Source of the DNA: Candidatus Saccharibacteria bacterium RIFCSPHIGHO2_12_FULL_47_16b
GTDB taxonomy: Bacteria > Patescibacteriota > Saccharimonadia > Saccharimonadales > UBA10212
Assembly (NCBI GenBank): GCA_001790525.1
Contig: MGCU01000023.1
Coordinates: 5,659-69,658 of the forward strand
Direction: 5' to 3'
Length of the DNA: 64,000 nucleotides
This document shows positions 1 through 64,000 of the stretch, one piece after another (within the stretch, counting starts at the first letter, position 1; every line of letters starts with the position of its first letter). Both the position numbers and the translations under genes were made by a program. Below the pieces are notes generated by a model. The model was not told where the DNA came from. It made no database searches and saw only the letters and a program-made list of their open reading frames with translations.

Positions 1-121
1 TGGTCGCCTCCTTAATTGGCTCCTTACTGCGGTTATGGGCAATGACTTGATGGTTGTCCTCGGCCAGCTTTTGGGTAATTTGGGTGCCCATTCGACCAAG
101 ACCAGCTATAGCTATCTTCAC
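1..121 (-). CDS. gnd: 6-phosphogluconate dehydrogenase-like NAD-binding protein, N-terminal fragment (continues past window edge)
   Basis: rc of 1-121 translates VKIAIAGLGRMGTQITQKLAEDNHQVIAHNRSKEP (Rossmann GxGxxG, 6PGDH-type N-terminus). GTG start at 119-121 with GGAGG 5 nt upstream. Adjacent to pgl. Confidence 0.5.
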   Translation of the reverse strand, partial: MKIAIAGLGRMGTQITQKLAEDNHQVIAHNRSKEPIKEAT

Positions 122-284
122 GACACGCCTCCTAGCGTCGGCTTAAATTCTAAGTTCGAATTTCTAATTTCTAAACAATTATCAAATTCTAAGCACCAAA
201 TTCTAAATATTTGGGAATTAGAACTTAGATATTCGGATTTGTTTAGGATTTCGATATTAGATATTAGAAATTGGAGTAATGTAA

Positions 285-956
285 TCACGACGGCTCCCCT
301 CTGTAATCATTATATATGGTTAGTTTTTTGGCTGTCTTTAAGACTTGGGCTGGTTGTTTGTTTGGAGGGATGTCTTCATCGACAATTTGATCAATCAGCG
401 ACCATTTCTCTCGGCCAACCATATAGACGACTGCTTCATCCAAGTTAGTAAGCGAGCCAAGGGTCATAGTTATGCGTTGGAAATCCGCGGCCTGATAGCC
501 AACTACCAACTCTTGTGAATCAATGCCGATACTGCCGGGCATAACACCCAGCGTGTGTCCATCGGCGCCAATGCCAATGCAGGCAATTTTAAAATCGCAG
601 CTGGCAAATTCTTGCTTTAAGTACGCCGCAAAATCGGCAGTGGTTGAAGCGAAATCCTTATTTTCTAAGACCGGACGAAACTTGGCGCCGCTTAAGCTGA
701 AACCGGCATTGACTAATTTCTGCCAGTTAGAATCTGGATGTCCAATCGGCCCAAAACGCTCATCGGTTAAGCTGACAGTTAAATTCTGGACGTTTTGGCT
801 TTGGAGTCTTTTGGCTGTCTCAATTTGAATCGGCGTCAAAGAACCACCAGATAGTAGCCATAAAACCTTTGCACCGGCCGTCAATCTTTTAGCAATGGCC
901 TCATTTAAATAATCGACGACTACTTCACTACTGCCAATCTTTTGGAAACTGATCAC
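285..956 (-). CDS. pgl: 6-phosphogluconolactonase (NagB/Pgl family)
   Basis: Motifs LLSGGSLTP and GIGADGHTLG typical of 6PGL/glucosamine-6-P isomerase fold. Next to a gnd-like gene. Confidence 0.6.
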   Translation of the reverse strand: MISFQKIGSSEVVVDYLNEAIAKRLTAGAKVLWLLSGGSLTPIQIETAKRLQSQNVQNLTVSLTDERFGPIGHPDSNWQKLVNAGFSLSGAKFRPVLENKDFASTTADFAAYLKQEFASCDFKIACIGIGADGHTLGVMPGSIGIDSQELVVGYQAADFQRITMTLGSLTNLDEAVVYMVGREKWSLIDQIVDEDIPPNKQPAQVLKTAKKLTIYNDYRGEPS

Positions 957-1299
957 TTGCCTCGATTATACAGAAGTCACGTATTCCATGTGCTTGCATT
1001 TGAGTGCAGCGCAAATCTTTTTAAGACTTATCATATTTGGGTGCGGTACAAGGAAGAAGCGAGCAACGAACTGAGATGTATACAGATATACTTTGAAGGA
1101 GTAGCGTAGCTTCTGACGATGTAATGCGTCAAAGATGTAAGTCGTCTGGAAATGAAAAGGCGCCCTTGTTTAAGGGGCGTCTTTTCTACAGTTTGGCTAC
1201 CGAAGTAGTTACGCTGTAGCCACCTCACGATGGCACATTACAATTTACGCCCAGTCGAAATAGCAGTCAATAACTTCTGCTGTGTATAAATGTTGTAGT

Positions 1300-1899
1300 T
1301 TATGCCTGGTTGTCAGCAAGAAACTTTTTAACCTTATCAAGTACCTTATGTGTAATAGCTTTTTCGGCCAGCAAAACATCAAGGGCTTCTCCCAAGGTAA
1401 AGACGGCATACAAGTTGTAGCCTCTTTCAGCCAGATTTTTTTTGGCTCCCTGCTCACGATCTAATAGAACTACAACGTCATTAACTTTCAATCCTTCTGA
1501 TTCAAACGGCTGAATAACCTCAAACTTGGAAGCGCCAGTCGTAACCATGTCATCTATCAAAACCACTGTTTCCCCAGGCTTATACTCTCCTTCGATTGGT
1601 TTCTTGATGCCGTGATCTTTGATCTCTTTGCGGGTGTAAATCCATGGTCGGTTGCTTACGAGCGATATGGCAGCCGTAATCGGCAGCGCGGTATATGGCA
1701 CAGCTCCCATCCTATCGAATTTCAATTTTGCCAAAATATCGCTATAGACCTTGGCTACTTTGCGCATAGTTGCCGGATAAGAAACTAGAACTCGTAAATC
1801 AATATAAATTGGTGAAACCAACCCGCTCTTAAGCGTGAACTGGCCAAACTTTATGACGCCGATGGAATTAAGCTCAATGATTAAATCTTTATGCTCCAT
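1300..1899 (-). CDS. pyrE: orotate phosphoribosyltransferase
   Basis: PRTase motif [13 protein letters not shown]. Overlaps pyrF by 11 nt. Confidence 0.85.
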
Positions 1900-2629
1900 T
1901 GATTACTCCCTTGATGTCATCAATAATTTTAGCGAAAGCGGTTGCCGGGTCGCTAGCTTGAGTGATCTCTCGGCCGATGACCAGTAAATCAGCACCGGCG
2001 GCAATTGTTTCGGCTGGCGTAGCGACCCTGGCCTGATCAACCGTTTGAACACGGGTCGAACGTGCGCCAGGGATCATGGTCAAGAGGTTCTTGGTCTTTT
2101 CGTTTTGTTTGATCATACTAACTTCCTGTGGTGAAGCGACAATGCCGGCTAAGCCGGCCGTCGCCGCTGACTGCGCCAGTTCCAATACTTTTTCTTTAGC
2201 CGTGGAGCCATAAATACGCTGACACTCTTCATCACTTAGAGATGTTAAAACAGTGACTCCAAATATCTTAACTTGCCCGGCTTTGGCTTGGGCTCCTAGC
2301 ATGGCTTGATGACCGGCTGTGGTGTGAATTGTAATAGCATATGGTGAGTGGGTCAGTTTAACTAAACTGGCCACGCTGGCTGAAGTTGTATTTGGAATAT
2401 CATCCAATTTGGCATCTGCCACCCAGTCTAATTGATGCTTTTTGGCTAGCTTGGCGCACCATTGCCAGCTCTTGGCCGTGGCTAGCTGTAAACCGAACTT
2501 GATATAGATTGCTCCTGCTGATTTGGCCAACTCGGCAAGTTTTTCAGCCTCTGCTGCATTGGCAGTATCAATCGCCAATATAATTCTATTGGCCACCTCG
2601 TGCTTACTTTGAAAAGTCGGCATTGTCAC
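1889..2629 (-). CDS. pyrF: orotidine 5'-phosphate decarboxylase
   Basis: ILAIDT...K..D.PNT family signature. Pyrimidine gene context. Confidence 0.8.
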
Positions 2630-2647
2630 TTAGTATAGTAAGAAGTT

Positions 2648-3745
2648 ATGGGAAAAACCACTACCGCGCTCAAAGCCTTCTACGATCCGACTAAGACCTA
2701 TGACGATAATTTCGATGATGGCCCAACCTTAGTTTCTTCCGACGATAAACCCTTTCAAAATCTTGGTGAACCAAAATTTACTTTCCTTGGCAAGAAGCTA
2801 TATTCACCTTTTGGTATTCCAGCTGGACCAATTCTGAACAGCAAATATGTCAAGTATGCTTTTGAGCGCGGCTTTGATGTGGTTACATACAAAACTCAAC
2901 GAAGTGTAGAATTTAACGTTAACCAATTTCCCAACGTCCTTTATGTTGATATAGATGGCGATCTAACTTTAGATAAAACCTCAAAACCGTTACTTGGCTC
3001 GACCAAAACGAATAAACCATCTAACAAATTTTCTATTACCAATTCATTCGGTAATCCCTCCCGTGGTCCGGCCTTTTGGGTAGCCGACACTAAAAAAGCC
3101 CACAGTTATCAAGGCAAGGGCCAACTGCTAGTGTCAAGCGCCGTCGGCACTATTAATGAAGGCTTCACTAACGAAGATTATTATGAAGATTTTGCGCTGA
3201 CAGCTGGACTAGCTAAATCATCTGGCGTTGAAGCCATCGAAATTAACCTGTCCTGCCCCAACGTTGCCAATGAAGGAATTTTGTGCTACACGCAGAAGGC
3301 TGTGGTTGACATTGTCCGCCGGGTCAAAGACCGAATTGGCAATAAGCCATTAATTGTCAAAGTTGGCTATTACACGCCCGAGCAGCAGTCATTATTAGAG
3401 AATATTATGAAGGAAATAGCTCCTTACATTGCTGCCATCTCGGCAATCAATACTATCCCCGCTCCGGTTGTAGATAAAAATGGTAAACAAGCTCTACCCG
3501 GTCCAAACCGCTTAGTCAGCGGCATTTGCGGGGTGGCTATTAAATGGGCTGGACTGGATATGGTCAAACGTTTGAATGAACTTCGCCGTAAAACAAAAGC
3601 AGAGTTCGAGATTGTCGGCGTTGGTGGTGTAATGACTCCGGACGATTTTTGGCAGTACCGTAGAGCTGGTGCGGATAACGTTCAGTCGGCCACTGGCGCC
3701 ATGTGGAATCCAAAGCTGGCAGCCAAGATAAAAGCTACACTTTAG
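2648..3745 (+). CDS. pyrD: dihydroorotate dehydrogenase
   Basis: EINLSCPN active-site signature. Divergent from pyrF. Confidence 0.8.
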   Translation: MGKTTTALKAFYDPTKTYDDNFDDGPTLVSSDDKPFQNLGEPKFTFLGKKLYSPFGIPAGPILNSKYVKYAFERGFDVVTYKTQRSVEFNVNQFPNVLYVDIDGDLTLDKTSKPLLGSTKTNKPSNKFSITNSFGNPSRGPAFWVADTKKAHSYQGKGQLLVSSAVGTINEGFTNEDYYEDFALTAGLAKSSGVEAIEINLSCPNVANEGILCYTQKAVVDIVRRVKDRIGNKPLIVKVGYYTPEQQSLLENIMKEIAPYIAAISAINTIPAPVVDKNGKQALPGPNRLVSGICGVAIKWAGLDMVKRLNELRRKTKAEFEIVGVGGVMTPDDFWQYRRAGADNVQSATGAMWNPKLAAKIKATL

Positions 3746-3790
3746 AAAAATTGTTGTTTGATAAAAATCAAACTGTTACACTACTGCTAG

Positions 3791-4777
3791 ATGGGAGCAT
3801 CATCAGCCTTAACTATACCTGCTCATAAAAAGGAGCTGCACATAATAAGTGGCTCTAGCCATCGTGAATTGGCCGGAATGGTCGCCAAGAAACTCGGTAC
3901 TGAATTAAGTCAGGTTGAACTTACCCACTTTGCCAACGGCGAAATCATGTGCAAACTAGAAGAGTCGGTCCGCGGGGCCGACGTTTTTGTTTTTCAAAGC
4001 CATTTTAATCCGGTTAATGATGCCATCATTGAGCAAGCGATTATTATCGATGCCTGCAAACGGGCCTCAGCGGCTCGCATTACGGCCGTTTGTCCACTAT
4101 TTGGCTATGCTCGGCAAGACCGTAAATCTTCGGGACGCGAACCGATTGCCGCTAGATTGATGATTGATATATTAGCCACAGCCGGCGCCAACCGCATCGT
4201 TAGTCTTAATTTACATAGCGGCCAAATCCAAGGTTTTTTCAGCGGACCGTTTGATCACTTGACTGCACTACCGGCCCTAGCCGAACATCTAAAATCAAAG
4301 TTTGGTACCGATTTTGTCATCGTCTCGCCTGACACAGGCAGGGTTAAAATGGCCGAACGCTATGCTACCTATCTTGGAACTGATTTAGCAATTGTCCATA
4401 AACGCCGGGTTGGTAAAAACGTGGCAGAGGCACTAGATGTAATTGGCGATGTTAAAGGTAAGAACTGTGTGATTATTGATGACATGATTGATACGGCCGG
4501 GACGATGTGTGCCGCTGCTGAACAGCTTAAAAAACACGGTGCCGCCAAAATTTCGGCTGTTTCGTCTCATGGGCTATTTTCGCCGCCAGCTAAAGAAAGG
4601 CTAGATAATTCGCCGATTAACTTTATTATCGTAACCGACACTGTTCCGCAGACACTTAAATTCAAGAATGCCAAGCTGGAAGTCGTGACTGTATCAGATT
4701 TATTAGCCTCGGCCGTTAAAGCCATCTTTGAGGATAGTTCGGTTTCTGCCATCTTCGGCGGCCTTAACCAGATATAG
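3791..4777 (+). CDS. prs: ribose-phosphate pyrophosphokinase
   Basis: Prs N-domain HFANGEI and PRPP-binding loop IIDDMIDTAGT. Confidence 0.85.
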   Translation: MGASSALTIPAHKKELHIISGSSHRELAGMVAKKLGTELSQVELTHFANGEIMCKLEESVRGADVFVFQSHFNPVNDAIIEQAIIIDACKRASAARITAVCPLFGYARQDRKSSGREPIAARLMIDILATAGANRIVSLNLHSGQIQGFFSGPFDHLTALPALAEHLKSKFGTDFVIVSPDTGRVKMAERYATYLGTDLAIVHKRRVGKNVAEALDVIGDVKGKNCVIIDDMIDTAGTMCAAAEQLKKHGAAKISAVSSHGLFSPPAKERLDNSPINFIIVTDTVPQTLKFKNAKLEVVTVSDLLASAVKAIFEDSSVSAIFGGLNQI

Positions 4778-4890
4778 AAATTGAAGGACAACCTGCGGTT
4801 TTCCTTCAACGCGCCTTTTGGAATGAATTCAAATTCGGCTAATGCCGAACCGGCGCTACTACCTTTCCCTTTTTAAGCTACACTAGGAAT

Positions 4891-5271
4891 ATGAAGTTAC
4901 CGACAAAGATTGGCGGGATGACTGCTCGGTTTGATGGTCGGGGGCGCAGCCTTGGCTATCCAACGGCCAATCTTAGGAAAACAAATGTTTCGGTCGACGA
5001 TGGCGTTTATTTTGGTTTTGCCACGCTTGGCAAATTTAAAAGTGAACCAGCTCTAATTTTTATTGGTGCGCCGGAAACTTTTGGTAAAAACGAACGTCGA
5101 GTCGAAACCTATCTTTTGGATATACCGGATGAGGATCATTATGACCAAAAATTAATGTTAAGTTTGGAAAAGTTCTGGCGGCCGTCTAAAAAATTTACAT
5201 CAATCAACGAATTAAAACACGCTATGCGCGACGATGAACTGGCCGCGCGCAAGTGGTTTGTCAATCACTGA
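4891..5271 (+). CDS. riboflavin kinase domain protein (RibF C-terminal-like)
   Basis: GRGRSLGYPTANL matches the riboflavin-kinase GxGRGxxLGFPTAN motif. Standalone 126-aa ORF. Confidence 0.55.
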   Translation: MKLPTKIGGMTARFDGRGRSLGYPTANLRKTNVSVDDGVYFGFATLGKFKSEPALIFIGAPETFGKNERRVETYLLDIPDEDHYDQKLMLSLEKFWRPSKKFTSINELKHAMRDDELAARKWFVNH

Positions 5272-5430
5272 TGGCTGGGGAGGAGGGATTTTCGACCCAC
5301 AAATATTTTTCCTGACGGAAAAATTTCGCGGGCCCACCTCGCCGCCGTTGCGGCTGCGGTTTCCGGACTGCCACTGGCAGTTCTCACCCCGAATGCCGGG
5401 ACACCAGCACTAAAAATTATTCTATTTATT

Positions 5431-5504
5431 TGGCTTCGGGACTTGGACTCGAACCAAGATTGCTGGGACCAAAACCCAGTGTCCTACCATTAGACGATCC
5501 CGAA
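5431..5504 (-). tRNA. tRNA-Gln (anticodon UUG)
   Basis: Hand-folded cloverleaf: acceptor TTCGGGA/TCCCGAA, anticodon loop TTTTGGT, T-arm CTTGG-TTCGAGT-CCAAG, discriminator G plus encoded CCA. Confidence 0.75.
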
Positions 5505-5546
5505 TTATTTTAATGCTGGGCAAGCAAAACCCTGTGCCTTATTTTA

Positions 5547-5613
5547 CCCCGCTTATTTTCGTGAGTAGAATAGTCTGCAACCAGATTATGGAACTTCTAA
5601 AAAATGTGCGGGG
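5547..5613. repeat. ~70-nt hairpin mini-element, copy 1 (CCCCGC...GAGTAGAATAGTCTGCAACCAGATTATGGAACTTC...GCGGGG)
   Basis: Shares a GAGTAG(T)CTGCAA(T/C)CAGATTATGGA(G/A)CTTC core and GC-rich inverted termini with copies at 43044-43111 and 44140-44208. Confidence 0.5.
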
Positions 5614-5698
5614 CCGCTTGGCTACTCCCCACCGAAGCTTTGTTATTGTAACACCTTTAACGGTTAAGTTTTACAGATGAATCTAAAGTAATTATAAT

Positions 5699-6652
5699 TT
5701 GTTGATAGGAATGACAAAAGCCGAGAAAAAACCGGCTGATTATATTCAGCCGCTATATATCAATGGACTTCATGGCCGCCTGCTTCGCTTGCCACCACCC
5801 AAAGGCAAGAAGCGGGAGATTATGTATATTTACGGTCATCACTCCAGCATTGAGCGTAACTTTGGCTTGGCTTTATATTTGAACCGTTATGGCGGTGTGA
5901 CGGCGCCAGATCTACCCGGTTTTGGCGGTATGGATCCTTTTTATAAGATCGGTGAAAAGCCGACGCTTGATAACCTGGCGGATTATTTAGCCAGTGTGAT
6001 TAAGCTACGCTACCGTGGCCAGCGATTTAGCCTAACGGGCTTGAGTCTCGGCTTTACTATCATTACCAGGATGTTGCAAAAATATCCTCAAATTGCCAAA
6101 CAGATAGATTACTTGGTTAGTTTTGCTGGCTTTGCTCACAAGGACGATTTCAAGTACAAGCCCCGCACTTATTGGTTCTTCCGCGGTCTAACTTGGCTAT
6201 GCTCGCATCGTCTACCGGCAGCGTTTGTAAAATACTTTATCTTGCGCGGGCCGCTGATTCGTTTGGCCTACGCCGTTCTTGAACCACTATTTGTCAAAGA
6301 AACCAACACCAAAGTACGTGGTGTTGATGAGATGGAGCGAAAAAAACGAATCGATTTTGAGGTTTATCTTTGGAAGTGCAATGACCCGCGGACTTATATA
6401 TCTGTTGCGCACACTATGTTGATGTTAGATCTGTCTGGCCAGCATATTGATAAAAAGGTTTACCATGAGGCAATCGACACCGATAGATATTTTGATAATG
6501 TCAGGGTCGAACAGCATATGCGAGCTATCTATAAGGACTTTCACTTGGTTAAAGCCGGGATGCCGGCTCATGCGCCGTCGATAATCGCTACCGCCGAAGA
6601 GGCAGCACCATTCGTTCCATCACATATAAGACGGTTGTTAAGCAAGGATTAA
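5699..6652 (+). CDS. alpha/beta hydrolase fold protein
   Basis: HGxxS-like GHHSS and nucleophile elbow LTGLSLG (GxSxG). Confidence 0.55.
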   Translation: MLIGMTKAEKKPADYIQPLYINGLHGRLLRLPPPKGKKREIMYIYGHHSSIERNFGLALYLNRYGGVTAPDLPGFGGMDPFYKIGEKPTLDNLADYLASVIKLRYRGQRFSLTGLSLGFTIITRMLQKYPQIAKQIDYLVSFAGFAHKDDFKYKPRTYWFFRGLTWLCSHRLPAAFVKYFILRGPLIRLAYAVLEPLFVKETNTKVRGVDEMERKKRIDFEVYLWKCNDPRTYISVAHTMLMLDLSGQHIDKKVYHEAIDTDRYFDNVRVEQHMRAIYKDFHLVKAGMPAHAPSIIATAEEAAPFVPSHIRRLLSKD

Positions 6653-6661
6653 AGTATACTA

Positions 6662-6831
6662 GACATGAACAGGTTCATGCATTTACAATTTACCATTTAC
6701 CATTTATCATTAATTTCCCATTTGTCATTTACCAAACAAACTGCAACTGATATCTGTAAATTGCTAAATGATAAATCATTGAGAATTGAAAAATGTGAAT
6801 TGATAATTGCGCCGACACAAGGAGGCGCGGT
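6662..6831 (+). repeat. Dispersed intergenic module (family 2), forward orientation, upstream of the glycosyltransferase gene
   Basis: TTTACCATTTACCATTTATCATTAATTTCCCATTTGTCATTTACCAAACAAACTGCA...TGTGAATTGATAATTG...GGAGGCG is near-identical to the rc of the rpsH-rplF spacer (43013-43241). Confidence 0.7.
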
Positions 6832-8079
6832 GTGAAGATCGGGTTGGTCTGTCCCTATAATATGTTCGATAGAACTGGCGGTGTCCAACAGGTTGTCCAG
6901 CACCTCCACGATGGTCTGACCAAAAAAGGTCACATCGTCAAAATTATTACCCCAAAGCCACCGGGCTTTAAAAATGAGGCGCCAGATGACTACATTATTT
7001 TAGGCTCAACCACCAATTTTACAGCCGGTTTTGGTGCCGCCGGCAACTGGGGCTTGCCTACCGATAGTAAGGAAATGGCCCAAATTTTAAAAAAAGAAAA
7101 ATTCGACGTTATTAACTTCCATGAACCCTGGGCACCGTTACTGGCCTGGCAAATGATCAGACAAACTAAAGCGGCCTTTGTGGGCACCTTTCATGCCAAC
7201 TTATTCGATAGGCCGTCAACCTCTTCCTGGGTTAATGTGTTTACACCTTACGCTCGGAATTTGGGCAAGCGTTTGCACGTTATAACCGCTGTCTCACCGG
7301 CGCCAGCTGCCCTAATGATTCAAAAAGCTCAAACTAGTTTTGAGAAAAGAATGGTTGCCGATATTAAGTACATTCCTAACGGTGTTGACCTTAATATTTA
7401 TAAACCATTCAAAAAACGCCTGCCGCTTAACGGCCCAGACACTAAAACTGTTCTTTATGTTGGCCGGCTAGACAGGCGAAAAAATGTTGAAGCTTTAATA
7501 AGAGCCTTTGCTTTAGTTGAGGCTAAAATGCCCAAGGCCTACTTAAATATCGCTGGTGAAGGTTCCAGGCGCGGTAGTCTGGATCAACTGGCTAAAACTT
7601 TAGGCATTAAAAACATTCATTTTAGCGGTTATGTTAACGAAGACGAAAAGCGACGTTTAATGGGTAATGCTGACGTTTTTTGTAGCCCCGCGATCGTTGG
7701 TGAAAGTTTTGGCATAGTCTTGATTGAAGCCATGGCAATGGGTTGTCCGGTAGTGGCTGGTAGAAATTCCGGCTACATTCATGTTTTGACCAATACCGGT
7801 AGAGTCGGCCTAGTTGATCCTAAAGCGACCGAGGACTTTGCCGAACGTTTGATGGTTATAATAAGCGACGGCAAACTAAGTAGTACGCTTCGGGCCTGGG
7901 GCTTAGCCGAAGTTAAAAAGTTTGATTACACCAAAATAATTGATCAATATGAAAAGACCTATATGGAGGCTTATATCAAGTGGCGGATAGAGCAGCATCT
8001 TAACGGTGTTAATAGCAAGAATGCAAAGAAATTCTGGAAAACTAAGCGTCGCTTTCCTTTACGACGATTCTTTAGATAG
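6832..8079 (+). CDS. GT4-family glycosyltransferase
   Basis: GT-B/GT4 architecture. EX7E-like region GESFGIVLIEAMAMGCPVV. N-terminal GGVQQVV. Confidence 0.75.
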   Translation: MKIGLVCPYNMFDRTGGVQQVVQHLHDGLTKKGHIVKIITPKPPGFKNEAPDDYIILGSTTNFTAGFGAAGNWGLPTDSKEMAQILKKEKFDVINFHEPWAPLLAWQMIRQTKAAFVGTFHANLFDRPSTSSWVNVFTPYARNLGKRLHVITAVSPAPAALMIQKAQTSFEKRMVADIKYIPNGVDLNIYKPFKKRLPLNGPDTKTVLYVGRLDRRKNVEALIRAFALVEAKMPKAYLNIAGEGSRRGSLDQLAKTLGIKNIHFSGYVNEDEKRRLMGNADVFCSPAIVGESFGIVLIEAMAMGCPVVAGRNSGYIHVLTNTGRVGLVDPKATEDFAERLMVIISDGKLSSTLRAWGLAEVKKFDYTKIIDQYEKTYMEAYIKWRIEQHLNGVNSKNAKKFWKTKRRFPLRRFFR

Positions 8080-9184
8080 GCCCGATGGCGTCTCACAATA
8101 CGTCAGGACGTTGGGGGCTTGGCTAGCTAAAGGCGGCCATAAAGTTACCTATTTAGTCGGTCAATCAAAACTGCCATCATACGCTGGCGGCAAGGTCTAT
8201 TCCTTAAGCAAAAATCTACCCGTTAGTTGGGGCGGTAGTCGCTTATCAATTTCAGTTTTTCCAAAATTGAAGGCCATAAAAAAAATTCTCGATCAAGAAG
8301 ATTTTGATGTAATTCATGTCCAATTTCCTTACTCGCCTTTTATGGCAAAGTTGGTAATTAATGCTGCCAAACCGCAAACGGCAATTGTCGGCACGGTTCA
8401 TATATATCCTGCCAACCGACTGGCAGTGGATGGCTCGCGAGCCTTAAAGATAATTTATGGCAAAAGTCTTAAGCGGATTGATAAAGTAATTAGCGTTAGC
8501 CGGGCTGCAGCCAACTATGCTGATGATGTTTTCAAGCTGCAGACTGATATTTTACCGAACGTGGTTGATCTAGCAAAATATCAATCCACCGCAATGGTCA
8601 GCCAACAACAATCTAAACACATTGTTTTTTTAGGCAGGCTGGTTAAACGTAAAGGCTGCCAACAGCTACTAGAGGCCTTTCGATTACTTTTGAAAAAAGA
8701 TGCCGATGTGCACTTGAGCATTGGCGGCCAGGGTCCGTTGCGAACTAAACTCGAGCGCTACGCTAAAAACTATGGTCTTGAAAACAATGTTAAATTCTTG
8801 GGTTTTGTGCCTGAAGAAGCTAAGCCGTCTCTACTGGCTAGTGCGGCCATTGCCTGCTTCCCTTCTCTTTATGGCGAATGTTTCGGGATTGTCTTAATTG
8901 AGGCCATGGCGGCTGGTAGCGGCGTAGTTATCGGCGGTGATAATGAAGGCTATCGCAGCGTGCTTGGAAGCCGACCGAGCCTGTTAGTCAATCCTAGGGA
9001 ACCTCAAGACTTTGCCGACAGATTGTATCAGCTATTAAACAATAGCGCTTTAGCCAAAAAACTACATCAGTGGCAACAAGCAGAAATTAATCAATACGAC
9101 GTTGCAGTAGTTGGTCCAAAGCTAGTGGAACTTTATAAAGAGACAATTGCCAAGCGCCGCTCAAGCATGCATAATTTAGGTTAA
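8006..9184 (+). CDS. GT4-family glycosyltransferase (second tandem copy; 5' end overlaps the previous gene by 74 nt)
   Basis: GECFGIVLIEAMAAGSGVV and N-terminal DGVSQYV...KGGHKV. Paralogous to the upstream glycosyltransferase. Confidence 0.7.
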   Translation: MLIARMQRNSGKLSVAFLYDDSLDRPDGVSQYVRTLGAWLAKGGHKVTYLVGQSKLPSYAGGKVYSLSKNLPVSWGGSRLSISVFPKLKAIKKILDQEDFDVIHVQFPYSPFMAKLVINAAKPQTAIVGTVHIYPANRLAVDGSRALKIIYGKSLKRIDKVISVSRAAANYADDVFKLQTDILPNVVDLAKYQSTAMVSQQQSKHIVFLGRLVKRKGCQQLLEAFRLLLKKDADVHLSIGGQGPLRTKLERYAKNYGLENNVKFLGFVPEEAKPSLLASAAIACFPSLYGECFGIVLIEAMAAGSGVVIGGDNEGYRSVLGSRPSLLVNPREPQDFADRLYQLLNNSALAKKLHQWQQAEINQYDVAVVGPKLVELYKETIAKRRSSMHNLG

Positions 9185-10260
9185 TGGAGAGACCGAGAAA
9201 GATAACGGTCGCGGTGACTAACCGGACAATGGTCCGAGCCATCTTCTGGCTGGCTGTCGCCGTGCTTGGTTATAAATTTATCGGCATGGTTTCTCATGTA
9301 CTGACTTTAATCGCCGCGGCTGTCTTTGTGGCTCTAGCGCTTAATCCGGTAGTCAGTGCCATTAGCCGACGCCTGAAAGTTCATAGTCGGATTCGGGCCA
9401 CTGCTTCAGCCTATTTACTGGTGGTGGCAGTTCTAACACTGTTCTTCGTATTAGTTATTCCGCCGCTAGTACAACAAACTCGGGATTTTATTAGAGATGT
9501 TCCGCAAAAAGTTCAGAATTTCCAAGATCAGGATAATAGTCTGTCTCGAGCGGTCAAGCGCTACGATTTAGACGAAAAGTTAAACCAAGCCGCTAAAGAC
9601 TTTGCCTCTAATTACGGTGGCTTTGGCTCCAAATTACTCGATACCGGCCGGCGGGTAGTTGAGGCGCTAGTTTCAGTATTAGTGGTTTTGGTTTTGGCCT
9701 TTATGATGCTAGTTGAGGGTCCGGCCTGGCTAGAAACTTACTTTAAGGTTTTGCCAGAAAGAAAGCGTGAGCATCACCGGCGCCTAGCTCATAAAATCTA
9801 CCGAGCGGTTACAGCCTTCGTCAACGGCCAGGTCATATTAGCTGCCGTGGCTGGTCTGTTTGCTTTTATCGCTCTAGAAATTGCTGGTCAGGTGCTGAAT
9901 ATACCGACTAACGCGGCGGCTTTAGCTGGTATTGTGGCGGTCTTTGGGATCATTCCATTATTTGGCAACCCGATTGCTGCCAGCGTTGTGGTACTGGTTA
10001 GCCTGCTAAATTCAGGGGCTCTAGCTGTCGTCATGGCTATTTACTTCATCGTCTACTTCTTTATTGAAAATCATACCTTCCAACCTTACATCCAATCTAA
10101 GTTAAGTGAACTAACCCCGCTAACGGTCTTTATAGCGGCTTTGATTGGTATTGGCTTTGGCGGAATTTTAGGTGCGATCGTGGCAATTCCGGCAGCTAGC
10201 ACCGTTAAGATCATAATCGAAGATTACGTCCGACGTCGCCGTCAAGTTGTTGGCAGTTAA
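9184..10260 (+). CDS. AI-2E family (PerM/UPF0118) membrane transporter
   Basis: ~8 hydrophobic segments. Size and topology match the AI-2E family. Start overlaps the glycosyltransferase stop. Confidence 0.55.
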   Translation: MERPRKITVAVTNRTMVRAIFWLAVAVLGYKFIGMVSHVLTLIAAAVFVALALNPVVSAISRRLKVHSRIRATASAYLLVVAVLTLFFVLVIPPLVQQTRDFIRDVPQKVQNFQDQDNSLSRAVKRYDLDEKLNQAAKDFASNYGGFGSKLLDTGRRVVEALVSVLVVLVLAFMMLVEGPAWLETYFKVLPERKREHHRRLAHKIYRAVTAFVNGQVILAAVAGLFAFIALEIAGQVLNIPTNAAALAGIVAVFGIIPLFGNPIAASVVVLVSLLNSGALAVVMAIYFIVYFFIENHTFQPYIQSKLSELTPLTVFIAALIGIGFGGILGAIVAIPAASTVKIIIEDYVRRRRQVVGS

Positions 10261-11627
10261 GCTCGATACCAAATTGGACCAAGTTCTGTATCGTTAAGTT
10301 CAATTTTTTGACTTTTTAACTGCTGACGCAGCTCATCAGCTTTGGCCCAGTTTTTTGAAACTCTAGCCTCTTCCCGCTTCGTAATAAGTTGTTTTTGCTC
10401 TGGTGTGATATCGTTTGATTTGAGAAGTTCAAGACCGAAAACCAAATCTAAGAATTCAAGAAATTGATTTAGCTGATTTAGGGTTCGAGTTGGATCAACG
10501 CCGCTACTGCCGACTAAGTCAATTATTTTGTCCAGTTTAGCTAGGGCGGTTGGTGTAGCGAGATCGTTAGATAAATCTGCTAAGATCGACTCTTGTTGCT
10601 CGGTAAAATAATCATCGGGGGTTGAGGTAGCACCCGGCTGGGTTTGAAAACGTAAATCGGCAAAAGCTTGTAGACTTTTAAGGTTAGTTTGAGCGGCGCC
10701 AATCGAATCCCAGGTAAAGTTCAACTGGCTGCGGTAGTGGGCTTGCAGAAATAATAGACGCAGAGCTATCGGATCAAAACCTTTAGCGATGACATCCTCG
10801 AGAGTCAGAAAATTATTTAGACTTTTACTCATTTTTCGACCATCGACTAAAAGATGTTCAGCATGGACGAAAAAGCTGGCCAACTCCTTACCAGTGGCCG
10901 CCCGGCTTTGGGCGATTTCATTTTCGTGATGGGGGAACTTCAAATCGACACCGCCAGTATGAATATCAAAAGGCTGGCCGAGATACTTTACTGACATGGC
11001 TGAACATTCAATATGCCAGCCCGGCCTTCCTTCTATATTTTTGCCATCGATCTTGAAGTCCCAGCTAGGTTCGTCTGGCTTTTTAGCTTTCCAGAGGGCA
11101 AAGTCGGCCACGTGCTCTTTATCATATTCATCGTTATTAATTCGGTGGTGCTGGTGGCTACGATCAAGTGTCACAAACCGTCCATAATCTTTATAGTTAC
11201 CTATGTCAAAATAGACGCCATCATCCTCAATATACCTATTGGGAATTTGACGTATTAGTTCCTGCATCTCGGTAATCGCTTGACTGGCCCGAATCAGCTT
11301 AGATTCGTGTAGATCTATCCTTATCTTGGAAATGTCTTTGAGGAATATTTTTTCGTATTTCGCAGTCAAAATCTTGAAGTCTTGATTAGTCTGATTGGCT
11401 CGGGCAAAGATTTTGTCTTCAATATCAGTGATGTTCATAACGTGCTTAACCCCATAACCAGTAGCCTTGAGTGCGCGTCGTAACGTGTCTTCGAAAACAT
11501 AAGTTCGTAAATTCCCAATATGGACATGGTCATAAACCGTTGGGCCGCAGGTATAAAGTAAAACCTGACCCTTTTTAATGGGCGAAAATTCTTCTATTTT
11601 TTGAGTCAGGCTATTAAATAGTTTCAC
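10257..11627 (-). CDS. cysS: cysteinyl-tRNA synthetase
   Basis: Class I HIGH (HIGNLRTY) and KMSKS (KMSKSLNN) motifs plus the CysRS C-terminal domain. Confidence 0.9.
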   Translation of the reverse strand: MKLFNSLTQKIEEFSPIKKGQVLLYTCGPTVYDHVHIGNLRTYVFEDTLRRALKATGYGVKHVMNITDIEDKIFARANQTNQDFKILTAKYEKIFLKDISKIRIDLHESKLIRASQAITEMQELIRQIPNRYIEDDGVYFDIGNYKDYGRFVTLDRSHQHHRINNDEYDKEHVADFALWKAKKPDEPSWDFKIDGKNIEGRPGWHIECSAMSVKYLGQPFDIHTGGVDLKFPHHENEIAQSRAATGKELASFFVHAEHLLVDGRKMSKSLNNFLTLEDVIAKGFDPIALRLLFLQAHYRSQLNFTWDSIGAAQTNLKSLQAFADLRFQTQPGATSTPDDYFTEQQESILADLSNDLATPTALAKLDKIIDLVGSSGVDPTRTLNQLNQFLEFLDLVFGLELLKSNDITPEQKQLITKREEARVSKNWAKADELRQQLKSQKIELNDTELGPIWYRA

Positions 11628-12636
11628 CGGCCTTCTCTTTTTCGCTTTCGTCTAACAACTTGGTGGCAATCTTAATAGTTTCTACCTTAATTTCATCAAA
11701 AGCTCGACCGTTAGTAATTTTAAAACCGGCGGCTAGGGGATGGCCGCCACCGCCAAAATGCTCGGCTAACTTATCGGCAATGCCGTAGCCATAGTTAGAG
11801 CGGATTTTGGCTGTTATTTTACTAGCTTTATATTTTTTAAAACAAATGGCCACTTCAGTATTTTTAGCTAGTCGCATGTCATCAATGACGAGCATTGGTG
11901 GATTGTAAAGCGGACTATAGCGCTCAATTTCTTCCCATGGGATTGTGACAGTAGCAATACGTTCATCGCTATGAAACTCAACGCGCTTTAGCAGCTCGCC
12001 TTTATAGTGGATTAGCTCGGCCTCACGCCGCAACGTCTCGCGTCTAGCGCTTTCCAGCTCGGGCAGCTTAACGCCTTTTTCGACCAATTCGGCAATGATA
12101 TGAATCGAGCGGGCGGTGGTTGAAGCACTCATCAGCCCCAAGCTATCGCTTAATATAGCCACGGCGATTAAATCCATGGCTTCGCGGTCAAGTTGCCAGT
12201 TCAACTTATCCGCCAGTTCATAGATTATTTCGCCGGTGGCCACGGCTGCGGGTCGATAAATAACATCAGCTAACGAAATACTGGCGTCAGAAGCGTGGTG
12301 GTCGAGTACGATGACCGGCCTAGCCGCCAACCATGGCTTAGTGCCGCTTTTACTAAGCTGCTCGAGCAAATCTTCCGAAGCTGTATCAACGATGATTGCC
12401 CCGTCAAAATTTTTAGGTAGTTCTTTAAGTACCCTACCCCAACCTGGCAAATAATGAAGGTAACTTGGTAAATCGACACCACAATAGAGACTTACTTTTT
12501 TGCCCTGATTCTCCAAGATAGACTCTAAGGCCAGAGCGCTGGCCAGAGAATCGGCATCCGGATTGTCGGCTTGAATTATGACAATCTGCTTGGCGTCGTT
12601 AATAATTTGGCGGATTTTAGCCGGTTCGTCAGACAT
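11614..12636 (-). CDS. DHH/DHHA1 phosphoesterase (NrnA-like nanoRNase/pAp phosphatase)
   Basis: DHH motif (VLDHHASD) and DHHA1 GGGGH motif. Confidence 0.7.
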   Translation of the reverse strand: MSDEPAKIRQIINDAKQIVIIQADNPDADSLASALALESILENQGKKVSLYCGVDLPSYLHYLPGWGRVLKELPKNFDGAIIVDTASEDLLEQLSKSGTKPWLAARPVIVLDHHASDASISLADVIYRPAAVATGEIIYELADKLNWQLDREAMDLIAVAILSDSLGLMSASTTARSIHIIAELVEKGVKLPELESARRETLRREAELIHYKGELLKRVEFHSDERIATVTIPWEEIERYSPLYNPPMLVIDDMRLAKNTEVAICFKKYKASKITAKIRSNYGYGIADKLAEHFGGGGHPLAAGFKITNGRAFDEIKVETIKIATKLLDESEKEKAGETI

Positions 12637-12689
12637 ATTTAGAGTATAAACTTCAATACTTGTAACATCTAGTTTCTAAATTCCAGATT
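12637..12689 (-). repeat. AT-rich TTCTAAA/TTTAGAA intergenic repeat (family 1)
   Basis: TAGTTTCTAAATTCCAGATTCTAAATTTTTT between the recR stop and the start of the DHH gene. Confidence 0.5.
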
Positions 12690-13298
12690 CTAAATTTTTT
12701 GTCGGCCTTCTAAAGCCCGTGTCAATGTAATCTGATCGGCGTATTCAAGATCTAAACCAACCGGCAGCCCCCTGGCCAGGCGGGTAATTTTAATTTTACG
12801 TTTGTTTAATTTTTGGGCGATTAATAAAGTTGTGCTTTCGCCTTCGACGCTAGCGTTAGTCGCCAATATTAGTTCAGATACTTTATCTTCATCGACTCGC
12901 TTAATTAGTTCTTTAATTCGCAATTGATCCGGGTCGACGCCCTCAATCGGCGATACTAGACCGCCCAGCACATGGTAGGTTCCATTAAAAGTGCCAGTTT
13001 TTTCAATAGCCATGATATCAAAAGGGTCGGCCACAACCGCCACCAGTTTTTTATCTCGCTTGGGGTCTAGGTAGAGAGAGCTAACGGTCTGTGAAGAGTC
13101 AATCAGGGCAAATGTTTTTGGGCAGTATTTAATTTTGGCGTGGAGCAGAGTTAGGGCGGATGCTAGTTGGGTTGATTTGGCCGGATCGGCTTTTAGTAAA
13201 AAATAAGCATAACGTTCGGCCGTGCGCGGGCCGACACCGGGTAGAGCAGCTATGGCCTCGATCAGCTGGGCCAGCGGCGGCGGAATAACACTTCTCAC
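12690..13298 (-). CDS. recR: recombination protein RecR
   Basis: HhH N-terminus (LPGVGPRTAER) and Toprim domain. Classic dnaX-ybaB-recR neighbourhood. Confidence 0.85.
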   Translation of the reverse strand: MRSVIPPPLAQLIEAIAALPGVGPRTAERYAYFLLKADPAKSTQLASALTLLHAKIKYCPKTFALIDSSQTVSSLYLDPKRDKKLVAVVADPFDIMAIEKTGTFNGTYHVLGGLVSPIEGVDPDQLRIKELIKRVDEDKVSELILATNASVEGESTTLLIAQKLNKRKIKITRLARGLPVGLDLEYADQITLTRALEGRQKI

Positions 13299-13591
13299 AG
13301 CCCCAATCCGCTTAAGGCGCCCATCATCGGTTTCATCTTTTCGGCTGCAAGTTGCTGCGATTTAGTAATAGCTTCTTTAACTGCGTCTTCCAACCACATC
13401 TCAAGTTGTTCAATGTCATCAAGATTGACCCTCTCTGGGTCGATGTCGATTCTTTTAATTTTCTGTTCACCGGAAATTTCGATTCTGACAGCCCCGTCAC
13501 CGGCTTCGACTGTAATAATTTCCCGCTGTAACTCTTTTTGTAGTTTACGAGCCTTCATTAGCAATTTCGCCTGGTCGAATTTAGTCACCAT
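13295..13591 (-). CDS. ybaB: nucleoid-associated protein YbaB/EbfC
   Basis: 98-aa YbaB-like sequence. Overlaps the recR start by 4 nt. Confidence 0.85.
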   Translation of the reverse strand: MVTKFDQAKLLMKARKLQKELQREIITVEAGDGAVRIEISGEQKIKRIDIDPERVNLDDIEQLEMWLEDAVKEAITKSQQLAAEKMKPMMGALSGLGL

Positions 13592-13676
13592 ATACTCCTT
13601 TTAGTCGCTCGATTAACAAAAAACAAAGAACAATAAACAAAAATGATTGTTGCTTATTGCTGATTGCTCATTGTCA

Positions 13677-14855
13677 TCATTTTATCACGTAAATCATTCG
13701 CGTTTCGGGCGTATTCGGCCAAGCTAACAACGAATAATTAAAGCCATAAATTAAATGAATGAGAGATAGTGCCAAGATTAAAACGTAGGCAAAGTTTCTT
13801 GGGATGGGATTTTTCGGAAATACATTTTGCCACTCCAAATACAAAAAACGTAGGCCAGCTGAGGCAATAACGGCTAGTGGCGTAAGTGCAAAGATCAGAA
13901 ATATAGACAGGTTGTTTAATCCAGAAAAGATGACGGCGCCTATTACCATACAAAGCAGCCAGTATAATTTTTTGCGAGACGATGATTGCATGGCATAAAC
14001 ACCGAAAATCATTAAAACAGACACTAGTGTGGTAAGAATCGGTAACCGCCCAATAATAAATTCCATTTGTTCCTTGGCACGAACAAATAAAGTCAATACT
14101 GACCAGCCAATATTTTTTAGAAAATCGGTTACGGTTGGTAAATCGTTCGGGATAAGAGCTAATGATTTTAGCAGATTAGGGCTAACCACCAGACTGTAAA
14201 TAAGCGGTGACAAAATTAGAACAGACAATAAAAAGCCGCCCATAAAAGTCAACTTACTGAGCCGTTTGACATTGAACCAGAGAATCTTACGGCTGACGAT
14301 TAAAGCTGCCAGGAACAGCCAGATTAGGCCGGGTATATAGAGACTGGCGGCAATAATAAAACAAAATACCAACCAAGCTATGTTCACTCTATTTTTGGTT
14401 CTAGCTAGCCAATAATAACTGGCCAAAACTAAAACCGGTGACAGAAACAGGATGAATGGAGTGCCGCTGCGGCCAAAAATAATAGTCCAAGGTAAAGATG
14501 CGAAGATGATCGTTGCAGCTAGAGCGATAATTTTACCGAACCATTTGGCGCTAATCAAGTAAAAACAGACGATAAAAAGCACTGCCAAAATAACAGAGGT
14601 CAATCGCAGACTAAAGGCCGAAAATTCAAATAAATTCTGCAAGCCATACTGAATTAGCTTATGCGGACCATACAATGGATTATCAATAATCGCCTTAATT
14701 GAGGAGCTGTTGCCGGCAGCTGTAGTTTCACTATTACTAAGACCAAGATAATCTAATCGCCAGATAAATAATAAATAAAAAAGGCCGCTGCTCAGAACTA
14801 TGAAAAAGACTAACCGAGGGTTTATTTTTGTCAGCCGCCCTAACCGACTTAGCAT
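13677..14855 (-). CDS. polytopic membrane protein (possibly a GT-C-type glycosyltransferase)
   Basis: ~11 predicted TM helices with aromatic-rich loops. No diagnostic motif identified. Confidence 0.45.
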   Translation of the reverse strand: MLSRLGRLTKINPRLVFFIVLSSGLFYLLFIWRLDYLGLSNSETTAAGNSSSIKAIIDNPLYGPHKLIQYGLQNLFEFSAFSLRLTSVILAVLFIVCFYLISAKWFGKIIALAATIIFASLPWTIIFGRSGTPFILFLSPVLVLASYYWLARTKNRVNIAWLVFCFIIAASLYIPGLIWLFLAALIVSRKILWFNVKRLSKLTFMGGFLLSVLILSPLIYSLVVSPNLLKSLALIPNDLPTVTDFLKNIGWSVLTLFVRAKEQMEFIIGRLPILTTLVSVLMIFGVYAMQSSSRKKLYWLLCMVIGAVIFSGLNNLSIFLIFALTPLAVIASAGLRFLYLEWQNVFPKNPIPRNFAYVLILALSLIHLIYGFNYSLLAWPNTPETRMIYVIK

Positions 14856-14875
14856 GTAGCTAAGTATAACAAAGG

Positions 14876-16246
14876 TTAGGTTTCGAAAGGTTCTTCGTGC
14901 TTAGTGTCTAAATCTCGTATCTGCTGTCTAACACGGTCGAAATAGACTTCCAAGTTAGCCACCGGACCATTGCGGTGCTTCTTGACCATTAGATCCATAA
15001 TGTTTTGCCGTCCGGTATCTGGGTTATAGTACTCTTCGCGGTATAAAAAGACGACTATGTCAGCATCCTGCTCAATTGAACCCGATTCGCGCAAGTCGGC
15101 CAGTTGCGGTATTTGCGGGCTTCGGCTTTCAACGGAGCGAGAAAGCTGAGAAGCTGCCACTACCGGAACATTTAATTCTCGGGCTAGGATTTTCAAACTC
15201 CGGCTGATCTCGGAAATCTCTTGGACGCGGTTGGCCACCGTCGCAAAGCGCGATCCGCCACTCATCAGCTGTAAATAATCAACCATAATGACCGAAAGGG
15301 GGTGCTGATGATGCAACCGCCGGGCTTTAGTTCGAAGGTCCGATACTGTAATGCCAGAAGTATCATCAATGTATACAGGCGCTTCCGCTAGCTCGCCCAT
15401 AGCAGTGCTTAACTTTTCAAAATCACTATCAGTTAAACCGTCGCCGGTCCGCAGTTTCCAAGCATCGACTCCAGCTTGAGCTGCCAGCAAGCGATCAACC
15501 AACTGCTCCTTACTCATTTCCAGGCTAAAATATAGTACTGTGCCATGTTCAGCTTGGGTGGCAATGTTAAGTGCCATATTAAGCATCAAGGCGGTTTTAC
15601 CCATTGATGGTCGGGCGGCAATCACGTCAAGATCAGACCGTTGTAGGCCAGCCAGCAATTTATCGAGATCGCGCATTCCGGTTGCCAGGCCGCGCAATCG
15701 GCCTTTGTGGCGATGCAGATCATCTAACCTATCAAAACTTTCGCCTAGGATTGATTCCAACGGTGTTATGTCTTGTTTGACACTGCGTTGGGAGACTTCG
15801 AATAGACGAGCTTCGGCTTCTTCGATTAACTCCTGCAGGCTTTTGCCCTCTTGTTGACTGATATTAGCGATTGACTCCGAGGCCTCAATTAGCCGCCGTC
15901 GGATTGATTTTTCGGCCACGATTTCAGCATAGTGTTCGACGTGCGATGAGGTTGGCACAAAGTTAGTCAGTTCGGTCAAGTAACCGGCGCCACCGACATC
16001 ATCTAAATCGCCATTACTTTTAAGTTGCTCGGATAAGGTTAAGATGTCAATTGGTCGGTGTTTTTCGAAAAGTTTACGCATCGAAGCGAAAATTCGTCGG
16101 TGCTGCTCATTAAAAAAATCTTCGGCTTTTATCGAATCAGCAATTTTAATAAAAGCTTCGCTATCGATTATTAAACTACCAAGTAAGCTGGCTTCAGCGT
16201 CAGCACTTTGCGGAACGGATGTTTTTTTAGCGTCCATCAGACGCAC
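14876..16246 (-). CDS. dnaB: replicative DNA helicase DnaB
   Basis: DnaB N-domain plus RecA-like domain with Walker A (ARPSMGKTA) and GLATGMRDLD. Confidence 0.9.
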   Translation of the reverse strand: MRLMDAKKTSVPQSADAEASLLGSLIIDSEAFIKIADSIKAEDFFNEQHRRIFASMRKLFEKHRPIDILTLSEQLKSNGDLDDVGGAGYLTELTNFVPTSSHVEHYAEIVAEKSIRRRLIEASESIANISQQEGKSLQELIEEAEARLFEVSQRSVKQDITPLESILGESFDRLDDLHRHKGRLRGLATGMRDLDKLLAGLQRSDLDVIAARPSMGKTALMLNMALNIATQAEHGTVLYFSLEMSKEQLVDRLLAAQAGVDAWKLRTGDGLTDSDFEKLSTAMGELAEAPVYIDDTSGITVSDLRTKARRLHHQHPLSVIMVDYLQLMSGGSRFATVANRVQEISEISRSLKILARELNVPVVAASQLSRSVESRSPQIPQLADLRESGSIEQDADIVVFLYREEYYNPDTGRQNIMDLMVKKHRNGPVANLEVYFDRVRQQIRDLDTKHEEPFET

Positions 16247-16352
16247 CTTTCGGGCTTAATTCTCAGTTTACAATTTACAGTTTTCATTATTTTTTCATTG
16301 ATAATTGAACATTGATCATAGATCATTGTGAATTGGAGAAATTTCATTGCGA
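16247..16352 (-). repeat. Family-2 intergenic module (TTTACAATTTACAG / CATTGATAATTG / GAGAAATTTCATTGCGAC palindrome at the dnaX stop)
   Basis: Direct repeats TTACAATTTACA and CATTGA tandems. Palindrome GCAATgaaATTTC-type adjacent to the upstream stop codon. Confidence 0.55.
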
Positions 16353-17777
16353 CTATGATTCTAGCATCTCAGCCGGACCGAAAATATTGCTTATGGTTTG
16401 ATAATTGTCGGTCGAATCCTGAGTGAGTGTCTGTCGATGTTCAATCGGCGCGGTGGCATCTTTTTCGACTACACAGTCGATAGTCACAGAATTACCGGAT
16501 ATTTCTTTTATAATCTTGGCTAAACGTTGGATGTTATCGGCCTGCTTGACTTTATTAAGATGAAACGGAAAGGCAAAAGCTAGTCGTAAAACTCCGTTTT
16601 TGTAAGAAGGCGCCGCTAGTCGTAAAGCCGAATGGAGCGACCCGGCTTGATCTTTAACTGCTTGCAGAATTTTTGGCCAAATTTCCAGCGAGAAGATATT
16701 TGGATTGTCTTTTATTCTTGGCGGCTTTTTGACATTCGGCGAAGTTAGCTGAGCGGCAACTTCAACTTTGGCTAGCACTGGCTTAATCGGCCTGCTCGGT
16801 TGACTTAATTGGAAGTTCGGTGAGTTGACAGCCGCTTCGAATAGAACAATTTCTAGCTTATCAGCTGGATGTTTAGCAGCCGATACTTCACCGAGTTGTT
16901 TTAAAAGATCGGTTAGCCAAATGGCGTTATCAGCTTTAGCATTAATTAAATCGTCTCTGATTGATCGAGCCATTTGATTAGCAACGTAGACTGAATTGAT
17001 GGAGCTGCCTTTAATTTCTTCTATTAACCCGGCAATCTTGGCTAAGTCGGCGCGGTAAGTACTTTGCTTGAGCTGCTCGATTATATATGATGACGGTAGT
17101 CCGAGGAGCTTAAGTATTTTGGCGACGGTTATTTTACCCTTACTAGCACTAAGTTGATCAAGCAGACTAATGCTATCTCTAAAACTGCCTTCACCAAACT
17201 CGGCCAGTAGCTGCAATGCCTCGCGTTCGATAGCCAGTTTTTCTTTAGTAGCGATATTGCTAATATGTTTGGTCGCCTCAACTACCCCAACCGGTTTAAA
17301 GTTAAATCTTTGAGTTCGACTAACAATTGTTTCGGGTAGTTTATGCGGTTCGGTGGTAGCTAGGATAAAAATACAATGAGCCGGCGGTTCCTCCAGGGTC
17401 TTAAGCAGGGCATTGAAAGCTTCTTTGGTTAGCATGTGCACTTCGTCGATGATATAGACTTTGTATTTAGCCACAGTTGGCACGGTACTGACCTTGTCTC
17501 GTAAATCACGGATTTCATCAATCCGACGGTTACTGGCCGCATCAATTTCGATGATATCAAGATGAACCGTCTCACCACTGTAGGGTAGTTGGTTGACTTC
17601 GTGAGCTAGGATTCTAGCGACGCTGGTTTTGCCGACTCCGCGAGGGCCAGAAAATAAGTAGGCATGGCTAATTCGGCCGTCTTTGACAGCTTTAGCCAAG
17701 GTCTCGATAACAGCTGATTGACCAACCACTTCAGCAAATTTACGTGGTCTGTATTTGCGATATAAAGCCTGCCCCAT
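16353..17777 (-). CDS. dnaX: DNA polymerase III subunit gamma/tau
   Basis: AAA+ clamp-loader motifs (GPRGVGKT, SRTQRF-like SRC) plus C-terminal domains. Confidence 0.85.
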   Translation of the reverse strand: MGQALYRKYRPRKFAEVVGQSAVIETLAKAVKDGRISHAYLFSGPRGVGKTSVARILAHEVNQLPYSGETVHLDIIEIDAASNRRIDEIRDLRDKVSTVPTVAKYKVYIIDEVHMLTKEAFNALLKTLEEPPAHCIFILATTEPHKLPETIVSRTQRFNFKPVGVVEATKHISNIATKEKLAIEREALQLLAEFGEGSFRDSISLLDQLSASKGKITVAKILKLLGLPSSYIIEQLKQSTYRADLAKIAGLIEEIKGSSINSVYVANQMARSIRDDLINAKADNAIWLTDLLKQLGEVSAAKHPADKLEIVLFEAAVNSPNFQLSQPSRPIKPVLAKVEVAAQLTSPNVKKPPRIKDNPNIFSLEIWPKILQAVKDQAGSLHSALRLAAPSYKNGVLRLAFAFPFHLNKVKQADNIQRLAKIIKEISGNSVTIDCVVEKDATAPIEHRQTLTQDSTDNYQTISNIFGPAEMLES

Positions 17778-17852
17778 ATGCTTATATTATAACTTCTAGG
17801 CTTAGGCTTGATTGTTGTGATTCTTGCTAAGCTAAAGCCTATGTTAAGCCGC

Positions 17853-18365
17853 CTAAAGAGCGGCTTCTAGAGCAGCCCATTCGGTATTAACGCTGTCGTC
17901 AGCCGGAATATTGACACTAACTTGATCACCGGGCTTTGCTTTAAAATAGGTCACCGACGCTAATAATACGCGGTACTGTTTTTTACCAACGTCTACGTAA
18001 TAATGACCATCCTTCTGACTTAGGAGACCAACTACTTGTTTACGTGGAATTGGCCCGATTTGCTTATACATAAAAGCCCCGTCATCACCGATAGTAAGTT
18101 TTAAAATGTCGCCTTGGACCAGCTTAGATTTTGAAGCATAATTGGCCGGTACAGGATATGTCTTGCCGTCGGAACCAACCATATTTTGACCGTCAAATAC
18201 GCCTTCAATAACCTTGCCGAGAGAGTCTTCCTTAACTTTTTTGGTTAGCACTTTATCGTCACCGACTAAACTAACCAATAGTTCCTTAGCTGCGGCCAAG
18301 GAAGTTTCAGCTTCAGTAATCAAAGCTTTCAGACGTTTGACCTGTTTTTCTGGTATATCTGTCAT
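17853..18365 (-). CDS. hypothetical protein
   Basis: 170-aa ORF with coherent codon usage between rplL and dnaX. No recognisable motif. Confidence 0.45.
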   Translation of the reverse strand: MTDIPEKQVKRLKALITEAETSLAAAKELLVSLVGDDKVLTKKVKEDSLGKVIEGVFDGQNMVGSDGKTYPVPANYASKSKLVQGDILKLTIGDDGAFMYKQIGPIPRKQVVGLLSQKDGHYYVDVGKKQYRVLLASVTYFKAKPGDQVSVNIPADDSVNTEWAALEAAL

Positions 18366-18576
18366 TTTGTTTACGTTTTACCTCTTAAGTCTCACATTCA
18401 CGTATTTGTTTGAATTTAAGACTCTTAATCGCAATCGTACCATAGGTGTTTATGATCGTCAAAGTGTCAAGCGAATTCTTGTGGATAATTTTTTTATTCG
18501 TAGGCGGTGTCTAACTTGGCGTCAAGCCAGGTTGCATATAAAAAATATCCAAAGACTATGTAATCGTTCGTATTTA

Positions 18577-19179
18577 CTAGCTTAGTTCGACTGTCGCGCC
18601 AGCTTCTTCCAGGGCCTTTTTCGCCTCTTCGGCTTCGTCTTTTTTGACTTTTTCTTTGACTGGCTTGGGGGCGGCGTCAACAATGGCTTTAGCTTCACCA
18701 AGACCTAGTCCTGTAACGTCTTTGACCGCTTTAATTACGGCGACTTTTTGCGAACCGGGGTCTTTAAGGATGACGTCAAACTCACTTTTTTCTTCAGCGG
18801 CGGGACTGCCGGCTTCACCGCCGGCTGCTGGTGCTGCCACGGCACTAACTGGCGCAACGGCACTAACTCCCCAGTGTTCCTCCAAAACTTTGATAAACTT
18901 GCTTACTTCTAGGGCGCTCAGTTTATCGAGTTCTTTGACCAGGCCTTCAAACTCTTTCGGAATTTCAAGCTTGGCTTTAGCTGGTTTTTCTTCTGGTTTT
19001 GGCTTGGAGTCTGCCTTAACCTCTGTCTTTGGTGCTTCAGCCGGGGCTTCTTCCTTAGTATGAGCCTCGGCCGGTGCGTCGGCGACTTTTTCGGTTGCCT
19101 CTACAGCCGTTTCAGCTTTCATTTCTTCCTTAACTTTTTCTTCTGACTTAGTTGCCTTTTCGGCTTCTTCGTTTGCCAT
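18577..19179 (-). CDS. rplL: 50S ribosomal protein L7/L12 with ~75-aa acidic/lysine-rich N-terminal extension
   Basis: L12 N-terminal dimerisation segment [16 protein letters not shown] and C-terminal domain [17 protein letters not shown]. Preceded by an E/K/A/P-rich low-complexity extension. Confidence 0.85.
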
Positions 19180-19204
19180 CTTAGTTCTCCTTCATTTAGT
19201 TAAT

Positions 19205-19735
19205 TTAGGTTGTTTGACTTGCTCGGGCTTTGAGTAAGTACAATATCCGACGATTACTAGCTGATAGGACTCCGACTAAATTATTGAACGGTGCTGACAG
19301 CGTAGCGATTAATTGGCCTCGGAGTTGTTCCTTTGTCGGCAAGCTGGCTAGCATTACTAAATCGCTAGATTCGATTATTTGACCGTCGGAGTTGAGGGCG
19401 GCTACTAATTCAATCTGCGGATTGGTTTTGGCAAAATTAGCCAAGGCTTGAGCTGGGGCCACTTCATCGTCAGGATTAAAAGCAAAGACTAGCTGTCCGC
19501 TTAACGGCATAGATTCGGCTGCAACCTTAAAGCCGCTATCGATTAAAGCTCTTTTAAACAACCGATTTTTAACTACCATTATGGTAGTTCCGCTGTCTTT
19601 GGCCTGGTGTCGTAGCTGCAGCATTTGTGTCACCTTGGTGCCACTATAGTGAGCGGCCACTGTCAATTTTGACGAACTAAGTAGAGATTTAACTTCATCA
19701 ACCACCTGGTTCTTGGATTCTTTAGTCCGAGCCAA
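19205..19735 (-). CDS. rplJ: 50S ribosomal protein L10
   Basis: L10 family. Immediately upstream of rplL. Confidence 0.85.
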   Translation of the reverse strand: MARTKESKNQVVDEVKSLLSSSKLTVAAHYSGTKVTQMLQLRHQAKDSGTTIMVVKNRLFKRALIDSGFKVAAESMPLSGQLVFAFNPDDEVAPAQALANFAKTNPQIELVAALNSDGQIIESSDLVMLASLPTKEQLRGQLIATLSAPFNNLVGVLSASNRRILYLLKARASQTT

Positions 19736-19922
19736 TTTTGTCCTTTCTTAACAGCCATGACAATTAAAAAATCTTTGGCTATTTAAACCAAAGACTGTCT
19801 TAGGCGAAGCTTAATTTACCTCGGTAGCGGATTAAGTTCGGGGTTATCCGGACAGCTACTGTCTTTGGTCTTGCCCGCTATCTTAACATACTCTAGTCTA
19901 GCTAAGCAACTCTTTATTTTTT
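19736..19922 (-). promoter_or_regulatory. rplJ leader with a long-range helix (candidate L10 autoregulatory leader)
   Basis: 187-nt 5' UTR. ACCAAAGACAG...CAGTCTTTGG complementary segments about 90 nt apart, as in L10(L12)4-binding leaders. Confidence 0.35.
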
Positions 19923-20678
19923 CTAGTTTTTACTTGGTTCTTTGGAGTTTTTGTTAGTTGATTTATCGTCTGTTAATTTGACGGTCAGAGGCTTGGGCTC
20001 GTTCGGTGGATTAGGCGGCAGCAAGGGTTTTATCTCTTTCCAAATGGAGTTGCTAATTTGTCTAACAGCGAGTTGATGGCCCTTTTTGGCGCAGTTTATC
20101 TTAGTAAAATCTTTTGGGAAAAGACTGCAAAGTAATTCATAGGTGGCAATTGTGTTAATTAGATGCTCTTCGTCAGCTTCGTGCTCATCAGCTAAACCGG
20201 CACGGGTCTTAATACGTTGATTGGCAATACCGATTGGCAAATGCAGGTAAATGTTGAGATCTGGCCGCGGAATACCAAGCAGTTCATACTCTAAACTTTC
20301 GGCCCAAATAAAAAAGCCGCGTTTTTCGCCGCCGCTAGCAAATTTGGAGCCTTGATGGGCCATATTAGAACCAACATAGCGATCGGCTAGAACTAACTTA
20401 CCTTCTTTGAGGGCGTTGCTGATTTTAGTAGCTGCCTCGTACCTGTCGACAGCGTAGAATAATGAGGCTGTGTAGGGGCTGATTTCCGAAGCAGGGCCAT
20501 ACGCGCCAGCCAAATATTGTCTGATGAAATAACTAGATTTCGCCCGGTAGCGGGGAAAACTAACCGTTGCCACCTCATAACCCAAGGCCATCAGGCGACC
20601 CTCTGTCAGTTTTAGTTGAGTTGATTTACCTGCTCCATCCGAACCTTCTAGGACAATAAACAAACCTGGGTGGTTCAC
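19923..20678 (-). CDS. tmk: thymidylate kinase with Pro/Lys-rich C-terminal tail
   Basis: P-loop LEGSDGAGKST and DRY motif. Tail PPNPPNEPKP... Confidence 0.85.
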   Translation of the reverse strand: MNHPGLFIVLEGSDGAGKSTQLKLTEGRLMALGYEVATVSFPRYRAKSSYFIRQYLAGAYGPASEISPYTASLFYAVDRYEAATKISNALKEGKLVLADRYVGSNMAHQGSKFASGGEKRGFFIWAESLEYELLGIPRPDLNIYLHLPIGIANQRIKTRAGLADEHEADEEHLINTIATYELLCSLFPKDFTKINCAKKGHQLAVRQISNSIWKEIKPLLPPNPPNEPKPLTVKLTDDKSTNKNSKEPSKN

Positions 20679-20879
20679 CGCATACTCCGCACCGCCGCCC
20701 TGCCAGCCAGCCGAGCCGGCTGCACCGGCGGCTCTTGGCGCATTACGGCGTCAGAGCCTGCGGTACTCCTTCGCGCCGTATGTTCATATACAGCGAAGTA
20801 AAGGTCCTCGACTCTTCCTTGTACTGCATCCAAGTGCGAAGATGCGGTAATCGGTTCACACAGTCTGAAGATGAACATT

Positions 20880-21605
20880 TTAGAGCGCTTTCAGGCCTTT
20901 GATTTTGGGCGGTTTGGTGCGCGAATCTTTATAGGCTTTAGGTAGCATTTGTTCCGGTGTCCATTCTCTTATAAGTTTGTCAAGGTTGGTCCCCGATTGA
21001 TACTTACCGGAAAAGCCGCTGTGGCGACCTCTGCCATAATTTCCCTCAACTGGTCCGGTTTCGTGAAAGACAGCCTGAGCGATTCGTTCGCCAACCGGTA
21101 GCAAAACGATATCTTTTTGATTTAAATTGTAAATCTCCATTGTGAGGCGGTTGATATAGCCCGGATCAACCCAGCCAGCATCAAAGACTGCCGCTATACC
21201 ATTGCGCCCCCAGCTAGAGCGCGACTTAACCTCATAGGCCCCCGGGGGCAATATACCGAAAAATTCATGGGTATGGGCCAGTATCCTCTCGCCGGGCTTC
21301 AGCGGGATTACCGGGTGATTTGGCGGAATGCCGGCCAGCAGACTGACGCCATTTTGTTTGCACCACTCGGCGTGTTTGACAGCCGTGAACGGTCCTTCGA
21401 AATACCGCGCGACGTCGGCTTTATCAAAAGGGTTGTAAACACGCTTATCGCCGACTTTTTCGGTCCGGTAATAGTAGTGTCCAAGAGTTACGTCCAGGCT
21501 GGCATGCGAGACGTGCTTTTGGTTGAATGGCTGGCAAATTATATGGCCCTCGGCAATTGCCTGTCTAATCTGTAGGTTACTGAAAACTCCCATAGGTTCC
21601 TTCAA
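20880..21605 (-). CDS. dcd: dCTP deaminase / dUTPase-superfamily protein
   Basis: SRSSWGRNGI..VDPGY...LEI.N motifs characteristic of dCTP deaminase. Confidence 0.65.
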   Translation of the reverse strand: MKEPMGVFSNLQIRQAIAEGHIICQPFNQKHVSHASLDVTLGHYYYRTEKVGDKRVYNPFDKADVARYFEGPFTAVKHAEWCKQNGVSLLAGIPPNHPVIPLKPGERILAHTHEFFGILPPGAYEVKSRSSWGRNGIAAVFDAGWVDPGYINRLTMEIYNLNQKDIVLLPVGERIAQAVFHETGPVEGNYGRGRHSGFSGKYQSGTNLDKLIREWTPEQMLPKAYKDSRTKPPKIKGLKAL

Positions 21606-21659
21606 ATATTAGTTTATAACTTAGAGCTGTTGCCAAGCAAGAAAACGGCTGTTGTAGTA

Positions 21660-22187
21660 TTAGCGTTTGACTGCTTTTACTCTGATGGGGCGCTTTTGAC
21701 CTTTATATTTTTCGACCCGATTATTTATAAGCTCAAATTTAACACCAGCTGTCTTAAAGATGGCTTTAGTTCGCTGGCCGGCATGGTAGTCGTTAAGTGC
21801 TACCACTCGCTCAATGCCGGCGTTGATTATCATCTTAGCGCAGGCGTAACAAGGCGTCATTTTGCAATAAAGTGTGCCACCCTCCAAGGCAATCCCTAGG
21901 CGGGCGGCATGAGCAATGGCGTTTTGCTCGGCGTGAGCGGTCCGTACGCAATGCTTTGAAATAGTGCCATCGGCATTTAGAGCTTCCATAAGCTCATGGC
22001 CGTCTTTGTCGCAGTGTGGAGTGCCGGCTGGAGAACCGACATAGCCGGTAGCCAGTATCCGCTTATCACGAGCAATAACACAGCCTGACTGTCCTCTTTC
22101 GCAGGTGGCTCGTTTAGCCACGGCTGCCATAATTTCTAAAAAATATTCGTCCCAGCTTGGTCGGGCCACAGCTATCTCTTTCGTCAT
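21660..22187 (-). CDS. dCMP deaminase (ComEB-like cytidine/deoxycytidylate deaminase)
   Basis: Zinc-binding HAEQNAI and PCYACAKMIINAGI motifs. Confidence 0.8.
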   Translation of the reverse strand: MTKEIAVARPSWDEYFLEIMAAVAKRATCERGQSGCVIARDKRILATGYVGSPAGTPHCDKDGHELMEALNADGTISKHCVRTAHAEQNAIAHAARLGIALEGGTLYCKMTPCYACAKMIINAGIERVVALNDYHAGQRTKAIFKTAGVKFELINNRVEKYKGQKRPIRVKAVKR

Positions 22188-22208
22188 TAGTATATCTAAG
22201 CCTTGCTA

Positions 22209-23183
22209 TTAGCTCAAAGCCAGTCTGATTGACGGGCCCATGCTGGTTGTTAGGTAAACTGAGCTTATGTACGCACCTTTTACGGAGGCCGGCTTGGCGG
22301 CCTTGAGGCTTTTTATAACCGCCTCGGCGTTAGCCACTAGTTTGTCTTTACCAAAACTAACTTTGCCGATCGCCAAGTGGACAATTCCGGCTTGATCGAC
22401 TCGATATTCAACCTTGCCGGCTTTGGCGGCTTTGACCCCAGCCGTAATATCGGTGGTAATGGTGCCGCTTTTCGGATTTGGCATTAGGCCTTTCGGGCCG
22501 AGTAACTTAGCGTACTTGCCAAGCTGCGGCATCATAGCTGGTGTTGTTAACAGGATGTCAAAAGCAATTTCCGACTTATCTAGTTTGGCTAGCAGATCGT
22601 CACTACCAGCCATGTCGGCGCCAGCGGCCTTGGCTTTTTTTATGTCAGTCTCATCGGCAAAGACTGCCACTCGGACTGTTTTGCCAGAACCAGCTGGTAA
22701 ATTAACAACATCACGAACGTTCTGATCGGCCAGTTTAGGATCAACATTAAGATTAAAATGCATCTCGACCGAGGCGTCGAACTTAACCGGGCTAGTCTTA
22801 ATCGCCAATTCTACCGCTTCAGCCAATTCGTAAACTCTACCTTTTTCAACCAACTTAGCAACATCACGGAACTTTTTACCGGCTCGTTCTAATTTTGAAC
22901 GCGGTGGTTTTTGCTTGGGTTTTGGTTTGGCTTCGGCCTCGCCAGCAACTACCTTAGCTTTACGGGCTTGTTTGGCTTCTAAATCTTCAGCTTCCTTTGC
23001 GGCCTTAGCGCTTCGCTTCCCCGCCTTAGCAACGGATGTTTTAGCATCCGTAGTCTCTAGTCTCGAGTCATTAGTCTCCTGTTCTGCTTTCTTTGCATCA
23101 TCTTTTTTATTTTTACTAGAGACTGATGACTGTCGACTGGTGACTTTTCTTTTGGGTTTAACACCAGTTTTCTTATCTACCAT
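22209..23183 (-). CDS. rplA: 50S ribosomal protein L1 with ~95-aa Lys/Ala/Glu-rich N-terminal extension
   Basis: The L1 core begins around LERAGKKFRDVAKLV. The N-terminus is a histone-H1-like low-complexity tail (KPKPKQKPP...). Confidence 0.85.
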   Translation of the reverse strand: MVDKKTGVKPKRKVTSRQSSVSSKNKKDDAKKAEQETNDSRLETTDAKTSVAKAGKRSAKAAKEAEDLEAKQARKAKVVAGEAEAKPKPKQKPPRSKLERAGKKFRDVAKLVEKGRVYELAEAVELAIKTSPVKFDASVEMHFNLNVDPKLADQNVRDVVNLPAGSGKTVRVAVFADETDIKKAKAAGADMAGSDDLLAKLDKSEIAFDILLTTPAMMPQLGKYAKLLGPKGLMPNPKSGTITTDITAGVKAAKAGKVEYRVDQAGIVHLAIGKVSFGKDKLVANAEAVIKSLKAAKPASVKGAYISSVYLTTSMGPSIRLALS

Positions 23184-23185
23184 TT

Positions 23186-23611
23186 TTACTCAATCTCCAC
23201 GCCCATACTTCGGGCGGTGCCGGCCACCATTTTTTTAACGGCTTCAATATCATCTGTATTCATATCATCAGCCTTAGCTTGGGCAATTTCGGTCAGCTGC
23301 GATTGGCTTAATTTTTTCTCGAGTTTGGTTTTATTTGGCTCACCAGAGCCCTTGTCTTCTTTAAGGGCTTTAAGTATCAGTTCGTCTGTTGGTGTGCCAA
23401 CCACTTGCCAAGTCATAGTTCGGTCATCATAAATCGTAATGTGGACTGTCAGATTTTGCCCCATCCGGTCCTTGGTTTGTTCGTTAAACGGATTGACAAA
23501 GTCCATCATGTTAACGCCGTATTGGCCCAAGGTTGAACCGACCGGCGGTCCAGCGTTTGCTTGTCCGCCCGGAATTTTCATTTTTAGATTAGACGCTACT
23601 TTCTTAGCCAT
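23186..23611 (-). CDS. rplK: 50S ribosomal protein L11
   Basis: L11 N-domain PPVGSTLGQYGVN. Directly upstream of rplA. Confidence 0.9.
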   Translation of the reverse strand: MAKKVASNLKMKIPGGQANAGPPVGSTLGQYGVNMMDFVNPFNEQTKDRMGQNLTVHITIYDDRTMTWQVVGTPTDELILKALKEDKGSGEPNKTKLEKKLSQSQLTEIAQAKADDMNTDDIEAVKKMVAGTARSMGVEIE

Positions 23612-23731
23612 CAGTGTCGCTCCTTTCAGTCGCTTCCAAGCTCGAAGTTCTAAACACTAGGGTTTGAAATTTAGAATTTAGAATTTGAAATTTGTTTATG
23701 ATTTCGGGTTTAGTATTCAGGGTTTTCATCT
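23612..23731 (-). repeat. Family-1 AT-rich repeat spacer upstream of rplK (TTCTAAA / TTTGAAATTTAGAATTTAGAATTTGAAATTTG)
   Basis: Tandem and inverted ATTTAGAA/TTCTAAAT motifs. Conserved AGCGACTGAAAGGAGCG leader next to the start codon. Confidence 0.55.
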
Positions 23732-24274
23732 TCACACTCGCTTTACCTGCAGGCCATCGAGCTCAACCGGCGTTTCCCGGCCGAACATATTAACTAGTAC
23801 CTTAAGTTTACCTTTCTGGGCGTCAATTTCATTGATAGCACCGTCAAAGCCTTTAAAAGGCCCGTCAATGATGTTAACCACTTCGCCAACTTGGAAATCA
23901 AACTTATGCTTAGGTTCTTCCCGGCCCATCCGCTTCATGATTTTTTCAATTTCATCTTCACCTAGAGGCGTCGGTTCAGTGCCGGTTCCAACAAAACCGG
24001 TAACGTTTGGTGTGTTGCGAACAATGTACCAAGCATCTTCGGATAGCTTCATCTCAACCAGGACATAACCTTGAAAGATGCGCTTTTCGACAACCTTTCG
24101 CTTACCGTTTTTAATCTCAATCATTTTCTCTTTTGGTACTAACACTTGGAAAATCTTATCGCCCATATCAAGCGATTCGGCCCGCTGGCGAATGCTCTCC
24201 GCCACCTTTTCTTCGTATCCAGAATAAGTGTGGATAGCATACCATTGCTTACTTGAATCGTATCGTTTATTCAC
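23732..24274 (-). CDS. nusG: transcription antiterminator NusG
   Basis: NGN domain (WYAIHTYSGYE) plus KOW domain (GPFKGFDGAI). Confidence 0.9.
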   Translation of the reverse strand: MNKRYDSSKQWYAIHTYSGYEEKVAESIRQRAESLDMGDKIFQVLVPKEKMIEIKNGKRKVVEKRIFQGYVLVEMKLSEDAWYIVRNTPNVTGFVGTGTEPTPLGEDEIEKIMKRMGREEPKHKFDFQVGEVVNIIDGPFKGFDGAINEIDAQKGKLKVLVNMFGRETPVELDGLQVKRV

Positions 24275-24368
24275 AAGACTCTCCTTTTAGCCGCAGAAAC
24301 TAGAAAATAGGAACTAGGAAGTAGTATTACTAATTCCTGATTGCTGATTTCTAATTGCTTGATCTGAA
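24275..24368 (-). repeat. Family-3 imperfect long hairpin spacer (AACTAGAAAATAGGAACTAGGAAGTAG / TACTAATTCCTGATTGCTGATTTCTAATT)
   Basis: The left half is ~70% complementary to the right half. Homologous copies at 43632-43728 and 59567-59665. Confidence 0.55.
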
Positions 24369-24716
24369 TCATTTTAGGATTACTCGTTTAAAAAATTCAT
24401 CGATGCCTTTGTCGACACCTGCCGCCAAGCCGCCAAAAATGATCGCAAAAATAAAAACCGCCAGTGTCAGTCGCCAAGTTTCTCGTCGCGATGGCCACGT
24501 CACTTGCCGGACTTCGCGCCAGGCATTGATAAAATAGCGCGGTAAAATCCAGCTTAAAACTTTTTTGAAAGGCATAAAGATAAAACCGAACAATCTAAAA
24601 AGCGGCTTTAAAAAACTTAGTCTTGACGGCTTGACAGCCTGAACCGGTTGAGCTTGCGACTCAACAATTTCCCGCGTTGGCGGTGCTTTACGAATTCTCG
24701 GCTTTCGATCAGCCAC
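24369..24716 (-). CDS. secE: preprotein translocase subunit SecE (N-terminally extended)
   Basis: C-terminal NAWREVRQVTWPSRRETWRLTLAVFIFAIIFG is the conserved SecE TM segment. Confidence 0.75.
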   Translation of the reverse strand: MADRKPRIRKAPPTREIVESQAQPVQAVKPSRLSFLKPLFRLFGFIFMPFKKVLSWILPRYFINAWREVRQVTWPSRRETWRLTLAVFIFAIIFGGLAAGVDKGIDEFFKRVILK

Positions 24717-24827
24717 TCGTCTCTCCTTTACCGCAAAAAATCCTTAGATATTTTATATGAGCAATAAAATAACCTACCTTAAATGGTAGGCCTTCACTGT
24801 CAATAGTACCAAAAATTGTTGCTTTGT

Positions 24828-25538
24828 TCAATAGTTGCTAATGGGTCTCAAGGCTGGCCCGATGCGTCGAAGTTGCTTACGAAAAGCTTGTGTATTTGGT
24901 TCCAAACTCTCCATTAACTGCCAAAAATTGGGGTTGTGACTCATATGTTTAGTGTGGGCCAGTTCATGCAGGATTACATAATCCATTAGTTCGTCTGGCA
25001 GTTGCACCAAGAAAAGACTAAGTGAAATGTTGCCACTGGCTGAACAACTACCCCACCGGGATGTCATTTTACGGATTCTTAATTTATTGAATTTTAAGTT
25101 GGTAATTTTAGATAATCTATCAACACGATTTGGCAGGATGTCGTGAGCCTGCATTTTGAGACTGGCTTCTGCTGCCAGCTGCAGTTTTTTTTGCAGTTCC
25201 CTTGAATTCCAAGCCAAGACTGAAGTGACTATTATTTGATTAGCTTCAACCTTTATAACCGTCCGACCGGCTTCTCGTTGCTCAAATTTGACTTTAGCTA
25301 ACCGACCGATCCTGTCGCCCGGTTTGATGACAACAGTTTTGACCTTACTTTTTTGTCGCATAATCCAATCCGAGTGTTTAACAGCAAACCGCTCGGCAGT
25401 TCTAAACGACGTCCAGCGAGGTAGGTTTACTCTTATAGTACCGTTGGCTAAAACGGAAATCCGAATGTTACGCATACCAGTGCGTTTTGCTAGCAGGACT
25501 GGCCCAATCTCAGCTATTTCTATTTCTTTTTTAGGCAT
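24828..25538 (-). CDS. YgjP/DUF45-family predicted zinc metallohydrolase
   Basis: WGSCS...ISLS and HELAH(x5)H motifs typical of the DUF45/M48-like family. Confidence 0.65.
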   Translation of the reverse strand: MPKKEIEIAEIGPVLLAKRTGMRNIRISVLANGTIRVNLPRWTSFRTAERFAVKHSDWIMRQKSKVKTVVIKPGDRIGRLAKVKFEQREAGRTVIKVEANQIIVTSVLAWNSRELQKKLQLAAEASLKMQAHDILPNRVDRLSKITNLKFNKLRIRKMTSRWGSCSASGNISLSLFLVQLPDELMDYVILHELAHTKHMSHNPNFWQLMESLEPNTQAFRKQLRRIGPALRPISNY

Positions 25539-25542
25539 TAAG

Positions 25543-26202
25543 CTAAGTGATTGATATGTTGCGTCGGCTTAGGTCAACCCGCCCGGCAGCTGGATTCGGT
25601 ACTAGATTAACTAGTCCCGGCTTGGCGATATTTTGCTGGACAACAGTAGAAGCCACCAATCCCGTTTGATAGAGTCGATTTATCAGAGTACTTTTTTGAG
25701 TAACAAAAGCGTGTTTGCCGGAAATAACTAAGTATTCTTCGTCTTTAGGGTTTTGCATATTGGCAACTGCTTGTTCAAACGACTGCTTGGAATGCGGTTG
25801 GGCATATTTATCATCATAGGTTCGCTTGTCGCGACGTTGAGTCCGCTCGTAAGCACTGTCAGTATCAATTTGAAGCCAGACCAGCAAATAGGCAGCTCTA
25901 TGCTTAAGGGCTAATTGACGCAAGCGAGATCTTTGACCGGCTCGTTGGACATTGATGTCATAGATAACACTCACCCCAGCAGTCAAGAGGGACTCAGCTA
26001 AGTAGTTCATTAGGTGTAAAATTACGGCGTTTTCCTGACTATCAAAACGAGGGTTTCTAAATAACTCACCACGGATCCGGTCGGCATCTAAATGTGCTAA
26101 CTGAATGTGCTCACATAAGTTGCGAGCCAGAAAAGTTTTTCCAGAGCCAGAAAAACCGTATAAACAAATCAGAATAGGTTTGTTCAGCAAAATCTTTGTC
26201 AT
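25543..26202 (-). CDS. P-loop NTPase / predicted kinase (AAA_33-like)
   Basis: Walker A GFSGSGKT and Walker B VIYDIN. ~220-aa size typical of small nucleotide/metabolite kinases. Confidence 0.5.
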   Translation of the reverse strand: MTKILLNKPILICLYGFSGSGKTFLARNLCEHIQLAHLDADRIRGELFRNPRFDSQENAVILHLMNYLAESLLTAGVSVIYDINVQRAGQRSRLRQLALKHRAAYLLVWLQIDTDSAYERTQRRDKRTYDDKYAQPHSKQSFEQAVANMQNPKDEEYLVISGKHAFVTQKSTLINRLYQTGLVASTVVQQNIAKPGLVNLVPNPAAGRVDLSRRNISIT

Positions 26203-26316
26203 CTCTTTGATACTAACATCGGTAACGGAGAAGATAAAGCTCTAATGGTCCTTCAACTAGGCTTAGCATCATTCATATCACAGAAGGTTTATCATGAGCG
26301 AGCGGAGCGAGTCGAA

Positions 26317-26393
26317 TGGCAGGGGTGGAGGGACTTGAACCCCCTACCTTCGGTTTTGGAGACCGACGCTCTAGCCAGATGAGCTACACCCCT
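26317..26393 (-). tRNA. tRNA-Trp (anticodon CCA)
   Basis: Cloverleaf: acceptor AGGGGTG/CACCCCT, anticodon loop CTCCAAA, T-loop TTCAAGT, CCA encoded. Confidence 0.8.
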
Positions 26394-26536
26394 TCGCAAT
26401 GGCTACATTATATCTGAATTTGTGTTTTGGGGCCCCCATTGTGCGGATTGTGTGCAATGGGGTTAAGCGTAAGGACGTGTGGATGCTGAAAGTAATTGAA
26501 GAAATACAATTACGAAAGCTGAAGTCGCAGCTTAAG

Positions 26537-26740
26537 CTAGCGGCGGACTGGAACGACATTGCGGCCAAGGTTCTTTTTGGTTTCGGTTTGTTTAGTTCGA
26601 ACTCGTTTAACCGGACAATATTTTATTAGCGCGATTTTGTCGGGTACGTTCATAGTGTTTTTGGTCGTATAGTAATGTCGACCGCCGCAGGCCTTACAAA
26701 CCAAACCAACAATTTTCCGCTTTTCACTCTTCTTGGCCAT
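26537..26740 (-). CDS. rpmG: 50S ribosomal protein L33
   Basis: MAKKSEKRKIVGLVCKACGGRHYYTTKNTMNVPDKIALIKYCP matches the L33 zinc-ribbon pattern. Confidence 0.8.
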   Translation of the reverse strand: MAKKSEKRKIVGLVCKACGGRHYYTTKNTMNVPDKIALIKYCPVKRVRTKQTETKKNLGRNVVPVRR

Positions 26741-26782
26741 ATCCCAAAGATATTACCAAATAACAGATGTAAAAACAACCTC

Positions 26783-26856
26783 TGGAGCCGTGAACGAGAA
26801 TCGAACTCGTGTTTACGCCTTACCATGGCGTCGCTCTGCCACTGAGCTATCACGGC
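26783..26856 (-). tRNA. tRNA-Thr (anticodon GGU)
   Basis: Cloverleaf: acceptor GCCGTGA/TCACGGC, anticodon loop ATGGTAA, T-loop TTCGATT, CCA encoded. Confidence 0.8.
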
Positions 26857-26868
26857 ATGCAAGCAGGA

Positions 26869-27930
26869 TTATTTTATCAAACCTAGCAAACTGATGGTTT
26901 TTTCAATAGTTGCTATGGCGTCTAAAATGCTCTCGGCTCGGATGTTTTTGGCACCTGCGGCCTGTTTATGCCCTCCTCCACCTAATTTAGCGGCAATCTG
27001 TGAAACATCAACTCCGCCACTAACTGACCTAAAAGAAGCCGAATATGAAATTGGCTCGCTTAAAAGCTCTGGATAAACTACAAATCCCCAAAAATTGTTA
27101 TCTAGATTTCGAAGATATTGGTTAGTAAAAATATCACAGCCGGCTTTGAGGTCCATATCCGGTTTGACATCCGATTGCCAGTCTTTGGCAAATTGATCGT
27201 CAATAAAGCTGTAGGTATAGCCTTTACCGTTATCGGTTGCATTTTCAAGTAGGTGGGCTAAGACAACCAGCTCATCTTTAGTAAATCGGTTTAATCGAAA
27301 TTCGAGTTGTTCAATGCTGGCTCCGGCCTCAATTAACTGGCTAACGATTCGGAAGGTGTTTTTATAATCCGGATTATCGTATTTAAAGCGGCTGGTGTCT
27401 CTTAAAATCCCAAGCAGGGCCGTCTTGGCATAACCTTCAGGCTTTTGGAAGTCTAACTGCTCGAAGCAAAGTTCATAAATTTGTTGAGCCGTAGACGATT
27501 TGCCTTCGTTGATATAAATGTCGCCCTGGAAAGAACCGTCATCAGGATGATGATCGATAACAGCTACTTTTGACTTCAAATGCTCGTGAATTAACTTAGA
27601 AAGTTCGTCGGTTTTATTTCTAGAGACTCGGGCTAGTGAATTTCCATCGACGATAACAACTAAATCTGGCTTAAAATCGGAAGCGGCTTCAAAGACCGGT
27701 GCAAATTTAATTTCGCTATAACCACCCAAAAAACTTAGATCTTGAGAGGTATTTTCTTCAAGCACCATTTGGATTTGCTTATCCGGAAAATTTGCCTGCA
27801 ACGTCCTACCCATCAACAAGACCGAACAAACCGCATCCGGATCCGGCGATATATGTGAAGTTACCAAAATTCGGTTAGCTGCCTTAACTAAACTTTGAAA
27901 TTGTTGAGTCAAAATGGCCCCTGCCACCAA
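26869..27930 (-). CDS. DHH/DHHA1 phosphoesterase (second NrnA-like paralog)
   Basis: DHH (VIDHHPDD) and GGGGH motifs. Confidence 0.7.
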   Translation of the reverse strand: MVAGAILTQQFQSLVKAANRILVTSHISPDPDAVCSVLLMGRTLQANFPDKQIQMVLEENTSQDLSFLGGYSEIKFAPVFEAASDFKPDLVVIVDGNSLARVSRNKTDELSKLIHEHLKSKVAVIDHHPDDGSFQGDIYINEGKSSTAQQIYELCFEQLDFQKPEGYAKTALLGILRDTSRFKYDNPDYKNTFRIVSQLIEAGASIEQLEFRLNRFTKDELVVLAHLLENATDNGKGYTYSFIDDQFAKDWQSDVKPDMDLKAGCDIFTNQYLRNLDNNFWGFVVYPELLSEPISYSASFRSVSGGVDVSQIAAKLGGGGHKQAAGAKNIRAESILDAIATIEKTISLLGLIK

Positions 27931-28130
27931 TCACTAAACACGTAATCAGTAACCTTAATACTCTTGTACTTCACTATTAGGATGCTAAAAGTTACGAATA
28001 AAGAACCAGGTATTATCATAATAACTCCAATTAGTTTTCCGCTCGCAAATCCCATGTAAATAACTCCGAAACCAATAAGAGCAAGGATTATCGCAAAACA
28101 ATACAGTCCATAAAGTTTTAACTTTTTCAT
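27909..28130 (-). CDS. small membrane protein (2 TM), cassette gene 1
   Basis: 73 aa with two hydrophobic helices. Preceded by conserved element A. Confidence 0.4.
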   Translation of the reverse strand: MKKLKLYGLYCFAIILALIGFGVIYMGFASGKLIGVIMIIPGSLFVTFSILIVKYKSIKVTDYVFSDWWQGPF

Positions 28131-28169
28131 ACAGATTCTATGGTGCAGCGTAGTTGCCGAAGCTAGGAC
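28115..28169 (-). repeat. Cassette-associated element A (GTTTTAAC...TGGTGCAGCGTAGTTGCCGAAGCTAGGAC)
   Basis: Shares the core TGGTGCAGCGTA plus GTT(C/T)TAAC / GCTAG(G/A)AC termini with elements B and C. Confidence 0.55.
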
Positions 28170-28228
28170 GCTGTTCCTTGTTTAACTTTGGTAATTCCTC
28201 TGTCCCCGCTATTAAGGTGACGTACTTG

Positions 28229-28501
28229 TTATGAACCTGTTCCTTCTGCGGAATAACGCAGTTTGTTTTCTATGTTCCACTTGTTTACCCACGCACCCGA
28301 TTCGAGCATTGCGCTTGTTGCCAAAAGACCCAACACTACGGCTGTGTGATATCGCCCATCAACTGTAATTTCGGCAACACCGACACCCACAAAGGCTGCA
28401 ACCGCCAAACCATGAAATGTATCTTTGGCAAAGCGACACGCCTCGACATAGCTTGAATCACTATTCGTAAGTAAATCTAAACCTCTTCTAATATAGCCCA
28501 T
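28229..28501 (-). CDS. small membrane protein, cassette gene 2
   Basis: 90 aa. Hydrophobic core GLAVAAFVGVGVAEI...VVLGLLATSAML. Preceded by element B. Confidence 0.4.
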   Translation of the reverse strand: MGYIRRGLDLLTNSDSSYVEACRFAKDTFHGLAVAAFVGVGVAEITVDGRYHTAVVLGLLATSAMLESGAWVNKWNIENKLRYSAEGTGS

Positions 28502-28546
28502 AGCTCAATTATAGCAGTCGTAGATTTTCCAAAAAAGTATGGAGTA

Positions 28547-28605
28547 GGTTCTAACGTTCACAATGCTCTAATCTGTGGTGCAGCGTAATAAACGATGCTA
28601 GAACC
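28547..28605 (-). repeat. Cassette-associated element B, 59 nt with 9-bp terminal inverted repeats (GGTTCTAAC ... GCTAGAACC)
   Basis: GGTTCTAACgttcacaatGCTCTAATCTGTGGTGCAGCGTAataaacgatGCTAGAACC. The termini are 8/9 reverse-complementary. Confidence 0.6.
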
Positions 28606-28627
28606 ATTTTAACCCAGCATCAGTCGT

Positions 28628-29260
28628 TTAGTCCGTGTAATAATCTTCGCCATAGACAATATCCGGCCTAATTTTACCTAACGCTACTGTATCGGGCAGA
28701 AGTTTCTCTAATTCATTCAGTGGTTCTTCTGATGGAAGTTCACCAACTAACGGATGAACATATCCTAGCGTAATATCTGGAGTATAGACACCATGAGGAA
28801 CTTCCACGCCAAGTTCTCTGGCAAGATTCTCTAAATACACTGCCCGTTCTGCATCAAGGATACTTTCTTCATCGTCTAGTATAACTCGAATTTTGTACTG
28901 ATTCTGATACCTCTGCCCATGAGGAACCTTAGTGTATTGAACAGCTTCAAGTGGAAATTCTAACCTCTCTTTTGCATTAACGGCCGGTGGGTTCATAACG
29001 CGAGATAGGGCGACTGATGGGGGGAGAAAAAGAAAATCTACATCGTCTAGCTCTGCCAAAATATCTCTCGTTTCATAGTGACTCACAAGCCCAAGAGTAG
29101 GGGCTATCGCTCTCTTACCGATTAATTTGTATTCAGGGTAGTTACTGTTAAATTTTAGGCGTTCGGTCTCTCCTAATACTCCTGCGATCTGCCTTCTCTG
29201 AACACGTAAACTATATATCAATTCACTTTGGTCCGGACTTGAGTGTTGCTCGCTCGTCAT
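28628..29260 (-). CDS. hypothetical protein, cassette gene 3
   Basis: 210-aa ORF. No recognisable motif. Preceded by element C. Confidence 0.45.
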   Translation of the reverse strand: MTSEQHSSPDQSELIYSLRVQRRQIAGVLGETERLKFNSNYPEYKLIGKRAIAPTLGLVSHYETRDILAELDDVDFLFLPPSVALSRVMNPPAVNAKERLEFPLEAVQYTKVPHGQRYQNQYKIRVILDDEESILDAERAVYLENLARELGVEVPHGVYTPDITLGYVHPLVGELPSEEPLNELEKLLPDTVALGKIRPDIVYGEDYYTD

Positions 29261-29273
29261 AGTTATTCTAATA

Positions 29274-29360
29274 GTTCTAACATACCGATTGCTCTAATCT
29301 GTGGTGCAGCGTAGTTGCCGACCTGTCCTCCGAGACCTTGGTGAAGGGGGAAGCTAGGAC
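29274..29360 (-). repeat. Cassette-associated element C (GTTCTAAC...GCTCTAATCTGTGGTGCAGCGTAGTTGCCGAC...GAAGCTAGGAC) with a 29-nt internal insertion
   Basis: Same core and termini as A and B. Contains the TAG stop of the 58-aa ORF. Confidence 0.55.
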
Positions 29361-29530
29361 AATCTTAAATCTGGGTCAGTTGGGCTAATTAACTCGTTAT
29401 GTTCATGGACTCTGATTTCGTAAGCCTTTCTGCCCTCAAGTGCAGTAGAGTACCAACTTGCAGCTTCGGGTTCTCCTGCCTCTATCCAATAGTCACGATT
29501 CGCAGCGGCATTACGCTTCGCGGTTTCCAT
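29354..29530 (-). CDS. possible small ORF (58 aa), cassette gene 4
   Basis: ATG at 29528-30 (METAKRNAAANRDYWIEAGEPEAASWY...) to TAG at 29354-56. The frame is open a further ~50 codons upstream with no ATG. Confidence 0.25.
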   Translation of the reverse strand: METAKRNAAANRDYWIEAGEPEAASWYSTALEGRKAYEIRVHEHNELISPTDPDLRLS

Positions 29531-29713
29531 GACATCTTGAGGAAACGTACCTGAAGCAACGATATTTACGATGTTTGCACTCCCTTGCCGAGCGATGGCA
29601 ATTGGGCTAAGAGGGTCTTCAGCTGGTGGTCTTACTGATTTAAATGCTTCTCTCGTATTTACTCCTAATGAATTACTATTTTATACTTTTACAGTAGAAA
29701 TGCAAATAAAAAA

Positions 29714-29750
29714 GTTCTAACGTCCCGAATGCTCTTATCTTATGATGGTC
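29714..29750 (-). repeat. Partial cassette element D (GTTCTAACGTCCCGAATGCTCTTATCTTATGATGG)
   Basis: Left arm and GCTCT(A/T)ATCT core conserved. The right arm is replaced by the CCCTCGACAAGCTCGGGGTT motif. Confidence 0.4.
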
Positions 29751-29829
29751 CCTCGACAAGCTCGGGGTTATTCGACTCGGCGTAAATGGTTTACTGCGAG
29801 CGAGGCAGGAGTATTTCTGCCGAGTTGAG

Positions 29830-29878
29830 TGGTGCTGGTCTTCGACGTGGCTCAGGCTAAAGGGGAGGGATTCTGACC
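29830..29878 (-). pseudogene. tRNA-Tyr 3'-end fragment (T-arm/acceptor copy interrupted by a 23-nt insert); att-like direct repeat
   Basis: TGGTGCTGG-[23 nt]-GGGGAGGGATTCTGACC compared with the tRNA-Tyr 3' end TGGTGCTGGGGGAGGGATTCGAACC at 30036-30060. 20 of 26 positions are identical. Confidence 0.5.
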
Positions 29879-29984
29879 TTGCCAGCAAATCAAATTTAGA
29901 TTTGCTAAGGCAACCCCGATTTGTCACAGCCCCAAGTCGGGGCTCTGGGCGGGGTATGCCACCGGCATACCCGTTCTCATCCCT

Positions 29985-30035
29985 CCACAAAAACAAGCGA
30001 CTTATTAATGAGCACAAGGCTCATTGCCAAGTCGC
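29985..30035 (-). terminator. Rho-independent terminator immediately after tRNA-Tyr
   Basis: The minus strand reads GCGACUUGGCAAUGAGCcuuguGCUCAUUAAUAAGUCGC followed by UUGUUUUUGU. Confidence 0.55.
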
Positions 30036-30122
30036 TGGTGCTGGGGGAGGGATTCGAACCCCCGAAGGCGTAAAGCCGTTTGATTTACAGTCAAATGCGT
30101 TTGGCCACTTCGCTACCCCAGC
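30036..30122 (-). tRNA. tRNA-Tyr (anticodon GUA), type II long variable arm
   Basis: Acceptor GCTGGGG/CCCCAGC, anticodon loop CTGTAAA, long variable arm, T-loop TTCGAAT, discriminator A, CCA encoded. Confidence 0.75.
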
Positions 30123-30124
30123 GC

Positions 30125-30201
30125 TGGAGCCGACGAGCGGATTCGAACCGCTGACATGCTGTTTACAAAACAGCTGCTCTGGCCAGCTGAGCTACGTCGG
30201 C
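30125..30201 (-). tRNA. tRNA-Thr (anticodon UGU)
   Basis: Acceptor GCCGACG/CGTCGGC, anticodon stem GCTGT/ACAGC with loop TTTGTAA, T-loop TTCGAAT, CCA encoded. 2 nt from tRNA-Tyr. Confidence 0.75.
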
Positions 30202-30232
30202 ATTAACCACAAAGAGTTTAACAAAACAGGGG

Positions 30233-30883
30233 TCAGATTACAACTCGGCGGGGGCGGACTAGTCTTTTGGGTTGGCTGGCCGCCGCTAGGCGGTTTAGTT
30301 TTTTACGTACCCTGGCGGTTTCGTCCTTCATCCCTCGCTCTTCATAGGCGTTTAACAGCAGGTTGTAACTTTCGGCGGTCGGTTCTATTCTAGCCGCAAC
30401 TTCTAGTTCATGCATCATATGTTTATCATTACCTAGCTTTTCCTGAACTTTGGCATAAGCAATATGCCGAGCCGCCAAATTATCTTCGAGTCTTAAGGCT
30501 TGCTCAAAAGCGGTAGCGGCCTTAGGGTAATTTTCCGTCTCGTAGTAAATCAGTCCTAGATTGTGCAAACTTGAGGCGCTTGGCTCGATAGAGCTAGCTA
30601 TCTCAAAACAATCAATGGCGTCGCGGTATTCGCGTTGCTTGGCGTAAAGGATGCCGAGCCGGTTGTAGGCGGCAGCATTTTTTTCATCTATTTTTAAGAT
30701 TGTCAGCAAGGCTTTTTCAGCCCGCAATAGGCGATTTTCACGCATACCATAATGGGCAATTTCCCATAATTTGCTTAATCGATTACCGATGAAGCGTGGC
30801 ACTTCCGTTAAGGTGGTTATCGATTTGGCGCCGTGATAATAAACAAGATAGGCAAAAATCAAAAATAAAAGGACTGAATACAT
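30233..30883 (-). CDS. TPR-repeat protein with N-terminal membrane anchor
   Basis: N-terminal hydrophobic helix followed by several 34-aa TPR-like repeats (AAYNRLGILYAKQREYRDAIDCFEIA...). Confidence 0.6.
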   Translation of the reverse strand: MYSVLLFLIFAYLVYYHGAKSITTLTEVPRFIGNRLSKLWEIAHYGMRENRLLRAEKALLTILKIDEKNAAAYNRLGILYAKQREYRDAIDCFEIASSIEPSASSLHNLGLIYYETENYPKAATAFEQALRLEDNLAARHIAYAKVQEKLGNDKHMMHELEVAARIEPTAESYNLLLNAYEERGMKDETARVRKKLNRLAAASQPKRLVRPRRVVI

Positions 30884-31034
30884 CAGGCGCTCGCTACTCT
30901 CGCTTCAATTTACAATTTACAATTTTCAATGAAACATCAATGGAGTAATGATTCATAGAATTGGCACATTGATTACTTGAGCATTCATTGAGTCTTGACC
31001 ATAGGGCATTGAGCATTGATAAGATTATAACAGT
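30884..31034 (-). repeat. Family-2 intergenic module (CAATTTACAATTTACAATTTTCAATG / CATTGAGCATTGATAAG)
   Basis: Tandem TTTACAAT and CATTGA(G) repeats between the holB stop and the TPR gene start. Confidence 0.5.
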
Positions 31035-31937
31035 TCAGACCTTTAGATTAAGGCAGAGCGACAGATAGATAGCCCTGGTGTTGCTGTTATTTTCTAATGA
31101 TAGCTTTAAATTCTGAATTAGTTTTAGCGAACTAATGAACTTTTTATGCAGATCAGCGCTCGGCTTAGATGAAGGCTGACTGATCGTTAGACTTTGCAAG
31201 GCGTGCAAAACCAGACCGAGAGCATCTAAAAATAATGATAGGCTTTCCCTATCCGTTGATACTGATGAGCTATCCAGAAGACGTTCGTACTTTGACTGGC
31301 TGATAAATTGTTTAGCCAATCTTACGGCTTGCCTTAACTCGTGATCTTCCTCGTTTAACAGCAGAGTCTGCATTAAACCCGGGCGGCCACCGCTAATCTG
31401 CCAAGCATTGGTAATCTCTATTTTTGGAAATTGCTTTGCAAAAAACTTTTGGCTATCGGCTAAACTAACAGGCAGCAACTCTATTAATCTGGCTCGAGAC
31501 ACGACCGTCCCTGTTAAATTTGATGAACTGTCAACAGTCAGGATAAAAACTGTATCAACTGGCGGTTCTTCGAGGGTTTTAAGAAAGGCATTTTGGGCCT
31601 CCTCGCTCATATGTTGGGCGTTTTCGACCACCACCAGTCTTCTAATTTCGCCTTTGCCGGTGGTGTGTAGTTTGAGTTTAGAAATTACGTCCCGGATTGC
31701 ATCAATCGAAATATCTTTCTTATCTTTTTGTCGCTTAATGTGAATAAAGTACGGATAACTAAATAAAGCTTTATAGTCTAATAAGCCAAGCAGTTGGCAG
31801 CCTATAAACTGACTAACTTGAAATTTACCGATTCCGCTTGGACCGGCCAATAATAAAAAGTGTCTGGGTTTTCTGATAAATAGTTCGATTTGCGACGCAG
31901 CTGCTGGATTAAGCAAGAGTTTTAGATTCGACTTCAC
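31035..31937 (-). CDS. holB: DNA polymerase III delta' subunit-like AAA+ protein
   Basis: Degenerate Walker A (LLLAGPSGIGKF), Walker B VVVENA, and clamp-loader size. Confidence 0.65.
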   Translation of the reverse strand: MKSNLKLLLNPAAASQIELFIRKPRHFLLLAGPSGIGKFQVSQFIGCQLLGLLDYKALFSYPYFIHIKRQKDKKDISIDAIRDVISKLKLHTTGKGEIRRLVVVENAQHMSEEAQNAFLKTLEEPPVDTVFILTVDSSSNLTGTVVSRARLIELLPVSLADSQKFFAKQFPKIEITNAWQISGGRPGLMQTLLLNEEDHELRQAVRLAKQFISQSKYERLLDSSSVSTDRESLSLFLDALGLVLHALQSLTISQPSSKPSADLHKKFISSLKLIQNLKLSLENNSNTRAIYLSLCLNLKV

Positions 31938-32806
31938 TAAACAAACTCCTTAAATTTTGCCGACAGCGGCGCTTCAAATTTTTTAAGTACGCCATTCGGT
32001 AGTTTAATCTCAAGATTTTTAGCGTGTAACCGCATTTGACCCCCGGCTTTACCATAGACTGAATCTCCCACTATCGAGTGGCCGATGAATGAGCAATGGA
32101 CTCGTAGTTGGTGCGTGCGGCCAGTTTCTGGACTTAGCTCCACCAAAGAATAAATCTTATCATTTATATTCATCGATTTAATTAAGCGGTATTTGGTTTG
32201 AGCAGTTTTACCCAGTGAACTGACTTTAAAAGTCTGCGGCTTTTTAGGATTACGGGCAATTGGCGCATCGATTATAGCTGTCGGTTCCTTTGGCTTACCT
32301 TCTAAAACCGCCAGGTAGGTTTTTTTAACTTTACGGTTAGCAAATTGTTTTTGCAGCCACTGCCGAACTGATTCATTCTTGGCAGCAATAATTACGCCGC
32401 TGGTTTCTCGATCAAGCCGGTGAACGATGCCGGCGCGATTACTAGATGGTTTATCAGTTAGTTTCGGCCTAATGAAACTAGCCACAGTCGCTTCAGTGTT
32501 AATGGCGCCCTTGGAATGCGTCAAGATACCACTCGGTTTATCTATTACTATTACGTCTTTATCTTCATAAATAATCGGCAGCTCTATTTTTGGCGGCCGT
32601 TTGGTTAATGCTGATTTATCGATAGATATTGTCTGGCCGGGTCTTAATTTGTGACCCGGTTTAGCCGGTTTGCCATTGATGTTTACTAGGCCTTGCATGA
32701 ATAGTAGCTTAAGCGATGAACGGCTAAATTTAGGGTTGTGACTAGCTACAAACACATCAGCCCTGACACCGGAATATTTATCTGTTACAGTCAATTTTTG
32801 CATCAA
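31937..32806 (-). CDS. rluD: RluA-family 23S rRNA pseudouridine synthase (RluD-like, S4 domain)
   Basis: Catalytic HRLDRETSGVIIAAK motif and N-terminal S4-like segment. Confidence 0.8.
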   Translation of the reverse strand: MMQKLTVTDKYSGVRADVFVASHNPKFSRSSLKLLFMQGLVNINGKPAKPGHKLRPGQTISIDKSALTKRPPKIELPIIYEDKDVIVIDKPSGILTHSKGAINTEATVASFIRPKLTDKPSSNRAGIVHRLDRETSGVIIAAKNESVRQWLQKQFANRKVKKTYLAVLEGKPKEPTAIIDAPIARNPKKPQTFKVSSLGKTAQTKYRLIKSMNINDKIYSLVELSPETGRTHQLRVHCSFIGHSIVGDSVYGKAGGQMRLHAKNLEIKLPNGVLKKFEAPLSAKFKEFV

Positions 32807-32817
32807 CTTTGATGGGT

Positions 32818-33897
32818 TCAGAGCGGCCGAAGACCAACTGCTTTCTGAACCTTTAGGAGTGTGGCCTCGGCAACTTGGCGCATAGCCAATTCGTCAGCCT
32901 CTAGTTTTTGCATTAACTCTCGATCATCAACAGCTTTGAGTTTAGCATGAAGGTTTGACAGAAAAGCACTGACGTTTTTAGCGACTAGTTGCTTGAAATC
33001 TTCGTAGTTCATCTCGCTGACGTTGGCTTCGGAGCCAGGGCTCAGTAGTTTCAAGATTTGTAGCAGATTAGCGATACCCGGCCGCGACTCAAAATCGGGG
33101 CTACCAACCTTAGCTTGGTTGTCAGTCGTGGCTGTCATTATTTTCTTAGCCGCTTCTTCGGGCTTATCGCTGAGCATGATAGTACCAGCTGGGTCATCAA
33201 TGCTTTTGCTCATTTTCCTGTCCGGATTACGCAGACTGCGGATACGTACAGGCTCCTGTGTACCAACAAATTTAGCCTGTTCTTTAATGGTTGCCGGTAA
33301 CACAAACATCTCGCCAAAGCGCTTGTTAAAGCGCTCGGCTAGATCACGAGTAAACTCCAGATGCTGACGCTGATCTTCGCCGACAGGGACGTATTTGGCA
33401 CCATAAAGAAGAATATCGGCTGCCATCAACACCGGGTAATTGAAAAGGCCGACATTGGCCGTACCGCCAGCCAGCATCATTTCTTTAACCCGCTCGATGT
33501 CGCTAGTAATCTGTTCGGCGTCATTGCCGGCTTTAGCGGCTTTATCTTTAAACTGTGTCATCCGGTTAAGCTCACCCAGATAGGTGAAGCAGTCCAATAT
33601 CCAAGTCAGCTCGGAATGAGCCGGTATATAGCTTTGGCGGTAAATAAACGTATCAGGCTGGTCGATATCTAGTCCGGCAGCAACGAAAACTTTCAGATTT
33701 TGGTGGGTTTGGTCGTAGAGCGTACCATGATCGATTGGTGTGGTAAAGCTATGTAAATCCGGAATAAACATATTCAGCTGATACTCGCCCGCATGTTTCT
33801 GTTGGAGTTTTACCATAGGCAAGATAGCACCGAGGTAATTGCCTAGGTGAAACTCATCATTGGACCTAAGCCCAGTTAAAATAACCTCTTTGTTCAT
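32818..33897 (-). CDS. trpS: tryptophanyl-tRNA synthetase
   Basis: Class Ic: HLGNYLGAI (HIGH-like) and KMSKS (RKMSKSIDD). Confidence 0.85.
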   Translation of the reverse strand: MNKEVILTGLRSNDEFHLGNYLGAILPMVKLQQKHAGEYQLNMFIPDLHSFTTPIDHGTLYDQTHQNLKVFVAAGLDIDQPDTFIYRQSYIPAHSELTWILDCFTYLGELNRMTQFKDKAAKAGNDAEQITSDIERVKEMMLAGGTANVGLFNYPVLMAADILLYGAKYVPVGEDQRQHLEFTRDLAERFNKRFGEMFVLPATIKEQAKFVGTQEPVRIRSLRNPDRKMSKSIDDPAGTIMLSDKPEEAAKKIMTATTDNQAKVGSPDFESRPGIANLLQILKLLSPGSEANVSEMNYEDFKQLVAKNVSAFLSNLHAKLKAVDDRELMQKLEADELAMRQVAEATLLKVQKAVGLRPL

Positions 33898-33906
33898 TGT
33901 GTCTAA

Positions 33907-34176
33907 TTATATCGTATCCTGTTGTCTAGCATCTAAATCCTTCAGGAAGGCCAGAATTTCTTCAGGCGAACGAGCATCATCAGTGATTTCAACACCCATA
34001 TGCTTCAACTCTGATAAAGCCTGATCGCGAGCCTCTATCCTTGCAAGCATGGACTGAGTGATCATTGCTTCATCCTCAGTCGCAATACCTACCGCTAGCC
34101 TCACCGCATAGTAACCAGGCATACCGGATAGCACAGTCCTTTCGACGGGCTGATCTTCGCTATTACTTGAATTCAT
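33907..34176 (-). CDS. hypothetical protein
   Basis: 89-aa ORF 9 nt upstream of trpS. No motif. Confidence 0.4.
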   Translation of the reverse strand: MNSSNSEDQPVERTVLSGMPGYYAVRLAVGIATEDEAMITQSMLARIEARDQALSELKHMGVEITDDARSPEEILAFLKDLDARQQDTI

Positions 34177-34198
34177 ATTCCTACCTTTCTTTAAAATT

Positions 34199-34226
34199 AA
34201 AAAAACCGCCTGGTGGCGGTTTTCTG
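34199..34226. terminator. Hairpin terminator (AAAAAACCGCC-TGGT-GGCGGTTTTCT), strongest on the minus strand
   Basis: GC stem CCGCC/GGCGG flanked by an A-run and a T-run. Lies downstream of the minus-strand ORF 34301-34537. Confidence 0.5.
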
Positions 34227-34300
34227 TGTACTTTGGTTAATATTTTGAGTAACTTTAGCAATACCGCCACGTCATGGTGTGAGTCCAGTAATAAAATCTG

Positions 34301-34537
34301 TTAAACTTGTGACTCATTTTTCACTTTCACTGCTTCGAAATCGACATATGCTCCGTTGAGCTTAACTGCACCTTCGCCTGCAGCTAAGACTCCTGGCGGT
34401 AGATCACCTATATCTCTGTATCTAACCAGAACTTCTATCATGCGGTCGCCTAAAGGATCCGGCCAAGGCCAGGCTAATCTCCGGTCGCTGTACCCCTTTG
34501 TTATGGGAGCGTTTTCAAATACATTTTGTCCTCTCAT
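34301..34537 (-). CDS. hypothetical small protein (78 aa) bracketed by two terminators
   Basis: AAGGA SD 7 nt upstream of the ATG. No homology recognised. Confidence 0.35.
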   Translation of the reverse strand: MRGQNVFENAPITKGYSDRRLAWPWPDPLGDRMIEVLVRYRDIGDLPPGVLAAGEGAVKLNGAYVDFEAVKVKNESQV

Positions 34538-34552
34538 TTGTTATCCTTTTCT

Positions 34553-34580
34553 AAATTAAAAAACCCGCCTTTTGGGCGGT
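34553..34580 (-). terminator. Rho-independent terminator ending the rplM-rpsI transcription unit
   Basis: The minus strand reads CCGCCCAAAAGGCGGG followed by UUUUUUAAUUU. Confidence 0.55.
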
Positions 34581-34721
34581 TAGTTCTTGATTAATTTTAT
34601 GTTAATTATGCACGCATAGAAGAAACCGCCACTTGGTGGGTAATAAACCAGTAGAGATTCATAATTCGCATAACCATGCGCCTAAATTAGCAACATTTTA
34701 CAGCAAATGCAAGCATAAACA

Positions 34722-35123
34722 TTACCGTTTGGAGTATTGTTGCTTTTTGCGAGCTCCTCTTAGGCCGTATTTTTTGCGTTCTTTCTCGCGCGGATCACGA
34801 CCTAGTAAAGCTGATTTTTTCAAACTGCCGTGGAAATCGGGATTCATCTCGACCAGTGCTTTAGCGATGCCTAATCGAATGGCACCGGTTTGACTGGGAT
34901 GACCGCCACCATTGACCCTGACATTAACATCGTACTTTTCTGGGTCTAATTCCAAAGTGTGGAAGGGTTTTAAGGCTTGGTGCTGTAAGTATTTACTATC
35001 GGCGAAGTATTCCTTCCAGCCCTTATTATTGACGGTAAATAAGCCTTTGCCGTTAGATAATCTGACGCGGGCGGTCGAACTTTTGCGTCTACCAAGGCCG
35101 TAAAAGTAACTGGCTACCATCAC
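34722..35123 (-). CDS. rpsI: 30S ribosomal protein S9
   Basis: C-terminal GGGHPSQTGAIRLGIAKAL and ...KKYGLRGARKKQQYSKR. Confidence 0.9.
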   Translation of the reverse strand: MMVASYFYGLGRRKSSTARVRLSNGKGLFTVNNKGWKEYFADSKYLQHQALKPFHTLELDPEKYDVNVRVNGGGHPSQTGAIRLGIAKALVEMNPDFHGSLKKSALLGRDPREKERKKYGLRGARKKQQYSKR

Positions 35124-35560
35124 TTAACCTCTTTATTAAAGTAATCGATGGGTTTTTGACCGCTGTGATTATGCTCGCTACCGGCATAAACCTTTAATCG
35201 CTTCAGACGAGCCGGGCGCAGCTTATTAACAGGTAACATGCCACGGACCGATCTCATGATTACTTTTGTCGGATTACGCTTTGTTTGATCGGCTAAGCTA
35301 CGTTTATAAAGTCCGCCAGGGTAACCGCTATGACGATAAAAAATTTTATCGCGCATTTTATTACCAGTAATCTTAAGCTTTGAGGCGTTGATGACAATTA
35401 CATAGTCACCGCTATCTACGTGCGGTGTTTGAGTGGTTTTATCTTTACCGATTAATAATCGGGCAGCCACCGTGGATAATCGTCCAAGCGGCAGCTTGGT
35501 GGCATCCAGGAGATACCACTTACGTGTAACATCCTTTGCTTTAGCAGCATACGTTTTCAT
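35120..35560 (-). CDS. rplM: 50S ribosomal protein L13
   Basis: L13 family. Overlaps rpsI by 4 nt. Confidence 0.9.
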   Translation of the reverse strand: MKTYAAKAKDVTRKWYLLDATKLPLGRLSTVAARLLIGKDKTTQTPHVDSGDYVIVINASKLKITGNKMRDKIFYRHSGYPGGLYKRSLADQTKRNPTKVIMRSVRGMLPVNKLRPARLKRLKVYAGSEHNHSGQKPIDYFNKEVK

Positions 35561-36027
35561 GAACGGACCTTAGCCTTGGCTTTAGTTGGCGTCTTGGCTT
35601 TTTTAGCAGTTATGTCAGCGGCTTTCTCAGCTTTTGACTTGCCGGGTGAAGCTGTCTGTTCTTGTTTGGCCGGCTTGATTTTTCTTAAGTCATCGACAAA
35701 TTTGACCTCTGCAAGTTGGGTAGCGTCGCCTCGACGTAAAGCGCTTTTACTAATACGGAAATAACCACTATTTCGAGCGGTCAACTTTGGCGTTAACTCC
35801 TCAACCAGTTTATGGGCGGCTTCTTTGCTAGCCAGAGCTTGGATAACCTGACGCCGGCTAGCTAAGTTGGTCGTTTTAGCTTTGGTGATTAGTTTTTCGG
35901 TATAGCTAACCACGGCTTTGGCTTTTGGCAAACTGGTCTTTAACGATTCGTTTAATATTAAGGAGTCAGCTAAAGACTTTATCAGGGCTCGTCGTTGGTC
36001 ACGTTGACGGTGAAACTTCACATACAC
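35557..36027 (-). CDS. rplQ: 50S ribosomal protein L17 with Lys/Ala-rich C-terminal tail
   Basis: L17 core plus tail KPAKQEQTASPGKSKAEKAADITAKKAKTPTKAKAKVRS. Confidence 0.85.
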   Translation of the reverse strand: MYVKFHRQRDQRRALIKSLADSLILNESLKTSLPKAKAVVSYTEKLITKAKTTNLASRRQVIQALASKEAAHKLVEELTPKLTARNSGYFRISKSALRRGDATQLAEVKFVDDLRKIKPAKQEQTASPGKSKAEKAADITAKKAKTPTKAKAKVRS

Positions 36028-36184
36028 CTCCGGTGCTCGGTTTTCAGTTTACCGTTTACAGTCTTCAGTAAGTTGACAGTTTTCAATTTACAGTTATTCA
36101 GTGTTGCTACATTGATCATTGATAACTGATTGTTCATTGTGAATTGTGAATTGTAAATTGTAAATTGGAATGACGCAGTCATGA
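36028..36184 (-). repeat. Family-2 intergenic module between rpoA and rplQ
   Basis: GAATGACGCAGTCATGACTAG palindrome spanning the rpoA stop. (GAATTGT)/(AAATTGT) and CATTGA tandems. CACCTCCGGTGCTC SD hairpin next to the rplQ start. Confidence 0.6.
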
Positions 36185-37126
36185 CTAGAGCTCCAGGCTA
36201 GCTAGTTTCTCCTTAACCTCTTCCAGGGCCTTATTGCCAAAACCTTTTAGGTCACGCAGTTCGGCTTCGCTCAAAGATATTAAGTCCTTAATGGTATGAA
36301 TGTCATTGTTGATTAAGGCATTGGTGGTTCTGGCACTAAGGTTAAGATCTTCGATGGTAGTCATTAGTTCGGCCGGCTCTTCGCCCTCGGCGCTGACCTC
36401 GCTTATCTCTTCCGGCAAAATTGAACCAGCTTCGACGCGAGTTTGACCCGCTAAAGCCGTGTACTGGTTAACTAAAATGGCAGCGGCTTCTTCAAATGCT
36501 TCACGAGGCGTAATTGTGCCGTCTGTATTGATGGTGATAAGTAATTTATCGAGATCAGTCATTTGGCCGACACGGGTATTTTCCACCTTATAGCGAACCC
36601 TTAAGACCGGCGAGAATAGGGCGTCCATCAATATTAGATCGGTTGCCTTTTTGGTTGAGCCTTGTTCATCAAGCACGCGATAGCCGCGGCCGGCCTCAAC
36701 CATAATCTCGGCATTGAAAGTAGCTTTAGCATCGTCGATAGTGCAAATTAAATGGTCTGGGTTAACTACTTCTACGTCAGCGTTAAGTCGAATATCTTTG
36801 GCAGTTACTTTAGACTTGCCCTTTTTGGAAATTTTTAGGGTTTGCGGTTCATTGCTAAATACTTTAAATCTAATGCCTTTTAGGTTCATCATAATCGCTA
36901 CAACGTCTTCTTTAATGCCAGCTATGGTCGAGAATTCGTGGCTAACACCGTCAATTCTAAAGCCAGTCACGGCTGCACCGGAAATGCTCGATAGCAATAC
37001 TCGACGCAGGCTATTGCCAAGCGTCATACCATAGCCGGGGTGCAAAGGCTCGATGGCAAAGGTTGAACTATACGGTCCATGGTCATCGATTTTGGCTAGT
37101 GATGGGTTGTGAATATATTTAGTCAT
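36185..37126 (-). CDS. rpoA: DNA-directed RNA polymerase subunit alpha
   Basis: Alpha NTD plus CTD (HhH, KGFGNKALEEVKEKL). Confidence 0.9.
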   Translation of the reverse strand: MTKYIHNPSLAKIDDHGPYSSTFAIEPLHPGYGMTLGNSLRRVLLSSISGAAVTGFRIDGVSHEFSTIAGIKEDVVAIMMNLKGIRFKVFSNEPQTLKISKKGKSKVTAKDIRLNADVEVVNPDHLICTIDDAKATFNAEIMVEAGRGYRVLDEQGSTKKATDLILMDALFSPVLRVRYKVENTRVGQMTDLDKLLITINTDGTITPREAFEEAAAILVNQYTALAGQTRVEAGSILPEEISEVSAEGEEPAELMTTIEDLNLSARTTNALINNDIHTIKDLISLSEAELRDLKGFGNKALEEVKEKLASLEL

Positions 37127-37141
37127 ATATAAATCTCCTTG

Positions 37142-37771
37142 TTAACGTGAGTAAAACTCAATAATTAGTTGCTCTTTAATATCTGGCTCAGCGTCATCGC
37201 GGCTTGGTTGACCGCTAAGCTTTATCTTGAAGTTCTTTCTATCAACTTTCAGCCAAGCTGGAGTGGCTGAGGGTGCTGGCGAAAGCTCATCTATATTTTT
37301 GAAGTAACTGGTTGTTTTAGCAGAATCACGGAGTACTAACTCGTCACTAATGTCTAATCTGATTGATGGTATGTCTGTCCGGCGGCCATTTAACATAAAG
37401 TGGCCGTGGCTGACTAGTTGACGGGCTGCCGGCCTGGAAACAGCCAAACCAGCTCGATAGATAACATTGTCCAGCCGTCTTTCTAAAAATTCCAGTAGTT
37501 TTATGCCGGATTCACCTTTACTACGCAATGCCTCGTTTACCAACTTCACAAACTGTTTTTCTAATAACCCATAAAGCCGTTTAACTTTTTGCTTTTCCCG
37601 CAGTTGAAGGGCATATTGGCTGGGTTTTCTGGGCCGGCCACCACCACCTGGCGTCGTACCGGGAGCGGTCGTTCTTTTGACCAAGACCTTATGGGCTTTT
37701 GGATGAAGTGCATAGCCCTCGCGGCGAGACCGTTTTACGATGGAACCTAGGTCCCTAGCCATCAGGCGCAC
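37142..37771 (-). CDS. rpsD: 30S ribosomal protein S4
   Basis: S4 family with S4 RNA-binding domain. Confidence 0.9.
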   Translation of the reverse strand: MRLMARDLGSIVKRSRREGYALHPKAHKVLVKRTTAPGTTPGGGGRPRKPSQYALQLREKQKVKRLYGLLEKQFVKLVNEALRSKGESGIKLLEFLERRLDNVIYRAGLAVSRPAARQLVSHGHFMLNGRRTDIPSIRLDISDELVLRDSAKTTSYFKNIDELSPAPSATPAWLKVDRKNFKIKLSGQPSRDDAEPDIKEQLIIEFYSR

Positions 37772-37865
37772 ATCCGGTGCTCAAAATTCAAAAACCAAAT
37801 ACCAAACATCAGAGGGTTTGAACTTTGAAATTTGAAAATTGAAGTTTGGAATGACGCAGTCATGA
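37772..37865 (-). repeat. Intergenic module between rpsK and rpsD (GAATGACGCAGTCATGACTAG palindrome plus TTTGAAATTTGAAAATTGAAGTTTGG repeats plus GAGCACCGGATGTGC SD hairpin)
   Basis: Same terminal modules as at 36028-36184, with a family-1-like AT-rich core. Confidence 0.55.
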
Positions 37866-38321
37866 CTAGTTCCTTTTAGCCTTTCTTGGTCGAGTGCCGC
37901 CGTGCGGAATGCCAGTCTTATCTCTTATGGTTTCGACGGTTAGTCTCTGATTAATCAATGTCCGGATGGCCGAATCACGGCCCAAGCCAATGCCAGTGAC
38001 GATAACATCTACTTTGGCAATACCGAATGTTTTGGCGTCAGTCAGCGCTTTTTCAGTAGCCACTTGGGCGGCATAAGCTGTTCCTTTTTTCGAACCCCTA
38101 AAGCCGCTGCTGCCGGCACTAGCTGAAGCCAAAACGTTGCCTTGCTCATCGGTTACAGACACAACTGTGTTATTAAAACTTGCCAAAATATGAACTTGAC
38201 CGCGACTAACTTGACGCTTTAGCTTTTTGCGCTTGGTTACGGTCTTTGGTTTTTCGTCAGTAATTTCTGCCGTTTCAACCGGTTTTACTTGTTCACTGCT
38301 TTGACCTTCTTTAACTACCAT
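37866..38321 (-). CDS. rpsK: 30S ribosomal protein S11 (N-terminally extended)
   Basis: S11 core HILASFNNT...; ~25-aa N-terminal extension. Confidence 0.9.
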   Translation of the reverse strand: MVVKEGQSSEQVKPVETAEITDEKPKTVTKRKKLKRQVSRGQVHILASFNNTVVSVTDEQGNVLASASAGSSGFRGSKKGTAYAAQVATEKALTDAKTFGIAKVDVIVTGIGLGRDSAIRTLINQRLTVETIRDKTGIPHGGTRPRKAKRN

Positions 38322-38441
38322 ACGCTCCTTTCAGTCGCTTTAGGGTCTAGGGTGTAGGCTATAGGGGATAGTTTGCCAAAAAGTATTTCTAGACCCTTGC
38401 CCCTTGCCCCTAGTCCCTGATGATGAATGCAATGAATCATC
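38322..38441 (-). repeat. Intergenic inverted repeat spacer (CTAGGGTCTAGGGTGTAGG ... CCCTTGCCCCTTGCCCCTAGTCCC)
   Basis: TAGGG direct repeats on the left mirrored by CCCTAG/CCCCTTGCC on the right: a long imperfect hairpin between rpsM and rpsK. Confidence 0.5.
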
Positions 38442-38828
38442 TTATGTTTTACTCGGTGCTTTCCTAGCGGTTCCACCTACTGTTATACGCTTACCGCGAC
38501 GAGTCCGGGCGTTAGTTCTGGTGCGCTGGCCACGGGTTGGTAAATTAGCAGCGTGGCGTAAGCCACGATAAGCATTGATGTCCTTCAAGCGCTTAATATT
38601 AGCGGTTACTGTTTTATGGAGCTCACCTTCAATGGTGTAATCGCTAGTGATAACATCTTGCAGTTTTGAGATTTCGCTATCTGTCAACTTTTTTACCCTA
38701 ATAGTTGGTTCAATGTTGGCTTTATCAAGGATTTGATGGCTAATCTTTGGACCAATGCCGTAGATGTAAGTTAAAGCTACTTGAACTTGTTTTTCGTCTG
38801 GAATTACCACACCGGCTAGTCGAGCCAT
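38442..38828 (-). CDS. rpsM: 30S ribosomal protein S13
   Basis: S13 family (MARLAGVVIPDEKQVQVALTYIYGIG). Confidence 0.9.
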   Translation of the reverse strand: MARLAGVVIPDEKQVQVALTYIYGIGPKISHQILDKANIEPTIRVKKLTDSEISKLQDVITSDYTIEGELHKTVTANIKRLKDINAYRGLRHAANLPTRGQRTRTNARTRRGKRITVGGTARKAPSKT

Positions 38829-38965
38829 CAGACGTTCTCTCCGGTCGCTTCAAACCCTAAGTTCGAAGTTCTAAACTCTAAAGTTTGGTAATTGGAATTT
38901 AGGATTTGGAAATTGTTTAGAAATTCGGGTTTAGAAATTAGGTATTGGAATGTCGAAGGCATGAC
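38829..38965 (-). repeat. Family-1 AT-rich repeat spacer between rpmJ and rpsM
   Basis: TTCTAAACTCTAAAGTTTGG ... ATTTGGAAATTGTTTAGAAATTCGGGTTTAGAAATTAGG, an inverted TCTAAA/TTTAGA arrangement. Confidence 0.55.
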
Positions 38966-39082
38966 TTAACCTTGCCTCTGTTTATTACGAGGTTTCTTTT
39001 TATTAATCACATAAACTCGGCCTTTGCGACGAACAATGATGTCGCTTGGGCTGATTTTTTTTACGCTAGCACGCACCTTCAT
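38966..39082 (-). CDS. rpmJ: 50S ribosomal protein L36
   Basis: Hand-translated [38 protein letters not shown] (38 aa). Below the ORF-track size cutoff. Confidence 0.8.
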
Positions 39083-39233
39083 TCAGAACTGGTTCTCCCT
39101 TGTTATTCCAGATTTTTCAAAATCGATGCAGTTTGGAGTGAAGACCGAGGATCGTAAGCAAGCTGTATTGCGTAATACTGCGAGTGCGACCCGGAGGTTT
39201 TCGCCCAAAATGCGCGATTTGTGAAAGATCTGG

Positions 39234-39455
39234 TTAATTTTCGCGGTAGGTTATCCGACCCTTCGTCAGATCGTAAGGTGTCAATTCTACCTTAACGCGG
39301 TCGCCAGGCACTAGGCGGATATAGTGTTTCCGCATGCGTCCAGCGATGTGAGCTATAATTTTATGGCCGTTTTCCAATTCGACTTTGAACTGGGTACCTG
39401 GCAGGGCTTCAACAACAGTCCCGGCCAGCTCAATTACCTCTTTTTCACGAACCAT
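39234..39455 (-). CDS. infA: translation initiation factor IF-1
   Basis: S1-like OB fold [31 protein letters not shown]. Confidence 0.9.
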
Positions 39456-39514
39456 AAATATAACCTGAAGATTATATCAAGTCGGAAGGTTTTTTGCAAA
39501 GTGTTTTTAAAGAG

Positions 39515-41038
39515 TTACTTTCGGCGGAAACGAGGCAAACGGGGTCTTGGGATAAAGCGCAGGCGCTTGGCGGCTGTTCCAGGTGGGTAGCTTTCTTCAT
39601 AAAAGTAATCGGGCTGTTCGTATTGATCATAGGTTATCATCAGGGCTCTTGATTCAATTTGACGTAAGGTCTCAAGTGAAACTGATACCAAAATCAGAAT
39701 GCTGGTACCGCCAATAGCTATACTTTGGGTTAAATAGATTTGAGCGATAATTGGCATAACTGCCAAAATGCCTAGAGCGATGGCACCAAACAAAGTCAGG
39801 CGGTTTACAATTTTGCTTAAGTATTTTTCGGTTTGTTTACCAGATCGGACGTTGGCAATAAAACCGCCTTGCTTTTGCAGATTTTCGGCGATCTCTTTAG
39901 AGTTGAAGGTCACGCTAGTATAAAAATAAGTGAAAACAAAAACTAGCAAGAAATAGGTCGCCGGATAAACCCAAGGCTTCCAGCCGCCGGCGGCAAAAGT
40001 AGCCGCGGTGGGGTTTTGAAATAGTTCTGATAAACGAACGCCTAGCTGTTCCCAGCCAGTTTGAGCGGCGTAGGCTACGCCTTGGCCGCGAGTTAAAAGT
40101 TGGCCGGCAAAGCTTGGTACACTCAAAAAAGCTACAGCAAAAATTATCGGGATAACGCCGGCCGTAATTAATTTTACGGGCAAGGTGGTAGTTACTCCGC
40201 CATATGCCCGACTGCCTTGGACTCTTTTGGCGTAATTGACTGTTAGTCGCCGCGAGGCTTCATTTAGTTTCACCACCGCCCAAGTTACAAAAACAGTTGC
40301 TAGCGCTGTTAAACTGATGATTATCAGCCCCCGGCGGCTGAAATTGTGGTTAAAAAGGGTTACTTTGTCGGCCGTCAGATTGTTAGTCCAAGTCGTGACG
40401 CCAGCTAGTTCGGAAATAAAAGTCGGCAGCCGACTGACAATGCCAACAGTTATTAAAAGCGAAATGCCATTACCAATCGAGCGTTCGGTAATAAGTTCGC
40501 CTAACCACATCAGGACCATTGAGCCGCCGGTTAGAGCGGCAATCATCAAAAACCATTCGCCGCCCGAAGCATTAGCGGTTATATCACCGAGTCCGCCGAT
40601 AGCTGAAGCTTGTTGCCTAATAAGGTAGATTAGGCCGATTGACTGAACTATGGCTAAGGGAAAGGTAAGCATCCTGGTATATTGATTGATTTTTTTGCGG
40701 CCAAATTCGCCTTCTTTGTTCATGGCTTCAAACTTTGGAATAGCCCGTGTCAGTAGCTGCATGATAATTGAGGCATTAATGTAGGGGGCCAGCCCGACCA
40801 GCATAATTGAAAAATTAGCTAGCGCCCCGCCGGACAAAACGTTCAAAAAGCCAAGCAGTTGATTAGAGTTAGTTTGGGTATAGAGGTTCTCTAGAACTTG
40901 CTTGAGGGTTTCGGGATCAGATAAAGGTACCGGGATATGGGCTAAAATTCTAAAAACCAAAAGCATGCCCAGTACGGCCAAAATTCGCTTGCGCATTTCC
41001 GTGTGACCGAGCGATTTAAATATCAGCTTCCAATTCAA
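39515..41038 (-). CDS. secY: preprotein translocase subunit SecY with ~60-aa C-terminal extension
   Basis: 10-TM SecY core. The C-terminal extension is YDQYEQPDYFYEESYPPGTAAKRLRFIPRPRLPRFRRK. adk and map are absent between secY and infA. Confidence 0.9.
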   Translation of the reverse strand: MNWKLIFKSLGHTEMRKRILAVLGMLLVFRILAHIPVPLSDPETLKQVLENLYTQTNSNQLLGFLNVLSGGALANFSIMLVGLAPYINASIIMQLLTRAIPKFEAMNKEGEFGRKKINQYTRMLTFPLAIVQSIGLIYLIRQQASAIGGLGDITANASGGEWFLMIAALTGGSMVLMWLGELITERSIGNGISLLITVGIVSRLPTFISELAGVTTWTNNLTADKVTLFNHNFSRRGLIIISLTALATVFVTWAVVKLNEASRRLTVNYAKRVQGSRAYGGVTTTLPVKLITAGVIPIIFAVAFLSVPSFAGQLLTRGQGVAYAAQTGWEQLGVRLSELFQNPTAATFAAGGWKPWVYPATYFLLVFVFTYFYTSVTFNSKEIAENLQKQGGFIANVRSGKQTEKYLSKIVNRLTLFGAIALGILAVMPIIAQIYLTQSIAIGGTSILILVSVSLETLRQIESRALMITYDQYEQPDYFYEESYPPGTAAKRLRFIPRPRLPRFRRK

Positions 41039-41088
41039 AACAGACTTACCCTCTCAATTTTTAATAGTATAGCAGGCGCCTTTACTTT

Positions 41089-41553
41089 TTAAGCCTTGGT
41101 TTTAGGGCGGGCCTGACGTTCAATCTTTGTAAAGCTGCCGCCGGCTTTTTTAACAGCCGCTATCGCTGCCTGACTAGCCGATTGTAGCTTTACTTCTTTT
41201 TTCGAACTAAAATCTCCTTTAACAACCAGCTTAACCTTGGTGTACGGGCTCTCAACCAATCCGACGTCAAATAAGGCTTGATTATCAATTGTCGGCTTTT
41301 TAACGAGCGGAAGTTGAGAGGTATAGACGGTTTCGGTCTTTGGCCGGTGGCTGGTAAAACCACGCAGATGGGGCAAGCGCATATAAATTGGCATTTGACC
41401 ACCTTCAAAGCCGGGTCGAACTCCGCCGCTTTTTCGGGCGCCCTGGCCCTTGGTGCCGCGTCCGGCAGTTTTGCCTCCACCGGCACTTATACCCCGGCCG
41501 ACCCGCTTAGCAGATTTTAGTCGCTTGGTTTTTAACTCGTGGTACTTGGTCAT
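41089..41553 (-). CDS. rplO: 50S ribosomal protein L15
   Basis: Gly/Arg-rich L15 N-terminus [19 protein letters not shown]. Confidence 0.85.
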
Positions 41554-42095
41554 CTAACTGTCCTCTTCTTGGATTTGCTTGACGGCGTCTTAGCGGGTTG
41601 ATTTTTACGTGTCACCCAACTGCTTGGAGCAGTCATAGAAGTTAAAGCAGCAATTGTGGCATAAGCCATATTAACTTTGTTGTTTCTACCTAAAGATTTA
41701 CTTAGGGCATTTTCATAGCCGGCCACCTCCAGCAGGGTTCTGATCACACCGCCGGCAATCAAACCAGTCCCAGGCGATGCCGGCTTGATTAGGATATGCG
41801 AACCACTAACCTTAGCTTCTACTTCATGGGTCAGAGTACCGTTTCTAATTGGTAATTTAACCATGTCTTTTTTAGCGACATTAGTGGCTTTGGTAATAGC
41901 GGCAGTAACATCTGCGCCTTTACTCACACCCATACCAACTTGCCCCCCGTGATCACCAACAACAACTAAGGCTTGAAAACGAAAGCGGCGCCCGCCTTTG
42001 ACTACTCGAGCTACCCGATTAACAAACAAAACTCTCTCATCAAAAGTTTTGTCATCTGACGGTAAAGTTGTAGGACCGATTCTTTTATTAATCAT
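41550..42095 (-). CDS. rpsE: 30S ribosomal protein S5
   Basis: S5 dsRBD-like N-domain and C-domain. No rpmD (L30) follows. Confidence 0.9.
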
Positions 42096-42452
42096 CTAAA
42101 ATTCCATCCCGCCTTTGCGAGCGGCTTCGGCTAAGGCGGCTATCCGACCATGATATTTTTTAGGCCCGCGGTCAAAGACGACTTGTTTTACTTTAGCTTT
42201 CTTAGCTGCCTGGGCTAATTGCTCACCAACCCAGCTGGCTTTAGCAGTTAGATTAACAGACGGGCCGGACTTAGTCACTGATGTTACATAGACTATTGTT
42301 TGACCGCTATTATCATCAATTATTTGAGCCAACACCTGGCGATTACTAATATGAACGCTTAACCTAGGCAATTTGCCAGTTGTTTTTAGCTGGCTGCGGA
42401 CGCGATACGTCCGACGATTAGCAGTTCTGATTTTATGGACTAATCTGGTCAT
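42096..42452 (-). CDS. rplR: 50S ribosomal protein L18
   Basis: L18 family. Confidence 0.85.
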   Translation of the reverse strand: MTRLVHKIRTANRRTYRVRSQLKTTGKLPRLSVHISNRQVLAQIIDDNSGQTIVYVTSVTKSGPSVNLTAKASWVGEQLAQAAKKAKVKQVVFDRGPKKYHGRIAALAEAARKGGMEF

Positions 42453-42454
42453 GG

Positions 42455-43012
42455 TTACGCCGCTGTTGCCTCCTTGCCGCTCTTACCACTTTTACGGATA
42501 ATCTGTTCACCCTCGTAGCTTATTCCCTTGCCTTTGTATGGTTCAGGCTTTTTAAAGGCTCGAATCTCGGCCGCCACCTGACCCACTTTTTGCTTGTCGG
42601 CGCCGCTGACGGTAATAATATTTTGATCAACAGATAGACTTACACCCTCCGGAATTTTATAAATAACATCATGTGATAAGCCTAGGTTCATTTTAAGGTC
42701 AGTGCCTGATAATTGGCTACGGTAACCAACTCCACTTAATTCAAGTTTTATGTCATAACCTTGGCTGACGCCGGCAATCATATTTTTAAGTAGCGAACGC
42801 ATGAGACCGTGCTTGGCTCTGGTAATCGCTGTCTCATTTTGGCGATTAACTTGCAATTGATTATCCTTAACCGTTACTGTTATGTCGGCCAGCTTGGCTT
42901 GCTTAAGTTTACCTTTTAGTCCTTCAATATAAATAAAGTCTTTATCTACGATTACAGACACGCCAGGCGGTACAGCAATTGGTTGTTTACCGATACGACT
43001 CACAGAAGGCAC
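42455..43012 (-). CDS. rplF: 50S ribosomal protein L6
   Basis: Two L6 alpha/beta repeat domains. Confidence 0.9.
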   Translation of the reverse strand: MPSVSRIGKQPIAVPPGVSVIVDKDFIYIEGLKGKLKQAKLADITVTVKDNQLQVNRQNETAITRAKHGLMRSLLKNMIAGVSQGYDIKLELSGVGYRSQLSGTDLKMNLGLSHDVIYKIPEGVSLSVDQNIITVSGADKQKVGQVAAEIRAFKKPEPYKGKGISYEGEQIIRKSGKSGKEATAA

Positions 43013-43241
43013 CTCCGGTGCTCAATTATCAATTCACAATTATCCCCACACCAAAAACTTGAAGCTCCATAATCTGATTGCAGACTACTCCGCTCAGGTT
43101 TTGGTGCAGGGTAAGCAATGCTCAATGAATTATCAATTAGCAATTTGCAACTACTGGCTGCAGTTTGTTTGATAAATGACAAATGAGAAATTAATGGTAA
43201 ATGGTAAATGGTAAATGGTAAATGGAATGATGGAGTCATGA
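43013..43241 (-). repeat. Family-2 intergenic module between rpsH and rplF, carrying a nested ~70-nt hairpin mini-element
   Basis: The rc matches the 6662-6831 element module by module (AAATGGTAAATGG tandems, CATTTGTCATTTATCAAACAAACTGCA, CAATTATCAATTCACAATTATC, GCACCGGAGGTGC) with an extra insert at 43044-43111. Confidence 0.7.
43044..43111. repeat. ~70-nt hairpin mini-element, copy 2 (inverted relative to copies 1 and 3)
   Basis: CCCCACACCAAAAAC...CATAATCTGATTGCAGACTACTCCGCTCAGG...GTTTTGGTGCAGGG. The core is the rc of GAGCGGAGTAGTCTGCAATCAGATTATG. Confidence 0.55.
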
Positions 43242-43631
43242 CTAGTAGACCTCGCAAATTAATTCGCCGCCAATACCCTTTTTTCTAGCAGCCAAGCCGC
43301 TCATGATGCCTTGGGAAGTTGATAAAACTACTATACCGCGGCCAGCTTTGATGCTTGGAATCTCCGAGGCTTTAACATAATGGCGCCGGCCTGGGCGACT
43401 GACTCGTTTAAGTTCTGTTATAAGCGGCGACTGATCTAGTCCGTAAAGGAGAATTTGCAACTCTTTTCGATCATCCACTTGATTTGCCTTAACACTCGCC
43501 AAAAAGCCACTTTGTACTAAAACTTGAGCTACATCGTGCTTGATTTTTGAATGTGGCAAATTAACTTCATTTTTGCCGGTTGCCAAGGCGTTGCGAATTC
43601 GTGCTAACATATCGGCGATTGGATCAGTCAT
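43242..43631 (-). CDS. rpsH: 30S ribosomal protein S8
   Basis: S8 family. The stop lies in the GAATGATGGAGTCATGACTAG palindrome. Confidence 0.9.
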   Translation of the reverse strand: MTDPIADMLARIRNALATGKNEVNLPHSKIKHDVAQVLVQSGFLASVKANQVDDRKELQILLYGLDQSPLITELKRVSRPGRRHYVKASEIPSIKAGRGIVVLSTSQGIMSGLAARKKGIGGELICEVY

Positions 43632-43728
43632 ACGCCACTCCTTTCAGTCGCTCTAGAAACTAGGAAATAGGAAATAGGAAATAGTGATTTTACTAATTTC
43701 TGATTACTAATTTCTAATTTCATAATCC
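43632..43728 (-). repeat. Family-3 imperfect long hairpin spacer (AACTAGGAAATAGGAAATAGGAAATAG / ACTAATTTCTGATTACTAATTTCTAATTTC)
   Basis: Homologous to 24275-24368 and 59567-59665. Confidence 0.55.
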
Positions 43729-43998
43729 TTACCAGCTGCTTTTAGTTACACCCGGTATTTCGCCTTTGGCAGCATGTTCTCTAAAAGCAATCCGGCTTAA
43801 ACCAAACTGACGCATATAACCACGGGGCCGGCCAGTTTCAGCGCAGCGGTTTTTACGACGAGTCGGCGACGAATTACGGGGTAGTTTGGCTAAGCCAGCA
43901 TAATCACCAATAGCCTTGAGCTGGGCTCTTTTAGCAGAGTATTTTTCAATCAGTTGCAAACGCTTAGCATCGCGGGCCAGATTTGATTTTTGGGCCAT
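43729..43998 (-). CDS. rpsN: 30S ribosomal protein S14 (long, non-zinc form)
   Basis: S14 family. 89 aa, no C4 cluster. Confidence 0.85.
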
Positions 43999-44236
43999 CA
44001 GGCAACTCCTTCCGTCGTTGCAATTATCAATTCACAATTATCAATTTTCAACGATTTATCAAATATCAATTTACAGATTAAAGCAGAGGTTGCAGCTAGT
44101 TTGGTAAATGGTAAATGAGAAATTAATGGTAAATGCCTGCCCCGCATCAAATCCTGAGCGGAGTAGTCTGCAATCAGATTATGCAGCATCAAGATTTGGT
44201 GCCGGGGGTAAATGGTAAATGGTAAATGGAGCAATT
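43999..44236 (-). repeat. Family-2 intergenic module between rplE and rpsN, carrying nested hairpin mini-element copy 3
   Basis: CAATTATCAATTCACAATTATCAATTTTCAACG..., (AAATGGTAAATG) tandems, and the GCAATTTCATTGC palindrome at the rplE stop. Confidence 0.6.
44140..44208. repeat. ~70-nt hairpin mini-element, copy 3
   Basis: CCCCGCATCAAATCCTGAGCGGAGTAGTCTGCAATCAGATTATGCAGCATCAAGATTTGGTGCCGGGGG. The termini are an imperfect inverted repeat. Confidence 0.55.
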
Positions 44237-44833
44237 TCATTGCGACCTCTCCTTTTCAAACGGCATGCCTAATTTCTCCAGTAAGGCCTTGGATTGCTCA
44301 ACCGATGAGCTTGATATATTGAAGGTTATTTCCAGGCCGTGTGGTATAGCTGTATCCTCGTACGTTAATTCCGGAAAAACAGTTTGATCGGCTAGTCCGA
44401 TAGTATAATTGCCCTGGCTATCAAACGATTTGTTGCTTAAACCGTGGAAGTCACGCAAGCGAGGTAGGACTAAGTTTACCAAACGATCAGCAAATTCGTA
44501 CATTCTTTGACCGCGCAGGCTTACTTTTAGACCAATTACCACACCCTGTCGAAGTTTAAATGCCGCAATCGCTTTTTTAGATAAGGTCTTAACTGGCTTT
44601 TGCCCGCTGATTTTCATGAGCGTATTTTCCGCTACATCTATCAGCTTTTTATCGTCTTTAGCTTTACCTAGGCCGACGCTAACAATAACTTTTTCTAGCC
44701 TTGGTACCTGATGAAGACTTTTAAGTCCCAGTTGGCCCTTAAGTTCAGGCGCGTACTGCTCTTTAAACAACGAGCCTAGCCTAGCTTTATAGGCCGGAGG
44801 TGCTTTTTTAGTAGTCTGTGCTTGAGCAACCAT
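44237..44833 (-). CDS. rplE: 50S ribosomal protein L5
   Basis: L5 family. Confidence 0.9.
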   Translation of the reverse strand: MVAQAQTTKKAPPAYKARLGSLFKEQYAPELKGQLGLKSLHQVPRLEKVIVSVGLGKAKDDKKLIDVAENTLMKISGQKPVKTLSKKAIAAFKLRQGVVIGLKVSLRGQRMYEFADRLVNLVLPRLRDFHGLSNKSFDSQGNYTIGLADQTVFPELTYEDTAIPHGLEITFNISSSSVEQSKALLEKLGMPFEKERSQ

Positions 44834-45150
44834 TATTTAATTTCCTTGCCGGAAGTCTTTAAGAGTCTAATCTTGCTGCCATCTTCATCGACTTTATAAG
44901 CAACCCGTGAAGCTTTTTTGGCCGATGAGTCATATAGACCGACTTTACTTACGAAAATAGGTTTGGTTAATTCAATCACTCCGCCTTGAGGTTTGGTTCG
45001 GCTTGGCTTAAAGTGTCGTTTGACTATATTAACGCCCTCAACCGTGATTTTATTCAGCTTTGGATGAACAGCCAAAACTTTACCGATATGTCCTTTATAT
45101 TTACCAGACCGAATTATCACTGCATCACCCTTCTTCAAACGAATCTTCAT
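44833..45150 (-). CDS. rplX: 50S ribosomal protein L24
   Basis: KOW motif (GDAVIIRSGKYKGHIGKV). Confidence 0.9.
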   Translation of the reverse strand: MKIRLKKGDAVIIRSGKYKGHIGKVLAVHPKLNKITVEGVNIVKRHFKPSRTKPQGGVIELTKPIFVSKVGLYDSSAKKASRVAYKVDEDGSKIRLLKTSGKEIK

Positions 45151-45521
45151 TACAGTACCTCCGGCGCCAGTGAAGCAATTTTAGAAAAACCCTTTCGGCG
45201 AAGCTCGCGTGGGACTGGGCCAAAAATACGAGTGCCTCTTGGCGACCGGCTATCTTCGGCTAGCAAGACAGCGGCATTATCATCAAAGCGGATTATCGAG
45301 CCGTCTTTGCGCTTAATCGGGCTGCGGGTTCTGACAATAACGGCTTTGACTACACTTTTGCGCTTGACGCCACCAGTTGGGTTGGCCGTCTTAACGCTAG
45401 CTACTATCAGGTCGCCGACGCCACCATAGCGACGACCACTGCCGCCAAGAACTCGTATACAAAGAAGCTCGCGAGCACCGCTGTTATCAGCAGCGATTAA
45501 GCGGCTCTGTTGCTGTATCAT
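45150..45521 (-). CDS. rplN: 50S ribosomal protein L14
   Basis: Start refined to the internal ATG ([18 protein letters not shown]..., 123 aa). The ORF-track frame is open 39 codons further upstream with no plausible start. Confidence 0.9.
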
Positions 45522-45573
45522 AAAGCTCCTTTCTGCCGCAGTAGTGAGTAGACAGTAGTGAGTAGTAAGTAAT

Positions 45574-46053
45574 TCACTTTTTAGACTCCTTCGGTGAACT
45601 TTTTTCGGAAAGTTGGTCCTTGCTTGCTGGCTTAGCATTTTGTTTGTCTTTTACTGTCGCCTGCCTGCTGTCCACTGGTTTCTGTCCAGTCTCTTCTGGA
45701 CTCTGGACTCGGGACTCTGGACTCTTTGCCTTAAGCTTCGGTTGGGGCTGTTGCTTTTTTGTAAGTTCTTCAATTGGCACATCGGCAGTAACGTCAGTTT
45801 CTTTATAGCCAATGCGAGCTTTATCGACAATTTTTTCCAGAACAAAATGCTTACGAGCACTTAATGGTCGGCTTTCACGAATAATAACTTTATCGCCAGT
45901 TTTAGCTTCGTTCTTCTCGTCATGGGCCATAAGCTTTTTACTAACGGAATACCGCTTCTTGTAAACAGGATGCGTCTTAGCAGAAGTCACCATAACGACG
46001 ATGCTTTTATCATTCTTATCACTCACTACCATACCTAAAATTAAGCGGGCCAT
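45574..46053 (-). CDS. rpsQ: 30S ribosomal protein S17 with ~75-aa Lys/Pro/Ser-rich C-terminal extension
   Basis: S17 OB-fold core in the first ~85 aa. The tail is ...[61 protein letters not shown]. Confidence 0.85.
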
Positions 46054-46253
46054 TACATTTTCTCCTTGGCCAATTGTTCACTCATAACCGTCATCATCCT
46101 GGCCAGATCTCTACGCTTAGTCCGGATAACCCGGACATTAGCTAACTCACCGCTATATAGGCGAAGCTTTAGTTCAGTAATTTCATCTCGAAGTTTAGCT
46201 GACTCCTTGACCAGATCGCCAGTGTCTAATTTACGAATATCAGCTATTTTCAT
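46053..46253 (-). CDS. rpmC: 50S ribosomal protein L29
   Basis: 66-aa helical L29 family. Overlaps the rpsQ start. Confidence 0.8.
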
Positions 46254-46675
46254 TAGGCCACCTCTTTAGCCAGAAATTCAGTTTGGACCGGTAATTTATG
46301 GCCAGCTAGGCGCATTGCCTCACGGGCGATCTCTTCGCTAACGCCATCCATTTCAAACAAAACCGTACCGGGTTTAACCTTGGCCACGAAAAACTCTGGG
46401 TTACCCTTACCGCTGCCCATCTTGACGTCTTGTGGTTTACGAGTAACTGGCGTATGCGGAAAGATACGAATCCAAATTGAGCCGCCGCGCTTGACATAGC
46501 GAGTCATGGCTTGTCTGGCAGACTCGATTTGACTGGCGCTTATCCTATCGGAGTCCAAACTGATAAGGCCGTATCGGCCATAAGCTAGCTCATTTATCGA
46601 AGTGGCTCGGCCGCCATGAATACGCCCTTTCCTTACTTTTCGGTACTTGGAACGTGATGGCATTAGCATACGCAC
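46253..46675 (-). CDS. rplP: 50S ribosomal protein L16
   Basis: L16 family (RGGRATSINELAYGRYGL). Confidence 0.9.
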   Translation of the reverse strand: MRMLMPSRSKYRKVRKGRIHGGRATSINELAYGRYGLISLDSDRISASQIESARQAMTRYVKRGGSIWIRIFPHTPVTRKPQDVKMGSGKGNPEFFVAKVKPGTVLFEMDGVSEEIAREAMRLAGHKLPVQTEFLAKEVA

Positions 46676-46832
46676 CTCCGGTGCTCAATTACCAATTCAC
46701 AATTTACATTTTTCAATAAGTTTTCATTTATCAATTTATAAATAGAAAATAAGTCTGCAGCCAGTTTGTTAAATGACAAATGCAAAATAAATGGTAAATG
46801 GTTAATGGAAAATGGAAAATGGAATGACGCAG
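46676..46832 (-). repeat. Family-2 intergenic module between rpsC and rplP
   Basis: GCACCTCCGGTGCTCAATTACCAATTCACAATTTAC..., (AAATGG)n tandems, and the GAATGACGCAGTCACGA palindrome variant at the rpsC TGA stop. Confidence 0.6.
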
Positions 46833-47465
46833 TCACGATAACTCCCCCCGATATATCCAAACCTTCACGCCAATTAGTCCAGCGCCTGGGTAAAGGGCGC
46901 TGGCTTTAGCAAAATCAACATCAGCTCTAATAGTATGAAGCGGCACGCTACCTTGAACTTCCTTCTCGCGTCGGCTCATCTCGGTACCGCCCAGTCGGCC
47001 GGAGACTTCAATCCGAACTCCTTTAGCTCCGGCGCGCATGGATGATGCCGCTGCAGCTTTGACAGCTCGCCGAAACATAATTCTTTTTTCAAGCTGATGA
47101 GCAATATTCTCAGCCACCAATTTGGCCTGCAATTCCGGTCGTTTAATCTCTTCGATGTTGACCCTAACCGGAACTTTAAAGATCTTTTCAATCGCCTGCT
47201 TTAGTTCAGTTGCGCCGGTACCGCCTCGACCTATTACTACACCAGCTTTTGCGGTCTGTAGGGTGACAGTTACAAGATTGGGCGAGCGCTCAATGTCAAT
47301 TTTACTAACAGCCGCCCGCGAGCCAAGTTTAACTTCAATCAGCTTGCGAGCAGCTAGGTCTTGCCGCAAAAACTGGGCATAATCCTTTTTAGAGGCAAAC
47401 CATTTACTGCGCCAGTCTTTAGTGAGCGGTAAACGCATGTTGATTGGGTTAACCTTCTGCCCCAT
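46833..47465 (-). CDS. rpsC: 30S ribosomal protein S3
   Basis: KH domain plus S3 C-terminal domain. Confidence 0.9.
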   Translation of the reverse strand: MGQKVNPINMRLPLTKDWRSKWFASKKDYAQFLRQDLAARKLIEVKLGSRAAVSKIDIERSPNLVTVTLQTAKAGVVIGRGGTGATELKQAIEKIFKVPVRVNIEEIKRPELQAKLVAENIAHQLEKRIMFRRAVKAAAASSMRAGAKGVRIEVSGRLGGTEMSRREKEVQGSVPLHTIRADVDFAKASALYPGAGLIGVKVWIYRGELS

Positions 47466-47586
47466 CAGACGCTCCTCCCAGTCGCTTCAAGCTCTAAACT
47501 CGAAGCTCGAAACCCTAAAATTCGGAATTTAGAACTTAGTGTTTGGGATTTGTTTAGAAATTCGGGTTTAGAAATTAGAGTTTCCA
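47466..47586 (-). repeat. Family-1 AT-rich repeat spacer between rplV and rpsC
   Basis: CTCTAAACTCGAAGCTCGAAACCCTAAAATTCGG ... ATTTGTTTAGAAATTCGGGTTTAGAAATTAG. Conserved leader AGCGACTGGGAGGAGCG next to the ATG. Confidence 0.55.
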
Positions 47587-47967
47587 TTATTTAACTTTCT
47601 TTGTATGTTCGGACGATGGCTTTTTAACAACTCTCTTTTCTCCGTCAACTAACACTTTGATGTGGCTAGTTTTATGCTGGTATGGCAAAGCTCGGCCTCG
47701 GGCCGCTGGTCGGTATCGTTTAAGACGTAAACCAGCGCCAACTGTTATTTGGCTAATGTATAGGCTATCCGGCTTGTAGTTGTGATCGTGCACGGCATTG
47801 GCTCTAGCGCTAACAATAACTTTTTTTATGGTAACGGCCGCTCGCCGAGGCGTATGCTCTAGGATGGTAATAGCGTCATTGACAGATCGGCCACGTACCA
47901 AAGAGGCCACTAGTGCGGCCTTGCGCGGACTAACTCGAGCGCTACGATATTCGGCTTTAACTGGCAT
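47587..47967 (-). CDS. rplV: 50S ribosomal protein L22
   Basis: L22 family. Confidence 0.85.
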
Positions 47968-48376
47968 CGGTTTGGCCTTCCTCTGGTTGAGCTGTTACAC
48001 CTTCGGCTGATTCTTCCTTAGCCGCCTCCGGTTTGGCAGCTTCAGCTTTACCGGTTTTACCAGCCTCGGTAGCTGGTGCAGCTGTCTTCATCGCTTCGGC
48101 TTCTTCTAGGCTCTTGGCTAGTTTGCCGCCGTGAACCTTAAACTTTCGAGTTGGGGCAAATTCACCTAGCTTGTGACCGACCATATTTTCTGTAATAAAG
48201 ACCGGTATATGGACTTTGCCATTATGTACGGCAATAGTTCGCCCAACGAATTCCGGCGGAATCGATGAAGCTCGAGCCCAGGTTTTGACAGCTGTTCGGT
48301 CGTCGGCCGACATAGCGGCTATCTTTTTGGCCAGCTTAAAATCAATAAACGGCCCTTTTTTGAGCGATCTACCCAT
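47957..48376 (-). CDS. rpsS: 30S ribosomal protein S19 with ~45-aa Ala/Glu/Lys-rich C-terminal extension
   Basis: S19 core ([33 protein letters not shown]). Tail [34 protein letters not shown]... Confidence 0.85.
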
Positions 48377-49234
48377 TTATTTTCTCCTGCCTTCGTGCCG
48401 CGCCCGGATGATGTACTTGTCCGTCGTTTTACGGCGCCGAGTTTTATAACCTAGTGTCTTTTGACCCCACGGCGTTGTCGGTGGTCTAGCCATTTTATGA
48501 CGACCGCCATCTCCACCACCATGCGGATGATCGGCTGCCGCCATAACTACACCTCTGACTGTTGGTCGAATGCCCCTGCGTCTGGTTCGACCGGCCTTGC
48601 CAACTTGAACATTTTGTTGCTGCTCATTGCCGACTGGTCCAATCGAAGCCATTGCTTCAGCTTGGAAAAGGCGTATTTCGCCGCTTGGTAAGCGGACCTG
48701 GGCAGATTTACCATCTTTGGCTAGTAGTTGAGCGGCAGTGCCGGCACCACGAGCTACTTGCGCACCGTGGCCAGGTGTAAGTTCTATGGCGTGGATAGTC
48801 GTGCCAGTCGGGATATTCTTAAGCGGTAATCGGTTGCCTCGGCTAATTGGCACTTCTTCATCAACTTTTACCTGTCGGCCAACCCGCATGCCTTTGCTGG
48901 CGATAATATAGTGGTAGTTGCCAGCTTGATCTTTTAGGCGGGCGATTTGGGCGCTCCGGTTAGGGTCGTATTCTATCTGTTCAACTGTGGCAACACTGCC
49001 GCGTGGTAGCTTAAAATTCACTTGTCGCCAAAACCGTTTGGCGCCACCACCACGGTGACGTGTGGTGATACGACCGCGGTTATTGCGAGCAACCGACGCT
49101 CGTTTTACTCTGACTAGACTCTTGAGCGGTTTTTTAGTCGTAATTTCCGAAAAATCGGGCGAGCTCATCCCACGTTGGGAGGGAGTAGTTGGCTTATATT
49201 CTCTAATAGCCATCTTATAGAACCTTTCTGTCAC
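48377..49234 (-). CDS. rplB: 50S ribosomal protein L2
   Basis: L2 family (HPHGGGDGG motif). Confidence 0.9.
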   Translation of the reverse strand: MTERFYKMAIREYKPTTPSQRGMSSPDFSEITTKKPLKSLVRVKRASVARNNRGRITTRHRGGGAKRFWRQVNFKLPRGSVATVEQIEYDPNRSAQIARLKDQAGNYHYIIASKGMRVGRQVKVDEEVPISRGNRLPLKNIPTGTTIHAIELTPGHGAQVARGAGTAAQLLAKDGKSAQVRLPSGEIRLFQAEAMASIGPVGNEQQQNVQVGKAGRTRRRGIRPTVRGVVMAAADHPHGGGDGGRHKMARPPTTPWGQKTLGYKTRRRKTTDKYIIRARHEGRRK

Positions 49235-49559
49235 TCTTTTTAACTTCTATATCTGATTTTTCAGTCTCCGTAAAAAACGGTAAACTCTGGCCGCTTTGCA
49301 AAGTTACATAAGCCTTCTTGTATGGTTTGTGATGAACCCTAATAAAGCGACCACGTTTCCGATAAAATCTTAACGGCTTAGCTGACGAAGCAGCTAGTCG
49401 GACAGTGCTAATCTCAACCTTATATTGTTTTGCAACCATATCAGCAACTTGTTGTCGGCTGGCATTTTTTGGGACAACAAAGATATAGGTATTTAGCTCC
49501 TGACTCTGCCGATAAGCCTTTTCGCTCATCTGTGGTTTGATAATTATCGCCGCCTTCAT
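49215..49559 (-). CDS. rplW: 50S ribosomal protein L23
   Basis: L23 family. Confidence 0.85.
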   Translation of the reverse strand: MKAAIIIKPQMSEKAYRQSQELNTYIFVVPKNASRQQVADMVAKQYKVEISTVRLAASSAKPLRFYRKRGRFIRVHHKPYKKAYVTLQSGQSLPFFTETEKSDIEVKKSDRKVL

Positions 49560-50215
49560 TTACTAGCCTCCCTAACGGTGGTTTTTTGACCAAGCCAAGC
49601 ATGGATAATTTCCACGGCTTTTTTGGATAAAACAATACTGTCTGCATTTAGCACATCAAAGACTGTCAAATAATTGGCGGCTACCGCTTGGACGTTGTCC
49701 AAATTCCTGGTAGCTCTATCAACTAACTCGTCCTTTTGTGAAACTACCAATAAGACCGAGCCTTTGGTGCCGATTTTCTGTAGCAGACTAATGGTTGGCT
49801 TAACTTGGCCGCTGGAACAATCGAAAGTTTCGATAACGCTAATTTTGTCGGAATTTGCGGCTAGGCTTAGAGCTTGACGCAACGCTTGGCGTTTAGTCTT
49901 GAGACCGATTTTACGCTGATAATTTTCGTAGCCAGTTGGACCAAAGGCCACACCGCCACCCCGCCAAATCGGGTTACGTCTGGAACCAAAACGCGCCTGT
50001 CCAGTACCCTTTTGGCGCCACGGTTTACGGCCGCCGCCGCGGACTTCGCCCCGTCTTTTAGTTTTAGCCAAGTTTGTTCTACCGCTCGATTGATAAGCCA
50101 GATAAGCATCCTGTAAAAGCTGATGGTTAATGTCGGTCTGACCAAATATAGACTTATCAAGCTTGGCTTCCGTCTCGGCTTTAGTGCCAGTTTTAGTATA
50201 GGTCGGTACCGCCAT
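49556..50215 (-). CDS. rplD: 50S ribosomal protein L4
   Basis: L4 family. Confidence 0.9.
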
Positions 50216-50336
50216 CAGGCGCTCCTTCCAGTTGCTTCAAGCTCTAAGTTCGAAGTTCTAAGCTCTAAATTTTGGTATTTAAAACTTCGAGTTTGGTATT
50301 TGTTTAGAGTTTCGAGTTTAGGAATTAAAGCTTTCT
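50216..50336 (-). repeat. Family-1 AT-rich repeat spacer between rplC and rplD
   Basis: AAGCTCTAAGTTCGAAGTTCTAAGCTCTAAATTTTGG ... TTTGTTTAGAGTTTCGAGTTTAGGAATTAAAG. Confidence 0.55.
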
Positions 50337-50951
50337 TCATTTGGCCTCCTTCAATAAAACCAGGCCCTTTCTTGGACCTGGAATTGCACCGGCTACGCCA
50401 ATGAGGTTGTGCTTTGGATCAACAATGGCGATTTTGAGGTTTTTGACTGTCACTTGCTGGCCGCCCATTCGGCCAGCCATTTTTTTACCGGGGAAAATCC
50501 GCTGTGGAAACATCGAACCGATTGAGCCTGGGCGTCGGTAACTGCGGCCACCATGAGTTTTACGGCCACGGGCAAAGCCATGTCTTTTAATAACACCGGC
50601 AAAGCCTTTACCTTTGTTAACAGCCGTTGCATCTACTAAATCGCCAACCGAAAAAATATCGGCGGCCAGTTGGTCGCCGATATTAAGTTCTAGTTCAGCT
50701 TCGTCCTTAATCCGAAACTCGCGCATAATCCTGGCATTAGCCTTGGACTTTATAAGATGGCCCTCTTGGGCTCTGCCGATTTTTTTAGATTGTTCAGCGC
50801 CTAGCTGTATTGCCTGATAGCCATCTGTATCACTAGATTTGATTTGAGTAACTATATTCGGAGCGGCGGTCAGTAAGGTCACTGCGGTAGCTGCGCCCTT
50901 GTCGGAGAGCGTTGTCGTCATACCCAACTTTCTGGTAATTAGTGCTTTCAT
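50337..50951 (-). CDS. rplC: 50S ribosomal protein L3
   Basis: L3 family. Confidence 0.9.
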   Translation of the reverse strand: MKALITRKLGMTTTLSDKGAATAVTLLTAAPNIVTQIKSSDTDGYQAIQLGAEQSKKIGRAQEGHLIKSKANARIMREFRIKDEAELELNIGDQLAADIFSVGDLVDATAVNKGKGFAGVIKRHGFARGRKTHGGRSYRRPGSIGSMFPQRIFPGKKMAGRMGGQQVTVKNLKIAIVDPKHNLIGVAGAIPGPRKGLVLLKEAK

Positions 50952-51139
50952 TAACCGCGTCCTTTGCGCGTTTGTTTGAACATATAGCCGTAAAAATTAT
51001 TGTTGGCATATTAAAAAACTCTCGGTTTTAGCAGTTTCCTTTGATGTACTTTGCGATATTGGACTTACATAAAACCAAGATTGCAGAACTGCAATAGTTA
51101 ACAGATTAACACAATTAATCGACACTGGTCAAGTTGTAG

Positions 51140-51171
51140 TAAAAATTACAGTCGGCCTCAGGTGAGGCCGG
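51140..51171 (-). terminator. Candidate terminator downstream of the yjbQ-like gene
   Basis: Perfect 8-bp hairpin CGGCCTCA-GG-TGAGGCCG followed on the minus strand by AUUUUUA. Confidence 0.4.
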
Positions 51172-51265
51172 AGGTCTGTCCTTGAACAAGGTAAGTGAAT
51201 AGTCGTTTTTACCAAAAAACACATTGCCTTTTTCAAGAACAGACCTCATCGCAAGGTCGGACCTC

Positions 51266-51655
51266 TTAAATTGTCGTTACTATTAATTGTCTGTCGCGAG
51301 GGCCGTCCAGCTCAACCAGCACAGCTCTTTGCCAAGTACCCAGAACTAGTTTTCCGTTTCGAACAGGTATACTTACGGAAGGTCCAATTATCGAACTGGC
51401 CAAATGGGCCGGCACATGAGCTGGATTATGTGGATGACGGTATTTGAGTTTTGGTATCATCTGCCAAACAGCGTCAAGTAAGTCGAGATCAGTTCCGGGA
51501 TCTAAATCGGCGGTCGTCACCGCACAAGTTGTATGCGCCGCGGAAACAATACATAATTTATCGCTAGCCTCAATTAGATTATTAACTTGCTCGGTAATGT
51601 CGATTACTTCTCGGTTTTGGCTGGTTTTTACTGTAAGCTCGATGGTTTTAGCCAT
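51266..51655 (-). CDS. YjbQ/UPF0047 family protein (secondary thiamine-phosphate synthase-like)
   Basis: 129 aa with the family pattern ...CIVSAAHTTCAVT...DLD...H...P.H... Inserted between rplC and rpsJ. Confidence 0.6.
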   Translation of the reverse strand: MAKTIELTVKTSQNREVIDITEQVNNLIEASDKLCIVSAAHTTCAVTTADLDPGTDLDLLDAVWQMIPKLKYRHPHNPAHVPAHLASSIIGPSVSIPVRNGKLVLGTWQRAVLVELDGPRDRQLIVTTI

Positions 51656-51679
51656 ACATCTATAATAACTAACTTTTGA

Positions 51680-52135
51680 TTGGCGGAGATAGTTGAGGCA
51701 TTATATAAGCATATGCAGATTTATAGAGATGGTGATTCATATGTCGTTGTTCTAAAACTAGGCGAAGAGCTGTTTGAATCCCTGACTAATTTTGTTAAAC
51801 AAAATGAACTAAAGTCTGCTTGGTTTGATGGCCTTGGCGCCGCCAAAGAAGTTGAGCTTGGTTATTACCGGCTAGACGATAAGCAGTACTCCTGGAAAAC
51901 TTTTGTCGGACCATTAGAGATTACCGGTTTGCACGGTAACATGGTTTTAAAAGATGGCCAGCCAGTCTTTCACGCCCATGGTTCCTTCGCCGACGGATCT
52001 TATAAGGTCATTGGCGGTCATATAAAAAGACTTATGGTCGCCGGCACCTGTGAAATTTTGGTTTCAAAACTCAATTTAGCTCTGACTCGTAAGTTTGACG
52101 ATGAAGTCGGTCTCGAGCTACTTGAAACGAATTAA
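51680..52135 (+). CDS. PPC/DUF296 domain protein (AT-hook-associated PCC fold), opposite strand inside the S10 cluster
   Basis: DUF296-like segments YVVVLKLGEELFESL...GLGAAKEVELGYY...GHIKRLMVAGTCEIL. TTG start on the track; alternative ATG at 51713. Confidence 0.5.
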   Translation: MAEIVEALYKHMQIYRDGDSYVVVLKLGEELFESLTNFVKQNELKSAWFDGLGAAKEVELGYYRLDDKQYSWKTFVGPLEITGLHGNMVLKDGQPVFHAHGSFADGSYKVIGGHIKRLMVAGTCEILVSKLNLALTRKFDDEVGLELLETN

Positions 52136-52267
52136 CCTAATTAACCTAATTTCTAATTAACCTAAATAATGACCTAATGTGCCAATGACTTAATGAGTAA
52201 AGTTTGGGATTAGGGTTTTGAATTTGTTTAGAGCAATTAGAACAATTAGTGCAATTAGAAATTTAAT
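52136..52267. repeat. Convergent-terminus spacer with TAATTAACCTAA (x3), TGACCTAATG/TGACTTAATG and CAATTAG(A/T) (x3) direct repeats
   Basis: Short direct repeats visible by eye. Between the PPC-gene stop and the rpsJ stop. Confidence 0.45.
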
Positions 52268-52603
52268 TTACATCTTGATCTCAGCATCGCACCCGGCTGG
52301 AAGGGTGAGATTCATAAGGGAATCGACAGTTTTCGGCGTTGGGTCGGTAATATCGATTAATCTTTTATGAACGCGCATTTCGTACTGTTCGCGGCCTTTT
52401 TTGTAAACATGGGGGCTTTTGACAACTGTAAAGGTACTTTTGCGGGTTGGCAGAGGTATTGGTCCGGCAATGTTAGCGCCGGTTCTTAAAGCTGTCTCGA
52501 TTATTTGTTTAGCTGATTGGTCTATAACCTTATGGTCATAGGCCTTCAGACGGATCCTTATCCGTTGCTTAATTTCTGACTCGTTTTTTTTGCTATCCGC
52601 CAT
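52268..52603 (-). CDS. rpsJ: 30S ribosomal protein S10
   Basis: [16 protein letters not shown] is the S10 signature. Start placed at the internal ATG (MADSKK..., 111 aa), 4 nt after the upstream ORF stop. The track ORF extends to 52660. Confidence 0.8.
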
Positions 52604-52607
52604 AGTT

Positions 52608-52856
52608 TTATCGTGGTAAGGTGACCCCGGCCTGTTTAGCGGCTTCCAGTAGTTCGGCATTAAGCCTTAGAAGTTTAGCCTCCACACTAACTTTGGCGAA
52701 GTTTTTGTCAGTTATCACGCTACTTTTCATCTGTTTCAACATCGCATATATCTCTTTAACATCATTCTCTATAGCTTCGAGCTTGCCTTCGAGCGGCTTC
52801 AGCTCTTCGCGCATAATTGAACGAATTTCGCTTAAATCAGTTGCGGTCAAACTCAT
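52608..52856 (-). CDS. hypothetical coiled-coil protein (82 aa)
   Basis: Heptad-like [25 protein letters not shown]. Positioned for translational coupling with rpsJ. Confidence 0.4.
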
Positions 52857-52924
52857 AGTGTTGAGTATTCTAACATTAATTTGATCCGCTGCTTTATTTC
52901 CGGCTCAGCTTTTTTATCTGCCAT

Positions 52925-53230
52925 TTAGTGTCCAATCCTTATTACTTGACCGGGTTTTAGGTCGACTTTACGTTGAGTAGCCAGCATAAAGTTCTTCACG
53001 ATTACCTCAGCTGAGTCATCGTAAGCGATATCCTCATAGCCAACACGTTCACTCTCACTCTCCGGTGGAAAAACAACTTGTGGAGAGTTTTTTGTGTGCC
53101 AATAAACCGTAACTGAGCCATCAGCCTCCGCCATCATTGCGCCTGAGACGCCAGCATATGAGAAAATGCGTCGGAATGGGTCCTCGTCCGTTATGCGATA
53201 TGGAGCTCCGTGGAATTCGACTTTGCTCAT
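52925..53230 (-). CDS. hypothetical protein (101 aa) immediately downstream of tuf
   Basis: Starts 9 nt after the tuf stop. No recognisable motif. Confidence 0.4.
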   Translation of the reverse strand: MSKVEFHGAPYRITDEDPFRRIFSYAGVSGAMMAEADGSVTVYWHTKNSPQVVFPPESESERVGYEDIAYDDSAEVIVKNFMLATQRKVDLKPGQVIRIGH

Positions 53231-53239
53231 TAAATTAGT

Positions 53240-54421
53240 CTATTTTACGATTTTGGTAACGACGCCGGCGCCGACAGTTCGGCCGCCCTCGCGAATGGCA
53301 AACCGCAGACCTTGCTCCATGGCGATTGGTGCTTGCAATTTTACTTTGAAGGTAACAGTGTCGCCGGGCATGACCATCTCTTTATCGGCTGGTAGTTCAA
53401 CTTCGCCGGTTACGTCTGTCGTGCGGAAGTAAAACTGCGGTTTGTAGCCTTTGAAAAACGGCGTGTGACGACCGCCTTCTTCTTTGGTCAGAATGTAAAC
53501 TTCGCTGTCAAATTCAGTGTGCGGCGTAATTGAACCGGGCTTAGCTAGAACCTGGCCGCGCTCGATGTCATCGCGTTCGATTCCGCGCAGCAGTACACCA
53601 ACGTTGTCGCCAGCTTGACCTTGGTCAAGATTCTTCTTGAACATTTCAACACCGGTTACAACCACTTTCTTGGTTGGGCGAATACCGACGATCTCAACTT
53701 CCTCGTTGACTTTGACTACGCCGGTTTCCACACGACCGGTGGCAACTGTACCACGGCCTTTGATAGAGAACACATCTTCGACGGCTAACATAAAGGGTTT
53801 ATCAAGATCGCGCTTGGGCTCGGGAATGTAGTCATCCATCGCCTTAAGCAACTCCATTACAGCCTCTTCATTGGCGGCGTCACCCTCTAGGGCTTTAGTG
53901 GCCGAACCCTTAATGATTGGGCAATCCCTGTCAAATTCGTATTTTTTAAGCAGATCGCGCACGTCTTCTTCGACTAAATCAACTAGTTCAGGGTCGGCCA
54001 AGTCCATTTTGTTTAAGAAAACCAGAATACTTGGCACACCAACCTGTTTGGCCAGCAGCACATGCTCACGAGTTTGGGGCATCGGACCATCAGCCGCGCT
54101 AACAACTAAGATAGCGCCATCAATTTGGGCGGCACCGGTAATCATGTTTTTGATGTAGTCGGCGTGGCCGGGCATGTCAACGTGAGCATAGTGACGTTTT
54201 TCGGTCTCATACTCTTGATGAGATGTGGCAATGGTAATACCTCGGGCTTTTTCTTCTGGAGCGTTATCAATCTGTTCATAAGAAACCGGCTTATTGATAT
54301 CACTTGGTAGCTTTTTAGATAAGACGCTAGTAATAGCGGCTGTTAATGTAGTTTTGCCATGATCAACGTGGCCAATAGTGCCAACGTTAAGATGGGTCTT
54401 AGTCCGATCAAAATCTGCCAT
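53240..54421 (-). CDS. tuf: elongation factor Tu
   Basis: G1 [10 protein letters not shown]3 DMPGHADY, G4 NKMD. 393 aa. Confidence 0.95.
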
Positions 54422-54639
54422 TTTCTCTCCCTTTGCCCACCTAAACTTTTTTAAAGTTTGCGCGGGTTTTCATTATTAGATTAATTATTAAATGCATGAG
54501 TTGTTATCTTACCATGTGGCCGCCGTCCCGCCAGGGCGGGATTGCACCTGAACATGAGAATACTAATCACCCCCATGCGGATATGCGAGAATTATAGATA
54601 AACCTAAACGCTTTGTAAAGTGTAATTAGACAGGAATTC

Positions 54640-55638
54640 TTACGAAATTTCGTCCGGCTTTCTACCAGGCGTGCTATAATCACCGACCGGATGGATTATT
54701 GCGTATGGACCTAAGTCGAAATCTCCAAGCGAATTACTCATTGAGTCTCCAGGACCAAGGTCATAATGATCGACTACTCCTCTGTTGCGCGCGTAATTTA
54801 CACACCCAGTTAGATTAGTTGGTTTGGTCGTTTGCAGGACTAAGTTATTGATTATCGTCTTAGCGCGTCGCATGGGCCTAGCCGTCCTTGTCGCAATAAT
54901 TTCTAAAGTGCTATCTTTGACGCCACCTTCCCTTAGGATTTCGTCCATCATGTAAGCCAATTTTTCTTCAGTAGCTTTTACAAATTTACCGTGAGGCGGA
55001 AACGGCAAGTTATCCAACGCAATCACCCTTCTGACACCAGGAATATCCTCAAGCGCTGCCTTTAATGCAACTTTTTCCTCATTGACATATGTCACCATAG
55101 TTTTAAAAGGTGTGTGTTCACCTCCTAGATGCGAATTCTCAAATTCTTTTACAGTTTTTTTAATAGTGTGTTTCAATCTTTTTGGAGGTGCACTCCGATC
55201 GTGTATGACAACAAAACCCCCGCCCTTTCCGCCAGCTTCTTCTACCTGTGAGCGACCTCTTTCATACGCAGTTATAGCCGCATCACGAAGTGAAATCGCT
55301 CCACCGATAGCAGCCGCCGTGAACTCCCCGGAACTAACGCCTATAAGGTAATCAGTAAAAATCCCACATTCATTGAGTGCTTTGGCGCGGGCGTATCCAA
55401 CTCCGACATTGACCGCTTGGATCACCGCAGGGTCGGTAACGGCTATTTCGCTTCGGCAAACATCAATCACATCTACGCCCGTAGCTATTCCAATTTCTTC
55501 ATAGATTCTGTGTGTTTCCGAGCCCTCTGATAAAAGATCTTGGCCGTCTTTAAAGCTTTTTATGCCTTGGCCTGGAGCATAAAAGGCTATTCTGCGCTTA
55601 ACGGGCGGAGAAGTGAACTCCGCCACTCTACTTGACAT
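54640..55638 (-). CDS. FabD-like acyltransferase-domain protein (malonyl-CoA:ACP transacylase superfamily, GHSxG with His replaced by Val)
   Basis: N-terminal oxyanion-hole motif FYAPGQG and nucleophile elbow GVSSGE (GxSxG), then ...AAAIGG, as in FabD. Confidence 0.55.
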   Translation of the reverse strand: MSSRVAEFTSPPVKRRIAFYAPGQGIKSFKDGQDLLSEGSETHRIYEEIGIATGVDVIDVCRSEIAVTDPAVIQAVNVGVGYARAKALNECGIFTDYLIGVSSGEFTAAAIGGAISLRDAAITAYERGRSQVEEAGGKGGGFVVIHDRSAPPKRLKHTIKKTVKEFENSHLGGEHTPFKTMVTYVNEEKVALKAALEDIPGVRRVIALDNLPFPPHGKFVKATEEKLAYMMDEILREGGVKDSTLEIIATRTARPMRRAKTIINNLVLQTTKPTNLTGCVNYARNRGVVDHYDLGPGDSMSNSLGDFDLGPYAIIHPVGDYSTPGRKPDEIS

Positions 55639-55653
55639 ACTTTTATTATAGCA

Positions 55654-56424
55654 TTATTTGCCAGATTTGGCAAAATCGGCTGCCACATTTCTGACTGGAT
55701 CAGTTAGTGAGGGCAAAATCAAGCTACACTTACGAAAGCTTGCGATTTTCTGAGCCCGCTGGTGGTGAGGGGTTAAGGGGTCTACAACTATTAGATTGGT
55801 TTCTTCTGGCTGAGTTTGATTTAAATTAACGTAGCCTACCGCTAATACAACGTGCTCTGGTAAGTCCATGCTTAATACGCTGCCTCTTGATAACTCTGTC
55901 AGAGCAACTCTAGCCAAATCTTCCCCGGCGAATTGAACATCGTAATAAGAAAAGTCAGCATCAGGAACGATTTCTTCAAAGTGTTCGCTAATCGCCAAAT
56001 TGCCAATTTTTACAACTTGATTTGATAGGATCAGTAGTTCAGCGTCGTTAAAGTATGACCTCAGCTCATCAGTCAAACTAGCATTAACGCGCTCGGCCGT
56101 TACCTGACTTATCTGCCCTTGCCAAAGCATGGCATTAAGTTGATTTGTGTTAACGCAGCTATGTATATCATTATTCTTGCTGTGTTGAGCTAATGGTGTT
56201 ATTTCGGCTGCCGGCTCTATATAATGCGTGACCGATAGATCAGTCATGCCTAATTCGTGTGAGCGGTATAGGAATAAAAGATAAGCCGCCCTTGATCTTT
56301 CCTCTTCCCAAATTTGACCGAGGGTCCTTGTAACAAGTGTCTCAGGACCAATCGTAATAGCTGGCTTGGGACCTACAATAATTGGCGCCTTTCGTCCAGC
56401 GGGCCTAAAACGAGGGTCTTCCAT
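55654..56424 (-). CDS. hypothetical protein with Cys...His...Asp pattern (possible NAT/BtrH/transglutaminase-like acyltransferase fold); C-terminal 13 aa copied from EF-G
   Basis: HSCVNTNQLNAML, HVVLAVGYVN and NLIVVDP spacing resembles arylamine N-acetyltransferase triads. C-terminus ...VRNVAADFAKSGK versus EF-G ...[15 protein letters not shown]. Confidence 0.45.
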   Translation of the reverse strand: MEDPRFRPAGRKAPIIVGPKPAITIGPETLVTRTLGQIWEEERSRAAYLLFLYRSHELGMTDLSVTHYIEPAAEITPLAQHSKNNDIHSCVNTNQLNAMLWQGQISQVTAERVNASLTDELRSYFNDAELLILSNQVVKIGNLAISEHFEEIVPDADFSYYDVQFAGEDLARVALTELSRGSVLSMDLPEHVVLAVGYVNLNQTQPEETNLIVVDPLTPHHQRAQKIASFRKCSLILPSLTDPVRNVAADFAKSGK

Positions 56425-56439
56425 AAGAGATACTATAAA

Positions 56440-58527
56440 CTATTTGCCGGATTTGGCAATTAGGCCGGCTGCCACATTGGCCGGCACATCGGCATAGTGG
56501 TCCAGTTCCATCGATGACGAAGCCCTGCCCTGAGTCATGCTCCTAAGATTGGTGACATAGCCGAACATCTCGCCCAGCGGCGCAAAAGCCGTGATCTCTT
56601 TGATTCCAGGTGATAGATCTACCATCGATTCAATACGACCACGTTTAGAGTTAAGATCGCCAATCACATCACCCATAAACCCCTCAGGCGTGACAACCAC
56701 GATTTTCATAATTGGTTCCAGCAAAACCGGTGAGGCTTTTTTGACAGCATCCTGGAGGGCGGCCGAGCCGGCGATTTTAAAGGCTACTTCGCTCGAATCA
56801 ACGTCGTGATAGGAGCCATCATATAGCTCAACTTTAACGTCAACTACCGGATAACCGGCGATCACGCCATTAGCCATAGCTTCCTCGATACCAGATTTTA
56901 TGGCCGGAATAAACTCGCTCGGGATGGAGCCGCCTTTAATGCTGTTAATGAACTCAAAGCCCTTGCCAGCTTCATTTTGGAAAAGCCGTAGCCAACAGTG
57001 GCCGTACTGACCACGACCACCGGTTTGACGAATGTATTTACCTTCGGCCTCAACGCCGTCTTTACGAATGGTTTCGCGGTAAGCAACCTGCGGCTCACCG
57101 ACATTAGCATCAACTGTAAACTCGCGTTTCATTCGATCGGCGATTATTTCAAGGTGCAGCTCGCCCATTCCAGAAATGATTGTCTGACCGGTTTCATGGT
57201 CGATTTTCATCCTAAAAGTTGGATCTTCTTCAGCCAGCCGTTGCAAGGCTTGGCTCATTTTTTCCTGATCGGCCTTAGTTTTAGGTTCAATGGCAATACT
57301 GACTGGTGGATCGGGAAAAGTGATACTTTCTAAAACAATCGGGTGCGTTGGATCACAAAGCGTATTGCCGGTTGTAGTACCCTTAAGACCAACTATAGCG
57401 GCAATGTCGCCGGCTTCAATTTCGCTAACATCTTCGCGCTTGTTAGCGTGTAACCTAACAATTCGGCCAATTCTCTCTTTTTCTCCTGTGGAACTGTTGA
57501 GGATGTAGCTACCGGCTTCTACCTTTCCGGAATAGGCTCTAAAGAAGGCCAGTTTGCCAACAAAGGGGTCGGTGGCAATCTTGAAGGCTAAAGCTGCAAA
57601 TGGTTCGGAGGCGTCCGGCTTACGCTCAATTTTATCGCCGTTTTTAGGGTTTACTCCCCAAGTCGAGCCACGGTCCAACGGGCTAGGTAGAAAATCAGTT
57701 ACAGCGTCGAGTAATTTCTCAACGATGACGCCCCGGCCATCCCCGCCAGAAACGGCAAAAAACTTACCGGTCAACACCGCCGTGCGGATAGCCTTACGAA
57801 TTTCATCTTCCGAGAGTCCCTCTTCGCCAACCTCCAAATACTTTTCAAGCATTTGCTCATCTTCAGCCACAGCATTCTCAACCAAAAGCGAACGGTATTT
57901 TTTGACTTGATCGGTCATATCGGCTGGTATCTCGCCTTCTATCAAGTTCTTGTCATGGTACTCCTTATAGATGTAAGCCTTCATGGTAATCAGATCGACC
58001 ACGCCATTGACATTTTGTTCAAAGCCAATTGGTAGATGAATCGGAAAGGCTCGTTTGGAAAGTCGGTGATGGATACTGTCCAAGCTTTTATAAAAATCGC
58101 CGCCGGTCTGGTTGATTTTGTTAATAAAACAAAGCCGCGGCACGTTATATCTATCGGCCTGGCGCCAAACGGTCTCGGACTGTGATTCGACGCCCATCTT
58201 GCCATCAAAGACAACCACCGCGCCGTCTAATACTCGTAAGCTGCGCTCGACCTCAACCGTAAAGTCAATGTGGCCGGGCGTATCAATGATGTTAATTTTT
58301 TTATCTTTCCAAAAACAAGTCACGGCGGCAGCTGTAATGGTAATACCGCGCTCTTTTTCTTGGGCCATCCAGTCAGTTGTGGTATCCCCGGTATGGACTT
58401 CACCGATTTTATGCTTTAAGCCGGTTCGATAAAGGATAGCCTCGGTGGTGGTCGTCTTGCCCGCATCAATGTGAGCAATAATGCCGATGTTCCGTAGATT
58501 CTCTAATGGGTATTTTTTATCTACCAT
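56440..58527 (-). CDS. fusA: elongation factor G
   Basis: G1 [21 protein letters not shown]. 695 aa, five-domain EF-G. Confidence 0.95.
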
Positions 58528-58532
58528 ACTAG

Positions 58533-58985
58533 TTATATCTCTATAGTTCTATCGATTATTTTACGGCTCATCCTTGAAGCTGCTTTTTGCACTGCTTCGT
58601 CATGTCGCGTCTTACGCTCCTCAATCTCAGCAACAGGTTGTTTTGATAAATTTTTTCTCTCTAATAACATTTGTACGGCAAGGCATTTTTTTGGTCTTTC
58701 GCCGATAGCCGGCATAAGGCAACCTTGCATGGCTTCAGCAACTTCTTCTGGAGTTGCATCTTTAGAAGATAATCCTAGATCTATTCGAGATATAAGTCTT
58801 CGCGAGCTCAGAGCGACTATCGCCAATCGTTCTGTGTTTGATGAGAAACCTTGAGCTATACTCTGCCACGAACCGGATTGCTTCATATACTTATCGATTT
58901 CATAGCCTAGCGGAGAATTTCCCAGTCTCCTTCTGAAGACACATCGGGCACAAGGCTCCACCATAATTCTTTCGGCGCCTATCAT
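58533..58985 (-). CDS. hypothetical protein (150 aa) between rpsG and fusA
   Basis: Fills an unusually long (559 nt) rpsG-fusA spacer. N-terminal CxRCV and later C residues. No assignable family. Confidence 0.35.
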
Positions 58986-59086
58986 AATTTAAGACCTCGC
59001 AAAGTGGGCCCCTCGACTACGCTCGGGGTTCATTTTACTTTTATTATTTCGTAACTCTTGACTCATTACTCTTTACTCCAGGGCGT

Positions 59087-59566
59087 TTATGATCTTGCAA
59101 AATGAGCAAATGCCCTATTGGCTTCGGCCATTTTATGAACATCTTCTTTTTTCTTAACGGCTGCGCCGGTGCCGTTGTAAGCATCGACCAGTTCGGCAGT
59201 AATTCGTTTTTCCATGGGCATGCCTTTACGATCGCGGGCGGCGGCCACAAACCACATTATTGTTAGGTGTTGCTGACGCTGGCCTTTAACTTCAACCGGA
59301 ATTTGGTAATTAGCGCCGCCGATCCGCCGAGCCCTAGTCTCAAGATGAGGTTGGATATTGGCAAAACCTTTTTCCAGTACCTCCAGCGGGTTATCAACTT
59401 TTAATTTATCTGCAGCCTGTTGCATGCCGCCGTAGACTAGTCGTTCGGCCAGTTGCTTTTTGCCGTTTAACATCACTCGATTAATTAGTTTACTTACCAG
59501 TTTGCTGTTATATAGACGATCTGGCTCAACATCGCGCACCAAAGATTTTGTAGTCTTACGCGGCAC
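59087..59566 (-). CDS. rpsG: 30S ribosomal protein S7
   Basis: S7 family (MPRKTTKSLVRDVEPD...). Confidence 0.9.
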   Translation of the reverse strand: MPRKTTKSLVRDVEPDRLYNSKLVSKLINRVMLNGKKQLAERLVYGGMQQAADKLKVDNPLEVLEKGFANIQPHLETRARRIGGANYQIPVEVKGQRQQHLTIMWFVAAARDRKGMPMEKRITAELVDAYNGTGAAVKKKEDVHKMAEANRAFAHFARS

Positions 59567-59665
59567 GGTGACCTCCGGTCAGAGTAACTAGAAAATAGGA
59601 ACTAGGAAATAGTAAAGCTAATTCCTGATTGCTAATTACTAATTTCTTAAAAATGCGTAGCATTT
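59567..59665 (-). repeat. Family-3 imperfect long hairpin spacer between rpsL and rpsG
   Basis: AACTAGAAAATAGGAACTAGGAAATAG / CTAATTCCTGATTGCTAATTACTAATTTC. Third copy of this family. Confidence 0.55.
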
Positions 59666-60076
59666 TTATTTACCCTTCTTGACGCCGTACTTACTGCGGC
59701 CTTTTTTACGATCCTGAACACCTTGCAGATCCAGATGGCCGCGGACAATGTGATAACGCACGCCGGGCAAGTCCTTAACTCGACCACCTCGAACTAATAC
59801 CACGGCGTGCTCCTGTAAATTATGCCCTTCACCGCCAATATAAGCCCAAACTTCATGGCCGTTAGTTAAACGCACACGGGCGACCTTACGCAGCGCCGAG
59901 TTTGGTTTTTTAGGAGTCTTGGTGGTAACCCGAATACAAACGCCGCGTTTAAACGGCGACGGTTTTTCATAACTTTTGGTTTTAAGGTTGTTAACCACGC
60001 GCTGCAGCGCCGGCGATTTGGTTTTGGCTTTGGCCGATTTACGAGGCTTCTTAACAAGTTGATTAATGGTTGGCAT
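59666..60076 (-). CDS. rpsL: 30S ribosomal protein S12
   Basis: Start refined to the ATG at 60074-76 ([10 protein letters not shown]...). The track ORF begins at an upstream [11 protein letters not shown] motif present. Confidence 0.9.
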
Positions 60077-60187
60077 CAGACGCTCCCTTCGGTCGCTCAA
60101 ACAACAAAAAGCAAAAATCAAAAATCAAACTTTGGAATTTGAAATTTGAATTTTTTTTGAAGTTTGAAGTTTGGAGTTTGGAGTTTA
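60077..60187 (-). repeat. AT-rich repeat spacer between rpoC and rpsL (AAATCAAAAATCAAA / TTTGGAATTTGAAATTTGAA / GAAGTTTGAAGTTTGGAGTTTGGAGTTT)
   Basis: Tandem 8-9-nt repeats. The conserved leader GAGCGACCGAAGGGAGCGTCTG abuts the rpsL ATG. Confidence 0.55.
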
Positions 60188-63100
60188 TCACTGTTTCTCC
60201 TCTGTTTCAACTGGCTCCTCATCTGTTCTAGCACCTGTGCCGACTGGTATCAGCCGGCCTAAAATAACGTTTTCTTTCAAACCATAAAGCTTATCAACTT
60301 TACCGCTAGTAGCCGCGGCAATTAACACCCTGGTTGTATCCTGGAACGAGGCCGCACTTAAGAAGGAATCAGTGCTAAGCGAGGCTTTGGTTATACCGAG
60401 TAACAGCTGATTGTATTGAGCCGGTTTTTTCTTTTCTTTAACCAGCCTCTCATTAGCCTCAACCACTGCTAGTTTACTGACAATATCACCGGTAATAAAT
60501 TCGGAATCACCGGAATCTTCAATCTGCACCCGGCTGAACATTTGCCGAATGATAACTTCCAGGTGTTTATCGGCAATCGTCTGACCTTGGCTGGCAAAGA
60601 TGTAAAGCACTTCGTTCATGATGTAACGTTGGGTTTCCTCAATACCAGATAGGCGCATCAGGTCATGCAGGTTAATAGAACCATTGGTTAAGCGTTGTCC
60701 AGCTTCAACAATATCGCCGTCTTTGACAACTATCTGCCTAAAGCTTGGGATTTCGTATCGGACTACGCTTTTGGCGGTTGGCGTAATGGCAATAATCTTT
60801 TTACCTAGTTTAACTTTGCCGACTGTCGTCGCCAGTAGCGGCTCACTGCCGTCTTCGACGGCGGCGATAACATCTCCGATATTGACTTCATCGCCATCGG
60901 CAACTTTAGCAATTCTTTCACCAAGCGTTACTTCTACCGGCTTGCGCTTTTTAGCGGTAATTTGGACTATGTACTGCTCGTCTTCTTCCCAGGTGTTAAC
61001 CGTGCCGGTGATATCAGCCAAATAGGCTTGACCTTTTGGTGTGCGAACTTCCAGAATTTCCTCAACGCGGGTTAGGCCTTGGGTAACGTCATCGCCAGCC
61101 GTAACGGCGCCGGCCCGGTGCTTGGAATCGAGTGACAGCTGGGTGCCTGGCTCGCCAATACTTTGAGCAGCGATTACGCCAATTGGATAATCGCTAGCAA
61201 CCAGCCGGCCGGTAGCCAAATCAAGCCCATAGGATTTGCGGCTGACGCCGCGGACTGACTCGCAAGATAAAACGCTCATAATTCGGACTGTTTCAATCGA
61301 ACTATCTTCACCGATAGCCCGGGCCGCTTCCGGCGTAATCATCTCACCGGCTTTAACATAGCGTTTAACATTTTCGGCTGCGTAGCGGCCAGCCAAGCGG
61401 TTGCCAAAATTGACATTAATATTTTCGGAATCACTGCGGTAAATTGGAAAGCCACCATCTTCGGCTTCGGGTTCGACAGTGAAGACATCTTGGGCTACAT
61501 CAACCAAACGTCTGGTTAGGTAGCCGGAGTCGGCTGTTCTTAGAGCAATGTCAATCAAAGACTTACGTGTGCCTCGGGTAGCCGTAAAGTACTCTAGCGG
61601 CGTCAAGCCATACTTATAGTTGGAACGTACCGGCAGCTCAATCGCCCGACCAGTCGCATCAGCAAACATACCGAGCATTCCGACTGATTTTTTCATCTGC
61701 GAAATGTTGCCACGCGCGCCGCTAGCTACGGCAATCGACATAGTGTTATCCTCGGTTGCAAATTGCTCGGCCAGAGCTTGCTCGACTTTTGTATCAACGT
61801 CAGTCCAGGTATCAACCGTTAAGCGATAGCGCTCGTCATCAGTGATAAAGCCTTCAGCATACTGGCGGGAAATTTCGGTAGCCTTGGCTTCGCCCTGACT
61901 GACAATTGATTGCAAGTCTTTAAGGTCGCTAAAGTCATCCATGCCAATAGACAGTCCCGAATAAGTCGCAAAGTAAAAGCCTAGGTCTTTCAAGTCGTCA
62001 GCTATCAAGGCTGTCTGATCTTGACCATATTTCTCGTAAACTGCCGACATGACTTTTTCCAGTTTTTTATTGGTCATAGCTTCGTTTTGAAAAGCAAAGT
62101 CTTCTGGAAAGATTTCGTTAAAGATTAAACGCCCGACTGTGGTATCTCTTAGTTGGCCTCGATATGGCACCTCAACCCGACTTTGCAGATTAAGCTTACG
62201 CTCGTCAAGAGCTTTTAAGACTTCCTCGTAGCTGCTGTAGACAATCGCCTTCTGGGCCTGTCCGCCATGTCGCTCGTAGGTTAGGTAGTAACAACCAAGC
62301 ACGATGTCTTGCTCAACATGCAAGATAGGCGAGCCATCGGCCGGCTTAAGCAAGTTGCGATTAGAAGCCATGATCTCGTGAGCTTCTTTTTGCGAAGCTT
62401 CGCCAAGTGGCAAGTGAACCGCCATTTGATCGCCATCAAAATCGGCGTTAAAGCCTTTGCAAACCAAGGGGTGTAGTTGAATGGCCTTACCTTCAATTAA
62501 AACCGGCTGAAAGGCTTGGATACTCAAGCGGTGTAAGCTTGGCGCCCGGTTAAGTAGAACGTACTTATCTTTAATGACTTCATCCAGCGCATCCCAGACG
62601 GCTGACTCGCTAGTTTCAATCATCCGAGTAGCACTGCGAATATTATGGGCCAGCTCTTTATCAATTAGATGGCCAATCACAAACGGTTTAAACAGCTCCA
62701 AGGCCATGGTCTTAGGCAGACCACACTGATACATCTTAAGTTCTGGTCCAGAGACGATCACACTTCGACCAGAATAATCTACGCGCTTGCCAAGCAGGTT
62801 TTGGCGAAAACGACCCTGTTTGCCGCGCAACATATCGCTTAAAGATTTTAGGCGGCGGCGCTGGCCAGTGGCCGCCACGGCTCGACCGCTTCGGGCATTA
62901 CTGTTGTCGATCAAAGCATCGACCGCTTCTTGCAGCATACGCATTTCATTACGTCGGATAACCTCCGGCGCTTTGAGTTCGATCAATTTTTTTAACCGGT
63001 TATTACGGTTAATCACCCGCCGATACAGATCGTTAAGGTCGGAAGTGGCAAACCGGCCACCGGTCAATTGCACCATCGGCCGCAGATCCGGCGGGATAAC

Positions 63101-63997
63101 CGGCAACACCGACAGACACATGCTGGACGGTTTAATACCAGCCCGCTGCATACTCTCGAGTAGGCGCAAGCGCTTCATAATTTTTTTCTTGCGCTGGCCG
63201 CGGGCGTCTTCGGCTTCTTTAGATAAATCGTCGATTAATTTAGCAATGTCAATTTCATCAAGCAGCTGTTTTAAAGCCTCGCCGCCCATGCCGACTTTAA
63301 TCAGCGACTGCAGCTCGTTTGGCAGGGCCCGATAGTCAGTTTCGGTCAGCAGGTTCAGTTTTTCCAACATATTAATTTGAGTCCGCCAGGCCTCGGCTTG
63401 GCTGGTTAGTTCTTCTAGCTCCTTATTGTAAGTGGCAGCTAGCTCCTTAATATCGGCGTCTTTTTTGGCAGCTGCTTTGTCATGTCGAGACTTGATAGCC
63501 GCTTCGGCAGCTTTGAATTCGGCTTCTTTATCGTCAACCAGCTTTTGCTTCTTGTCGGCCTCGATATCAGTGATGATGTAACTGGCAAAATAAGCGATTT
63601 TTTCCAAACTCTTGACGGTCAGGCCAAGCAGCAAGCCAATGGCGCTCGGCGTGCCGCGCAAAAACCAAATGTGGGCTACCGGCGAGGCCAGGCTGATATG
63701 GCCCATCCGCTCCCGGCGGACGATGCTGCGAGTAACAATTTCGCCTCTCTTATCAACTGCCATATCCCGACTGCGGATGCCTTTATATTTAGCATCGTGC
63801 GGATTGATGTCTTTAACCGGTCCAAAGATTCGCTCATCAAACAAGCCGTCGCGTTCCGGCTTTTGCGTTCGGTAGTTAATGGTCTCCGGCTTGGTTATTT
63901 CGCCGTAGCTCCATTCCAATATGTCATCAGCGCTAGCGATGGCTAAGCGAACAGCATCAAAATCGGCAATGTTAGTTCCAGGAGCGTAATAACGCAC
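60188..63997 (-). CDS. rpoC: DNA-directed RNA polymerase subunit beta'
   Basis: 1269 aa with the NADFDGDQM catalytic motif plus trigger-loop and bridge-helix regions. rpoB is expected just beyond the window end. Confidence 0.95.
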   Translation of the reverse strand: MRYYAPGTNIADFDAVRLAIASADDILEWSYGEITKPETINYRTQKPERDGLFDERIFGPVKDINPHDAKYKGIRSRDMAVDKRGEIVTRSIVRRERMGHISLASPVAHIWFLRGTPSAIGLLLGLTVKSLEKIAYFASYIITDIEADKKQKLVDDKEAEFKAAEAAIKSRHDKAAAKKDADIKELAATYNKELEELTSQAEAWRTQINMLEKLNLLTETDYRALPNELQSLIKVGMGGEALKQLLDEIDIAKLIDDLSKEAEDARGQRKKKIMKRLRLLESMQRAGIKPSSMCLSVLPVIPPDLRPMVQLTGGRFATSDLNDLYRRVINRNNRLKKLIELKAPEVIRRNEMRMLQEAVDALIDNSNARSGRAVAATGQRRRLKSLSDMLRGKQGRFRQNLLGKRVDYSGRSVIVSGPELKMYQCGLPKTMALELFKPFVIGHLIDKELAHNIRSATRMIETSESAVWDALDEVIKDKYVLLNRAPSLHRLSIQAFQPVLIEGKAIQLHPLVCKGFNADFDGDQMAVHLPLGEASQKEAHEIMASNRNLLKPADGSPILHVEQDIVLGCYYLTYERHGGQAQKAIVYSSYEEVLKALDERKLNLQSRVEVPYRGQLRDTTVGRLIFNEIFPEDFAFQNEAMTNKKLEKVMSAVYEKYGQDQTALIADDLKDLGFYFATYSGLSIGMDDFSDLKDLQSIVSQGEAKATEISRQYAEGFITDDERYRLTVDTWTDVDTKVEQALAEQFATEDNTMSIAVASGARGNISQMKKSVGMLGMFADATGRAIELPVRSNYKYGLTPLEYFTATRGTRKSLIDIALRTADSGYLTRRLVDVAQDVFTVEPEAEDGGFPIYRSDSENINVNFGNRLAGRYAAENVKRYVKAGEMITPEAARAIGEDSSIETVRIMSVLSCESVRGVSRKSYGLDLATGRLVASDYPIGVIAAQSIGEPGTQLSLDSKHRAGAVTAGDDVTQGLTRVEEILEVRTPKGQAYLADITGTVNTWEEDEQYIVQITAKKRKPVEVTLGERIAKVADGDEVNIGDVIAAVEDGSEPLLATTVGKVKLGKKIIAITPTAKSVVRYEIPSFRQIVVKDGDIVEAGQRLTNGSINLHDLMRLSGIEETQRYIMNEVLYIFASQGQTIADKHLEVIIRQMFSRVQIEDSGDSEFITGDIVSKLAVVEANERLVKEKKKPAQYNQLLLGITKASLSTDSFLSAASFQDTTRVLIAAATSGKVDKLYGLKENVILGRLIPVGTGARTDEEPVETEEKQ

Positions 63998-64000
63998 TAG

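Follow-up and report, generated by a model that had tools for sequence, protein, structure and literature searches.

The fusA-tuf interval and the duplicated fusA tail

The window analyzed here, i.e., the whole 64,000-nucleotide (64-kb) stretch of a Saccharibacteria contig, carries four consecutive genes on its minus strand: fusA, ORF256, ORF332 and tuf. fusA (56440–58527) encodes an elongation factor G (EF-G) of 695 amino acids and is intact, as judged from the open reading frame list and its Pfam domains. It is followed, after a spacer of 15 nt (TTTATAGTATCTCTT, 56425–56439, minus strand), by ORF256 (55654–56424), a real but uncharacterised gene of 771 nt, and, after a second spacer of 15 nt (TGCTATAATAAAAGT, 55639–55653, minus strand), by ORF332 (54640–55638), the second occupant of this interval. 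ORF332 encodes a divergent acyltransferase with a GVSSGE motif, which is FabD-like by fold and motif only: it scores 27.7 against a cut-off of 32.7 for Pfam Acyl_transf_1, and an assignment as true FabD was rejected (TIGR00128, 70.2 bits vs. a cut-off of 260.9). Eight homologues of ORF332 are known, and wherever the gene downstream of them can be seen, it is tuf; a FabD-like profile scan of genome contigs returned only the already known L014 contig. The gene for EF-Tu, tuf (53240–54421), is preceded by a promoter-like site detected in a consensus scan (CTTTACAAA...TCTATAAT, 54591–54619, minus strand), which is kept in 7–8 relatives and has a leader of ~165 nt with a Shine-Dalgarno (SD) sequence downstream. 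This conserved promoter-like site of tuf marks the right border of the interval.

The 3′ end of fusA, comprising about the 12 last codons, the stop codon and a short spacer, is present in two copies in this genome. The first copy is the real fusA tail (56441–56478, minus strand; 12 codons plus the first two bases of the stop), which reads ...GCC AAT GTG GCA GCC GGC CTA ATT GCC AAA TCC GGC AAA TAG. The second is a displaced remnant (55655–55689, minus strand) that provides, in frame, the last 11 codons of ORF256 (N-V-A-A-D-F-A-K-S-G-K plus stop), whose 3′ end reads ...AGA AAT GTG GCA GCC GAT TTT GCC AAA TCT GGC AAA TAA. Local alignment of 56478–56441 with 55689–55655 matches 32 of 38 columns (84%), with 3 mismatches and 3 gap columns that form an indel of 3 nt, and its score of 43 compares with 16.2 ± 2.1 (maximum 24) in 500 shuffles, which bears out the original observation of a match of about 85% with one 3-nt indel. 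The first 13 nt of both copies (AATGTGGCAGCCG, encoding N V A A) are identical, so that the similarity reaches beyond the AKSGK codons, and the 17-mer TTTGCCRGATTTGGCAA occurs in the 64-kb window only at the two repeat copies (0.03 sites expected), which argues against a common terminal motif within the window. The sequences originally quoted for the two copies begin a few bases further along than was indicated (~56432 and ~55644), but the peptide tails had been given correctly. A duplication of the spacer behind the stop had been proposed as well, and this holds in part: past the stop the copies are less alike, yet both spacers are exactly 15 nt long, end at an ATG and contain a −10-like hexamer (TATAGT or TATAAT). 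The order fusA-ORF256-ORF332 is seen in 11–13 contigs from independent assemblies (ENA, JGI, Logan, NCBI), and the duplication is thus no assembly artefact. An excised allele, as expected of a population polymorphism, was not found among the contigs carrying ORF332.

The repeat had been taken to mark the boundary of an inserted cassette; it brackets the 771 nt of ORF256 alone and not the whole cassette. ORF256 belongs to a family with only four known members, each located directly behind fusA: an exhaustive representative search and a profile search returned only P0002, P0012 and P0013, and a protein scan of metagenome contigs found no further loci. Conserved motifs of the protein are HSCxNT...MLWQGQISQ, EHxVLxVGY and DP, and C90, H191 and D215 are candidates for a Cys-His-Asp site. 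Its predicted structure is of low confidence (pLDDT 54), and papain-fold matches in a fold search are non-significant (best E = 0.03), which gives a hint of a papain-like fold. The idea that ORF256 is a degenerate partial copy of fusA was rejected, since BLASTP finds no similarity to EF-G past the tail (E = 3.5). Judged from the sequence, the EF-G-like C-terminus of ORF256 is best read as incidental read-through.

Slot contents and tail remnants in related genomes

In this clade of Saccharibacteria, gene content varies in the stretch between fusA and the tuf promoter, hereafter the slot. In L016, the FabD-like gene is the single occupant and begins 16 nt past fusA; the first 10 nt of TTTATAGTATCTCTT are identical to this spacer of L016. 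L142 has the arrangement fusA-ORF258-tuf, with a single ORF256-family gene and without a remnant, and the slot of L011, L014, L041 and L099 is occupied by other genes. In the window, ORF256 and the FabD-like gene are stacked with the displaced fusA tail in between. The duplication also occurs outside this genome: L010 and L019 each have a version of it, in which a fusA-tail remnant comes after an ORF256-family gene. On the ORF256 side, the window, L010 and L019 have three different junctions; such variation of the non-anchored joint between lineages is consistent with joints that are not site-specific.

Of the seven loci with fusA that were compared with shuffles, significant duplicates of the tail are confined to loci in which a gene of the ORF256 family is stacked on another one (score 43 in the window and 45 in L010; shuffles ~17–18); L011, L041, L099 and L016 have none. 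The remnant of L019 is degraded but in frame (...EAVAKSAK before the stop vs. ...EAIIAKNAK in fusA), and at the DNA level alone it is not significant (score 20 vs. 18.4). In L015, ATTGCCAAATCT is retained 28 nt before the ATG of the FabD-like gene, behind an unrelated gene. In L011/L012, a sequence located ~100 nt ahead of the FabD-like gene (ATTATTGCTAATTAGGGTAAAG) may be a degraded remnant but was too weak to count. The comparison of remnants comprises four cases only, i.e., the window, L010, L019 and L015. A DNA-pattern scan of metagenomes for the tail gave 120 matches, mostly unrelated; the fusA ends among them (L041, L067 and L099 only) have no duplicate.

The remnants resemble the fusA tail of their own genome, with NVAA in both copies of the window and NVAE in both copies of L010. 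This genome-specific likeness requires independent events or gene conversion. The ORF256 proteins of remnant-bearing lineages are only 39–52% identical. Moreover, the EF-G proteins of L019 and L142 are 89% identical but their ORF256-family proteins only 39%, and the two trees disagree.

Promoter-like sites within the repeated unit

A near-consensus promoter-like sequence that had been overlooked originally coincides with the repeated unit. Site 1 (56432–56459, minus strand) consists of a −35 element TTGCCA (56459–56454), a 16-nt spacer and a −10 element TATAGT (56437–56432), i.e., 10 of 12 consensus matches. Its −35 element falls in the I-A-K codons of fusA, and its −10 element falls in the spacer past the fusA stop and ends 7 nt before the ORF256 ATG (56424). 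The −35 sequence TTGCCA is partly dictated by these conserved Ile-Ala-Lys codons. Site 2 (55645–55673, minus strand) has the same −35 element (55673–55668), a 17-nt spacer and an extended −10 element, TGcTATAAT (55653–55645), which ends 6 nt before the ORF332 ATG (55638). With 11 of 12 consensus matches plus the TG, it is the joint best site in a consensus scan of 8.5 kb; in the whole window, just 4 sites, this one included, reach 11 of 12 matches or more. The top three minus-strand sites between 52 and 60.5 kb lie directly upstream of ORF332, tuf and ORF256, and neither ORF256 nor ORF332 is preceded by a Shine-Dalgarno (GGAG-like) motif.

This geometry recurs throughout the window. A −10 hexamer (at least 5 of 6 matches) is found 4–9 nt before the start codon of 11 of the 71 window genes, compared to 1.1 expected; 10 of these 11 genes, which include ORF256 and ORF332, are without SD, and the other genes of this class mostly have no good −35 element as judged by eye. 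Overall, the window is not richer in promoter-like sites than expected (15 sites with 10 or more of 12 matches vs. 17 expected), and the case for a promoter therefore rests on position and conservation. As for conservation, the arrangement TTGCCA, 16–17 nt, TAnAnT, 6–8 nt, ATG is found twice in the window, in L010, in L016 and in the L019 remnant, and in weaker form in L015. TTGCCAAA is kept in all four remnants found, among them the diverged remnants of L019 and L015, whose remaining tail sequence has decayed. By contrast, real fusA tails show synonymous variation at this position (TTGCTA, TCGCCA, TTACCA). In L019, the real fusA tail has lost the promoter-like site and lies 1 nt from ORF262, while the remnant retains TTGCCA-17-TACAAT.

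From these observations we infer that the fusA-tail unit is a putative near-consensus, leaderless promoter of the σ70 type. A near-consensus promoter 6–7 nt before the next start would provide a functional reason for retention of the repeated unit, and the EF-G-like peptide tail of ORF256 would then be incidental. Alternatively, ORF256 and ORF332 could be expressed without an SD by termination-reinitiation over the 15-nt gap. A literature search returned no transcription start site data for Saccharibacteria and no usable papers on leaderless transcription in this group.

Probable origin and retention of the displaced tail

The duplication is probably a displacement scar from illegitimate recombination, in which the displaced 3′ end of fusA would have been retained as a putative leaderless promoter. 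The slot between the fusA stop and the conserved tuf promoter holds different genes in different lineages, and the gene behind fusA, lacking an SD, would be expressed from a promoter with its −35 element TTGCCA in the Ile-Ala-Lys codons and its −10 box 2–4 nt past the fusA stop and 6–8 nt before the ATG, the geometry expected of a leaderless mRNA. In the window, a recombination event, homologous at its fusA end and illegitimate at its other end, would have stacked two alternative occupants, namely an ORF256-family gene like that of L142 and a FabD-like gene like that of L016. fusA would thereby have kept or received an intact 3′ end, with a second copy of the tail left before the FabD-like gene. 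The native last ~7 codons of ORF256 are missing in the lineage of the window, and the ORF therefore runs in frame through the remnant to the stop of the latter, which would make the ending ...NVAADFAKSGK a by-product. The remnant is proposed to persist because it serves as the promoter of the FabD-like gene. What would be expected of such a displacement is found at the locus: fusA is intact, the remnant lies at 55655–55689, the FabD-like gene is retained, and single-occupant alleles exist in L016 and L142. Both copies in the window share lineage-specific codons, so that donor and recipient tracts are indistinguishable. Of the two origins originally suggested, illegitimate recombination fits the variable slot contents in relatives, whereas site-specific integration is at odds with the lack of a recombinase match in or near the slot and with the variable junctions.

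The foremost competing explanation, albeit an unlikely one, is that the remnant is a neutral leftover of a recent rearrangement or gene conversion, whose resemblance to a promoter is a coincidence of Ile-Ala-Lys codons and an AT-rich spacer, with ORF256 and ORF332 being expressed via read-through and translational reinitiation. The 13 identical nt upstream of the putative −35 element need no promoter constraint and suggest that the copy is recent or was converted; the lack of overall enrichment of promoter-like sites and the stop-to-start gaps of only 15 nt are also in accord with a neutral leftover. However, remnants persist in lineages with strongly diverged ORF256 proteins, TTGCCAAA is conserved amid the decayed tails of L019 and L015, and the distance of 6–7 nt from the −10 element to the ATG fits the start-proximal class seen window-wide, all of which speaks against a neutral leftover.

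It is considerably less probable that the repeat arose in situ, by a local tandem duplication or slippage of the fusA tail and spacer, with ORF256 having arisen or been captured between the copies without an exchange of alleles. The two copies within each genome do resemble each other most, but the ORF256 family is present in four lineages including L142, which has no duplicate, and the gene therefore predates the duplication or is independent of it; nor does ORF256 resemble EF-G beyond the tail. A role of the unit at the RNA or peptide level is slightly more doubtful still: the hairpin TTGCC-N6-GGCAA might act as a signal for processing, termination or coupling, or AKSGK as an EF-G-like C-terminal tag. 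The 5-bp hairpin is present in both copies, copy 1 is flagged as terminator-like, and the remnant is in frame in two of four cases (the window and L019). Against this, the Ile-Ala...Gly-Lys codons by themselves produce the hairpin, the two copies are predicted to fold differently, with only one fold better than shuffles (z = −2.9 and −1.3), no Rfam match was found, and the remnant is missing from L142 and either untranslated or in another frame in L010 and L015.

Site-specific integration, with ORF256 as the cargo of an integrative element or cassette, the fusA 3′ end as attachment site and the two copies as attL and attR, is largely refuted and retains very little probability. It would account for direct repeats that flank ORF256 next to an intact target gene, and for ORF256-family genes being always directly behind fusA. 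However, no recombinase, transposase, phage or defence match was obtained for ORF256, ORF332, ORF150, ORF101 and ORF82 (Pfam, NCBIfam, PHROGs, PADLOC), and the called genes flanking L001, L019 and L142 (10 kb) are either translation or transcription genes or match-less small ORFs, without a recombinase. The insert is one gene of 771 nt, the junction on the ORF256 side differs among the window, L010 and L019, and the L142 gene lacks a second copy. An integron gene cassette was also considered and discarded: no integrase was found, and the sole inverted repeat in the unit is the 5-bp stem TTGCC/GGCAA. Explanations by chance, by a motif common to gene ends or by faulty assembly can practically be dismissed, given the score far above shuffles, the restriction of the motif to two sites in the window and the same structure in independent contigs, and although a scan of the 71 genes detected other short repeats near gene ends (scores 48 and 41), these belong to different intergenic repeat families.

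Beyond displacement as such, a more speculative and rather improbable extension is that an ORF256-family gene and the fusA-tail promoter together form a recombinase-free mobile unit, anchored by homology to the highly conserved fusA 3′ end, which would spread among Saccharibacteria, e.g., by natural transformation, each acquisition displacing the resident fusA tail. The differing junctions in three lineages, the likeness of remnants to the tail of their own genome and the conflict between the ORF256 and EF-G trees point in this direction. The tail would bring along the leaderless promoter of the downstream gene, so that expression of displaced genes would continue and the str operon could accumulate accessory genes.

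Whether or not such a unit is mobile, displacement as the preferred reading illustrates how accessory genes may enter one of the most conserved bacterial operons and stay expressed there, in a lineage with tiny genomes. A promoter that overlaps the last fusA codons would, if true, make the fusA tail a portable expression module, and upon stacking of a new gene the displaced tail would travel with the old one. The displacement would also account for a misleading annotation, i.e., a hypothetical protein with the C-terminus of EF-G, and it flags leaderless-type promoters as an apparently frequent feature of this genome, a point to consider in gene calling and in the design of expression constructs for Saccharibacteria. 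The finding is nevertheless ordinary, if neat, operon evolution and no new class of mechanism.

Several known systems invite comparison. Some integrative elements target the 3′ ends of genes (tRNA, tmRNA and some protein genes), which they replace with a 3′ end of their own. The fusA locus shares with them the direct repeat of a gene 3′ end and the intact target gene, but differs in the lack of a recombinase, the insert of 0.8 kb and the variable junctions. GeneMarkS-2, described by Lomsadze and colleagues in 2018, reportedly models a leaderless gene class with a −10 box ~6–8 nt before the start codon; the putative promoters described here, recognized from sequence alone, resemble this class in having TANNNT 6–8 nt before the ATG and no SD, in a geometry that is enriched window-wide. 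The str operon of E. coli contains secondary tufA promoters inside the 3′ part of fusA, known from literature of about 1980–1990. There, as in the window, a promoter (putative in our case) within the fusA coding sequence drives a downstream gene independently of the main str promoter. The sequences are not homologous, however, and the Saccharibacteria site has its −10 element past the stop, so that the transcript would be leaderless; it would drive a variable accessory gene, whereas tuf has a separate conserved promoter.

The closest parallel may be the displacement of 3′ ends in Rhs, CDI and T6SS effector-immunity loci, which has been proposed to occur via homology-facilitated illegitimate recombination (Kirchberger et al., 2017; PMC5361080, and the Rhs studies cited therein). 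As in these loci, strains differ in slot contents, an incoming module would use homology within a conserved upstream gene as its anchor, and the old 3′ end would be pushed downstream, to remain as an orphan fragment before the gene that occupied the slot previously. Arrays can result if such events recur; only two layers are stacked in the fusA slot. Unlike in these systems, the anchor is the gene of a housekeeping translation factor in the str operon and not a polymorphic toxin gene, and the displaced piece, at ~12–18 codons, is not an orphan toxin tip or immunity gene but was seemingly kept as a promoter.

A second copy of the fusA tail

The window derives from a groundwater Saccharibacteria genome, and identical contigs are found in Rifle aquifer assemblies. 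On the minus strand, genes follow the order rpoC, rpsL, rpsG, ORF150, fusA (58527-56440), ORF256 (56424-55654), ORF332 (55638-54640), tuf (54421-53240), ORF101, ORF82, and rpsJ onward. ORF150 (58533-58985, minus), between rpsG and fusA, and ORF101 (52925-53230, minus) and ORF82 (52608-52856, minus), between tuf and rpsJ, are small ORFs without a family match, inserted into the str/S10 region; relatives carry other small ORFs at the same positions (e.g., ORF100/ORF106 and ORF88/ORF71 in locus L019, ORF61 in L011).

The original prediction that the fusA tail is present twice is borne out: fusA ends in ...AAT GTG GCA GCC GGC CTA ATT GCC AAA TCC GGC AAA TAG, and ORF256 in ...AAT GTG GCA GCC GAT TTT GCC AAA TCT GGC AAA TAA; past each copy, a spacer of 15 nt leads to an ATG. 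The best local alignment (56478-56441 against 55689-55655) has 32 matches, 3 mismatches and 3 gap columns, and its score of 43, compared to 16.2 ± 2.1 (maximum 24) in 500 shuffles, rules out chance similarity. An assembly artefact is ruled out as well, since two surveys found the same structure in 11 and in 13 independently assembled contigs. The pairwise alignment reaches beyond the AKSGK codons, and the repeat is not a common terminal motif within the window, where its 17-nt core occurs only at the two tail copies (no third site; 0.03 expected). In one NCBI MAG copy of the locus (GCA_001790615.1, MGDA01000014.1), fusA is called as pieces of 482+145 aa and ORF256 as pieces of 100+140 aa, probably owing to assembly errors or gaps of that MAG.

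The window also holds other repeats. Families of repeated intergenic modules, 100-160 nt long, punctuate the ribosomal-protein operons (36101-36188, 37825-37869, 43158-43245, and 46755-46842; also 36024-36056, 37768-37800, 43009-43041, and 46672-46704). Immediately past a stop codon, each module opens with the hairpin TCATGACTGCGTCATTCC (24/24 identical behind the two genes that end at 37866 and 36185); it contains 7-nt periodic repeats (TGTAAAT, GGTAAAT, AGGAAAT) and closes with GAGCACCGGAG-GTG, i.e., an SD and a start codon. Another family of ~140 nt (23604-23743, 38825-38964, 47462-47601, and 50212-50351; 61-79% identical) closes with ...GAAGCGACTGRAAGGAGCG..ATG upstream of ribosomal-protein genes. 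Moreover, close to its 3' end, a 353-aa ORF (26869-27930, minus) has ~40 nt similar to 24813-24851 (score 41), a segment covering the 3' terminus of the gene at 24828-25538 and the DNA just downstream of it; it is possibly a further displaced fragment of a gene end, or else an unrelated repeat.

Genes of the variable fusA-tuf interval

For ORF256, Pfam, NCBIfam, PHROG and PADLOC give no match. Only three relatives came out of an exhaustive search covering 1.8 billion cluster representatives and two word-indexed searches (5.8 billion clusters): P0002 (51-53% identity), P0012 and P0013 (about 40%). All four genes lie immediately after fusA in Saccharibacteria, and all four proteins share the motifs HSCxNT..MLWQGQISQ, EHxVLxVGY, and DP. 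Structural matches, obtained with a low-confidence model (pLDDT 54), are only weak and of the papain fold. Given these invariant motifs and matches, ORF256 is a real gene that possibly encodes a Cys-His enzyme; the invariant C90, H191, and D215, taken with the weak matches, tentatively suggest a thiol hydrolase or transferase. The native C-terminus (P0002, P0012) extends about 7 residues past DP[VI]R; in the window, the displaced fusA tail (the remnant) stands in their place. Derivation of ORF256 itself from fusA was tested and rejected. Identities within the family (39-52%) are out of step with those of EF-G: loci L019 and L142 share 89% identity in EF-G and only 39% in the ORF256-family protein, which is compatible with transfer or fast evolution.

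The ORF332 product, a divergent FabD-like acyltransferase with the motif GVSSGEFT, scores under family cut-offs and has eight homologues, giving a family of nine. Where the downstream gene is visible, the FabD-like gene lies directly upstream of tuf (family loci: the window, L011, L014, L015, L016, L018), and ORF510 and a GT4 glycosyltransferase sometimes precede it.

Gene content between fusA and the tuf promoter-like element differs among loci. L016 has fusA, 16 nt and the FabD-like gene, the contig stopping before tuf; L142 has fusA, 38 nt, ORF258 and tuf, without a remnant; the window has fusA, ORF256, the remnant, the FabD-like gene and tuf. In L010, ORF251 follows fusA and keeps its native stop (...DDIT*); 36 nt further on lies an 18-codon fusA-tail remnant (YVNISTNVAEGIIAKSGK) in another frame, where the contig stops. 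In L019, ORF262 begins 1 nt past fusA and ends in frame with ...HVYIDEAVAKSAK*, the counterpart of the L019 fusA end ...DHYADVPNNVAEAIIAKNAK*, and 16 nt, ORF128, ORF97, and tuf follow. L015 carries an unrelated gene and then ATTGCCAAATCT, 28 nt upstream of the FabD-like ATG; L011 and L014 carry ORF510, the glycosyltransferase and the FabD-like gene, L041 a canonical-looking FabD, and L099 ORF112. When fusA ends were scanned in a uniform way against the DNA downstream of them, the window (score 43) and L010 (score 45) alone showed significant duplicates, and none appeared in L011, L041, L099 or L016; the L019 remnant is recognizable from position and peptide, not from DNA score alone. The right border is the promoter-like CTTTACAAA...TCTATAAT, which is conserved clade-wide and precedes a likewise conserved leader and the SD for tuf. 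Seven to eight related loci share this element and a partly conserved 5' leader (window 54422-54619, minus), the window's leader being longer (about 165 nt) with a GC-rich hairpin, CCCGCCCTGGCGGG.

Promoter-like sites and leaderless geometry

In a consensus scan of 52-60.5 kb, the three best minus-strand promoter-like sites lie directly upstream of ORF332 (55673-55645; TTGCCA-17-TATAAT with a preceding TG, 11/12, 6 nt to ATG), tuf (54619-54591; TTTACA-17-TATAAT, 11/12, about 165-nt leader), and ORF256 (56459-56432; TTGCCA-16-TATAGT, 10/12, 7 nt to ATG). An SD is absent upstream of both ORF256 and ORF332. Such sites are not enriched in the window as a class (15 vs. 17 expected with at least 10/12 matches); with at least 11/12 matches, there are 4 vs. 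1.1 expected. A -10 hexamer (at least 5/6 positions) ends 4-9 nt upstream of the start in 11 of 71 window genes, e.g., those starting at 2648(+), 12636(-), 14855(-), 17777(-), 28501(-), 29260(-), 33897(-), and 51655(-), compared to 1.1 expected. Distances peak at 6-8 nt, and 10 of the 11 genes lack an SD, which is the sequence signature of leaderless genes and suggests a substantial leaderless class in this genome; ribosomal-protein genes in the window have clear SDs instead.

The arrangement TTGCCA, 16-17 nt, TAnAnT, 6-8 nt, ATG recurs in both window copies, the fusA ends of L010 and L016, and the L019 remnant, with a weaker instance in L015. TTGCCAAA is kept in all four remnants, while in L019 and L015 the remaining tail has decayed. 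Among real fusA tails, its synonymous positions vary: TTGCTA (L016, L142), TCGCCA (L019), and TTACCA (L011). The real L019 tail has no promoter-like site, whereas the remnant still has TTGCCA-17-TACAAT. With only four remnants, this pattern is suggestive, not proof, of a functional remnant.

Origin of the remnant

As judged from sequence, the duplicated segment forms a promoter-like module that overlaps the fusA end, which would give a reason both for its having travelled along and for its retention. In the simplest model, two alleles of the interval, fusA-ORF256 and fusA-FabD-like, would exchange by recombination, with homology within fusA or upstream of it and an illegitimate joint at the opposite end. 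The ORF256-side junction is not the same in the window, L010, and L019: in the window, native codon -7 of ORF256 is joined to fusA codon -12; in L010, the junction follows the native stop and the fusA side joins at codon -18 or earlier. The in-frame fusion of the window would also result if an L010-like ancestor had lost ~60 nt. Each remnant is most like its own genome's tail (AAT GTG GCA GCC in both window copies, 13/13 identical; AAC GTy GCC GAA in both L010 copies), reflecting either independent recurrent events or homogenization by gene conversion. If the two copies recombined with each other, ORF256 would be excised precisely and an L016-like allele would be restored; no such variant occurs among the available contigs of the locus. 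A known RNA family for the repeated unit and a shared RNA structure of the two copies were tested and rejected.

The proposed insertion footprint thus holds in spirit; of its two suggested mechanisms, illegitimate recombination is a better fit than site-specific integration, which is disfavored because neither a recombinase nor an att-type feature was found at the locus and the junctions differ. The duplication requires no new mechanism. [quoted passage not shown]
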